DNA of 43,039 bases, taken from Clostridia bacterium. Its GTDB lineage: Bacteria > Bacillota > Clostridia > Christensenellales > RUG350. The DNA lies in the NCBI GenBank assembly GCA_045538365.1, contig JAZSRG010000105.1, positions 1-43,039 on the forward strand. The letters are read 5' to 3'. Shown here piece after piece: positions 1 to 43,039 of the stretch. Position 1 is the first letter of the stretch. Every line of letters starts with the position of its first letter. The position numbers and the translations under genes are program-made. The notes beneath the pieces were generated by a model. It was not told where the DNA came from. It searched no databases and saw only the letters and a list, made by a program, of their open reading frames with translations.

Positions 1-915
1 TTTATGGCTCGCGACGGCGCCTTTGAAGGAATTGATGCAGTCGTTAGTTGGCACCCCGAGTCTATGTATATGGTGAGAACTCGTCCCGCTCTTGCAAATA
101 TTAAAGTGAATTATCATTTCAAAGGCGTTTCCGCTCACGCAGGGGCTGATCCGCACAAAGGTCGTAGCGCGCTTGACGCCGTTGAACTTATGAATATCGG
201 CGCAAACTTTTTAAGAGAGCACATGGAACAAAGTTGCAGAGTGCATTACGCTATACTTGACGCGGGTGGAACTGCGCCCAATATGGTACAATCTCACGCA
301 ACCGTTAGTTATATGATGAGAGCAAGCGACTGCGCAAGCGTGCAAGAGTTAAAAGAAAGAGTGGATAGAATAGCAAAAGGCGCTACCTTGATGACGGACA
401 CGACTGTTGAAAGCGAAGTGGTATCCGCTTACGCTAATCTTATAACTATCCCGACTTTGCAAATGACCGCAAACGAAGCAATGCAAAGTATTCCCGTACC
501 TATTCCGACAGACGAAGAGTTAGCGTACGGCAAAGCCTTGCAAAGCACTATGAAACTGACGGCGGAACAAAAAGCCTTACCGCCTTTTGCAACCTTCGTA
601 AAAGAGCCTGCTCCCCCCGTACCACACGGCGGATCAACGGACACGGCGGACGTTAGTTGGGTAGTACCGACCGTACAAATGCATATAGCGAACTGGGTAT
701 TAGGAACGCCCGGTCACAGTTGGCAAAGCGCGTCCCAAAGCCGTGGCAGTTTTGCTAAAAAAGCCACGTTGTACGCATCAAAAGCGGTGGCAAGCACGGT
801 AATAAGACTTTTTGAAGATACGGAAAAGATAGAAAAAGCCAAGAAAGAGCATTTTGAGAAAACTTCGGGCAAGTATATATCCCTTCTTCCAAAAGAATTA
901 AAATACAAAGCATAA
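1..915 (+). CDS. M20 family amidohydrolase (AbgB / aminobenzoyl-glutamate utilisation protein B-like), 5' end cut by window edge
   Basis: Open frame runs from base 1. The 303-aa product carries an M20D-type 'GVSAHAGADPHKGRSALDA' region and 'HGGSTDTADVSW'. Its length fits the C-terminal two-thirds of a ~480-aa enzyme. Confidence 0.8.
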   Translation, partial: FMARDGAFEGIDAVVSWHPESMYMVRTRPALANIKVNYHFKGVSAHAGADPHKGRSALDAVELMNIGANFLREHMEQSCRVHYAILDAGGTAPNMVQSHATVSYMMRASDCASVQELKERVDRIAKGATLMTDTTVESEVVSAYANLITIPTLQMTANEAMQSIPVPIPTDEELAYGKALQSTMKLTAEQKALPPFATFVKEPAPPVPHGGSTDTADVSWVVPTVQMHIANWVLGTPGHSWQSASQSRGSFAKKATLYASKAVASTVIRLFEDTEKIEKAKKEHFEKTSGKYISLLPKELKYKA

Positions 916-1018
916 CGAAAAGCACACTACGTTTCGCGTTCAGCGAAGTATAGTGTGCTATACTTTTGTTATGGACTAAAAATCCCTATGGGTGACGCCC
1001 TTATCTTGCGTTTTTTTA

Positions 1019-1047
1019 TTGATAAATAGAAAGAGATATGCTATAAT
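1019..1047 (+). promoter_or_regulatory. sigma-A type promoter upstream of cysK-like gene
   Basis: TTGATA (1019-1024), 17-nt spacer, TATAAT (1042-1047), about 55 nt before the ATG at 1102. Confidence 0.6.
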
Positions 1048-1101
1048 TGTAAAAGAAAATTCGCGCGGAGATTATTTTCCGCATATTATATAAAGGTAAT
1101 T

Positions 1102-2028
1102 ATGATTTGTGACACTATTTTAGATGCTATGGGCAATACTCCTATTATCCGTTTGAGAAATATGGTAACGGACGATATGGCGGAGATTCTTGTAAAATTT
1201 GAAGGGCTTAACGTAGGCGGTTCAATTAAGACGCGTACGGCTCTAAACATGATAGAAGACGCGGAGAAAAAGGGCTTGCTTAATAAAAACTCCATTATCG
1301 TTGAGCCGACGAGCGGAAACCAAGGTATAGGGTTAGCGTTAGTTGGAGCAGTAAAGGGATACAAAGTTAAGATTATTATGCCCGACTCCGTTAGTGAAGA
1401 AAGACGAAAACTCGTAAATCAATACGGCGCGGACGTTATTTTGGTGCACGACAGCGGTAATATCGGTCTTTGCATTGAAGAGTGCTTAAACTTGGCGCTT
1501 AAAATGAAAGCGGAAGACAAAAACGTTTTCGTTCCCCAACAATTTGAAAACCCTGCAAACCCTGAAATACAAAGAAAGGGCACGGCAAAAGAGATTTTGG
1601 ACCAAGTGCAAAAACCTATCCACGGCTTTTGTTCGGGAATCGGCACGGGTGGCACTATCACGGGTATCGGCGAAATTTTGAAACAAAATAACCCCGATAT
1701 GACAATTTGGGCGGTTGAGCCCGAGAACGCGGCAATTCTCTCCGGTGGCTCTATCGGTACGCACTTGCAAATGGGTATAGGGGACGGAATAATTCCCGAA
1801 ATCTTAAACCAAGATATCATTGACGAAGTGTGCATTATCCGTGACGACGAAGCGCTCCAAACGTCCAAAGACCTTGCAAAACGCGAAGGAATACTTTGTG
1901 GCATAAGTAGTGGCACGAACGTGGCTGCCGCAATAAAACTTGCTAAAAAACTCGGAAAAGGAAAGACGGTAGTTACCGTTCTCCCCGACACCGCGGAAAG
2001 ATATTTTTCAACGCCACTTTTTGAATAA
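1102..2028 (+). CDS. cysK: PLP-dependent cysteine synthase family protein (O-acetylserine sulfhydrylase-like)
   Basis: 'GGSIKTRTALNMI' (PLP-lysine region), 'TSGNQGIGLA' and 'GIGTGGTITG' glycine loop, 308 aa. The K-T-R and N-Q-G variants differ slightly from canonical SVKDR/SGNTG, so the subfamily is uncertain. Confidence 0.8.
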   Translation: MICDTILDAMGNTPIIRLRNMVTDDMAEILVKFEGLNVGGSIKTRTALNMIEDAEKKGLLNKNSIIVEPTSGNQGIGLALVGAVKGYKVKIIMPDSVSEERRKLVNQYGADVILVHDSGNIGLCIEECLNLALKMKAEDKNVFVPQQFENPANPEIQRKGTAKEILDQVQKPIHGFCSGIGTGGTITGIGEILKQNNPDMTIWAVEPENAAILSGGSIGTHLQMGIGDGIIPEILNQDIIDEVCIIRDDEALQTSKDLAKREGILCGISSGTNVAAAIKLAKKLGKGKTVVTVLPDTAERYFSTPLFE

Positions 2029-2037
2029 ATAAGCAAA

Positions 2038-2068
2038 TAAAAAAGCCTTATATAGGCTTTTTTTATTT
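2038..2068 (+). terminator. Rho-independent terminator after cysK-like gene
   Basis: aaaaGCCTtatatAGGCtttttttatttt hairpin followed by a T-run. Confidence 0.65.
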
Positions 2069-2178
2069 TTTATATTTTAGTCTATAATTGCAAGGTTTAT
2101 AAAAGGAATATTTTTTCTTTTTGCATATTCCAAACTTTTATAAGCACCGCATATAAATATACGTAGGAGAATTTGCAT

Positions 2179-2421
2179 ATGAACGTTTGTGAAGCAGTCC
2201 AAAAGAGAGTAAACGAATTGTTGAAAGAGCGCGGTATGACTCAATATCGACTTGAACAAAAATCAGGAATTTTGCACGGAAGTATGGCTTGTATTATGAA
2301 CGGGCGAAACAAGACTGTAACGTTGAGTACTGTATATATGTTGGCTCGTGGTTTTGATATGAATATTATTGAATTTTTAGGTAGTGAAATTTTTTTGTCA
2401 GACGAAATAGAATTTGAATAA
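2179..2421 (+). CDS. XRE-family helix-turn-helix transcriptional regulator
   Basis: 'ERGMTQYRLEQKSGILHGSMACIMNGRNKTVTLSTVYMLARGF' is a typical Cro/C1 HTH. AGGAG lies 9 nt before the ATG at 2179. The track start at 2173 is a TTG. Confidence 0.75.
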   Translation: MNVCEAVQKRVNELLKERGMTQYRLEQKSGILHGSMACIMNGRNKTVTLSTVYMLARGFDMNIIEFLGSEIFLSDEIEFE

Positions 2422-2484
2422 AAGTTATTGACAACGCAAAATAAATTTATTACTATAAAAAAATCAAAAGATAAGGAAAAAACT

Positions 2485-3342
2485 ATGAAAACGGGAATAA
2501 CTTTTGATTTATTTAGCCAAGATTATGCGTGTTTTGGGGAGAAAAGATACCAAAAAATCAAGTCCCACGGATACGAGTGTTTGGATTTTAACCTAATGGA
2601 CACGGAAACCGTGTTTTATGGCAAAGACTTTGAGAAAGAAATTAAAAGAGAAAAAGAGAAAATTGATAGCGCGGGGCTAACAGTATTTCAAACGCACGGA
2701 CCGTGGCGTTGGCCACCGCAAGACGGCGCTAAAGAAGAACGGGCAGAAAGACAAGAAAAGTTTAAAAAAGCCATTATATCTACTGCAATTTTGGGCGCAA
2801 AATATATGGTTGGTCACCCTATAATGCCGTACGGCATAGAAGACGTGGGACAAGATTTCGACGAGTGCTTTAAGTTAAACGTGGACTTTTGGGGCGAACT
2901 TGCTTTGTTTGGGAAACAACACGGCGTAACGGTTTGCGTAGAAAATATGCCTATGCCAAACTTTACTCTTGCGACACCGTATATTCTTTTGCGTTTAGTT
3001 GAGAAAATCGGTGGGGATAATATAGGAATTTGTTTGGACACGGGGCACGTTAACGTAATAAAAGACCTTAAAATCGGAGAAATCATAGAAAAATTAGGGG
3101 ATAAACTTAAAGTTTTGCACGTTCACGATAACGACGGACTGCGTGATACCCACCTTTATCCTTTTTCGGGCACGTTTGACTGGAAAAGTTTTACGAGAGC
3201 ATTACGCGAAACGAAGTTTTCGGGGGTTATGAATTTAGAAACGCATCTAAAAAATGATTTAGAAGTCAGCGAATACGAAGACGAGTGTTTGCGTTTAGCA
3301 AATATTGCAAAGACGCTCGCAAGTTTAAGTTTTGGAGAATAA
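2485..3342 (+). CDS. sugar phosphate isomerase/epimerase (xylose isomerase-like TIM barrel)
   Basis: 'ENMP', 'CLDTGHVN' and 'HVHDNDG...D.HL.P' metal-site motifs of the AP-endonuclease-2/xylose-isomerase-like TIM barrel fold. The ATG at 2485 (MKTGITFDLF) is preferred over the upstream TTG at 2428. Confidence 0.75.
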   Translation: MKTGITFDLFSQDYACFGEKRYQKIKSHGYECLDFNLMDTETVFYGKDFEKEIKREKEKIDSAGLTVFQTHGPWRWPPQDGAKEERAERQEKFKKAIISTAILGAKYMVGHPIMPYGIEDVGQDFDECFKLNVDFWGELALFGKQHGVTVCVENMPMPNFTLATPYILLRLVEKIGGDNIGICLDTGHVNVIKDLKIGEIIEKLGDKLKVLHVHDNDGLRDTHLYPFSGTFDWKSFTRALRETKFSGVMNLETHLKNDLEVSEYEDECLRLANIAKTLASLSFGE

Positions 3343-3343
3343 A

Positions 3344-4057
3344 ATGGTAGTTAAGGAAGATTTTTACATAGGTTTTAGGATGGTTGACGACAATTTTTCT
3401 TTAAAAAGCGGGGAAATGCTCAACTTTTTCGTGGATATGGCGGGAATACACTCTAAAGAAGTGGGGGACTTTTTTGGCGCGGAGTCAAGGTGGATACTCA
3501 CCGCCTACGACGTAAAAGTGTTTAAAAAACCGAGTTATCAAGACAAAGTTAGTTTTTACACTTGGTCAAGGGACTACAACCCCGTGCTTGCTACCCGTGA
3601 ATTTGAAATTCGAAACCAATCAGGCGAACTTTTGGTGTGCGCAACAAGCAATTTCGTTAAATACAATATCGTTTCGAGAAAATTCGACAAACTCACGGAC
3701 GAAGTTATGGCGTGCTACGAAACTGAAAGGGAAAAAACTAATTTTGGCTCAACCAAAGTAAAAAGATTTGTCGAGCCTGAAACCTATGACGGAGTGAGGG
3801 ACGAAACCGTTGACTGGAAATGGCTTGACCTTAACCACCATATGAATAACTCTCATTACGTAGATTTAGCCGAAAGGGTGATAAACACAGAGTGCGGAGA
3901 AAATGTTTCGCAAATGAGTTTTATCGTTAATTATAAAAAAGAAATTTACGAAAACGAAAAAATAAAAGTGTATTACAAAAAGACGGAAACGGGTTACGTC
4001 GTTTGGATAAAAAATCAAGATAATACGCTAAATGCCGGAATAGAGTTTTATAGATAA
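3344..4057 (+). CDS. acyl-ACP thioesterase family protein
   Basis: Double hot-dog layout, with 'DLNHHMNNSHYVD' matching the acyl-ACP thioesterase D.N.H(V/M)NN..Y motif. GGAG lies 6 nt before the ATG at 3344. Confidence 0.7.
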   Translation: MVVKEDFYIGFRMVDDNFSLKSGEMLNFFVDMAGIHSKEVGDFFGAESRWILTAYDVKVFKKPSYQDKVSFYTWSRDYNPVLATREFEIRNQSGELLVCATSNFVKYNIVSRKFDKLTDEVMACYETEREKTNFGSTKVKRFVEPETYDGVRDETVDWKWLDLNHHMNNSHYVDLAERVINTECGENVSQMSFIVNYKKEIYENEKIKVYYKKTETGYVVWIKNQDNTLNAGIEFYR

Positions 4058-4087
4058 CAAAAAGAGAGAAAAATTTCTCTCTTTTTT
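4058..4087. terminator. bidirectional hairpin terminator between convergent genes
   Basis: aaaaAGAGAGAAAaatTTTCTCTCTtttttt, with an A-run on one side and a T-run on the other. Confidence 0.65.
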
Positions 4088-4136
4088 GCGTGATATCGTA
4101 TTTATATTGTAGGGCGACCAGTGGTCGTCCGTTTTT

Positions 4137-5084
4137 TTACGCAAGATTTAGAAGGGTAAACACGAGCGGTATGGTAATAACGGACAAGGTGTGGGATATA
4201 AGAGCCATACCTGCGGCCGTTGACGTGTCTTTGCCGTAGGCGGCAGGGATAACGACCGTGTTAAGTCCTAACGGCATAGCCCAAGCGCATACGAGCAAAA
4301 CGTAGAAATAATTTGGAAGTACAAGCCCAAAAACGTCGGTCACTAAAAGATAAATTCCTGCAAAGAGCAAGGGGAGAACTATAAGCCTTAAAACGGATAC
4401 GAAATAGATGCTCCAGTCCAAAAATATCTTTTTAAAGTTAATTCCCGCAAAAGTTATACCCGTGAGTATCATAGCAAGTGGGGACATACAAGACTGACAA
4501 GCGCCCGCAACCGTCAACACGAACGCGGGTAGTTTTACGCCTAAAATACCCAAAACCGCGCCGATAAGTAGGGCTATAAACATAGGGTTTATAAGTTTTT
4601 TAAGAGATTTTGCAAAACTTGGTTTGCCCACGGTGTCCATTAAAAGGTTGGGCACGCCCCAAACGTAGATAAGCGTCCAAAATGGTAGAGTGAACACGAT
4701 ATATTGCATAGAGTATTCGGGGAAAAGGGCGTAAACTACGGGGATACCCATAAAACCGAAGTTGGAAAAGGATAGTCCGTAGGTGTAAATTTTGCGGATA
4801 TAGTCGGACTTTGAAGAAAGTTTAGACAAAAAAATAGCGATAGGTATAACCAAAAGTTGCGCGACTAAACCAAAGAGCAAAAGTTTCCACGAAGAAGAAA
4901 GGGAGTCCACCGTAAAGCCTTCTAAAAAAGTCATAAACACAAGGGCGGGGATAAAGACGGTGTTTTCAAGTTTGGACAAAACTTTTGCCCCGTCCGCGCC
5001 CACTACTTTGAGTTTTGCGATAATAAAACCTATTATAATATATAGGGCAAGCACGCCCATTTGAGATAAAGTCGTTTCAAACAT
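4137..5084 (-). CDS. AEC (auxin efflux carrier) family transporter
   Basis: 315-aa polytopic membrane protein. The N-terminus 'LSQMGVLALYIIIGFIIAKLKVV' and overall layout are typical of the AEC/membrane transport protein family. Confidence 0.75.
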   Translation of the reverse strand: MFETTLSQMGVLALYIIIGFIIAKLKVVGADGAKVLSKLENTVFIPALVFMTFLEGFTVDSLSSSWKLLLFGLVAQLLVIPIAIFLSKLSSKSDYIRKIYTYGLSFSNFGFMGIPVVYALFPEYSMQYIVFTLPFWTLIYVWGVPNLLMDTVGKPSFAKSLKKLINPMFIALLIGAVLGILGVKLPAFVLTVAGACQSCMSPLAMILTGITFAGINFKKIFLDWSIYFVSVLRLIVLPLLFAGIYLLVTDVFGLVLPNYFYVLLVCAWAMPLGLNTVVIPAAYGKDTSTAAGMALISHTLSVITIPLVFTLLNLA

Positions 5085-5145
5085 TTACGTTTTCTCCTTG
5101 TACTAACTATTTTAATTCTTTCTGCATTTTAAATCAAGTAAATTA

Positions 5146-5174
5146 TTGAAAAAACGTAATGTTTGTGATATTAT
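5146..5174 (+). promoter_or_regulatory. sigma-A type promoter for the eutH-like operon
   Basis: TTGAAA, 17-nt spacer, TATTAT, about 30 nt before the ATG at 5204. Confidence 0.5.
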
Positions 5175-5203
5175 AATATATTATATAAAAAACGGAAGAT
5201 ATT

Positions 5204-6268
5204 ATGGAAATAGTAACGTATATTATGATAGCGTTTGCAGTGCTCGGCGCGATAGATAGGCTTATTGGAAATAAGTTCGGCTTGGGCGAAGAGTTTGAAA
5301 AGGGCATTAAACTTATGGGTGTTATGACTTTGACCATGACGGGTATGCTCGTGCTTGCGCCCACTCTCGTTCACCTTTTGAGCGGAGCGAAATACGTTTT
5401 CCCGGGCGAACTTGATTTTTCTATAATTCCGTCCATATTTATAGCCAACGATATGGGAGCAAGCGTTCTTGCGGACGGACTTGCAAAGTCGCCTGAAGTT
5501 GGGCTATTTAGCGGACTTATAGTGTCGTCTATGCTTGGGGCAACCATATCTTTTTCTTTGCCTTACGCTATGGAAGTTGCGGACAAAAGACATCACAAAA
5601 ATATCCTTTTCGGTTTTCTTTGCGGAATAGTAACCGTGCCCGTTGGGTGTTTCGTGGGCGGACTTATGGTGGGAGTACCCGTCCTTACCTTGCTTTTAAA
5701 TATGATACCCCTTGTAGTGGTGGGTGGACTAATAGCCTTTTTCCTTGTAAAATTCCCAAACGGCACGACCAAAGTGTTTAAGTGGTTTGGCTACTTTATG
5801 AAAGTAGTTATAACTTTGGGCTTGGTCGTAGGTATCGTACAGTTTTTGACCAAAACGGAGATAATTCCGTACAGCAAAGACTTTATGGAAGCCATGGAAG
5901 TCGTAATTAACGCATCTTGCGTTATGGCAGGCGCGTTCCCCTTGCTCTTTATCATTAAAAAATTGATTAAAAAACCTATGGGCGCGCTCGGCAAAAAGAT
6001 AGGCATAAACGAAGTTTCGGCTTTTGGTTTTTTAGCGACTATGGGTTCTTTTGTGCACGCGTGCAAAGATTTTGACGAAATGGACGAAAAAGGTTTGGTT
6101 TTAGTGTCGGCTTTTTCCGTGTCGGGAGCGTTTACTCTCGTTGGACACTTGGCTTACACTTTGGCTATCAACTCGTCTTGCGTACCTGCTATGATAGTTT
6201 CTAAAATTATATCCGCTATAACTAGCGTAATACTTGCAATCATTTTATATAAAAGGAGAAAAATATGA
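5204..6268 (+). CDS. eutH: EutH-family (ethanolamine utilisation protein H-like) membrane transporter
   Basis: 354-aa polytopic protein. The N-terminus 'IMIAFAVLGAIDRLIGNKFGLGEEFEKGI..MG...LTMTGMLVLAP' matches the EutH family signature. Confidence 0.75.
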   Translation: MEIVTYIMIAFAVLGAIDRLIGNKFGLGEEFEKGIKLMGVMTLTMTGMLVLAPTLVHLLSGAKYVFPGELDFSIIPSIFIANDMGASVLADGLAKSPEVGLFSGLIVSSMLGATISFSLPYAMEVADKRHHKNILFGFLCGIVTVPVGCFVGGLMVGVPVLTLLLNMIPLVVVGGLIAFFLVKFPNGTTKVFKWFGYFMKVVITLGLVVGIVQFLTKTEIIPYSKDFMEAMEVVINASCVMAGAFPLLFIIKKLIKKPMGALGKKIGINEVSAFGFLATMGSFVHACKDFDEMDEKGLVLVSAFSVSGAFTLVGHLAYTLAINSSCVPAMIVSKIISAITSVILAIILYKRRKI

Positions 6269-6975
6269 AGATAATCGCGCATAGGGCAGGCCCTACTAAA
6301 TACCCCGAACAAACTATTCAATCCGCTAAATACGCTTTGGAGTGTGGCGCAGATTTAGTGGAAATGGACGTTAGATACACTTTGGACAAAGGTTTGGCGT
6401 GTATGCACGACCCAAGCGCGCTACGCGTTTTTGGCGTTGACAAACTTATATCCGATATGACGACGGACGAGTTCCGCGCTTTGCGACACAAAAACAACCC
6501 TGATTTTTGTTCTCATACCTTTGAAGATTACTTAAAGTGCGGTGTGTATCCTTTGTTAATACACGTTAAAGATTGGGCGGTGCTTGACGATTTGCTTGAT
6601 ATAATTGAAAAATACGACTATCTTGACAAAGTAACTTTCGGCGTGCAAAACGTAGAAGCCGTTAAAAAACTAAAAGATTATAATAAAACCGCCAAAGTTC
6701 TCGCTTTTATGCCCGGAGTTGAGAAAATAGAAGAGTTTGCGGAAGCGGGCGCGGATTATATCCGTTTGTGGGAAACTTGGATGACGGACGAAAACGTACA
6801 AAAAGTTAAAAACACGGGCAAAAAACTTTGGATAATGGTAGGCCGTGACGTAGTTGGCCACGACGAGTGGGTAGGCGTTACCACCAAAGACGGCATAAAG
6901 AAAATGATAGAATACAAAGTGGACGGTATTTTAATAAACGACATTACGTTTTTACAAGGGGTTTTAAGTGATTAA
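6265..6975 (+). CDS. glycerophosphodiester phosphodiesterase (GDPD) family protein, cytoplasmic
   Basis: 'IIAHRAG...PEQT', 'GADLVEMDVRYTLD' and 'MHD' GDPD catalytic motifs. ATGA overlap with the eutH-like stop. Confidence 0.75.
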   Translation: MKIIAHRAGPTKYPEQTIQSAKYALECGADLVEMDVRYTLDKGLACMHDPSALRVFGVDKLISDMTTDEFRALRHKNNPDFCSHTFEDYLKCGVYPLLIHVKDWAVLDDLLDIIEKYDYLDKVTFGVQNVEAVKKLKDYNKTAKVLAFMPGVEKIEEFAEAGADYIRLWETWMTDENVQKVKNTGKKLWIMVGRDVVGHDEWVGVTTKDGIKKMIEYKVDGILINDITFLQGVLSD

Positions 6976-7609
6976 AAATTACGTGTTTGATTTTGACGGG
7001 ACGGCAGCGGATTCTATGCCCATTTGGTCAAGCGCTATGATAAAAGTTTTAGACCAAGTAGGAGCAAAGTATCCTGAAAACATTATAGAGATATTAGTGC
7101 CTTTAGGGGACGGAAAGTCCGCCACCTATATGCGAGAAAAACTTGGGGTAACGCGCGCGGAAGAAGAAATTCGGGACTTGATAGCAAAATACACCACACC
7201 GCTTTATCACAAGGAAGTTCAACCGAAAGCAGGTTTTCTTGACTACGTTAAACTTTTAAAGTCGTCGGGCAAAAAAGTTGCTTTACTTACCGCAAGCACG
7301 CACGCAAGAATAGACGAGTGCATACGCCGTTGGGGTATATGGGACTTGTTTGATAGAGTCTTAACTTGCGAAGATTTTGGAAAACCAAAGTCCGATATAA
7401 CCATTTACGACGATTTGCTCAAAGTTTTAGGCGGAGAGAAAAGTGAAACCGCTTTCTTTGACGATAATTTGAGCGTTTTACAAACCGTTAAAAAAGCAGG
7501 ACTTACAGCCGTTGGCGTTTTTGACGACTCGGGTAAAAGATTTGTGGACGAGATAAAACGCACCGCGGACAAATACGTAGAAAATTTTGAAAATTTGGGA
7601 TTATTATGA
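6968..7609 (+). CDS. HAD-IA family hydrolase (phosphatase/beta-phosphoglucomutase-like)
   Basis: 'FDFDGT' motif I, 'LLTAS' motif II, 'KPK' and 'FFDDN' motifs. GTG start overlapping the upstream gene by 8 nt. Confidence 0.7.
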   Translation: MIKNYVFDFDGTAADSMPIWSSAMIKVLDQVGAKYPENIIEILVPLGDGKSATYMREKLGVTRAEEEIRDLIAKYTTPLYHKEVQPKAGFLDYVKLLKSSGKKVALLTASTHARIDECIRRWGIWDLFDRVLTCEDFGKPKSDITIYDDLLKVLGGEKSETAFFDDNLSVLQTVKKAGLTAVGVFDDSGKRFVDEIKRTADKYVENFENLGLL

Positions 7610-8283
7610 AAGATATTAAAGTAGTTTTAATTGATGCGGACGATACCTTACTTGATTTTTCTGAAACGGCAAAAAAATCTTTAAAGGAAGGGGAAGAAGC
7701 CTTTAACCTAACTTTGCCCGACAATACGCTCGAAGTCTTTTTTGAAACCAACACCGCTCTTTGGCAAGCCTTGGAACGCGGAGAACTCACCTTTGAAAAA
7801 CTTCACGAGATTAGGTGGGGTTTGATTTTTGAAAAACTTGGCGTAGATTTCGACGGACAAAAATTCGAGTCCGTTTTTTGGAAAAGACTTCGCGAAATTG
7901 CAGTAATGATGCGTGGCGCGGACGATTTGCTCGAATATTTGTCTAAAAAATACACTATTTGCGTCGCAAGTAACGCTCCTGTCGGTCAACAAGAGAGAAA
8001 ACTCACCGAAATTGGGCTTTTTCCGTTTATTAGCCAGTTTTTCGTGTCGGGGGATATAGGTTACGCAAAACCAAAAGCCGAGTTTTTCGACGAGTGCATG
8101 AGAAGATTAGGGGTGGAAAAGAATCAAGTTATAATGATAGGGGACTCTTTGACCGCAGACATTATCGGAGCAAAAGAATACGGAATTAAAACTTGTTGGT
8201 TTAACCACAGACGGGAAAAAGAAGAAAAAGGCGTTGCCGATTTTATCGTTTACGAATTGAGCGAGATAAAAAAATTTTTATAA
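7606..8283 (+). CDS. HAD hydrolase, YjjG-like (noncanonical pyrimidine 5'-nucleotidase family)
   Basis: 'LIDADDTLLDF', 'ASNAP', 'KPK' and 'IGDSLTADIIGA' motifs. ATGA overlap with the upstream HAD gene. Confidence 0.7.
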   Translation: MKDIKVVLIDADDTLLDFSETAKKSLKEGEEAFNLTLPDNTLEVFFETNTALWQALERGELTFEKLHEIRWGLIFEKLGVDFDGQKFESVFWKRLREIAVMMRGADDLLEYLSKKYTICVASNAPVGQQERKLTEIGLFPFISQFFVSGDIGYAKPKAEFFDECMRRLGVEKNQVIMIGDSLTADIIGAKEYGIKTCWFNHRREKEEKGVADFIVYELSEIKKFL

Positions 8284-8334
8284 CCGTCTTGAAAAATCAT
8301 AAAAATTGTGTTAAAATATAGTCGGAGGTGTGAT

Positions 8335-8934
8335 ATGGCAAATAAAATTATTACTATCGGACGTGAATTTGGAAGTGGCGGACGCGAACTTGGTCAAAAA
8401 CTCGCAGAAAGCCTTGGAATTGCCTACTACGACAAAGAAATTATTACGGAAATAGCAAAAAGAACGGAACTTTCCGAAAGATACGTTAAAAGTATAGTGG
8501 AAAGAAAACCCGTGTTTACCTATCCTATACACTCGGGTAGAAGTTTTATGTCAGTAAACACGTCTTACGTTATCCAAAGTAGCGCCGTTTATAACGAACA
8601 ATGCAATTTGCTTAAAGAATTTGCGGAAAAGTCCGACTGCGTTATAGTTGGTCGTTGCGCCGACCACGTTTTGAAGGAATATAATCCGTTTAGAATATTC
8701 GTGTACGCTGATATGGAAAGCAAAATAGAAAGATGCAAAGCGCGTGACGACGGCAAAGACAAGACGGACAAAGAAATCAAAAAGTTTATTAAGTCCATAG
8801 ACAAGCATCGCGCGCAGTATTATCATTTTTACACGAGCGAGAAGTGGGGGGATAAACTCAATTACGATATTTTCGTAAACACGACTAACGCAAATATTAG
8901 TGAAATTGCGCCCCACATAGCAAAAATGATCTGA
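8335..8934 (+). CDS. cytidylate kinase-like family protein (P-loop NTPase of unknown substrate)
   Basis: 'IITIGREFGSGGRELGQKLAE.LGI.YYDKEII' is the characteristic N-terminus of the cytidylate-kinase-like (Cytidylate_kin2) family. GGAGG RBS precedes the ATG at 8335. Confidence 0.7.
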   Translation: MANKIITIGREFGSGGRELGQKLAESLGIAYYDKEIITEIAKRTELSERYVKSIVERKPVFTYPIHSGRSFMSVNTSYVIQSSAVYNEQCNLLKEFAEKSDCVIVGRCADHVLKEYNPFRIFVYADMESKIERCKARDDGKDKTDKEIKKFIKSIDKHRAQYYHFYTSEKWGDKLNYDIFVNTTNANISEIAPHIAKMI

Positions 8935-8940
8935 TTTTCC

Positions 8941-8972
8941 AAATTCTCCAAGTATTCTTGGAGAATTTTTAT
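8941..8972 (+). terminator. Rho-independent terminator ending the eutH-like operon
   Basis: Perfect 12-bp stem AAATTCTCCAAG-tatt-CTTGGAGAATTT followed by T's. Confidence 0.8.
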
Positions 8973-9079
8973 ATTTTTAAGCAAAAAAGTAAAAATCGTC
9001 CTACTAATTTTCTAAAAAGTGCTTGCGAGAATTTGCGCTATATTATATCATAGTGTTATCACATAAGGAGATTATGATT

Positions 9080-10423
9080 ATGACAAGTTACGTTACTAAA
9101 AAAACGCCCGGTGACACCGAGTGGTTTGTACACGACAGATTCGGAATGTTTATCCATTTCGGACTATATTCTCTTCCTTCCCGCCACGAGTGGATTAAAA
9201 ATATCGAGTGCATAAGTGAAGAAAAATACGATAAATATTTTAAATACTTTAACCCCGATATGCTCGACGTTAGAGGTTGGGTAAGAAAAGCAAAAGAAGC
9301 AGGTATGAAATATGCCGTTTTGACAACCAAACACCACGAAGGTTTCTGTTTGTTTGACACGAAATACACCGACTACAACGTAATGAATACCCCTTACGGC
9401 AAAGATATCGTTCGTGAATTCGTGGACGCTTGTCGCGAGTTTGGTTTAAAGGTAGGTTTATATCACTCCCTTATCGACTGGCATCATCCCGATTTTACTA
9501 TCGACTGGTTGCACCCACGTAGAAACGATCCCGATGCGTACGAACAAAACCAAAAGAGAGAACTTTCCCGTTACGTAGATTATCTTCATAAACAAGTTGA
9601 AGAACTTATGACCAATTACGGCAAAATCGACGTTTTGTGGTTTGACTTTTCTTATATTCCTAAAAATTACGGTAGTTTATGTCCTTGGGAAGAGGCTAAA
9701 GACTGGATGAAAGGAAAGCACAAAGAAGAGTGGCGCTCTGAAGAACTTCTCAAAATGATAAGAAAATATCAACCCGATATTATGATAAACGACAGAACGG
9801 GTATTCCCCAAGACGTTTGCACCCCCGAACAAACGGCTGTTAAAGACGGTGTTCGCGATTTAGAAACGGGCGAACTCGTAGTTTGGGAATCTTGTCACAC
9901 TTTCTCCGGTTCTTGGGGATATCATAGGGACGAGATGACTTGGAAATCTCCCGAAATGCTTATCCAACTTCTTATAAATATCGTGTCTTGCGGTGGTAAC
10001 CTTATTATGAACGTAGGACCGACTTCAAGAGGATACCTTGATAAACGCGCTATCAAAGCGCTCGACGTTTACCAAGAGTGGATGACTTATAACGGTCGTT
10101 CGATTTACGGTTGTACGAGAGCCGAGCCCGAGTTCAAAGCCCCCGTCGGCACTAAACTCACCCAAAGCGTGGACGGAAAACGTTTGTATATCCACTTGTT
10201 TGAATATCCTTTTAAAACTTTAGTAATGGAAGATATGGCAGACAAAGTTGACTACGCTCAATTCTTGCACGACGGTAGTGAAATTTTGTACCGCAAAAAG
10301 AAAAAACCCGCTCAAGGAAAACTCTATTACGAGAATTCTTATGACGAAACGTCACTTTTATTCGCGCTTCCGGAAGTGAAGCCGGATGTGGTGGTGCCTG
10401 TTATAGAACTATTCTTAAAATAA
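9080..10423 (+). CDS. alpha-L-fucosidase (GH29)
   Basis: 'WF.HDRFGMFIHFGLYS', 'YAVLTTKHHEGFCLFDT', 'LWFDFS' and 'GGNLIMNVGP' GH29 motifs. No signal peptide. AAGGAG lies 9 nt before the ATG at 9080. Confidence 0.85.
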   Translation: MTSYVTKKTPGDTEWFVHDRFGMFIHFGLYSLPSRHEWIKNIECISEEKYDKYFKYFNPDMLDVRGWVRKAKEAGMKYAVLTTKHHEGFCLFDTKYTDYNVMNTPYGKDIVREFVDACREFGLKVGLYHSLIDWHHPDFTIDWLHPRRNDPDAYEQNQKRELSRYVDYLHKQVEELMTNYGKIDVLWFDFSYIPKNYGSLCPWEEAKDWMKGKHKEEWRSEELLKMIRKYQPDIMINDRTGIPQDVCTPEQTAVKDGVRDLETGELVVWESCHTFSGSWGYHRDEMTWKSPEMLIQLLINIVSCGGNLIMNVGPTSRGYLDKRAIKALDVYQEWMTYNGRSIYGCTRAEPEFKAPVGTKLTQSVDGKRLYIHLFEYPFKTLVMEDMADKVDYAQFLHDGSEILYRKKKKPAQGKLYYENSYDETSLLFALPEVKPDVVVPVIELFLK

Positions 10424-10486
10424 ACGGCATATAAGCGTCGAAATACTTCAAAATCAAAAACTCTCTCGTGCGGTTACGTACCTTTT

Positions 10487-10614
10487 AGTACGCGCCCTTC
10501 GGGAGAGTTTTGCTTTTTCGTCTTTCTTGCTTCTATGCCGTTTATTGTATAGTACGCGCCCTTGTCTAAACCGTTTTTCCTTTTCGTCTTTCTCGTTTCT
10601 ATTGCGTTTTACGG
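10487..10614. repeat. two tandem, diverged ~64-nt direct repeats in the fucosidase/ferritin-like intergenic region
   Basis: Units start at 10487 and 10551, both with AGTACGCGCCCTT, and share TTTTCGTCTTTCT. I estimate about 70% identity by eye. Unit 1 overlaps the putative fucosidase terminator stem. Confidence 0.7.
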
Positions 10615-10769
10615 TATTTGTAATTTTAAATTTTTCACAAAATGTGTAATTATTTCATATATAGATATGGTGATAATCATAAAATAAGGCTATGTCACAA
10701 TAAATGGTTGAGTTTTGCCCGTAGAAATCAATCAGATATTGCGATATAACCATAAAAAAAGGAGGAATT

Positions 10770-12044
10770 ATGAATCCGTTTAACGAAAAAGGTAGGGCAA
10801 TAGACAAGCAATTTCAAAACTGGTCGTCTATTTACCCGAAGTCTTACAACAAAAGGGAGATAGACCCTTACACTAAAACTCGTATCATTTTAATGAACGG
10901 TACGGAGTTTGAAGCGAACTGGTTTTCGCATAACTTTGCCCGTCACGTTTGTGACAACGATTTAAGACGTTCTCTTGCGCTCACTCGTGACACAGAGAAA
11001 CAACAACAACTTAAAATTTCACTCTTAAAACCCAAGGACGAAAGTATTTTGGAGCACACAATTTCTTACGAGCAATTAGCGGTGGACTTGACCGCCGAAC
11101 TTGCAAAAAGAGAATTAGATTGCTACGTTAAAACCGCCTTGGATTTTGCGCTTTTAGAGGACTTTGACCACCTTTATAGATACGCAAATCTTTTGGAAAT
11201 GGAACAAGGCATTTACGCCGAGTGGTTGGTAGGTCGATATACCGAGATTATGCCCGGGCGACCGACGATATCGGAGCACCGTTACCCGATAGATAACGTA
11301 AGACGTGGAATTGACTCGAAAACTGCGGACGTTATGACCGTGCTTGCTACTATGATTATAACGGCAGCCGAGCAACAAACTATGAACTATTATATGAACG
11401 TAACGAATTTTGCAAGAAGTGATATAGGTAGAAGACTTTATCAAGAAATTGCGCTCATTGAAGAAGAGCACGTTTCACAATACGAGTCGCTAATGGACTC
11501 AAAAGCAAGTTGGTTTGAAATGCTTTTGTGGCACGAATACTGCGAGTGCTATCTCTACTGGTCGTGCTATATGACGGAAACCGATCCGTACGTTAAAAAT
11601 TTGTGGGAAGAAAACTTGTCTTTTGAGATAACTCACTTACACCGAGCGGTAGAACTTTTGAAAAAATACGAAAACAAAGACTGGTGGGAAGTAATACCCG
11701 ACGGCGATTTCCCTGCGCCCTTGTCCTTGCACGAAAATATCGAGTATGTGAGAAAGATTTTGGGCGACACCGTACAATACACGAGCGTAAAAGAAGAGTA
11801 TTATAAGGTAAAAGAACTACCTAAAGACGCGGACTTTTATAAATTCCAAAATATCATGAACCCCACGACTAATATCGTGCCAAGTCATTGTGTGATAGAA
11901 GAATTTATATCCCGCAACGGTATGGACTACCGTTTTCAAGTTGCCCCCAGTCCCGTTCCCGAACTTCGCGACAGACGAAACGACAACACCGACGTTGGCC
12001 GTAAACCCAACGCCGCCCCGTCCACAGACTTTTTCTGTAACTAA
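10770..12044 (+). CDS. ferritin-like / di-iron-carboxylate-type helical protein of unknown function
   Basis: Strong RBS (AAGGAGG), 424 aa, no signal peptide. Helical segments carry paired acidic/His motifs ('ELAKRE'...'LEDFDHLYRY', then 'AAEQQTMNYY'...'IEEEHVSQYE') reminiscent of rubrerythrin/ferritin-like four-helix bundles. Confidence 0.55.
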   Translation: MNPFNEKGRAIDKQFQNWSSIYPKSYNKREIDPYTKTRIILMNGTEFEANWFSHNFARHVCDNDLRRSLALTRDTEKQQQLKISLLKPKDESILEHTISYEQLAVDLTAELAKRELDCYVKTALDFALLEDFDHLYRYANLLEMEQGIYAEWLVGRYTEIMPGRPTISEHRYPIDNVRRGIDSKTADVMTVLATMIITAAEQQTMNYYMNVTNFARSDIGRRLYQEIALIEEEHVSQYESLMDSKASWFEMLLWHEYCECYLYWSCYMTETDPYVKNLWEENLSFEITHLHRAVELLKKYENKDWWEVIPDGDFPAPLSLHENIEYVRKILGDTVQYTSVKEEYYKVKELPKDADFYKFQNIMNPTTNIVPSHCVIEEFISRNGMDYRFQVAPSPVPELRDRRNDNTDVGRKPNAAPSTDFFCN

Positions 12045-12050
12045 ACTAAT

Positions 12051-12083
12051 AAAAAAAGGACACGACCGTGTCCTTTTTCTTTT
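12051..12083. terminator. bidirectional hairpin terminator between convergent genes
   Basis: aaaaaaaGGACAcgaccgTGTCCtttttctttttt. Confidence 0.7.
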
Positions 12084-13496
12084 TTAATCTTTCTGTAAAG
12101 GCAACGCGCCTTTCTTTTTTCGGCTGTGTTCTTTGGCTTCTTGGGCGACGAGATTGGAGAGGGCGAGTAGGGCTATTACGTTGGGGATAACCATTAGATA
12201 GTTAAAGAAGTCCGTGAGTTCCCACACAAGGTCGCTTGATAGTACCGAGCCTAAGAAAGTGAACGCGATAGCGATAATTGAGTAGATAATAGTCGTTTTT
12301 TTGCCGAATAAGTAGTTATAATTGATTTTACCGAACAAATTCCAACTGATAACGGTGGAAAATGCAAAGAAAGACAAACAAACGGCAATAAAAATTGATG
12401 CGATAGTCGAGCCTACGTTCGGATTTGCAAAGAGTGAAGTTATTGCGACTTCTACCATATTGTTTTTAGTAATACCGTCCACTATGCCACTTGACAAAGG
12501 TCCGTTTCCTGCGTACAAAGTGGAAATTACTATAATTGCCGTTATAGTCAACACTATGAAGGTGTCTATAAATACGCTAATCATAGCCGCCGTGCCTTGT
12601 TCGTGCGGATTTTTAACGTTTGCTTGAGCGTGCGCGTGCGGGGTAGAGCCCATACCTGCTTCGTTTGAGAAAAGTCCGCGTTTTGCGCCTTGGCTTATAG
12701 CCGTCTTTAACGCGTAACCGAGTGAACCGCCGACAACTGCGGTGGGGTTAAAAGCGTATTTAAATATCATAGCAAACGTTTCGGGAATTGCCGTGATATT
12801 TACGATAATAATAACTAAACCGCCCAAAATATAAACTATTGCCATAATAGGTACGATTTTTTCGGTAACGGCGGCAAGTCTTTTCGTACCGCCTATATAG
12901 ATAAGGGCGCACAAAACAGCAAGGACTAAACCGATAGCCCACGTGGGAACGTTTACCGCGCTATTTACCGCCGCGCCTATGGAGTTTGACTGCACCATAG
13001 AACCCATAAAACCTAATGCAAGGATAGCGGAAACGGCAAAAAAGCCTGCGAGAATTTTACCAAAAGTGCCTTTAAATGCCTTTTTGATATAATATACGGG
13101 GCCACCTGATACCGAGCCGTCTTCGCCAACAACTCTGGTTTTTTGCGCAAGGGTTGCTTCGGCGTAAATGGTAGCCATACCAAAAAACGCTATAATCCAC
13201 ATCCAAAAGATTGCGCCCGGACCGCCTAACAATATAGCGCCACACGCGCCTACGATATTGCCCGTGCCGACTTGGGCGGCAATAGCCGTTGCAACGGCTT
13301 GGAAAGAACTCATACCCGACGCGTGTTTCTTGCCGTTTAACTTAAAATTTCCAAAGACGTTTCGCATGCCTTCGCCAAAGCAACGAATTTGAACGAAACG
13401 GGTTTTTATCGTAAAGAAAATTCCCGTGCCCACTAAAAGAATAATTAGGGCGTAGTCCGTTAGATAAGAGTTGATTGTTTGGATAATTTCTAACAT
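12084..13496 (-). CDS. alanine/glycine:cation symporter (AGCS family, sodium:alanine symporter)
   Basis: 470-aa polytopic protein with 'SSFQA..TA.AAQVGTGNI.G' and 'GLFSNEAGMGS.P.AHA' AGCS signatures. It sits downstream of a glycine riboswitch. Confidence 0.85.
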   Translation of the reverse strand: MLEIIQTINSYLTDYALIILLVGTGIFFTIKTRFVQIRCFGEGMRNVFGNFKLNGKKHASGMSSFQAVATAIAAQVGTGNIVGACGAILLGGPGAIFWMWIIAFFGMATIYAEATLAQKTRVVGEDGSVSGGPVYYIKKAFKGTFGKILAGFFAVSAILALGFMGSMVQSNSIGAAVNSAVNVPTWAIGLVLAVLCALIYIGGTKRLAAVTEKIVPIMAIVYILGGLVIIIVNITAIPETFAMIFKYAFNPTAVVGGSLGYALKTAISQGAKRGLFSNEAGMGSTPHAHAQANVKNPHEQGTAAMISVFIDTFIVLTITAIIVISTLYAGNGPLSSGIVDGITKNNMVEVAITSLFANPNVGSTIASIFIAVCLSFFAFSTVISWNLFGKINYNYLFGKKTTIIYSIIAIAFTFLGSVLSSDLVWELTDFFNYLMVIPNVIALLALSNLVAQEAKEHSRKKKGALPLQKD

Positions 13497-13511
13497 AGTT
13501 TTCTCCTGTAA

Positions 13512-13670
13512 TTTTCAAAATAAAAAGCGCCCCTTTTCGGAGCGCAGAATAACTAAATAGTTTCTCCGTCCGTTTGCCTGAGAGATTCGGCTTGCGCCTT
13601 GCACCTTCGGCACTCGATTGGTTACGAGTTCTCCAGAGTTCCCTTCCCCGTCGGTTTTATCCTACGGGTT
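13512..13670 (-). promoter_or_regulatory. glycine riboswitch (single canonical aptamer plus 5' partial/ghost stem) with intrinsic terminator expression platform
   Basis: The minus-strand RNA reads ...CCCGUAGGAUAAAACCGACGGGGAAGGGAACUCUGGAGAACUCG..CGAGUGCCGAAGGUGCAAGGCGCAAGCCGAAUCUCUCAGGCAAACGGACGGAGAAAC. This matches the glycine aptamer consensus (CUCUGGAGA / CCGAAGG.GCAA / AAUCUCUCAGGCAAA.GGAC). It is followed by GCGCUCCgaaaaGGGGCGCUUUUUAUUUU and then an AGGAG RBS. Confidence 0.8.
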
Positions 13671-13692
13671 CAACAGGAATTTATTGAATAAT

Positions 13693-13721
13693 ATACTACA
13701 TAAAAATTGCGATTTTGTCAA
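13693..13721 (-). promoter_or_regulatory. sigma-A type promoter for the riboswitch/AGCS transcript
   Basis: Minus strand: TTGACA, 17-nt spacer, TAGTAT, immediately upstream of the riboswitch. Confidence 0.6.
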
Positions 13722-13726
13722 TAAAA

Positions 13727-13758
13727 AAACGCATAAAAAAGCGTTTTTATGCGTTTTC
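13727..13758 (-). terminator. hairpin terminator at the 3' end of the MATE gene
   Basis: ACGCATAAAAA-agcg-TTTTTATGCGT palindrome flanked by A/T runs. It overlaps the last codons of the MATE CDS. Confidence 0.6.
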
Positions 13759-15189
13759 TACGTCTTTTTCGTGGGCAAAAGCCAAGTTTCTCTCGCATTG
13801 TCGTTTGATGCCGCGGCTCGCAACCGTGAAATAGAATATTACCAAAGACAAGATTACGAGTCCCCAAGTCAAGGGGTAAGAGAAGAGTAGGGCGTTTATG
13901 GTGTGGTAAGCGGGGGTTGCAAAAACCGTATATATCCACAAAAGTCTTATACCGCACACGCCTATCAAATTTATAAGAGTGGGGGTGAGGGAATATCCTG
14001 CGCCCCTTATTAGTCCGGAGAGCGCGTCCATCATACCGCACATAAAGTAGAGAACGCAAACCGTACCCATTCTTTCCAAACCTTTTTGCACTATAAGGTT
14101 TACGACTTCGGGGTTGGAGTCCGTTATATAAATTCTTAAAAGCGCGTCCCCGAATATATACGCTGCCATACCCGTGATTAAACCTATGGTCATAGCGCAA
14201 AGCGGCGCTATAAACAAGGCTTTATTTATTCGTTTATTTTTGCCTGCCCCTATATTTTGCGCCGTGAAAGAGAGCGCCGCGTGGTGGAAAGAGTTCATAG
14301 GCGCATAGACGAAACCTTCTATACTTGCCGCTGCCGCGTGGCCGGACACCGTTATCGGTCCAAAGCCGTTAATGGACGCTTGAATTATAATGTTTGATAT
14401 AGAAAACATTGTGCTTTGCACCCCTGCGGGTATGCCGAGTCGCAAAATTTCCAAGGCTTTTTGTTTGTGCAGGCGTAATTTTTTAAAAGAGAGTTTAAGC
14501 GCGCCTTTTTCTTTTGCAAGACACCAAAGAACGAGTATAGCGGATATGGTTTGGGATATAACGGTGGCGATAGCAACACCGTCCACGCTCATGTTTAACG
14601 CGAGCACGAAGAAAATATTTAATCCAACGTTTATAATTCCTGAAATTGCAAGGAACATTAGCGGTCTTTTAGTATCTCCAACCGCGCGAAGTATTGCGCT
14701 ACCGAAGTTATATACCATAGTGGATAAAATACCGCCGAAATAAATTTTTAAATAAAGGTTGGAAAGGTCGAACATTTCCGCGGGCGTATTCATTAAAACG
14801 AGTAATTTTTCAGAAAGCAAAATGCCGAGTATAGTCAAGATAATTCCCGAAATCATACTAACTAATATAGCGGTATGAATGGACTCGCTCATATCTTTTT
14901 CACGGTTTGCGCCGAAGTATCTTGCAATTAAAATGGTCGCTCCAATGGATAAACCCATAAAGAAGTTGACGAAAAGGTTAATAAGAGAGCCGACAGAGCC
15001 TATTGCTCCGACGGCTAATTGTGAATCTTTGGAAAATTGCCCTACGACCACCATATCGGCGGCGTTAAATAAAAGTTGAAGTATGCTCGTGCACGCCAAA
15101 GGAATTGCAAAAAGCAAAAGGTTTTTGAGAATAGAACCTTTAGACATGTCGATAGTGGACGTTCGTTTTTTAGCCTTTGATATACTCAT
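13747..15189 (-). CDS. MATE family efflux transporter
   Basis: 480 aa, 12-TM-like. 'KNLLLFAIP......LQ.LFN..D...VG' and a duplicated half-architecture are typical of the MATE/NorM family. Confidence 0.85.
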   Translation of the reverse strand: MSISKAKKRTSTIDMSKGSILKNLLLFAIPLACTSILQLLFNAADMVVVGQFSKDSQLAVGAIGSVGSLINLFVNFFMGLSIGATILIARYFGANREKDMSESIHTAILVSMISGIILTILGILLSEKLLVLMNTPAEMFDLSNLYLKIYFGGILSTMVYNFGSAILRAVGDTKRPLMFLAISGIINVGLNIFFVLALNMSVDGVAIATVISQTISAILVLWCLAKEKGALKLSFKKLRLHKQKALEILRLGIPAGVQSTMFSISNIIIQASINGFGPITVSGHAAAASIEGFVYAPMNSFHHAALSFTAQNIGAGKNKRINKALFIAPLCAMTIGLITGMAAYIFGDALLRIYITDSNPEVVNLIVQKGLERMGTVCVLYFMCGMMDALSGLIRGAGYSLTPTLINLIGVCGIRLLWIYTVFATPAYHTINALLFSYPLTWGLVILSLVIFYFTVASRGIKRQCERNLAFAHEKDVENA

Positions 15190-15314
15190 ATTATCACCGC
15201 AAAAGAGTAGTAACTAAATTGTACACCTTGCTACACTAAAAAGCAAGGGAAAATGAGATAAAAGCGAACAATATTTTAAAGTATTTAAATAGTTTTATCG
15301 TATATTAAAAAAGA

Positions 15315-15917
15315 TTATTCATTTTCTATTTCGTAATATTTCCACGTCATAGAAGAAATGGATTTCCATCTCTCTTTATCTTTTTGGTTCTCGCTCCAAA
15401 TTAAAAATTCGAAAAACCTATGTTCTTCGTTTGCAAAGCGAGATATGTCTTCAACTGTGCAATTATATAGTCCTACGCAACCAAAACCGCCGAATATAGC
15501 AAATTTTACCGTTTTGTGGACGTCTAATATCGGATTGATATTCTGTATTTTTGCATTTTTCAAAAAGAACATACTGCACTCTTTTAGATTATACAAAAAA
15601 TCAAGATTTTCTATCTTTTCGCCCTTAAAAATATTTAAATCTCTAATATGCGGAAAGCGTGATAAAAATTCATAATTTGATAGTTGTGCCCAAATATAAA
15701 AACCGACAACTTTAAAACTTGATATTTTTTCCATTATGGCGGAGTCTTCCAAATCTTCGGGTGTGAGATATACGTCTGGAAGTTTCATGTTGAACGCATG
15801 TGAAGTTTGCACCCAAGGAACGCTAATGAAATTATTAGGTGTTCCGTCCTGCGTTATTCCTATACTTAAACACTCTTTTTCTCTATTCAATAGTTTTTCT
15901 TTTTCTGAATCTAACAT
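15315..15917 (-). CDS. hypothetical cytoplasmic protein with leucine-rich-repeat-like segment
   Basis: 200 aa, AGGTG RBS, 12 nt downstream of the ispDF stop. 'LSNYEFLSRFPHIRDLNIFKGEKIENLDFLYNLKECSMFFLKNAKIQNINPIL' has LRR periodicity. No family recognised. Visibly more AT-rich than its neighbours. Confidence 0.55.
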   Translation of the reverse strand: MLDSEKEKLLNREKECLSIGITQDGTPNNFISVPWVQTSHAFNMKLPDVYLTPEDLEDSAIMEKISSFKVVGFYIWAQLSNYEFLSRFPHIRDLNIFKGEKIENLDFLYNLKECSMFFLKNAKIQNINPILDVHKTVKFAIFGGFGCVGLYNCTVEDISRFANEEHRFFEFLIWSENQKDKERWKSISSMTWKYYEIENE

Positions 15918-15929
15918 TTTGTCACCTAT

Positions 15930-17045
15930 TTAAACTTTTACCGAAACTATTGCTTCGGTGGCTATACCTTCTTCCCGTCCCGTAAAGCCAAGTTTTTCCG
16001 TCGTCGTTGCGGTCAATGAAACGTTGTTTTCGGGAATACCTAAAAGAAAAGCAATATTTTTAGAAATAACGTCTATATATGGGGAAAGTTTAGGTTTTTC
16101 CGCAACTATCACGATAGACGCGTTTATAATTTCCGCTTGTTTTTCTTCAAGCATTTTTAAAACTCGTTTGAGTAATTCCACGCTTGAAATATCTTTAAAC
16201 TCGGGAGTGCAAGGGAAGTGGAAACCTATATCCCTTAAGTGAACGGCGGAAAGAAGGGCGTCCATTAAGGCGTGCAAAACTACGTCCGCGTCGGAGTGTC
16301 CGAGCAAACCTTTGTCGTGCGGTACGGTTACGCCCCCAAGAATAAGTTGCCTGCCTTCTTCAAAGCGGTGGGCGTCAAAGCCTACCCCTGCGTGTATTTC
16401 TTTGGGTTTGTCTTCGGGAGTGGTGAGTTTTATATTGTTTTTGTCCCCTCTAACAACGAAAACTTTACCGATTTTTTCATAAACCGACGAATCGTCCGTG
16501 TAAATTTCGTTAGGGGATATAATAGAATATGCGTATTTTAGTTTTTCCGTGACAAATCCTTGCGGTGTTTGAACTAAAGCAAGGGAGTCGCGGGATAACG
16601 TTTTTGTAATATAGCCGTTCTCGCTCTCTTTGACAGTGTCTTGCGGGGGAATAACGGGTATTACCGCTCCGTGGAGTTTAACGCCGTCTATTACTCTGTC
16701 AATTACTTCGTGAGTTACAAAAGGTCTTGCGCCGTCGTGGATAAGAACGATATCAGATTGAGTTATATTTAGCGCGTTTTGGACGGAGTCCGTGCGCGTT
16801 TCCCCACCTTTTACGAGCAAAACGTTTTTGTTCGTTGAAAACTCGGATAAAATTTTTTGAATATTTTCTCTATCACAGTCCTTGCAAGGGATAATAATTT
16901 CGTCAATAGCCGAGTGGGTGAGAAATTTTTCTATCGTGTGAGAAAGTATGCTCTTTCCGTCGGATAAGGGCAAGAAAAGTTTATTTTTATTGGTTTTCAT
17001 TCTCGTGCCACTTCCGGCAGATGGGATAATAACCGTTATTTTCAT
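15930..17045 (-). CDS. ispDF: bifunctional 2-C-methyl-D-erythritol 4-phosphate cytidylyltransferase / 2-C-methyl-D-erythritol 2,4-cyclodiphosphate synthase
   Basis: N-terminal half has 'IIPSAGSGTRM' and 'VLIHDGARPF' (IspD). C-terminal half has 'GVGFDAHRF...GHSDADV..HA..DA' (IspF). GGAG lies 7 nt before the ATG at 17045. Confidence 0.9.
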   Translation of the reverse strand: MKITVIIPSAGSGTRMKTNKNKLFLPLSDGKSILSHTIEKFLTHSAIDEIIIPCKDCDRENIQKILSEFSTNKNVLLVKGGETRTDSVQNALNITQSDIVLIHDGARPFVTHEVIDRVIDGVKLHGAVIPVIPPQDTVKESENGYITKTLSRDSLALVQTPQGFVTEKLKYAYSIISPNEIYTDDSSVYEKIGKVFVVRGDKNNIKLTTPEDKPKEIHAGVGFDAHRFEEGRQLILGGVTVPHDKGLLGHSDADVVLHALMDALLSAVHLRDIGFHFPCTPEFKDISSVELLKRVLKMLEEKQAEIINASIVIVAEKPKLSPYIDVISKNIAFLLGIPENNVSLTATTTEKLGFTGREEGIATEAIVSVKV

Positions 17046-17136
17046 ATCGCGCTCCACAAAAATTTTATATAATTTTATCATATCTTTTATAAAAAGGCAA
17101 TAAGGCTCGTAAAATTTGCAAAAATGCGTTTTAGTG

Positions 17137-17165
17137 TTGACTTTTTTTAAATTTAAGGTTATGAT
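17137..17165 (+). promoter_or_regulatory. sigma-A type promoter upstream of rhaA
   Basis: TTGACT, 17-nt spacer, TATGAT. Confidence 0.55.
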
Positions 17166-17207
17166 ATATAGGTAAATACCGTGTAAACGGAAAAAAGGAG
17201 AATTAAA

Positions 17208-18455
17208 ATGAGCGAACGTTATGAATTAGCAAAAAAACTTTATGCTGAATACGGTGTTGATACCGACGCGGCTATAGACAAACTTAAAAATATTCCTATT
17301 TCCTTGCATTGTTGGCAAGGCGACGACGTATTGGGCTTTGAAGGAGCAGAGTCCCTTAGCGGTGGTATCCAAACCACGGGTAATTATCCCGGTCGCGCAA
17401 CCAACCCCGAAGAACTTATGGCTGATATGGAAAAAGTTATGTCGCTTTGCCCCGGCGCAAAGAAACTTAACGTTCACGCATGTTACGCTATATTTGACGG
17501 CGAATTCGTTGACCGTGATAAGTTAGAACCCAAACACTTCCAAAAATGGATTGATTTTGCAAAGGAAAGAGGTATGGGTATTGATTTTAACCCCACTTTC
17601 TTTGCTCACCCCAAGGCTAACGGCTTGACTTTGTCCAGCCCCGACGAAGATATTCGTAAATTCTGGATAGAACACGGTAAGGCTTGTGTTAGAATTTCTC
17701 AATACATGGCTGAACAAACGGGTATTCCTTGCGTTATGAATATTTGGACGGGTGACGGATTTAAGGATATCCCTGCCGACAGAATGGGACCGAGAATGAG
17801 ATACAAAGAGGCGATTGAGGAGATTTTATCCGAACCTTTTGACAAAAATCTCGTTAAACCTTGCGTTGAGTCCAAAGTTTTCGGTATCGGCGTTGAGTCT
17901 TTCACCACGGGTTCTGCGGAATTTACCTTGTCGTTTGCTGCAACTCACGACGGTTGCTTGCCTTTGATGGATAACGGACACTATCATCCGATGGAATACG
18001 TTTCAGATAAAATTCCCGCTTTGCTTTGTTTCTTCCCCGAAATCGCTCTTCACATCACGAGAGGTGTTAGATGGGACTCCGACCACGTTTTAATCTTTGA
18101 CGACGAAACCAAAGAAATGGCTAAAGAAATCGTTCGTTGCAACGCGCTTGACAGAGTTTATATGGCTCTCGACTATTTTGATGCAAGCATTAACCGTATC
18201 GCTGCTTGGGCAGTTGGCTTCCGTTCTTGGCAAAAAGCGTTGCTTTCCGCGCTTTGCACGCCTAACGCTATGCTTAAAGGTTTACAAGACGACGGAAAAC
18301 TTACCAAACTCTTGGTAGCGCAAGAAGAAATGAAGACCTTGCCTTTTGGCGCGGTTTGGGAAGAGTACTGCGCTCGTTGCGGAGTAGCAGGGGATATGAG
18401 TTGGTTTGACGAGATTGAAAAGTACGAAAAAGAAGTGCTTTCCAAGAGAGCGTAA
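17208..18455 (+). CDS. rhaA: L-rhamnose isomerase
   Basis: 415 aa. 'IPISLHCWQGDDV.GFE', 'NPTFFAHP' and 'DNGHYHP' are characteristic RhaA motifs. AAGGAG RBS. Confidence 0.9.
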   Translation: MSERYELAKKLYAEYGVDTDAAIDKLKNIPISLHCWQGDDVLGFEGAESLSGGIQTTGNYPGRATNPEELMADMEKVMSLCPGAKKLNVHACYAIFDGEFVDRDKLEPKHFQKWIDFAKERGMGIDFNPTFFAHPKANGLTLSSPDEDIRKFWIEHGKACVRISQYMAEQTGIPCVMNIWTGDGFKDIPADRMGPRMRYKEAIEEILSEPFDKNLVKPCVESKVFGIGVESFTTGSAEFTLSFAATHDGCLPLMDNGHYHPMEYVSDKIPALLCFFPEIALHITRGVRWDSDHVLIFDDETKEMAKEIVRCNALDRVYMALDYFDASINRIAAWAVGFRSWQKALLSALCTPNAMLKGLQDDGKLTKLLVAQEEMKTLPFGAVWEEYCARCGVAGDMSWFDEIEKYEKEVLSKRA

Positions 18456-18477
18456 CCAAAATTTTGCAAATGAAATT

Positions 18478-18512
18478 ATTGCACGGCTGTCCGCCGTGCA
18501 ATTTTTATTTTT
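18478..18512 (+). terminator. Rho-independent terminator after rhaA
   Basis: 10-bp stem ATTGCACGGC-tgtcc-GCCGTGCAAT followed by TTTTTATTTTTT. Confidence 0.85.
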
Positions 18513-18559
18513 TACCAAAAAAATTTTTTAAAAAACTTAAAAAAATTTTTAAAAAATTA

Positions 18560-18588
18560 TTGAATTTTACGCGTGCGCGTGTTATTAT
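18560..18588 (+). promoter_or_regulatory. promoter-like element P1 with GC-rich palindromic spacer (no adjacent ORF)
   Basis: TTGAAT, then the 17-nt spacer TTTACGCGTGCGCGTGT, then TATTAT, preceded by phased A/T tracts. The spacer core CGCGTGCGCGT is identical to, and in register with, the promoter at 40876-40904. Confidence 0.5.
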
Positions 18589-18845
18589 ATATAATATAAT
18601 AAATATATAAGAAAATATACTATTATAAAACGTGTTTTTCGGGCGTTGAATTTTGGTTTTTTAAAAAAGTTCGTAAGTTCTTTTTCCCAAAACCTTGTCA
18701 AGACGTATAAACGTCGGCATAAAATGATTTGGGGATTAAAACTTGAAACTGAAAAAACCAAACGCTAAACTTTGAAACGTGCGGAGTATGCACGGTTTTT
18801 TGGAAACCGCTCGTAAAAATTTTTAAAATATATATTGTTTGGTAG

Positions 18846-18874
18846 TTGACAAGCCGAATTATATATGTTAAAAT
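18846..18874 (+). promoter_or_regulatory. sigma-A type promoter for the 1051-aa surface protein gene
   Basis: TTGACA, 17-nt spacer, TAAAAT. This implies a 5' UTR of about 190 nt. Confidence 0.6.
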
Positions 18875-19068
18875 AAACCAGTGTAATAGGCAATTTATGC
18901 CCTGACAGGGATTTTTCCCGAAAAAAAGTACCAAAAAAGGAGAAGATTTGTGTATGGTTAGAGGAAAGAGAATATTGAAAGAGTGAAAATTGTCTACAAA
19001 AGACTTGTGTAGTAAAACAAAAGAAAAACAAAAAACAAAAACTTAGATTTTATTAAAGGAGAAATAAA

Positions 19069-22000
19069 ATGACAACGACAAAGAAAAGTTTACTTGCTAT
19101 CTTAATGTTAGTTCTCGTAAGCGTATTCTGCTTCTCTGCAGTTGCAGGCGCTGAAATCGCTACCGTTGCTGATTTCGAAGAGAAAATGAACATCTTGATA
19201 GATAAGAATGTACAACCTGGAGAATTGTTCGACGACTATAAAGACGTTCAAGTTCTTCGTGAAGCAACCAACATTTATACGGATTTGACTCTTAGCGAGA
19301 AAAATTCTATCAATGCTACTATTGCTGCTAAATACGAGTCATATCGTCAAGTATCAAGCGAAGCATTCAAAGTAGATGCTTACATAACCAGTACTTTGTA
19401 CGATAAACTCAACAACATCAAAGGCAGAACCGTTTTGCTTTCTGATGAAGATGATATCGCTGCTATCAAAACGACTATCCTCGGATTAGACGCTAAAGCA
19501 AAAGCATGGGTAGAACAACTCCCTGGTTATGCTAATATCGCACTTGCTGAAGCAAGAATTGCTGAACTCAAAATCGCACTTGCTAACGCAATCGCTAAAA
19601 TTAACGATATCGATTACTTCACCATCGGCGGAAGAGACATTATCGCTCTTGCAAGTGAAGACAGCATCGACGAAGCAACTGATGCACTCGATGCTATCTT
19701 TGGCGCTGATTTCGATGAATTCAGAGCAACCGAAGGCGTATTCGTAACCAACCTTGCTAAATACGACGCTGCTGTAGAAGCACTCGCTGCTCAATACGCT
19801 AAAGCACAAGCAGTTATCGACGCTGCTGAAGCAGTAGAAGCAGAAATCGTTATCGAAAACGGTGAAAGAATCGTTTACTGGACTCTCAGAGACAAAATCG
19901 CTGACGTTGTATCTATGTACGACGATTTGGCAGACGACGCTGATTTCGTAGTTCCTTACAACGATTTGCAAGCAGTTGTTGACGCTGACGGCACTCTCGA
20001 CGAAATGCTCGCAGAACTCGCTGTTATCCAAGCAGAAATCGACGCAGTTGAAGTTCTTATCAACGCTATCGGTACTGTAGAATACACCACCGGTGACGAA
20101 GACGCTATCGCTGCTGCAAGAGAAGCATTCAACGCACTTGATGCTGACCTCGTTGCTGCTGATATCGCTGCTCAAGCGGCTAACGAAGCTACCAGCGTAG
20201 AAAACTACGACGCACTCGTTAAAGCAGAAGAAAAGATGGCTTTCCTCCAAGCAAGATATACCGACCTTATTGCTAAAATTGATGCAATGGCACTTGCTTT
20301 CCAAGAACACGGAGACATCTTTGATGCATATCCTGCACTTCAAGCACTTTACTTGATCGTTGACGACGAAAACCCTGAAATGATTACTAAGTTGGCTGGT
20401 GAAGTTTACGACGACGAATACGAAGTTGAACACTACAACAAAGCAATCAACAACTATAAAGAAGCATACGACTTCTATGCAGCACGTGCATTGGAAGTAT
20501 TGGCTAACGTAACTTCAGTTATTAAAGCAATCGACGAATTGCCTAACCCTGTATTACTTAACGTTGAACATCAACAAAAACTTGCTCTTGCTAACAGCCT
20601 TTACGACGCATTGAGCGAAGAAGACAAGAAATTCGTAGAAAACTACGAAAAATTAGTTCTCGCTAACGAACAATTCGATGCAGCAATGGCTATCGCTGAC
20701 AACTGGGTTGCTAAAGTAAATGCAATCGGTGTTGTTGAAGCAACCGACGATATTATTGCTAAAATTGAAGATGCTGTATCCGCTTGGGATAAACTTGATG
20801 CTGCTGCTCAAGCAGTTGTAGCAAGTCTTTCTAAGACCGACTCTATCTGGGGTGAATATGCAGTAGCATACGAAACCTACATCAACAAAACCACTCGTCT
20901 TGCTGCTCTCTTGAACGCAATCGAAGCAGTTGCTGCTGATATGGATACCATCGTAACCACTAACATTCCTGAAAGTGAAGTTGCTGCTTTCGTAGCAAAG
21001 ATCGCTGGTATCAAAGCAGATTACACTGCACTTCCTGCAACTAGCAAGACCTACTTGCAAGAAAACTACACCGCTGAATATCAAAAATACTTGGCTGGTG
21101 TACGTAACAGCGAAAAATACTTAGTAGAACAAGCAATCGCTGCAATTCCTGATGACGTTACTATCGCTGACAGATTCTTGGTTTACAACGCAGACGAACT
21201 TGCTGACGCTTATATCGTTTCATACGCTAACGCTACCAACCCTGCATACGAAGCAACCGAATATATCCGTAACTACGACAAACTCGTAGCAGCAAAAGCA
21301 GATTTGAAAGAACTTACTGATGCGCTCGACGTTTGGGCAAACGCAGTTAAAGCACTCGTTGGCGGAAACTACGACAATATCGATAAGATCGTTGCAGATA
21401 AAGATGCATATCCTATCGACCTTGACAAAGCAACTGAACTTTATCAAGATTATCTCAACTTTGATGCAGACGAACAAAGTTACTTTGTAGACGACGGTGT
21501 TGACGACTTCGCTAAACTTAACGAAATCGGAAACAACGCAGTAACGCAAGCATACAACGTAGAGGCTAATATGGCTGCATTGAACGCAATCGCACTTGAT
21601 GCATTGACCAGCGTAGATCTCGATGCTATCGAAGCAACCGAAGCAGCATACAACGATTTGCATGCAACTCAAAAAGAACTCGTAAGTGACGTAATCAAAG
21701 CAGAATTCGACGAAAGAGTTGAAAAACTTGCTATGATCAACGCAATCGAATCAGTTATCGATGGTCTTGCAAACTCCAAAGACATCACCTCTGATACTCC
21801 TATCTTGATTGAACTCTTGAAGGCTGTATACGGTGACTTGGACAGCAACGACAAGAAACTTATCGACAACTGGGGCAAAATTGCTGATATCGAAAAAGCA
21901 TACGAAGCAGCAAAAGCAAACGGAACTGTTGTAAGCGTAACTGGTCTTAAGGCTTCTGTAGACGCTCTCAAAGTTGCTCTTGATGCTAAAGATGCTGAAC

Positions 22001-22224
22001 TCGCAGCAGCAATCAAAGCAGCAGAAGACAAGATTGCTATTCTTGATGCACAACTCGGTCTTACCGAAGATGCACTCGAAGAAGTAGAAAAAGATCTTGC
22101 ATCTGCAACTGAAAAAGTAGAAACGTTGCAAGGCACCTTGACCGCTATCATCATTATCTTCTCCATCTTGATAGCAGCATGTGTAGTTGCAATTGTAATA
22201 CTTCTCCACAAAAAGAAGGCGTAA
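19069..22224 (+). CDS. secreted, C-terminally membrane-anchored, acidic Ala-rich helical-repeat surface protein
   Basis: Strong RBS (AAAGGAG). Signal peptide 'KKSLLAILMLVLVSVFCFSAVAGA/E'. About 950 aa rich in A/D/E/I/L/N/Y with recurring 'L(D/S)..(D/E).K..V.NY(D/E)(K/A)LV.A' modules. Terminal coiled-coil-like segment, then TM helix 'LTAIIIIFSILIAACVVAIVILL' plus 'HKKKA'. Markedly biased codon usage (GCT/GCA, GAA, GAC, GTT, ATC). Confidence 0.85.
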   Translation: MTTTKKSLLAILMLVLVSVFCFSAVAGAEIATVADFEEKMNILIDKNVQPGELFDDYKDVQVLREATNIYTDLTLSEKNSINATIAAKYESYRQVSSEAFKVDAYITSTLYDKLNNIKGRTVLLSDEDDIAAIKTTILGLDAKAKAWVEQLPGYANIALAEARIAELKIALANAIAKINDIDYFTIGGRDIIALASEDSIDEATDALDAIFGADFDEFRATEGVFVTNLAKYDAAVEALAAQYAKAQAVIDAAEAVEAEIVIENGERIVYWTLRDKIADVVSMYDDLADDADFVVPYNDLQAVVDADGTLDEMLAELAVIQAEIDAVEVLINAIGTVEYTTGDEDAIAAAREAFNALDADLVAADIAAQAANEATSVENYDALVKAEEKMAFLQARYTDLIAKIDAMALAFQEHGDIFDAYPALQALYLIVDDENPEMITKLAGEVYDDEYEVEHYNKAINNYKEAYDFYAARALEVLANVTSVIKAIDELPNPVLLNVEHQQKLALANSLYDALSEEDKKFVENYEKLVLANEQFDAAMAIADNWVAKVNAIGVVEATDDIIAKIEDAVSAWDKLDAAAQAVVASLSKTDSIWGEYAVAYETYINKTTRLAALLNAIEAVAADMDTIVTTNIPESEVAAFVAKIAGIKADYTALPATSKTYLQENYTAEYQKYLAGVRNSEKYLVEQAIAAIPDDVTIADRFLVYNADELADAYIVSYANATNPAYEATEYIRNYDKLVAAKADLKELTDALDVWANAVKALVGGNYDNIDKIVADKDAYPIDLDKATELYQDYLNFDADEQSYFVDDGVDDFAKLNEIGNNAVTQAYNVEANMAALNAIALDALTSVDLDAIEATEAAYNDLHATQKELVSDVIKAEFDERVEKLAMINAIESVIDGLANSKDITSDTPILIELLKAVYGDLDSNDKKLIDNWGKIADIEKAYEAAKANGTVVSVTGLKASVDALKVALDAKDAELAAAIKAAEDKIAILDAQLGLTEDALEEVEKDLASATEKVETLQGTLTAIIIIFSILIAACVVAIVILLHKKKA

Positions 22225-22237
22225 TCGTTGCGATTAG

Positions 22238-22271
22238 AAAAAAGAACTCACGAAAGTGAGTTCTTTTTTTT
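22238..22271 (+). terminator. Rho-independent terminator after the surface protein gene
   Basis: aaaaaaGAACTCACgaaaGTGAGTTCtttttttt (GAAA tetraloop, T-run). Confidence 0.85.
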
Positions 22272-22275
22272 AATT

Positions 22276-22460
22276 GACACGAATGAGCGAAGCGAATTTA
22301 GTCAAATTAAAAAAACGACCAAAGGGAGTTTTAACGAAAAGAATGAGTGAAACGAATTTTAAAATAAGATTAAAAGACCGAAAGGGCTTTAATCGACACG
22401 AATGAGCGAAGCGAATTTTAAAACAAGATTAGAAATAACTCACGAAAGTGAGTTATTTCT
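22276..22460. repeat. three tandem ~60-nt direct repeats, each ending in a progressively degraded GAAA-loop hairpin
   Basis: GAATGAGCGAAGCGAATTT at 22281 and 22400, GAATGAGTGAAACGAATTT at 22341 (periods 60 and 59). Unit 3 ends with AGAAATAACTCACgaaaGTGAGTTATTTCT, which shares its core with the terminator at 22238-22271. Confidence 0.8.
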
Positions 22461-22536
22461 AATTATATGGTGGGTGGGATAGGTAAATAAAAATTACAAA
22501 AATTCCCATAAATACTAATTATTTTTAAAACTATTA

Positions 22537-22565
22537 TTGACAAGATTGACGATTTATTGTATTAT
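22537..22565 (+). promoter_or_regulatory. sigma-A type promoter for lipoprotein gene 1
   Basis: TTGACA, 17-nt spacer, TATTAT. Confidence 0.6.
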
Positions 22566-22619
22566 ATTATTTGGTGATAGTCGCACCGTGATTATGATTA
22601 TTTTTTATAGGGGTAATAT

Positions 22620-25600
22620 ATGAGAAAGATAAGGAAAATTGCTTTACTTGCCGTGGCTTTTGTTATGGTTTTCTCTTGCGTGCTTTTGGGCGCGTGTGGG
22701 GAATCTTCTAACGTTGAGTTAAAGACGGTTGAAGTAAAAGTAGAAGAAGCAACCTTTAATGGTGAACGTGTATTAGTTAACGTTGCGTATGGTACTGCGC
22801 CTACTAATTCTGACAGTTACGGATTTAGAGTAGAAGGCAAGGACAACTTTAAAAAGGACTACGTTGCTACCAATATGGACAAAGACGGCAAGTTCTCCGC
22901 TCAACTTTTGGATTTGCCTAACGGCGAGTTTGAAGTTCGCGCTTTCGTGGGAACGACTACGCCTGATTATGGCAAAAAATTGGCGTTTACGGGAGTTGCA
23001 AACGACCTTGAAAAATTAAATGCGGGTATTGAGCAGATTGACGGCAGTTTCGTTAGCGCGCAAAAGTTGCCATTAGGCAAAACTTGCACGATTAAACCTA
23101 TGTTTGTACCTGAAAACTATAAATATAGAACTGTTTCATTTGAGTCTTCCGACACGAGTATTTTGACCGTTACGAAAGACGGCGTTGTTACCGCTGTTGG
23201 AAAGGGTAGCGCAACCGTAACCGTTAAATCAAAAGACGGAAAAACCGCAATATGTTCTTTCCAAGTAGAAGAAGAAGTTTTCGTAGCGCTTGACTACGCG
23301 AGCGTAATTCTCTTTAAGGGCGAACAAATGAAACTTACTGCAACCGTAACTCCCGATAGCGTTACGAATAAAGCCGTTATTTGGAAATCTCGTGACGAAG
23401 ATATCGCAATCGTTGACCAAAACGGTTACGTTACGGCTAAAAACGAAGGCGAAGTATTTATCGAAGCAAGATCGGTTGCAAACGAGAACGTTTTGAAAAC
23501 TTGTAAAGTAACCGTTGCTGGAGAATATAAGGTTATACTTAGTGAAACCTTACTTATCTTAGACCAAGGCGGAACTTATACTCTTACTGCAGAAATCGTA
23601 CCGAGCATTGAAGGGGAAACTATCGTTTGGGCTACTTCAAACCCGAGTGTAGTAACCGTTGATAACGGCGTAATCAAAGCCGTTGGAAAGGGTACGGCGA
23701 CAATAACCGCAAGTATGCGTGGCGTTTCGTCCACTTGTGAAGTTTCCGTAAAAGACGATATCGAAGTTAAGTTCATCTTAAACGGTGACGTTTACGCTAT
23801 TCGTTACACGGGCGCAAGCCAAGGCTATAAGATTAGTATGCCCAAAAGACCGCAAGACGCAAATAATTCTACTGCGCCGTATTACTTCAAAGGTTGGTAC
23901 TCTTCCAAGTCTTATACCACCGAAGTAACGGAAAATACTACTTTTAATAAAGCAACTACGGTTTACGCTAAACTTGAAAATATCTTTACTTACACTGTTA
24001 AGAGTGGAAAAGTAAGTATTACGGGCTTTGCTACAGGACACGAGATAGAAGATATCATTATTCCTTCAAAAATCGACGGATATCAAGTTTATGCAATTTC
24101 AAGCGGAGCATTTAAAGGCTCTAACGTAGAAACTTTAACTATCGAGCCGGGACTTGAGAAAATTTACGACGATGCGTTTAGAGATTGCGTGTCACTTGAC
24201 ACCGTAACCTTTAAATCAGGTAGCACGGTTTCCTACATTGGCGATTCCGTATTCCGTGACTGTGTGGCATTGACCTCAATTTCTTTGCCCACTTCCCTTA
24301 ACCAAACGGGTGAACTTATGTTCTACGGATGTAAGCAACTCCCTTCAAAATACAGCGAATTGTATCAACTTAACCTTGAGTCCAAAGAATATTTCGCGCC
24401 TAAATACACCTATGAATTCTTAGGTCAAGACGTTATGCCCATAGGTGGATACATTGAGCCTTCCGTTGGTTACTTTGCTTCAGGTGTAACCGTTGACAAG
24501 GTTATGAAAGACTACGTAGCGTCAGGCACAAATATAATGGTAGGTATTCAACAAGCGCGTTGGGGAACTACGGGCGAACACTACAAACAAATGTACGAGT
24601 CCCTTGAAAAATACGGCGGTATGATGATAGAGAGATATCAAGTACCAAACGCAGAATATCTCTATGCGTCTTACGCAGGAAACCACGCAGAAGACGAACC
24701 GGGTGTAGTTAAATGGCGTGATGATCTTTACTACAACAGTCCGTGGGGTGCTGCTATTCAAGTAGGAAATGAACACAAACAACACGAAAACTGGAAAGCA
24801 AATCATCCGAGAAAGCTTCGTTTCACTAATTTGTTGCCTGTAAACTCCCCTGTAAATGCGTTTGTATTTGGCGCAACTTATTATGGTTACAATAATGCTA
24901 CTAACCACGACAAATTTGCTGAATACACCGCAAAATACGCAAATTACGACGAGTATTATAAGACCTACATTGAAGAAATGAAGCCCGAAGTATTCTGCTA
25001 CGACTTCTATCCCTTGTGGGCAAACGGCGGAAAAGGATATCTCCCGTACCCCGAACTTAACGGACAACATTTCGAGCAACTTGCAGTAACCCGTTATTAC
25101 GCAGAAGACTATAACGACAAAGTAAACGGTGGATACGTGCCTTTCTGGAACTTTATCCAAATTGCTCAATGGGGCGCGCAAGGCGAAGGCAGGGGCGGAT
25201 CACGCGCTGCAACTTTACGCGAACTCAATTGGCAAACAAACACTGCCTTAGCATACGGCTCTAAAGGATATATTTACTTCGTATTTAACGATTACGGCGA
25301 TATAAGCGGTAACGGAAATCCGTCCGATTACGCAGGAACGACGCCTATCAATATAGACGGCACGAAGAATACCCCCGTATATAACAACGTTAAGAAATTA
25401 AATACTCAATCACAAGCCATGGCTAAATGGTTGCTTAACGCAAACGTTGACCATATCTATGTATATGGCGCTAACCCCAACGGGGAAGCAACTCCGACGT
25501 CAGTTCTTACCCCGCGTAATAATTCAATCAAGTGGGCGTTTAAAGATTCAGTTGGTGTAAACCATATCGTAAGCCACATGACGTATTACGCAAACAACAA

Positions 25601-25820
25601 CGAGTATGACGAAGGTGTAACGGCGGACGTTCGCGAACTCTACTTCGTATGTAACAACAACACCTTGCAATCTACGGGTGACGGCACGATTACCATTAAC
25701 TTCAAGAGTGAAGTTTCGGGTAGTTACATCTACAACGGCGTAGAGAAGCCCTTTAGCGGAACGAGTTTGACTATAAGCACCGTTGCAGGCGAAGGATTTG
25801 CTATTCTTCTTGATAAATAA
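22620..25820 (+). CDS. surface lipoprotein: N-terminal beta domain, 3x Big_2, Listeria-Bacteroides repeat, BspA-type LRR, uncharacterised ~480-aa C-terminal domain
   Basis: Lipobox 'LLGAC'. Big_2-like 'ILTVTKDGVVTAVGKGSATVTV', 'IAIVDQNGYVTAKNEGEVFI' and 'VVTVDNGVIKAVGKGTATITA'. Flg_new-like 'VKFILNGD...YYFKGWY...TVYAKL'. LRR_5-like 'IPSKIDGYQVYAISSGAFKGS...IYDDAFRDC.SL..V'. C-terminal domain shared with the next gene. Confidence 0.85.
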   Translation: MRKIRKIALLAVAFVMVFSCVLLGACGESSNVELKTVEVKVEEATFNGERVLVNVAYGTAPTNSDSYGFRVEGKDNFKKDYVATNMDKDGKFSAQLLDLPNGEFEVRAFVGTTTPDYGKKLAFTGVANDLEKLNAGIEQIDGSFVSAQKLPLGKTCTIKPMFVPENYKYRTVSFESSDTSILTVTKDGVVTAVGKGSATVTVKSKDGKTAICSFQVEEEVFVALDYASVILFKGEQMKLTATVTPDSVTNKAVIWKSRDEDIAIVDQNGYVTAKNEGEVFIEARSVANENVLKTCKVTVAGEYKVILSETLLILDQGGTYTLTAEIVPSIEGETIVWATSNPSVVTVDNGVIKAVGKGTATITASMRGVSSTCEVSVKDDIEVKFILNGDVYAIRYTGASQGYKISMPKRPQDANNSTAPYYFKGWYSSKSYTTEVTENTTFNKATTVYAKLENIFTYTVKSGKVSITGFATGHEIEDIIIPSKIDGYQVYAISSGAFKGSNVETLTIEPGLEKIYDDAFRDCVSLDTVTFKSGSTVSYIGDSVFRDCVALTSISLPTSLNQTGELMFYGCKQLPSKYSELYQLNLESKEYFAPKYTYEFLGQDVMPIGGYIEPSVGYFASGVTVDKVMKDYVASGTNIMVGIQQARWGTTGEHYKQMYESLEKYGGMMIERYQVPNAEYLYASYAGNHAEDEPGVVKWRDDLYYNSPWGAAIQVGNEHKQHENWKANHPRKLRFTNLLPVNSPVNAFVFGATYYGYNNATNHDKFAEYTAKYANYDEYYKTYIEEMKPEVFCYDFYPLWANGGKGYLPYPELNGQHFEQLAVTRYYAEDYNDKVNGGYVPFWNFIQIAQWGAQGEGRGGSRAATLRELNWQTNTALAYGSKGYIYFVFNDYGDISGNGNPSDYAGTTPINIDGTKNTPVYNNVKKLNTQSQAMAKWLLNANVDHIYVYGANPNGEATPTSVLTPRNNSIKWAFKDSVGVNHIVSHMTYYANNNEYDEGVTADVRELYFVCNNNTLQSTGDGTITINFKSEVSGSYIYNGVEKPFSGTSLTISTVAGEGFAILLDK

Positions 25821-25830
25821 ACTCAAACGA

Positions 25831-25863
25831 GAGAGCGTTTCGACTTGAAACGTTCTCTTTTTA
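25831..25863 (+). terminator. Rho-independent terminator after lipoprotein gene 1
   Basis: GAGAGCGTTTC-gactt-GAAACGTTCTC (one G-U pair) followed by TTTTT. Confidence 0.8.
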
Positions 25864-25894
25864 TGCAAAAAAACCGTATTAAAATCAAGTCGAG

Positions 25895-25923
25895 TTGACA
25901 ATAGCGCAGAATATAGTTATACT
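25895..25923 (+). promoter_or_regulatory. sigma-A type promoter for lipoprotein gene 2
   Basis: TTGACA, 17-nt spacer, TATACT. Confidence 0.6.
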
Positions 25924-25951
25924 ATATATATAAAGATTTTAGGAAAACAAT

Positions 25952-28144
25952 ATGAGAAAGATTAGGAAATTATTGTTTATAACTATTTGTTTAGCCCTTT
26001 GTTTATTTGTGGTTACGGCTTGTAATCCGAGCATTGAAGAGCCAAGCGAAACGCCGAGCGCGGTGGAAGTTAAATTTATGTTAAACGGAGAACTTTACGC
26101 TATCCGTTATCCTAACGCAAATTTTGGTTACACCGTAGATATTCCCGAGATTGACGACACGAATTTACCTTACAGTTTTTTAGGTTGGTACGACTCGGAA
26201 ACTTATTTTAACGAAGTAACGGACAAAACTCAGTTTATGGAGAGCGCCACCGTTTACGGTAGAACGGATTCTATATTTAAAATGGCGGTAAAAGACGGCA
26301 AAGTCACCATTACGGGGTTAAACCACGGGGTGGAAAGAAAAAACCTCGTAATTCCTGATAAAATCAACGGTTTTGAAGTTGATGCCATTGGTTATAACGC
26401 TTTTGAGAATAGCCAAATCGAGTCCGTGCATTTTGAAAGCGGAATCGTAAAAATTCACGACGAGGCGTTTAAAAATTCAAAGTCCCTTGACACCGTAACT
26501 TTTGGAGAAAATTCCAAAATGAGTTATATAGGGGATTCCGTTTTCCGCGGTTGTGAAGCCCTTGCGAATATAACTTTGCCCGACACCGTGGAGAGCGTGG
26601 GCGAACTTACGTTTTACGGTTGCTCTCAAGTCAGTTATGGGGAACTATATTCCAAAAACCCGCAAGTAAAAGAGTATTATTCGCCTAAATACACTTACGA
26701 ATTTTTGGGCGAAGACGTTATGCCCATAGGCGGATACATTGAGCCGTCCGTCGGTTACTTTGCGGATAACGTTACCCTTGAGAGAGTTATGAAAGAGTAC
26801 GTAGAGTCGGGTTGTAATATAGTTATCGGTATTGGTCAACTTCGTTACGGCACGACGGCGGAGCATTACAAACAAATGTTCGAGTATCTTTCAAGATACG
26901 GCGGTATGATGTTCAAGCAAGATTCTATCGGAAACTTTGACTCTTTTGATGCGGAAGCAACGGAGAGCGTAAAAAGAGCGGTGGAAGAGTACGCCAAAAA
27001 ATATCCGTCCTTTGCGGGATATCATATAGAAGACGAGCCCGGTGTTTCTTCTTGGGTACCCGGACTTGGAGAGTATTCAAGATACACGGGACAAGACGGA
27101 GTGTTTATCCCGTCCAGCATGCAATACAATAACGCCGTTTGGAAAAAGAATTTAGGCAGAAAACTTTATTTCGTTAACCTTTTGCCTGTAAACTCGCCTA
27201 AAAAAGCCTTTGCGTTCGGTGCGGATAACTATAGTTATGGCGAAAACACTAATTTCTTGTGGGGCGAGTATGAAAAATACGCAAACTACGACTATTACTA
27301 TAAGTCCTATATAGAAAACGTTAAACCCGAAGTGTTCTCTTACGACTTTTATCCTTTGTGGGCGAACGGAACGAGTAGTCCCTACCTTCCTTACCCCGAA
27401 CTTAATAATCGCCATTTCGAGCAACTCTATATGACTCGTTACTACGCAGAAGATTATAGTTTGAAAGTAAACGGACAGTACACGCCTTTCTGGAACTTTA
27501 TCCAAATAGCAAAGTGGTCGTCTTCACGCGCTGCCACGGAGAGTGAAGTTTTGTGGCAAATAAATACGGCTTTTGCGTACGGTTCTAAAGGATATCAATA
27601 TTTCGTATTTAACGATTACGGCGATATATACGGTAACGGCGCTGTGTCCGATTACGCAGGAACTACTCCTGTAAATATTGACGGCACGATAAACGAGCCT
27701 GTGTATAGGAGCGTACAAAAGGTAAACGGCTATTCGCAAGCCATGGCAAAGTGGCTACTTAACGCAAACGTGGACCACTTGTATCTTTGTGGTGAAAACC
27801 CAAATAACGAAGACACTCCGAGTCCTATGTTCGTACCCCGTGATTCGTCAATTGATTGGGCGTTTAAGAGTTCTGAAGGTGTAAACCATATCGTAAGCCA
27901 CATGACGTATTACGCAAACAATAACCAATATGACAAAAACACGGAAGGGGACACACGTCAACTTTATTTCGTATGTAACAACAACACGCAGTCAATTTAC
28001 GGGGACGGAGAGATTACTATAAACTTTGACCGTGAAGTTACGGGACGATATATCTTGCGTGGAGAAGAAAAGGTTTTTGCAGGAAATTCTTTGACCGTTC
28101 AAACTTACGCAGGCGAAGGATTTGCAATATTACTCAATAAATAA
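25952..28144 (+). CDS. surface lipoprotein paralog: Listeria-Bacteroides repeat, BspA-type LRR, same uncharacterised C-terminal domain (no Big_2 region)
   Basis: Same 'MRKIRK' start, lipobox 'VVTAC'. 'VKFMLNGELYAIRY...FLGWYDS', 'IPDKINGFEVDAIGYNAFENS...IHDEAFKNSKSL'. The C-terminal ~490 aa are collinear with gene 1 ('PKYTYEFLG.DVMPIGGYIEPSVGYFA', 'H.EDEPG', 'YDFYPLWANG', 'GVNHIVSHMTYYANNN', 'AGEGFAILL.K'). Confidence 0.85.
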   Translation: MRKIRKLLFITICLALCLFVVTACNPSIEEPSETPSAVEVKFMLNGELYAIRYPNANFGYTVDIPEIDDTNLPYSFLGWYDSETYFNEVTDKTQFMESATVYGRTDSIFKMAVKDGKVTITGLNHGVERKNLVIPDKINGFEVDAIGYNAFENSQIESVHFESGIVKIHDEAFKNSKSLDTVTFGENSKMSYIGDSVFRGCEALANITLPDTVESVGELTFYGCSQVSYGELYSKNPQVKEYYSPKYTYEFLGEDVMPIGGYIEPSVGYFADNVTLERVMKEYVESGCNIVIGIGQLRYGTTAEHYKQMFEYLSRYGGMMFKQDSIGNFDSFDAEATESVKRAVEEYAKKYPSFAGYHIEDEPGVSSWVPGLGEYSRYTGQDGVFIPSSMQYNNAVWKKNLGRKLYFVNLLPVNSPKKAFAFGADNYSYGENTNFLWGEYEKYANYDYYYKSYIENVKPEVFSYDFYPLWANGTSSPYLPYPELNNRHFEQLYMTRYYAEDYSLKVNGQYTPFWNFIQIAKWSSSRAATESEVLWQINTAFAYGSKGYQYFVFNDYGDIYGNGAVSDYAGTTPVNIDGTINEPVYRSVQKVNGYSQAMAKWLLNANVDHLYLCGENPNNEDTPSPMFVPRDSSIDWAFKSSEGVNHIVSHMTYYANNNQYDKNTEGDTRQLYFVCNNNTQSIYGDGEITINFDREVTGRYILRGEEKVFAGNSLTVQTYAGEGFAILLNK

Positions 28145-28189
28145 TATATAAAAAAGGACGAAATTCCTATACGTTGGGGAAATAATTTG

Positions 28190-29515
28190 ATGATAAAAAC
28201 GAGAAAAAGATTATCTTCATTTCAAATAATACTTATAGGTTTTGCTTTGGTGATTTTGGTCGGAGCAATACTTTTAAGTTTGCCTTTTTCATCCGCGAAA
28301 GGAGAATATACGCCGTTTGTTGACTCTTTATTTACATCCACTTCGGCTGTGTGCGTGACGGGGCTTATCGTTTTTGATACGGCTACGCATTGGTCGGTGT
28401 TCGGTCAAGTGGTTATACTTTTGCTTATTCAAATAGGCGGAATGGGAGTTGTGACGGTGGCAATGAGTTTTGCTATGCTTGCAGGCAAAAAAGTCGGACT
28501 CACGTCAAGAGGACTTATGCAAGAAGCAATTTCTGCGCCGAACGTTGGTGGAATACTAAAACTCACGGGTTTTATTATAAAAGGCGTATTCTTGATTGAA
28601 CTTTTGGGCGCGCTTATTATGATGCCGTCTTTTATATCGGATTTTGGCGCGGAAGGAATTTGGATGGCTATATTCCATTCCATTTCGGCTTTTTGTAACG
28701 CAGGTTTTGATATTATGGGCAAAACGGGAGAGTTTTCCTCTTTGACCGCGTATTCCGCGCACCCCGTTATAAATATTACTATTATGCTCTTGATTATAAT
28801 CGGCGGTATTGGATTTTTGACTTGGGACGACGTTAGACGTAATAAATTCCGTTTTAGAAAATATAGATTGCAAAGCAAAATCATATTTATCGTGACGGGT
28901 TTGCTCATTTTGTTACCGGCAATTTATATGTTTTTCTTTGAGTTTCAATCCTTGCCCTTGGGAGAAAGAATTTTAGTATCTTTATTCCAGGCGGTGACGC
29001 CGAGAACGGCAGGATTTAATACTATTGATTATACGACCGTTAGCCAAGTTGGGCTTTTACTAACTATCGTACTTATGCTAATAGGCGGTTCTCCCGGCTC
29101 GACTGCGGGCGGTATGAAAACAACCACTTTCGCCGTTATTTTTTCAACAATGTTTTCAGTTTTTAGAAGACGAAACAACACTAAACTCTTAAATAGGCGA
29201 GTGGAGGACGGTATCGTTAAAAACGCGTTTTCGATATTTATGCTTTATATTACGTTGTTTGTTTTGTCTGCGTCTATAATTAGCGTAGTCGAAGAACTCC
29301 CGTTATTAGATTGTATGTTTGAAACGGCTTCCGCCGTTGGAACGGTCGGTCTTTCTTTAGGACTAACGCCAACTTTGGGTATCCTTTCAAAAATTATTTT
29401 AATGTTTTTAATGTTTTTTGGACGCGTCGGCGGTTTGACTTTGATATACGCGGCGTTTAGCAGAAAAAATACTAATATTTCAAAACTTCCTATGGAAAAC
29501 GTTACCGTAGGTTAA
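28190..29515 (+). CDS. ktrB: TrkH/KtrB family potassium uptake membrane subunit
   Basis: Polytopic, about 440 aa, with repeated selectivity-filter-like 'TGL', 'NAGF', 'RTAGFNT' and 'VGLSLG' segments typical of KtrB/TrkH. Confidence 0.85.
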   Translation: MIKTRKRLSSFQIILIGFALVILVGAILLSLPFSSAKGEYTPFVDSLFTSTSAVCVTGLIVFDTATHWSVFGQVVILLLIQIGGMGVVTVAMSFAMLAGKKVGLTSRGLMQEAISAPNVGGILKLTGFIIKGVFLIELLGALIMMPSFISDFGAEGIWMAIFHSISAFCNAGFDIMGKTGEFSSLTAYSAHPVINITIMLLIIIGGIGFLTWDDVRRNKFRFRKYRLQSKIIFIVTGLLILLPAIYMFFFEFQSLPLGERILVSLFQAVTPRTAGFNTIDYTTVSQVGLLLTIVLMLIGGSPGSTAGGMKTTTFAVIFSTMFSVFRRRNNTKLLNRRVEDGIVKNAFSIFMLYITLFVLSASIISVVEELPLLDCMFETASAVGTVGLSLGLTPTLGILSKIILMFLMFFGRVGGLTLIYAAFSRKNTNISKLPMENVTVG

Positions 29516-29524
29516 GGAGTAATT

Positions 29525-30178
29525 ATGAAAAACAAATCTATCTTACTTGTAGGTGTTGGAAGACTTGGCAGATATATTGCCGAGAAACTTAACGAACTTG
29601 GTCACGAGGTTATGGCAATAGACCGTAACGAATCACGTATTAACGACGTTATGGATATCGTTACCAACGCACAAATCGGGGATAGCACAAATGAAACCTT
29701 TTTAAAATCGTTAGGCGTGGAAAATTATGACGTTTGTATAGTAACGATAGGCGGAGATTTTCAAGCATCCCTTGAAACTACTAATTTGCTTAAAGAACTC
29801 GGCGCAAAGATGGTCGTATCCCGCGCGGAGCGTGACGGACAAGCAAAATTTTTGAAGAGAAACGGCGCGGATGAGATTATTTATCCGGAAAGACAACTCG
29901 CTTCTTGGGCAGCAATAAGATTTAGCGCCGATCACGTTTTGGACTATATTCAAATTGACGACGAACACGCAATTTTTGAAGTGGACGTACCCGAAGATTG
30001 GGTTGGAAAGAGTATTGCGGATATTGATATTCGTAAAAAATTCAATATCAATATTCTTGCTATCAAACAAAATGGAAAAATTAGCGCGTCTGTAATGCCG
30101 AGTGTGGTTTTGAGCGACGAAATTACTTTATTGGTATTGGGCGAATATAAAGCGTTGAAGAAATGTTTTAATATATAA
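29525..30178 (+). CDS. ktrA: TrkA/KtrA family potassium uptake regulatory subunit (RCK domains)
   Basis: 'ILLVGVGRLGRYIAEKLNELGHEVMAID' Rossmann RCK_N plus C-terminal RCK_C ('F.VDVPE.W.GKSI.D.D.R.KF.INILAI'). AAGGAG RBS. Confidence 0.85.
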   Translation: MKNKSILLVGVGRLGRYIAEKLNELGHEVMAIDRNESRINDVMDIVTNAQIGDSTNETFLKSLGVENYDVCIVTIGGDFQASLETTNLLKELGAKMVVSRAERDGQAKFLKRNGADEIIYPERQLASWAAIRFSADHVLDYIQIDDEHAIFEVDVPEDWVGKSIADIDIRKKFNINILAIKQNGKISASVMPSVVLSDEITLLVLGEYKALKKCFNI

Positions 30179-30185
30179 TATAAAA

Positions 30186-30215
30186 AGGTCCGTGTTTTAC
30201 ACGGACTTTTGTTTT
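30186..30215 (+). terminator. Rho-independent terminator after ktrA
   Basis: GTCCGTG-tttta-CACGGAC followed by TTTTGTTTT. Confidence 0.75.
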
Positions 30216-30292
30216 AGCAAAAATCTTCTTATTTTATTGCAATAAACCGTAAAATTTTATATAATAATAAGAGTAACTTTTTGGAGGCAAAT

Positions 30293-31237
30293 ATGTATTA
30301 TCTTGGTGTGGATATCGGTGGCATGAGCATAAAGTGTGGACTCGTAAATGAAGATGGACAAATCGTTTTTTCAAAGTCCGTGGTAACTCCCTTGACGGGG
30401 GCGCGCGACATTGCAAAAGTAACCGCAGTACTCGTGCAGGACGTGTTGAGTGAAAACAATCTTAAAAAGTCCGACGTTCCCGGCATTGGCGTAGGCGTTC
30501 CGGGTATCGTTGACCTATCCACGCAAGAAGTTAAATACTCTTGCAACCTTTTTAAAGAAAACGCTCCACTCGGCAAAATGCTCGAAGAAGAGAGCGGTAT
30601 GGTGGTTAAAATTGCAAACGACGCGGACACCGCGGCTTACGGCGAGTGTTTGTTTGGAGCAGGCAAAGGGGCACAGGATATCGTTATGGTAACCTTGGGC
30701 ACGGGCGTTGGTGGCGGTGTAGTCGCGAACGGTAAACCTTTTGCGGGCGGACGTGGTTTAGGTGGCGAGATTGGTCACATGGGAATAGGTGGCCCCGACC
30801 TTTGCGCTTGTGGAAGACGTGGTTGTATGGAAGCCGAAGTTTCCGCGACCGCGCTCATTAGGCGCACGAAAGAAGCAATCGCTAAAAACCCCGACAGCAC
30901 CCTTGCAAAAATTTCCAAAGGAAAGGAAGTTGACGGTAGAACTTTGTTCTACGCCCTTGACCAAGACTGTGAAGTTGCAAAGACCGTTTTTGACGCTTTC
31001 TTGGCTGATTTAGGTTACGGGCTTGTAAACCTTGCAAATATATTCAGACCGCAAATGATTTTGATAGGCGGTGGTATTTCGGCGCAAGGGGAAAGATTAA
31101 CCGCACCCCTTCAAGAATACGTGGATAAATATATCTACGGTGGCACGAGTTTTGCAAGAACGATAGTTAAAAGCGCCGAACTCGGCAACCCTGCAGGAAT
31201 TATCGGCGCGGCATTTTTATTAAAAACTAATGAATAA
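30293..31237 (+). CDS. glcK: ROK family glucokinase
   Basis: 'YLGVDIGGMSIK.G', 'NDADTAAYGE', 'GTGVGGG' and ROK zinc motif 'GHM......C.CG..GC.E'. GGAGG lies 5 nt before the ATG at 30293. Confidence 0.85.
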   Translation: MYYLGVDIGGMSIKCGLVNEDGQIVFSKSVVTPLTGARDIAKVTAVLVQDVLSENNLKKSDVPGIGVGVPGIVDLSTQEVKYSCNLFKENAPLGKMLEEESGMVVKIANDADTAAYGECLFGAGKGAQDIVMVTLGTGVGGGVVANGKPFAGGRGLGGEIGHMGIGGPDLCACGRRGCMEAEVSATALIRRTKEAIAKNPDSTLAKISKGKEVDGRTLFYALDQDCEVAKTVFDAFLADLGYGLVNLANIFRPQMILIGGGISAQGERLTAPLQEYVDKYIYGGTSFARTIVKSAELGNPAGIIGAAFLLKTNE

Positions 31238-32573
31238 AAACGATATTATAAATCTAAAAATCGAAAGTTACGGCGCGTTTGGAGAAGGCGTTGCACATTT
31301 TGACGGCTTTGCCGTGTTTATTCCTTTTGCTTTGGTCGGGGAAACTATTGAAACCCTTATTTTATCCGTCAAAAAGGGATACGCGTACGGTAAAGTCTTG
31401 TCCGTTTTGGAAAAGTCGAGTGACAGACAAATTCCCAAATGCGAATATTTTACCCGTTGCGGTGGGTGTGATTTGCAACACTTATTATACCCCGCCCAAC
31501 TAAATCTCAAAAGACAAAGCGTATATGAAACTTTGCGTAGAGTTGGGGGCGTAGATACCGCGGTTGAGAAAGTTTTTCCGTCAGACAAAGAGTTTGACTC
31601 ACGCAATAAACTCACTTTACCGTTTGCGGACTTTAATGGAAAAGTCGTGCTCGGTTTTTATTCCGAAAGAAGCCACAGAGTGGTGGGAATAAATAAATGT
31701 TTGTTAAGTAGTTGGTCGGAAAAGTTGATTTTAGCAACCCTAAACTGGGCAAACGAGAATAATATAAGCGCGTATAACGAAGGGACTAAAAAGGGTATTC
31801 TTCGCGCCCTATCCGCTCGTGTTTCAAAGGGAAAAACAATGATAACTTTGGTCGTAACTAAACAAAACGTGCCAAAATTAGATAGTTTAACCCAAAAATA
31901 TAGAGAACTTTACCCCGACGGAATATTTTATTTAAATATAAACGACCGCGATACCAACGTGGTATTAGGAGATAAGTGCGTACACGTTTTTGGAGAGAAA
32001 AAGTTGTTGTCAAACGCTTTGGGCGTGGAATACGAGTTGTCCCCATTGTCCTTTGCTCAAGTAAACGATACGGTGCGTGACGGACTGTATAGCGCGGTCG
32101 TGGGGGAGATTTCTGAAAACGATATAGTAGTTGACGCGTACTCGGGAGCAGGACTTATGAGCGTGCTTTGCGCTAAACGCGCAAAATACGTGTACGGCGT
32201 TGAGATAATAGAAGACGCGGTAAAAGACGCAAACCAAACCGCCAAACTAAACGGTGTTTCAGGCAAAGTTCAAAATATAGCAGGGGACTGTGCGAAGGTT
32301 TTACCCGAACTTTTCAAAAAAATTCGCGAAAAACACAAAGACCAAATGACCGTTATATTAGATCCCCCGAGAAAGGGTTGTGACGGGACGGTTTTAGAGT
32401 CCGTTTTGACTTGCGCGCCTGACAAAATAATTTACGTGTCTTGCAACCCCGCAACGCTTGCCCGCGACCTTAAAACCTTGACCGAGAGATATACAATAAA
32501 CTACGTAAAACCTTTCGATATGTTTCCGAACACTAAACACGTTGAAACTATTGTTTGTATGACGAAAAAATAA
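31230..32573 (+). CDS. rlmD: 23S rRNA (uracil-C5)-methyltransferase, RumA/RlmD family (TRAM + Fe-S + SAM MTase)
   Basis: N-terminal TRAM-like barrel, 'C.YF..CGGCDLQH' Fe-S cysteines, 'DAYSGAG' SAM motif and 'DPPR.G' plus 'YVSCNP.TLARD'. Overlaps the glcK stop by 8 nt. Confidence 0.85.
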   Translation: MNKNDIINLKIESYGAFGEGVAHFDGFAVFIPFALVGETIETLILSVKKGYAYGKVLSVLEKSSDRQIPKCEYFTRCGGCDLQHLLYPAQLNLKRQSVYETLRRVGGVDTAVEKVFPSDKEFDSRNKLTLPFADFNGKVVLGFYSERSHRVVGINKCLLSSWSEKLILATLNWANENNISAYNEGTKKGILRALSARVSKGKTMITLVVTKQNVPKLDSLTQKYRELYPDGIFYLNINDRDTNVVLGDKCVHVFGEKKLLSNALGVEYELSPLSFAQVNDTVRDGLYSAVVGEISENDIVVDAYSGAGLMSVLCAKRAKYVYGVEIIEDAVKDANQTAKLNGVSGKVQNIAGDCAKVLPELFKKIREKHKDQMTVILDPPRKGCDGTVLESVLTCAPDKIIYVSCNPATLARDLKTLTERYTINYVKPFDMFPNTKHVETIVCMTKK

Positions 32574-32589
32574 TAATTTGGAGCAAATT

Positions 32590-33969
32590 ATGAAAAAAGA
32601 ATATAGAAAAACCAAGATTTTTGGAATTATCGTGTCCGTTATAATGGTGTTTTTGTTGGCGATAAATATTATTCCGCCGGCAAAGGCGATTGACGACAAT
32701 CCGTTCATAGTTGGGAACGGGAAGTTGCCTATGATTGCGGCGCACCGTGGCGGTGGGGAAAACAACCCCGAGAACACGATGCTCGCTTTCCGTGAAGCCG
32801 TAAAAACTATTGGCGTAGATATTTTGGAGAGTGATTTGTATTTAACCAAAGACGGATATCTCGTGTATAATCACGACGAGTATATTGATAGAACGAGCAA
32901 CGTCAACGGGGACAAAACCAAAGCCGAAGTCGAAGCGTTGATTGAAAACAAAGAAAATAGGCACTACATATCCGATATGACGCTTGCCGAGTTAAAGCAA
33001 TACAACTTTGGGTATTATTTTGAAGATGAAAAAGGACAAAGACCGTATAAAGACCTTTCTCTTGCTGAAATCGAAGAACTTGGCTTACAAATTGCGACCG
33101 TTGAAATGCTTTTTGAAGAGTTTTATACCACTCATCCCGATTTGCTCTTTATAGTTGAAATTAAAGACGGGGAAGACAGGGGAAAACTTGCTTGTAAAAA
33201 ACTAAACGACGTGTTAAATAATTTCCCGAAATATAAAGATAGAATAGTAGTGGGAACTTTCCACGACGAGATAGAAAAAGAACTCAAAACCAACTATCCC
33301 GACCTTATGCGTGGCGCAAGTACGGGGGTAGCGGCAGGTTTTATTATTACTCAAATGACGAGAACTAATTTGTTTAACTCGGCGGACTTTGTTTGTTTGC
33401 AAATTCCTACGAGTTATGAAGTTGGCATCACCTTGTCTTTGGACAGTAAGTCGCTTATCGACCGCGCGCACAGACGTAATATTGCAGTACAATATTGGAC
33501 GATAAATAGTGAGCGCGAAATGCGACACTTAATAGACCTTGGTTGCGATTGTATAATGACGGATAACCCCGCTCTTATGCGTAAAGTGTTAAGTGAATAC
33601 ACCTATCCTGATAATACGGGTAAAATCATAGGCGGAATAATTACGGGACTATTAGCGACGGCTTGTTTAGTGTTGTCCATTATGCAGTTTAAACAAAAAG
33701 GATTTTTGTTAAATAACGCGTACATTTACGCGTCAAAGACGGAAAGAGAAAAAATGTACAAAAAACCTTTTTACATACAAACGGGAATAGTGTTCCTTTT
33801 ACTCTTTATAGTATTTTTAGCAACGGGGCTTGCAACCGTGTTTAATGCGGAAGGCTTTTATATAATGGCTGTGTTTGCAGTAGCGATTTGCATAATTTAC
33901 GCAATAGCGTCCACCGTTACGATTATGAAAAAAAGAAATAGAGAATTGGAAGAAAGTAAAGAAGAGTAA
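32590..33969 (+). CDS. membrane-anchored glycerophosphodiester phosphodiesterase (extracytoplasmic GDPD domain plus C-terminal TM bundle)
   Basis: N-terminal TM 'IFGIIVSVIMVFLLAINII', GDPD motifs 'IAAHRGG...PENT', 'ESDL.LTKDG.LV..HD' and 'YWTIN', then three hydrophobic helices at the C-terminus. GGAG RBS before the ATG at 32590. Confidence 0.8.
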   Translation: MKKEYRKTKIFGIIVSVIMVFLLAINIIPPAKAIDDNPFIVGNGKLPMIAAHRGGGENNPENTMLAFREAVKTIGVDILESDLYLTKDGYLVYNHDEYIDRTSNVNGDKTKAEVEALIENKENRHYISDMTLAELKQYNFGYYFEDEKGQRPYKDLSLAEIEELGLQIATVEMLFEEFYTTHPDLLFIVEIKDGEDRGKLACKKLNDVLNNFPKYKDRIVVGTFHDEIEKELKTNYPDLMRGASTGVAAGFIITQMTRTNLFNSADFVCLQIPTSYEVGITLSLDSKSLIDRAHRRNIAVQYWTINSEREMRHLIDLGCDCIMTDNPALMRKVLSEYTYPDNTGKIIGGIITGLLATACLVLSIMQFKQKGFLLNNAYIYASKTEREKMYKKPFYIQTGIVFLLLFIVFLATGLATVFNAEGFYIMAVFAVAICIIYAIASTVTIMKKRNRELEESKEE

Positions 33970-33977
33970 ACAAGAAT

Positions 33978-34022
33978 AAAAAAAGAGAGCATTTCGGGGA
34001 AAAACCGATTTGCTCTTTTTTT
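33978..34022. terminator. bidirectional hairpin terminator between convergent genes
   Basis: aaaaaAGAGCATTTCGGggaaaaaCCGATTTGCTCTttttttt (two internal mismatches). Confidence 0.65.
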
Positions 34023-34023
34023 A

Positions 34024-34617
34024 TCAATCTTTTTTAATATTGCCTTTTTGGACGTTTTTCTCTATCAATTTGTCAATGTAGTCAAATATTTCCTTTGAAC
34101 CCAACTTTGTTTTTGCCTGTCTGCCCCTAACTTGGGTTTGATTTACGTTATGTTTTCTCCAATCTTTGCCGTCGTTTGCATCATTTAATAAAATGGGTTG
34201 GAAATTATCCATAGCGCGCGCAAAACGCGCTTCTGCGGATTCGCCTTTCTCAAACTCTTCAAACAAACTTATAAGATGCTCTTTTTGGTCTAAAGGTAAA
34301 ATACCAAATATGCGCTCCGAGGCTTGTTGCTCGCGTTCTTTTTGGGTGGATAGGGCTTGGGTGTCGTACGCGTAAGTATCTCCCGCGTCTATCTCTACGA
34401 TATCGTGAATTAGCGCCATCATCATGGCTTTTGCAACGTCGAAATCTTCGTTTGCGTATTCTTTGAGCAGATATATCATTAAAGCCATGTGCCACGCGTG
34501 TTCGGCGTCGTTCTCTTGACGAGAATATCCCACTAAATGGGATTGACGTAATACGGTTTTTTCTTTATCAATTTCAAGTATAAAATCTACCTGTTTTTCA
34601 AAACGTTCTTTGTCCAT
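34024..34617 (-). CDS. HD-domain phosphohydrolase (YfbR-like 5'-nucleotidase family)
   Basis: 'ENDAEHAWHMALM' and 'LIHDIVEIDAGD' H...HD...D metal motifs, 197 aa. Last gene of the nad operon. Confidence 0.75.
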   Translation of the reverse strand: MDKERFEKQVDFILEIDKEKTVLRQSHLVGYSRQENDAEHAWHMALMIYLLKEYANEDFDVAKAMMMALIHDIVEIDAGDTYAYDTQALSTQKEREQQASERIFGILPLDQKEHLISLFEEFEKGESAEARFARAMDNFQPILLNDANDGKDWRKHNVNQTQVRGRQAKTKLGSKEIFDYIDKLIEKNVQKGNIKKD

Positions 34618-34622
34618 TAGCG

Positions 34623-35135
34623 TTATTCTCCGGCAACGAGAAAGTTTTTTTCTTGTAAATAATTTTCTATTTTGTCCAAGACGTCTGTACTTTCCGCTCT
34701 CACGGTGTGATAGTGATATCCTCCGGTGATATGCATAAGTTCGGAAGATTTTCCCGTTCTAACGCCTTCCATAAATTTATCTACGTGTTCAAGCGTATAT
34801 ATCCACAATTTTGCGCTCACTTTACCGTAAACTTTGTGCCAAACGAATACGTCCACGATAGTGCCTCCAAGGTCAACTATTCCACGAAGTTCGCTTTCTG
34901 TTTCGTTAGACAAGTGTTTTACTTTAAAAACGCGTTCATGGTGTGGCGTTTTGTGCATAACGTATCCGTTGCGAGTGGAAATAATATCGTAGCCCGATGC
35001 TTTTAATACGGATATATCTTGAACGATAATCTGTCGAGATACGCCAAACTGACTGGATAGCGCAGTTCCCGTTACGGGTTTTTGCATCTTGGTCAGATAT
35101 AGAGATATTTCTTTTCTTCTTTGTTCCGCTTTCAT
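34623..35135 (-). CDS. niaR: NAD-biosynthesis transcriptional repressor NiaR (HTH + 3H domain)
   Basis: 'TGTALSSQFGVSRQIIVQDISVLKASGYDI.ST..GY' HTH_11, followed by a 3H-domain His pattern ('H....H', 'GGYHYHT'). Confidence 0.85.
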   Translation of the reverse strand: MKAEQRRKEISLYLTKMQKPVTGTALSSQFGVSRQIIVQDISVLKASGYDIISTRNGYVMHKTPHHERVFKVKHLSNETESELRGIVDLGGTIVDVFVWHKVYGKVSAKLWIYTLEHVDKFMEGVRTGKSSELMHITGGYHYHTVRAESTDVLDKIENYLQEKNFLVAGE

Positions 35136-35150
35136 TTCGTTTTCATCCGA

Positions 35151-36002
35151 TTATATAGCGCGCAAATTTTTCAAAGAAAGGTCGAGTATGGGGGCGGAGT
35201 GGGTAAGCGCGCCACTTGATATATAATCTACTCCGATATCGATAAGACGGGAAATATTTTCTTTGGTTACGTTTCCGCTACACTCCGTTTCTGCTTTGCC
35301 TGCGGTAAGTTTTACGGCTTCTTTCATATCGTCCACGCTCATATTGTCGAGCATTATGATATCTGCGCCTGCATCTAACGCTTCTTTGAGCATATCGAGA
35401 TTTTCAACTTCAATTTCAATCTTTCTAACGAAAGGAGCGTATTCCTTTGCCATTTTTACGGCTTTAAAAACTCCGCCTGCCGCGCCAATGTGATTGTCTT
35501 TAAGCAAAATTCCGTCGCTTAAATTGTATCTATGATTGCAACCACCGCCTACTTTTACGGCGTATTTTTCAAATACTCTCATATTTGGAGTGGTTTTTCT
35601 CGTGTCAAGAAGTTTGGTTTTGCTTCCTTTTAAAAGTTGAACGATAGAGTGGGTGTAGGTAGCAATTCCGCTCATTCTTTGAAGAAAATTGAGAGCCGTT
35701 CTTTCTCCTGATAATAAAACTCTTATATCTCCGCGAACGAGTCCTATTTTTTCTCCTTTTTTAACTTGGTCGCCGTCTTTAAAGAAGAAAGATATCTCCG
35801 TAGCCGAGTCAAGAAGTTTAAAAACTCTTGCAAAAACGTCAAGACCTGCAATAATGCCGTCTTGTTTGCAAATAAGGTCAACCTCTCCAAGACAATATTC
35901 CTTCATTACGGAATTAGTAGTTATATCTTCGCTCGTTATATCTTCTCTTAAAGCGCTTTTAATCAATTCGTCTGCGTTTATTTGCATAGTTACGTTATTC
36001 AT
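35151..36002 (-). CDS. nadC: nicotinate-nucleotide pyrophosphorylase (carboxylating)
   Basis: 'DITT', 'GERTALNFLQRMSGIAT', 'DTRKTTP..R..EKYAV..GG..NHR' and 'IMLDNM' QPRTase motifs. Confidence 0.9.
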   Translation of the reverse strand: MNNVTMQINADELIKSALREDITSEDITTNSVMKEYCLGEVDLICKQDGIIAGLDVFARVFKLLDSATEISFFFKDGDQVKKGEKIGLVRGDIRVLLSGERTALNFLQRMSGIATYTHSIVQLLKGSKTKLLDTRKTTPNMRVFEKYAVKVGGGCNHRYNLSDGILLKDNHIGAAGGVFKAVKMAKEYAPFVRKIEIEVENLDMLKEALDAGADIIMLDNMSVDDMKEAVKLTAGKAETECSGNVTKENISRLIDIGVDYISSGALTHSAPILDLSLKNLRAI

Positions 36003-37269
36003 GGCTTTTTTTCTCCTTTTCTATTGCCGTTAAAACGGTTTGTTTGTATTCTTCTTGGTAATTTTCGTATTTTTCTTGGTTAAGTTTAATTTCTTTGATT
36101 TTCGTTACCTTTTGATAACCGTCTATTATATGGTTTGCCGCGCGTTGAGCAAAAACCAAACTTTCAAGCAAAGAATTGCTTGCCAAACGGTTTTTGCCGT
36201 GAACGCCGTTACACGACGTTTCGCCTACGGCGTATAATCTGTCCATAGACGTTTTGCTGTATCTATCCACGTCTATACCGCCCATAAAATAATGTTGCGA
36301 AGGAACGACGGGGATAGGCTCTCGGGTTACGTCGTAACCTGCCTCTAAACAATGCTGATATATATGTGGAAAATGCGTTTTAATCTCGTGCTCGGGGATA
36401 GGGCTCATAGACAGCCAAACGTTTTCCGAGCCTTCTTTTTTCATTTCTTCAAAAATAGCGTTTGCAACCACGTCTCTCGGTTGTAGTTCGTCAACGAATC
36501 TTTCCCCTTTAGAATTTAATAAAATCGCGCCTTCTCCACGCACGGACTCGGAAATTAAAAACTCCCGTCCGTTTCCTTTCTCGTAAAAGGTGGTGGGGTG
36601 TATTTGAATATAGTCAACGTGTTGTAGTTTGATGCCGTGGCGTATAGCAATTGCTAATGCGTCGCCGGTTAGGTGTCTATAATTTGTGGAATGTTTGAAA
36701 AGTCCGCCGATACCACCCGTTGCAAATACCGTATAATCGGCTTGAATAAAGGAAAATTCCCCGTTTTTGTCGTGACCTATTACGCCGTAACAAGTATTGT
36801 TTTCGCAAACGATATCCACCATAGTGTAATTTTCGATAATAGTGACGTTAGGTAGTTCCTTTACTCTGTCTAATAGGTGAGAAGTTATCTCTTTTCCCGT
36901 TTCGTCTGCATGGAAGAGTATTCTTGGCTTTGAGTGAGCGCCTTCTTTGGTGTACGCGAAGTCTTCTCCGTTTTTTTCAAATCTTACGCCGTAGGACACT
37001 AAATCGTTTATAACGGAACGGGAAGAGCGTATCATTATATCTACCGAATCCGTGTTGTTCTCGTAGTGGCCGGCGCGCATAGTGTCTTCAAAAAATGAGT
37101 CGTAATCGCTCTCGTCCTTTAAAACGCAAATACCGCCTTGAGCGAGAAAGGAGTCGCTGTTCGTTGCAATATCTTTGGTTACGATAATTATATTCTTGTC
37201 TTTGGGTAGATTTAGCGCGCAATACAATCCTGCCGCGCCGCTACCGACTATAATTATATCCGTCTTCAT
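35995..37269 (-). CDS. nadB: L-aspartate oxidase
   Basis: 'DIIIVGSGAAGL' FAD motif, 'AQGGI', 'ATGG.G', 'IQIHPT', 'SE..RGEGA.L' and 'LYA.GE..C.G.HG.NRL.SNSLLE'. 8-nt overlap with nadC. Confidence 0.9.
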   Translation of the reverse strand: MKTDIIIVGSGAAGLYCALNLPKDKNIIIVTKDIATNSDSFLAQGGICVLKDESDYDSFFEDTMRAGHYENNTDSVDIMIRSSRSVINDLVSYGVRFEKNGEDFAYTKEGAHSKPRILFHADETGKEITSHLLDRVKELPNVTIIENYTMVDIVCENNTCYGVIGHDKNGEFSFIQADYTVFATGGIGGLFKHSTNYRHLTGDALAIAIRHGIKLQHVDYIQIHPTTFYEKGNGREFLISESVRGEGAILLNSKGERFVDELQPRDVVANAIFEEMKKEGSENVWLSMSPIPEHEIKTHFPHIYQHCLEAGYDVTREPIPVVPSQHYFMGGIDVDRYSKTSMDRLYAVGETSCNGVHGKNRLASNSLLESLVFAQRAANHIIDGYQKVTKIKEIKLNQEKYENYQEEYKQTVLTAIEKEKKSHE

Positions 37270-37270
37270 T

Positions 37271-38188
37271 TTACTTTGCTATCTCCAACATTTTGTCTAA
37301 GGCTTTAGATGCTTTTTTGATTTTTTCGCTATCAATATTAATAGCGTTTTCTCCCGTTTCTAAAACGTACGCAATTCTCTCAAGAGTGCATTTTTTCATA
37401 TCCGCGCATATAGGAGCGGGGGACACGAAGAAAAACTTCTTATTCGGGCTATCTTTTTGCAATTTATATAAAACGCCTATTTCCGTACAAATGATAAACT
37501 CGTTACACTCGCTTTCTTTTGCGTATTCTATAATTTCCGCCGTACTTCCTATAAAATCGGATAAATCCAAAATTTCTTTAGCGCACTCGGGATGTGTCAA
37601 AACTAAAGCGCAGGGGTGTTCGTTCTTTGCTTTTTGAAGGGTGGTAACGCTTATAGTTTTGTGTATAGGACAAAATCCTTTATTTAAAATGACGTTTTTT
37701 TCGGGAACTTGTTCTGCAACGAATCTACCTAAATTTTCATCAGGGATAAAGAAAATATTTTTATTCGGTAAATTCTTTACGATTTTAACGGCGTTGGACG
37801 ACGTTACGCAAACGTCGCTTTTGCATTTTAAGTCAATAGACGAATTTACGTAGCATACGACTGCAAGGTCGTCGTACTTTTCTCTCATTTTTTCAATGAT
37901 ACCGTCTTCGACCATATGCGCCATAGCGCAGTCCGCCGTGATATCGGGCATAAGCACGGTTTTGTTGGGATTAAGTATTTTTGCGCTCTCTCCCATAAAG
38001 GAAACACCGCAAAATACGATTGTTTGCGCGTCTATTCCTTTTGCAATTTTTGCAAGATAATAAGAATCTCCAACGTAGTCGGCGATTTCTTGAATCTCTG
38101 CGTCAACGTAATAATGCGCAAGAATAGTAGCGTTTTTTTCAGTTTTTAGTTGTTCAATCTTTTGTTTAATAGCATTTTTCATATTCAT
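37271..38188 (-). CDS. nadA: quinolinate synthase
   Basis: 'ILAHYY', 'DY.GDS', 'VFCGV.FM.E.AKIL.P' and 'C.M' cysteines, 'THPEC', 305 aa. Confidence 0.9.
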   Translation of the reverse strand: MNMKNAIKQKIEQLKTEKNATILAHYYVDAEIQEIADYVGDSYYLAKIAKGIDAQTIVFCGVSFMGESAKILNPNKTVLMPDITADCAMAHMVEDGIIEKMREKYDDLAVVCYVNSSIDLKCKSDVCVTSSNAVKIVKNLPNKNIFFIPDENLGRFVAEQVPEKNVILNKGFCPIHKTISVTTLQKAKNEHPCALVLTHPECAKEILDLSDFIGSTAEIIEYAKESECNEFIICTEIGVLYKLQKDSPNKKFFFVSPAPICADMKKCTLERIAYVLETGENAINIDSEKIKKASKALDKMLEIAK

Positions 38189-38219
38189 CTTTCCAAGTAG
38201 TTATTTTACTATTATAAAT

Positions 38220-38248
38220 AGTATAACCAAAAACTTTACAACTGTCAA
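38220..38248 (-). promoter_or_regulatory. sigma-A type promoter of the nad operon, with overlapping 6-14-6 inverted repeat (candidate NiaR operator)
   Basis: Minus strand: TTGACA, 17-nt spacer, TATACT. TTTACA(38235-38240)/TGTAAA(38255-38260) inverted repeat brackets the -35 element. Confidence 0.55.
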
Positions 38249-38291
38249 GTTTTGTGTAAACTTTTGTGCTGATTTTATTTATTCTAAACTA

Positions 38292-38330
38292 CAAAAAAAG
38301 AGAGCGGACTATATAAGTCCGTTCTCTCTT
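38292..38330 (-). terminator. Rho-independent terminator ending the M24/ASRT/CE4 operon
   Basis: 12-bp stem AGAGAGCGGACT-atata-AGTCCGTTCTCT (one G-U pair), with an A-run on + giving a U-run on the - transcript. Confidence 0.8.
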
Positions 38331-38343
38331 GTTTTAAATAAAA

Positions 38344-39240
38344 TTATTTTCTCGGATAATCTTTTACGATATCGCGAGCGGCTTTGAACTCTGCGCCCAT
38401 ATCTTTAAGTAAGTCGATAAGGTCGCGAAGTTCTTTAATTGCAACGTCACCCGTGTTTCTGATGATAAATTCGTCAGGATATACGGTGGACTCGCCGAAG
38501 TGATAACTTTCTTTGCAAGGAACGAATTCCCAAGGATGAATATAGAACGCGATAACGGGTTTTTCTATTCCTTTGCCTTTACAGAACTCGAGATAACTTG
38601 CTACTTTATCAGCAACGAATTTTGCGCCTTTGGTACGGAACTCCGGCCATTGGTCACGGTCACGTTGCAAATCTCCGTCGTTGCTTTCCATTACCATATC
38701 TGCAAAGTTAGGAATTTCCAAAACGGTGCTGTCGCCTTCTTTGGTCCAATCTTCGCGGGACGGGTAATATGGAGCAAAACGTTCACGGTAAAAATACATC
38801 GGGTACGTAGCATCACTCGTGTAACCTAAGTTTTCGAGCGCGTTAACTACTGCCGTGCTACCCCAAAGTCTGGGACAACGGAAAGAAGTGGGACGAACGC
38901 CTGCTGCTTCTTCTATCCACTCGGTTGCAATTTTAAGTCTGGGCTCTACTTCGTGGGGAAGTAAGGGCTTAACTCCGGGGATAGGGAAGAGTTCGTCGCC
39001 TACCGTTTCGTGGTACAAACTGTGTCCGCCTACTTCGTATCCGCGTGCGTTTACGAGTTTAGCGATATCGGGGTTCATTTTTGCGCACTCTCCCGTAAAG
39101 TAGAAGGTTGCGCCTACGTTCTTTTCGTCAAAAATGTCGAGAAGGATAGGTACGCCTACGGGAATACTTTCATAAAACGGGGTAAAACTACCTACGTCAG
39201 TTTCGGTGTCAACACCAAAAAGTACGGTAAACTTTTCCAT
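38344..39240 (-). CDS. polysaccharide deacetylase (CE4 / NodB homology)-like protein
   Basis: 'FGVDTETD' (variant motif 1), 'GGHSLYHE' (H-S-x-x-H) and 'FRCPRLWG' (R-x-P). No signal peptide. AGGAG RBS. Confidence 0.7.
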   Translation of the reverse strand: MEKFTVLFGVDTETDVGSFTPFYESIPVGVPILLDIFDEKNVGATFYFTGECAKMNPDIAKLVNARGYEVGGHSLYHETVGDELFPIPGVKPLLPHEVEPRLKIATEWIEEAAGVRPTSFRCPRLWGSTAVVNALENLGYTSDATYPMYFYRERFAPYYPSREDWTKEGDSTVLEIPNFADMVMESNDGDLQRDRDQWPEFRTKGAKFVADKVASYLEFCKGKGIEKPVIAFYIHPWEFVPCKESYHFGESTVYPDEFIIRNTGDVAIKELRDLIDLLKDMGAEFKAARDIVKDYPRK

Positions 39241-39255
39241 TTGTTTTCTCCTTTA

Positions 39256-39624
39256 TTATTCGCTAAAACCCAAAGTCGTGTAGTATGCAAGGTTGGTTTG
39301 ACGGTTGTCAAGTCTGCCGTATTGCAAAACGATAGGAACGTTTGATACTACTTTCATAGCGTATTGGGTTTCAAGGGGTACAACGTAACCGGACATGTGT
39401 TCGGGAACGTTCATTCTAAAACAACGAACTTCTTTTGCGGGCACCGTCCAAACGATACCTTCGTAAGCGGGAGCGCCCGTGAAGAATAAAGTTACGTCGA
39501 TTAATGCTTCTTTGTTTGAATCATTTACGATAATTACGGATTCGTGTCCCTTCATAACTCCTTCGCCTTCAGGGGGAAGTTCGCAGTCGGGGATAATCCA
39601 TTTTTTCTTACCAATTGCCTTCAT
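39256..39624 (-). CDS. ASRT-family protein (Anabaena sensory rhodopsin transducer-like beta-sandwich)
   Basis: 122 aa. 'W.IPDCELPPEGEG...HESV.I.N......IDVTLFF', 'VPA...' and 'SNVPIVLQYGRLDNRQ.N.A' are collinear with my recollection of ASRT/TM1070 ('...SNVPIVVQHTRLDSRQ...'). Confidence 0.7.
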   Translation of the reverse strand: MKAIGKKKWIIPDCELPPEGEGVMKGHESVIIVNDSNKEALIDVTLFFTGAPAYEGIVWTVPAKEVRCFRMNVPEHMSGYVVPLETQYAMKVVSNVPIVLQYGRLDNRQTNLAYYTTLGFSE

Positions 39625-39634
39625 ATTGCACCTA

Positions 39635-40807
39635 TTAGAAATCTAATTCGATAATACCTTTGTCAAGGTAGTCTGTCATAGAAGTGCAACCGTCTTCGGT
39701 GATTGCAATACCTTTTTCCCAACGAACGCCAAAGCCTTCGCCTGATACGAAGGTATCAACTTGGAAAGTCATGTTGGGTTCTAACATATAGTCGCTTGAA
39801 GTTTCCATCCAAGGTGCTTCAACTTCGATAATACCGGTACCGTGGCAAGGACCGTAAACGAAGTTCTTAACCATATCAGCGTCTTCAAAGAGTTTGTAGA
39901 AACCTTTAGCAACGCTTGATGCCTCAATTCCAGCCTTTAATTGTTCGGTAGTCCAGTTGTGAGCGTCCAAACAGAATTCAACGATTTTCTTTTTCTCTCC
40001 TACGAGTTTGCCCATAGATACGGGAAGACCGATAGCAGGGGAATATCCGTCGATTTTAGCGGACAAGTTAAGTTGAACGATATCGCCCTTTTGGATTTCA
40101 CGGTAACTTGAACGTGAAATTGCGTGAGAAGTGCTCTTCTCGGAGAATACGTACATAGGAAGTCCTTCGTATTCTGCGCCGTTTTCGTAAATAACACCTT
40201 GCGCTACACCAACCATTTGAAGTTCGGTTACGCCGGGTTTGAGTTTACGGATAACTTCGTCAGTTGCAAGTTCAATGATACGGAAACCTTCTTTGATACA
40301 AGCAAGTTCGTTGATGGACTTGATTTTTCTGAGGGTTACCATGATGTCTGCGCACTTAACGATTTCAGCCTTGGGGAAGTCGTTTTTAAGTCCTTCGTAG
40401 ATAGGCAAGGTGCAGTCAATGTAACTACCTAAACCGATTTTAAGGTTTTCGCCCGTAACTCCGATTGCTTTAAATACGTCGGAGAAATGGTCGGGGATAA
40501 GTTCAGGGTAAGCAGGGTCTGCGGACTCTCTGAATTCTTTAAGTACGAAGATTTTTTCAATTTTAGAAAAGTCGGAAGCGAAGATTTTAGATTCGGGACC
40601 AACCATAAGCGCAGCCTCACCGGATGCTGAAATTGCAACGCCACAACGTTCAAACAAAGGCCAGAAACCGCTGAAATAACGGGTGTTAGCGTAGTCGCTT
40701 TCCGTACCGGAAACGATCATAAGGTCAAGACCTCTTTCACGAATAAGTTGAGCCGCTTTTTGAATACGCTCTTTGTATTCGTAATCAGGAATACATACTC
40801 TTTTCAT
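39635..40807 (-). CDS. M24 (creatinase/prolidase fold) family protein with non-canonical metal-ligand positions
   Basis: Creatinase_N-like N-terminal domain ('RGLDLMIVSG...Y.SGF') plus pita-bread domain ('GDIVQLNLSAKIDGYS', 'CHGTGIIEVEAPW', 'GIAITEDG'). AGGAGG lies 7 nt before the ATG at 40807. Confidence 0.75.
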   Translation of the reverse strand: MKRVCIPDYEYKERIQKAAQLIRERGLDLMIVSGTESDYANTRYFSGFWPLFERCGVAISASGEAALMVGPESKIFASDFSKIEKIFVLKEFRESADPAYPELIPDHFSDVFKAIGVTGENLKIGLGSYIDCTLPIYEGLKNDFPKAEIVKCADIMVTLRKIKSINELACIKEGFRIIELATDEVIRKLKPGVTELQMVGVAQGVIYENGAEYEGLPMYVFSEKSTSHAISRSSYREIQKGDIVQLNLSAKIDGYSPAIGLPVSMGKLVGEKKKIVEFCLDAHNWTTEQLKAGIEASSVAKGFYKLFEDADMVKNFVYGPCHGTGIIEVEAPWMETSSDYMLEPNMTFQVDTFVSGEGFGVRWEKGIAITEDGCTSMTDYLDKGIIELDF

Positions 40808-40875
40808 TTTTGTTCCTCCTCTCATATATGAGTATTTCTTTTTGGGTTTACCCCATAGTTTTTTAGATTAACATC

Positions 40876-40904
40876 ATTATACTACGCGCACGCGCGTAAT
40901 GCAA
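40876..40904 (-). promoter_or_regulatory. promoter P2 of the M24/ASRT/CE4 operon with GC-rich palindromic spacer
   Basis: Minus strand: TTGCAT, then the 17-nt spacer TACGCGCGTGCGCGTAG, then TATAAT, about 70 nt before the ATG. The spacer holds a 16-bp near-palindrome TACGCGCG/TGCGCGTA. Confidence 0.6.
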
Positions 40905-40967
40905 TACAAAATAGTCAATTTTTTTTGCACAATATTAAATAAATGTAAAATTTTACAAAAATTAGGG

Positions 40968-41005
40968 TAAAAAATATCCCCGAATTCGTTTGAAAGTCAG
41001 GGATA
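40968..41005 (-). terminator. possible terminator after the ABC permease gene
   Basis: Minus strand: TATCCC...(19-nt loop containing CGAATTCG)...GGGATA followed by TTTTTT. Short stem with a large loop. Confidence 0.4.
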
Positions 41006-41012
41006 GAGAGAA

Positions 41013-41774
41013 TTAAACTATTTTAGTTCGTTTTGGTTTTGTAAGAAAACGAATAAGTTCTATTATTCCTTCAAACAAAAAGGAGAGTAGGACGGCAAAA
41101 AGAGTCCAAGCGAAAAGTTCGGCAATAGCCGTTTTAGTTTGGGCTACTTGCATATAAAAACCTAAACTTTTGACCGTGCTTGCTATAACTTCGGCGGAAA
41201 TTACCACTTTAAGGTTAAGAGAAATTCCCGATTTTAGTCCTGATAAAATGCCGTCACGGGAGAGTGGGATAAAGAGTTTTCTCACTCTCGTCAGCGGTTT
41301 TACGTTGTAGATTTTACTCATCTCCAAAAGTTTTTTATCCACTCCCGATATTGCGGTATGAAAGTTTTCATACAAAAGGGGAAAGGATATCAAAAAGCCC
41401 ACGACCGCAGGTGTAACGGACTCCGAAAACCATATAAAAAAGAGCAAAATCACGCTCATTGTAGGCACGGCGCGGAGCACGGTAACTATTGGGGACGTGG
41501 CGGTGTAGAGCGCAGGTTTTATATAGGACAAAACTGCAAGCAAAAGGGCGAAAATCGCGGACACCAAAAAGCCCAAAAGGGCGCGGAGCGCGGTGGAGAA
41601 TACGCCTATATACAAGTTTTGCGTAGAAAACAGCGCAAAAAATTCGCTCGCCACCACCCACGGATAGGGGAGAATAAAATCCGAGTTTATAACGGCGCTC
41701 GCCACAATCCATAGCAAAAGAATAGTGGCTACGCCGATTAAAATATTTACGATTTTTTTGTTACTTTTCTTCAT
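41013..41774 (-). CDS. ABC transporter permease (NitT/TauT/SsuC-like, binding-protein-dependent inner membrane component)
   Basis: 253 aa, about 6 TM. EAA-like loop 'MSKIYNVKPLTRVRKLFIPLSRDGILSGL' is typical of TauC/SsuC-type permeases. TAATG overlap with the upstream SBP gene. Confidence 0.8.
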   Translation of the reverse strand: MKKSNKKIVNILIGVATILLLWIVASAVINSDFILPYPWVVASEFFALFSTQNLYIGVFSTALRALLGFLVSAIFALLLAVLSYIKPALYTATSPIVTVLRAVPTMSVILLFFIWFSESVTPAVVGFLISFPLLYENFHTAISGVDKKLLEMSKIYNVKPLTRVRKLFIPLSRDGILSGLKSGISLNLKVVISAEVIASTVKSLGFYMQVAQTKTAIAELFAWTLFAVLLSFLFEGIIELIRFLTKPKRTKIV

Positions 41775-42739
41775 TAGATAATATAGAAAGATTTATCGGG
41801 GAGTTTTTTAAGTCCCATAGCGAGTAAAAAGCCTTCGATTTCCGTAATATGGTCTTTTGCGCGCAAAGAATTTACGTTAGAGCGGAACACGATACTTGAA
41901 GTTAAGTTTTGCGCGGTTGCTACAACGCTTCCTTTTTCAGTCAAGAGCGCGTCGGCTTTTTCAGCGTTTGAGAGTACTAAACGGTTGTTGCGGTTTAGCG
42001 CGTCAATCAAGTCTTGTACGACGTCAAGGTCTTCGTAAACCTTTTTGGTTATAACCATACTTGCTTGCGGATAACCTTTTTTGTCAAGTCCGCTAATCTT
42101 TTGCCACTCTTCTTGGAAATCTAAAATTTCCACGCAAGGAGAGCCTATAACTTGGCTTGCGGCGGGCTCGCCGAGTACGCCGAATTTGGCTTTTTTAGAT
42201 TTAAGCAAGGGGATAAAGTTCTTTGCGTCCCCGTAGTACTTAATATTTACTTTGTCGCTCTCGGGCGTTTCAAGGTTTTCCGTGTATTCGATATCGTTGT
42301 AATTTAAAATGCTTCTAAACAAAATACCGGGTACGTCGTTTTGACCTATGCAACAAACGGTTTCCCCTTTGAGCGCGTTTAAATCGTCAATTTGATTGCC
42401 AACTAAATACAAAAGTCCCCAAGTTTGAACGGAGAGCATTTTGATGTCAAGTCCGCCGTTGTATAACGCTGCGCAAGCGTTGGTGGGGAGCACGGCTATA
42501 TCGGCTTTTCCCCCGGACAAGGCAGTTTTAACTTCTGCGCCCGTGCCTATTTTAACGTCCACCTTTTTGCCACCCAAAGTAAAATCTTTTTCCATAAGCA
42601 AAGCAACGGAAAGCGCGGGCGCGCCGTCCGGTACGTACACCGTTAAAGTTTCGTCCGCTTTAGGGCTACAAGCCGTTAATGAAAAAAGGCAAGTAAATAC
42701 GAAAACTAATGAAAGTATAATGCAAATAGTTCTTTTCAT
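41774..42739 (-). CDS. ABC transporter substrate-binding lipoprotein (NMT1/THI5-like, SsuA/TauA-type)
   Basis: Lipobox 'SLTAC'. 'VYVPDGAPALSVALL', 'ADIAVLPTN' and 'FGVLGEPA' are typical of the NMT1-like periplasmic binding fold. Confidence 0.75.
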   Translation of the reverse strand: MKRTICIILSLVFVFTCLFSLTACSPKADETLTVYVPDGAPALSVALLMEKDFTLGGKKVDVKIGTGAEVKTALSGGKADIAVLPTNACAALYNGGLDIKMLSVQTWGLLYLVGNQIDDLNALKGETVCCIGQNDVPGILFRSILNYNDIEYTENLETPESDKVNIKYYGDAKNFIPLLKSKKAKFGVLGEPAASQVIGSPCVEILDFQEEWQKISGLDKKGYPQASMVITKKVYEDLDVVQDLIDALNRNNRLVLSNAEKADALLTEKGSVVATAQNLTSSIVFRSNVNSLRAKDHITEIEGFLLAMGLKKLPDKSFYII

Positions 42740-42758
42740 AATATATACTCCTTAAAAA

Positions 42759-43007
42759 TTATTTCACGAGAGATTTGACGGACACACCGCTAATGCGCCC
42801 GAGTTTGCCTGTCAAAGCGGAGAAATCTTCCACTTTGCCTTTAACTATTACGCTTATAGCGGACAATCCCATGTCTTGAACGGGAACACCCGTACGAGCC
42901 ACGATATTTTTGCTAAAAGCGGATAAAATTTCTTGAATTTTAAGGGCGGTTTCTCCCCCGACCTTATTTTCTTCGACTATAATACCTATAATACCTATTC
43001 TTTCCAT
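42759..43007 (-). CDS. TM1266-family small regulator-like protein (annotated family: putative iron-only hydrogenase system regulator)
   Basis: 'IGIIGIIVEE......IQEILS.F...I..R.GVPV.....SAISVIV.G......ALTGKLGRISGVSVKS' is collinear with the TM1266 family as I recall it. AGGAG lies 5 nt before the ATG at 43007. Confidence 0.65.
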   Translation of the reverse strand: MERIGIIGIIVEENKVGGETALKIQEILSAFSKNIVARTGVPVQDMGLSAISVIVKGKVEDFSALTGKLGRISGVSVKSLVK

Positions 43008-43039
43008 TTTTTCTCCTAAAAACAAAAAATCCTATCTTT

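Follow-up and report, generated by a model that had tools for sequence, protein, structure and literature searches.

A predicted acidic helical membrane protein and two enzyme-like lipoproteins apparently juxtaposed between rhaA and ktrBA in a Clostridia bacterium

Three consecutive forward-strand genes, here termed g1, g2 and g3, lie between rhaA (17208-18455) and the TrkH/TrkA-type genes ktrB/ktrA (28187-30178) in the window, the whole 43,039-nucleotide stretch of DNA that was analysed. A sequence-only reading had proposed that their products may function together at the cell surface, raising the question of whether the block is one module or a set of unrelated neighbors. The three open reading frames sit exactly where that reading had placed them (Table 1), the products of all three are, as it had supposed, predicted to be exported and anchored in the membrane, and the SLH, LPXTG, CWB2 and choline-binding wall anchors, said to be absent, have no Pfam matches in the proteins. 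The block, described as the most accessory-looking, is indeed more lineage-specific than any other part of the window, in which fucosidase, Na-Ala symporter, MatE, IspDF and rhaA genes precede g1, and ktrBA, then ROK-TRAM, follow the lipoprotein pair. Taken as a whole, the best explanation, considered probable, is a juxtaposition in which g2 and g3 would be glycan-cleaving enzymes and g1 an independent rod.

Table 1. Coordinates of the genes, domain and regulatory features discussed in the text
Feature	Position	Strand	Evidence
Conserved block in rhaA-g1 spacer	18557..18600	+	nearly invariant in four lineages
Palindromic conserved block AACCTTGTCAAGAC	18690..18706	+	invariant in four lineages, spacer otherwise divergent
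g1 promoter, TTGACA-17-(TG)TAAAAT	18846..18874	+	11/12 match; invariant in relatives
Highly conserved g1 5' leader, includes g1 ribosome-binding site	18881..19068	+	alignments with relatives
g1, 1051-aa acidic all-alpha type I membrane protein (predicted)	19069..22224	+	composition, topology, AF2
g1 intrinsic terminator, hairpin core AACTCAC-GAAA-GTGAGTT, then T-run	22236..22275	+	dG -23.9 kcal/mol, z -8.9
Decayed 59-bp tandem repeat, 2.7 copies at 22269-22431, carries 15-mer GAGCGAAGCGAATTT	22269..22464	+	
g2 promoter, TTGACA-17-TATTAT	22537..22565	+	11/12 match
g2, 1066-aa lipoprotein (Cys26)	22620..25820	+	
g2 intrinsic terminator	25829..25859	+	dG -18.1 kcal/mol, z -4.0
g3 promoter, TTGACA-17-TATACT	25895..25923	+	11/12 match
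g3, 730-aa lipoprotein (Cys24)	25952..28144	+	
g3 C-terminal catalytic-type domain	26660..28141	+	AF2 pLDDT 90.8, pTM 0.93

Both g2 and g3 start with MRKIRK and carry a lipobox (LLGAC and VVTAC, respectively), in agreement with their earlier description as lipoproteins, and the lipobox Cys would anchor them on the external side of the membrane. Their proposed paralogy is borne out by 57% identity over 726 aa; g2 is also 47% identical over its full length to a 1093-aa lipoprotein of MAG RGIG2224. The adhesin-type modules that had been claimed are recovered by Pfam: g2 consists of an unassigned N-terminal beta region, three Big_2 modules, Flg_new (aa 383-451), LRR_5 (aa 475-574) and a GH42-like barrel with beta-sandwich (aa 579-1066, nt 24354-25817), and in g3 the GH42-like domain (aa 237-730) follows Flg_new (aa 40-102) and LRR_5 (aa 145-237). 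Modules that may serve in spacing or binding (Big_2, Flg_new and BspA-type LRR) are thus joined to an enzyme-like C-terminal domain, as had been suggested; g2 and g3 may have arisen by an old tandem duplication and would be multi-modular carbohydrate-active enzymes anchored as lipoproteins.

The shared C-terminal domain of ~480 aa had been thought unassignable, and no Pfam or NCBIfam family is dedicated to it, but a superfamily-level placement in clan GH-A is possible; the domains of the block therefore map in part to known families, the ~490-aa domain being a GH42/GH35-like barrel. AF2 modeling and Foldseek, the check suggested by the earlier reading, returned a confident barrel with clan GH-A matches, the g3 model being predicted as a (beta/alpha)8 barrel (domain residues about 20-370) followed by a beta-sandwich (about 370-494). 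Foldseek gave 318 PDB matches at E<=1e-3, headed by GH39 PslG, GH164, GH42, GH2, GH29 and GH5; PslG, GH164 and GH42 matched with E of 1e-8 to 1e-11 at modest TM-scores of 0.46-0.53. Profile searches with the domain family, which comprises about 6,000 clusters, reached GH35 (7x87/7vkx, E 3.5e-5) and GH42 (5e9a, E 0.013), a weak link that spans strands 6-8 only. Pfam GH42 matches distant family members, one above the gathering score, and the g2 and g3 domains lie below its threshold; a Cohnella member is named "beta-galactosidase" or "GH42 N-terminal domain-containing" in RefSeq and UniRef. The domain is thus predicted to be catalytic, as a remote GH42/GH35-like member of clan GH-A, and would cleave an extracellular glycan of host or dietary origin.

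In comparing the domain to GH42 (Rahnella sp. R3, 5E9A) and GH35 (Ignavibacterium IaSGT, 7VKX/7X87), the (beta/alpha)8 barrel, the Glu at the end of strand 4, the S-x-D-x-Y-P motif after strand 6, which is common to the domain family and GH42, and P-F-x-x-hydrophobic in strand 7 are all shared. Unlike GH42, strand 4 carries Asp-Glu-Pro in place of Asn-Glu, strand 7 carries Ile-Gln in place of Met-Glu (the nucleophile), and one C-terminal beta-sandwich stands where GH42 has trimerisation and C-terminal domains; lipoprotein anchoring and fusion to Big_2, Flg_new and LRR_5 further set g2 and g3 apart from both families. The signature in g3 comprises Asp361-Glu362 at the end of strand 4 (nt 27032-27037), Gln518 at the end of strand 7 (nt 27503-27505), Asn409 and Asp465/Tyr467. 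The strand-end Asp-Glu, Asn and Asp-x-Tyr are 99-100% invariant in 172-174 aligned domains, with the acid/base Glu and its preceding Asp at 100% (172 domains); the GH42-nucleophile position is occupied by Ile, then Gln, and Glu appears in only ~5% of members. The family would therefore keep the strand-4 acid/base Glu, with Asp replacing the Asn before it. As Gln (or Ile-Gln) stands at the strand-7 nucleophile position, the two-Glu retaining mechanism is probably not used. GH20 and GH123 are substrate-assisted (beta/alpha)8 N-acetylhexosaminidases with a strand-4 Asp-Glu pair and no nucleophile on strand 7. The g2/g3 domain resembles them in its strand-4-end dyad and in lacking the strand-7 nucleophile, a lead only, as GH20 and GH123 are absent among the 50 Foldseek matches listed and gave no sequence matches. 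Substrate-assisted cleavage of an N-acetylhexosaminide would be the best guess, if a tentative one.

A different possibility is that g2 and g3 have no catalytic function and serve as adhesins or glycan binders, in which a pseudo-enzyme barrel binds sugar alongside the LRR and Ig-like modules. The loss of the canonical nucleophile Glu in about 95% of the family and the adhesin-type N-terminal modules are consistent with this; however, the full invariance of the Asp-Glu pair, together with the invariance of the other strand-end polar residues, is as expected for an active site, not for a decayed one. Family genes also often lie in operons for sugar ABC importers that encode one to three cytoplasmic paralogs as well, which fits sequential glycan breakdown and not adhesion, and the pseudo-enzyme explanation is accordingly judged unlikely. 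The recorded neighbors in relatives are AraC with a GH29 fucosidase in one context, AraC with GH38 in another, and in a further one GH106, AraC, a solute-binding protein and two permeases, the family gene overlapping a permease stop codon. Gram-positive polysaccharide-utilisation loci are composed of a regulator, an extracellular anchored glycosidase, an ABC importer and cytoplasmic glycosidases; relatives at 34-46% identity are arranged in exactly this way, the family being represented by an extracellular lipoprotein and by one to three paralogs in the cytoplasm. The pair in the window differs in that its neighbors are g1 and ktrBA, with no adjacent transporter or regulator.

Processing of the cell's own exopolysaccharide or capsule, in place of external glycans, has also been considered, as PslG (GH39, Pseudomonas aeruginosa, 5BX9/4ZN2), which trims the Psl exopolysaccharide, is the best Foldseek match (E 8e-11). 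PslG also combines a barrel with a C-terminal beta-sandwich and is active as a membrane-tethered protein outside the cytoplasm, as is predicted for g2 and g3, whose surface anchoring is compatible with such a role. However, identity is about 10%, TM-scores are only about 0.5, both catalytic Glu are present in PslG, and GH164, GH42, GH29 and GH5 score nearly as high. The PslG gene lies in an exopolysaccharide synthesis operon, whereas the gene lists of the neighborhoods examined contain no glycosyltransferase or polysaccharide-export gene adjoining the family gene, the neighbors being AraC regulators, GH29, GH38, GH106 and sugar ABC importers; a PslG-like role is thus quite improbable.

Turning to g1, the export and single C-terminal TM helix claimed for it agree with a signal-like segment (aa 1-28, ...SAVAGA/E) and a hydrophobic helix at about aa 1024-1046 (nt 22138-22206) followed by a KKKA tail. 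The term tail-anchored is a misnomer; because the signal peptide is cleavable, g1 is classed as a type I membrane protein. The composition is extreme, with a pI of 4.1, net charge of about -110, 18% Ala and 18% Asp+Glu. In the AF2 model (pLDDT 78) the ectodomain, about aa 30-1017, is predicted to be all helices in about 12 helical-bundle units, and with a pTM of 0.36 an extended rod shape stays predicted, not established. The helical repeats that had been claimed appear as these bundle units, but sequence-level support is weak, the best internal match having Prob 88% and E 3e-6. No matches to g1 were found in Pfam, NCBIfam or the PDB and none of significance with Foldseek; full-length orthologs number only six, and dN/dS is 0.24 compared to 0.033 for rhaA. 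Profile matches elsewhere are partial and lie inside multidomain extracellular proteins, one of them carrying FIVAR; the helical units of g1 recur as segments in many large extracellular Firmicutes proteins. Staphylococcus Ebh/Embp are giant helical-bundle rods with FIVAR-GA repeats and a C-terminal membrane anchor. Such Ebh-like Firmicutes rods are built like g1, in that many short helical bundles follow one another between a signal peptide and a C-terminal TM helix that carries a basic tail; g1 differs in having no Pfam FIVAR or GA match, in being ten times shorter, in repeats barely detectable in sequence, and in that Foldseek finds neither Ebh nor any bacterial rod. For the highly acidic ectodomain of ~990 aa, the prediction is of successive helical bundles carried by a long stalk helix, which would give a rod or brush extending out through the wall. 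The likeliest role is that of a structural spacer or coat, argued from architecture because no relative of established function, by structure or by sequence, was found for g1.

An own near-consensus promoter had been proposed for each gene, and the 11/12 sigma-70-like matches in 18300-28400 are indeed only three, one per gene on the correct strand, 29-195 bp 5' of the start codons; promoter-like sites in total are not above chance (24 vs 20.9). A strong terminator for each gene holds for g1 and g2 but not for g3, where none is present in the 42 bp 3' of the gene (dG -5.0, z -0.3), so that transcription may run through into ktrBA. A terminator equivalent to that of g1 is found 3' of the gene in all relatives (five lineages). 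The decaying tandem repeats noted earlier are present (Table 1), a second copy of the g1 terminator hairpin (22427-22464) closes the region, and a lineage at 39% identity has GAGCGAAGCGAATTT and the same repeat layout 3' of g1.

The spacer preceding g1, described as about 600 bp and AT-rich, measures 613 bp at 28% GC. In its first conserved block a promoter-like TTTACG-18-TATAAT (10/12 in the promoter scan) overlaps the palindrome ACGCGTGCGCGT; the palindromic block AACCTTGTCAAGAC is a possible operator. The 5' leader is conserved far better than the g1 protein: compared to one relative (L094), identity is 88% for leader nucleotides, 44% for the protein and 83% for rhaA DNA. The leader motif occurs only 5' of g1 homologs, has no Rfam match and folds with no unusual stability (z -0.9). 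Expression of g1 is probably controlled through this leader, which includes a 10-codon upstream ORF (18954-18986, MVRGKRILKE). The gene would be independent, monocistronic and rapidly diverging, with a Sec-exported product.

The synteny check proposed earlier separates g1 from the lipoproteins in every readable context. The closest lineage with such context around g1, RGIG2224-like (four assemblies), has the order IspDF-rhaA-g1-xanthine permease-SSF without a lipoprotein, and two other lineages have Fer4/aminotransferase or ylxM-ffh 3' of g1. The orthologous lipoprotein pair is on another contig, adjoining AraC-GH38-...-ROK-TRAM; MAG RGIG2224 has both g1 and the pair, either on separate contigs or some 30 kb from each other. 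By tblastn, a g1-like gene was within about 10 kb of the C-terminal domain at none of 88 domain loci and none of 10 g1 loci. In the closest relative of g1 (88% identity) the contigs end right after g1, leaving its context unread. Because g1 and the domain share 0/98 loci and g1 in relatives has unrelated downstream genes, staying with rhaA while the pair lies elsewhere, the claim of a co-functioning module fails this synteny check and is not supported. One envelope module in which a fibrillar g1 organises or presents the lipoproteins is thus very improbable: the genes are adjacent, on one strand, lineage-restricted and predicted to encode surface-exposed, membrane-anchored proteins, and the contigs of that closest relative stop where a pair might follow, but all have separate promoters, g1 and g2 their own terminators, and g1 is apart from the pair in three lineages (more than six assemblies with readable context). 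As judged from sequence, the 9-kb block is two unrelated surface functions juxtaposed at a synteny breakpoint, not a three-gene module. The locus is ordinary overall, with two modestly interesting loose ends.

The three consecutive genes between rhaA and ktrBA, namely g1 (encoding an acidic, all-helical membrane-anchored protein) and g2 and g3 (encoding paralogous lipoproteins, 57% identical over 726 aa, with a shared C-terminal domain), lie on the plus strand where the sequence-only reading had placed them. Housekeeping genes flank them as described, with rhaA (Pfam RhaA, E 2e-172) on one side and a TrkH/TrkA-type ktrB/ktrA pair on the other; the 613-bp rhaA-g1 spacer is AT-rich (28% GC), and a decayed tandem repeat (59-bp unit, 2.7 copies) stands between g1 and g2. 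Promoter-like sites overall are not above chance in the promoter scan (24 vs 20.9 expected); within the 10 kb, a score of 11/12 is reached by three sites only, all on the plus strand and 195, 55 and 29 bp 5' of the start codons of g1, g2 and g3, respectively, in agreement with a promoter for each gene. The companion claim of a terminator for each gene holds by folding for g1 (-23.9 kcal/mol, z -8.9) and g2 (-18.1 kcal/mol, z -4.0) and fails for g3, as the g3-ktrB gap forms no terminator (dG -5.0 kcal/mol, z -0.3). Since a promoter-like site was also looked for in this gap and none was seen, transcription of the ktrBA potassium-uptake genes may start at the g3 promoter and read through the gap. 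The rhaA gene is solitary: its neighbours are ispDF and g1, neither rhaB nor rhaD adjoins it, and relatives keep this arrangement. A glycine riboswitch aptamer is located upstream of a Na+/alanine-type symporter gene.

Coordinates of features in the window and in loci fetched from relatives (L-numbers)
Feature	Sequence	Position	Strand	Remark
Block with the same gene order in the RGIG2224-like lineage	window	9023-22224
Na+/alanine-type symporter gene	window	12084-13496	-
Glycine riboswitch aptamer	window	13556-13646	-	Rfam RF00504, 53 bits
rhaA	window	17208-18455		L-rhamnose isomerase
First spacer block	window	18557-18600		palindrome ACGCGTGCGCGT
Second spacer block	window	18690-18706		AACCTTGTCAAGAC
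g1 promoter and ~190-nt 5' leader	window	18846-19068	+	88% DNA identity to L094
Leader core	window	18880-18999
Leader uORF	window	18954-18986		10 codons
g1	window	19069-22224	+	1051 aa
g1 3' flank	window	22236-22464
g2	window	22620-25820	+	1066 aa
g3	window	25952-28144	+	730 aa
g3-ktrB gap	window	28145-28186		42 bp
Duplicated-terminator layout	L094	13145-13300
Cytoplasmic paralog run	L010	11862-13160		one to three genes per run
Cytoplasmic paralog run	L013	12466-16472		as above
Cytoplasmic paralog run	L099	9213-13236		as above

The same reading had proposed that g1, g2 and g3 form one cell-surface module, to be given up if the three were never syntenic in relatives. A locus with both g1 and the C-terminal domain was found by tblastn in none of 98 fetched loci, g1 being present in 10 and the domain in 88. 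Full-length g1 orthologs number just six among 5.8 billion proteins. In the RGIG2224-like lineage (g1 identity 39-44%; the goat-colon MAG GCA_017407285.1, RGIG2224, and four metagenome assemblies), the order fucosidase, 425-aa gene, Na/Ala symporter, MatE, IspDF, rhaA and g1 is identical to that of the window, and 3' of g1 come a xanthine/uracil permease and then an SSF transporter. A ferredoxin and an aminotransferase come after g1 in a 45% relative and ylxM-ffh-rpsP in a 28% relative, while the contigs of the closest relative (88%) stop within or just past the g1 terminator. On a different contig of the RGIG2224 MAG, a g2-type lipoprotein (1093 aa, with 47% identity along its whole length) and a g3-type one (751 aa) are kept in tandem, and after them come AraC, a GH38 alpha-mannosidase, a 355-aa gene, glyoxalase, ROK, TRAM methyltransferase and YitT; in the window, ROK and TRAM methyltransferase stand just past ktrBA. 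As the block ending in rhaA-g1 and the block running from g2-g3 to ROK-TRAM are each conserved separately in relatives, the window is a junction of the two. Because g1 and the lipoprotein family never occur together in these loci and the genes have separate promoters and terminators, with an 11/12 promoter before each gene and strong terminators after g1 and g2 speaking against co-transcription, the three-gene surface module is not supported, and its failure means that no new envelope biology is opened; the description of the individual genes was mostly right.

The g1 protein is predicted to be exported, with a Sec-type N-terminus (cleavage site ...SAVAGA↓E), and acidic (pI 4.1, net charge about -110), and it carries a single C-terminal TM helix (aa ~1024-1046, then KKKA). 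It had been called tail-anchored, a class defined by the lack of any N-terminal signal sequence and by one TM helix that enters the membrane post-translationally at the extreme C-terminus; because a signal peptide is present, type I membrane protein is the better description of g1. The AlphaFold2 model (pLDDT 78, pTM 0.36) is an all-alpha chain with one small beta-hairpin, in which a 40-residue helix runs into the TM segment. The helical repeats claimed for g1 appear in this model as ~12 predicted long-short-short helical units and in sequence are weakly detectable; the matches in an hhalign self-comparison were few and weak, and g1 was on that ground rejected as a regular repeat protein. No family was found for g1 in Pfam at E<=0.01, in NCBIfam or among PDB-chain sequences, and seven g1 fragments searched against Pfam at E<=10 returned no FIVAR or GA, with coiled-coil noise in the stalk region only. 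Foldseek of the model against the PDB gave no match at E<=1e-3; dynein tail, MUN and cullin were set aside as generic long helical proteins (E>=3e-3, non-specific). The protein is thus similar in general architecture to FIVAR/GA helical-repeat rod proteins (Ebh-like) and differs from them in its lack of FIVAR/GA repeats.

In a profile search, the helical stretches of g1 recur within 800-2000-aa multidomain extracellular Firmicutes proteins, with companion domains including dockerin, LRR_5, Flg_new, FIVAR, metallophosphoesterase and Lysinibacillus "cell wall-binding protein", and because of this recurrence they fit a spacer or stalk module. The dN/dS ratio is 0.24 for g1 vs 0.033 for rhaA, and g1 is a real gene under purifying but relaxed selection. 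Between the window and L094, a locus fetched from a relative, protein identity is 44% for g1 and 92% for rhaA. In sum, g1 is an orphan, fast-evolving, membrane-anchored and predicted helical rod with an unusually conserved leader.

The core of this leader is 92% identical between the window and L094, with rhaA DNA at 83%, and its motif occurs solely upstream of g1 homologs. It contains a conserved uORF with its own ribosome-binding site, which encodes MVRGKRILKE in the window; relatives have MVSGKRVLKE or MVEGKRVLKE, and the changes between these uORFs include synonymous ones. The contrast between a conserved promoter and leader (88-92% at the DNA level) and a diverged g1 protein (44%) points to a conserved regulatory element ahead of a rapidly diversifying surface protein. 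Rfam at gathering thresholds over the whole window gave nothing in the three-gene region, and at E<=10 the sequence upstream of g1 returned sub-threshold noise alone; an exact-pattern scan for the leader in JGI metagenome contigs found no match. A stable riboswitch-like fold is unsupported, as the MFE is not unusually stable (z -0.9) and RNAalifold showed little covariation. Two blocks of the spacer are invariant in four lineages: the first holds a promoter-like site overlapping a palindrome, and the second is palindromic and a candidate regulator binding site. The 3' flank of g1 holds the terminator hairpin twice, 192 bp apart, on either side of the decayed 59-bp repeats, which carry the 15-mer GAGCGAAGCGAATTT; downstream of g1 in the 39% lineage, the duplicated-terminator layout and this 15-mer recur with a different hairpin sequence. 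It is in this duplicated terminator/repeat region that the contigs of the 88% relative end.

The lipoprotein assignment of g2 and g3 stands, as each has a basic n-region (MRKIRK) and then a hydrophobic core, as read from sequence, with a lipobox conforming to [LVI][ASTVIG][GAS]C (...VLLGAC26 in g2 and ...FVVTAC24 in g3). The adhesin-type modules attributed to them are confirmed by Pfam above the gathering score for g2 (three Big_2, 101 bits; LRR_5, 63.6 bits; Flg_new, 27.3 bits) and for LRR_5 in g3 (67.5 bits), while Flg_new in g3 falls below its cut-off of 27 (22.4 bits). Pfam likewise shows no SLH, LPXTG, CWB2 or choline-binding domain, in keeping with the reported absence of wall anchors. 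RGIG2224, a Clostridia MAG and the closest reference genome, has at least five domain-family copies on four contigs (L015-L018, L008/L009), including a 1548-aa Flg_new/Big_2/LRR_5 fusion with the domain just 5' of the g2/g3-type pair.

The C-terminal domain has no direct match in Pfam, NCBIfam or PDB-chain sequences and had been considered unassignable. Its AlphaFold2 model, built from a 26-sequence alignment, is confident (pLDDT 90.8, pTM 0.93) and consists of eight alternating strand-helix units forming a (beta/alpha)8 TIM barrel, then a beta-sandwich. Foldseek returned 318 PDB matches at E<=1e-3, the best being PslG (GH39, E 8e-11, TM 0.46-0.53), GH164 beta-mannosidase, GH42, GH2, GH29 fucosidases and GH5. 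The model thereby establishes a predicted glycosidase TIM-barrel fold with no close solved relative, and the domain can be placed at the level of the clan GH-A / GH42-like fold. When 1.84 billion representatives were searched with a profile, 5,989 clusters matched at E<=1e-3, of which 1,218 reached E<=1e-30, and a scan of GTDB species genomes gave 79 loci from Christensenellales-like Clostridia, Ca. Scatosoma, Bacteroidales, Paenibacillus, Cohnella, Nonomuraea and others. Pfam PF02449 (Glyco_hydro_42) matches neither g2, g3 nor the isolated domain; distant family members match it weakly, with one protein, P0047, at 26 bits exceeding the cut-off of 21. The broader family profile matches GH35 IaSGT at E 3.5e-5 and GH42 5E9A at E 0.013, and a Cohnella member is labelled "beta-galactosidase" and "GH42 N-terminal domain-containing protein" in RefSeq and UniRef. 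A literature search returned nothing pertinent on a described GH42-like new family with an Asp-Glu...Gln signature. A family of ~6,000 clusters escapes Pfam and NCBIfam under a loose automatic label, and g2 and g3 add two members to this large GH42/GH35-like family, which is uncurated and has a non-canonical catalytic signature.

This signature was defined by a residue census of 184 aligned domains, with sites covered by 172-173 of them. The acid/base Glu expected on strand 4 is present as Glu126 (g3 aa 362), at the end of strand 118-125, in 172/172 domains; the preceding residue is an equally invariant Asp125 (Asp361 in g3; 172/172), not the Asn of the canonical Asn-Glu motif. Asn173 is 99% conserved, and Asp229 and Tyr231 are invariant. 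In the HMM alignment to 5E9A, an S-x-D-x-Y-P motif after strand 6 and a P-F at the start of strand 7 are common to both, and the GH42 nucleophile (LME) falls on Ile281, with Gln282 (Gln518 in g3) next to it. Position 281 is hydrophobic (Ile or Val in 136/173 domains) and position 282 is Gln in 150 of 173 domains (87%), Glu in 8 (5%) and other residues in 15; the canonical strand-7 nucleophile Glu of clan GH-A / GH42-like enzymes is therefore absent. Strand 7 has a conserved face made up of W278, F280 and Q282, which makes Gln282 likelier than Ile281 to take the structural place of the nucleophile. An Asp-Glu dyad with no carboxylate on strand 7 would recall substrate-assisted hexosaminidases, which share both features. 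That the barrel is a pseudo-enzyme or lectin would fit the missing nucleophile but was ranked low, because polar residues are invariant where strands 4-7 end, which speaks for a working active site.

The genomic context of the domain family supports a carbohydrate role. AraC and GH29 neighbour the family protein P0003, as AraC and GH38 do the RGIG2224 pair, and an operon recurrent in human-gut and other Clostridia comprises GH106, AraC, a large surface protein, a solute-binding protein, two permeases, a family lipoprotein whose gene overlaps the permease stop codon, and Flg_new_2 proteins. Unannotated 430-445-aa genes in sugar-ABC operons encode cytoplasmic paralogs of the domain (E 1e-56 to 1e-85), which in gut Clostridia adjoin a lipoprotein member and large Flg_new_2 proteins; all except L013_430 retain the DEP and YDxYP motifs. 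These operons match the usual Gram-positive glycan-utilisation layout, in which an extracellular enzyme is combined with an ABC importer and intracellular paralogs. Cleavage of glycosidic bonds by the g2/g3 domain is predicted and is supported by this context, and g2 and g3 are probably surface glycan-degrading enzymes. A part for g2 and g3 in PslG-like processing of the cell's own polysaccharide was ranked low even though PslG is the best fold match, as other GH barrels score nearly as well and the operons are those of glycan utilisation.

A more far-reaching proposal, possible but doubtful when taken as a whole, is that the domain represents a very large enzyme family held in no curated library (~6,000 clusters at 50% identity), which would have arisen from a GH42/GH35-like ancestor by replacement of the strand-7 Glu with Gln and of the strand-4 Asn with Asp, hence would use a different mechanism (substrate-assisted, inverting or phosphorolytic) and would amount to a new glycoside hydrolase family; as a separate point, g1 would be a hyper-variable surface rod under a new conserved leader/uORF-type element. 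Members of the domain family are frequent among gut Clostridia, Bacteroidales, Paenibacillus and Nonomuraea; identification of the family's substrate would supply a missing piece in the map of carbohydrate use in the gut and could lead to a new CAZy family or mechanism.
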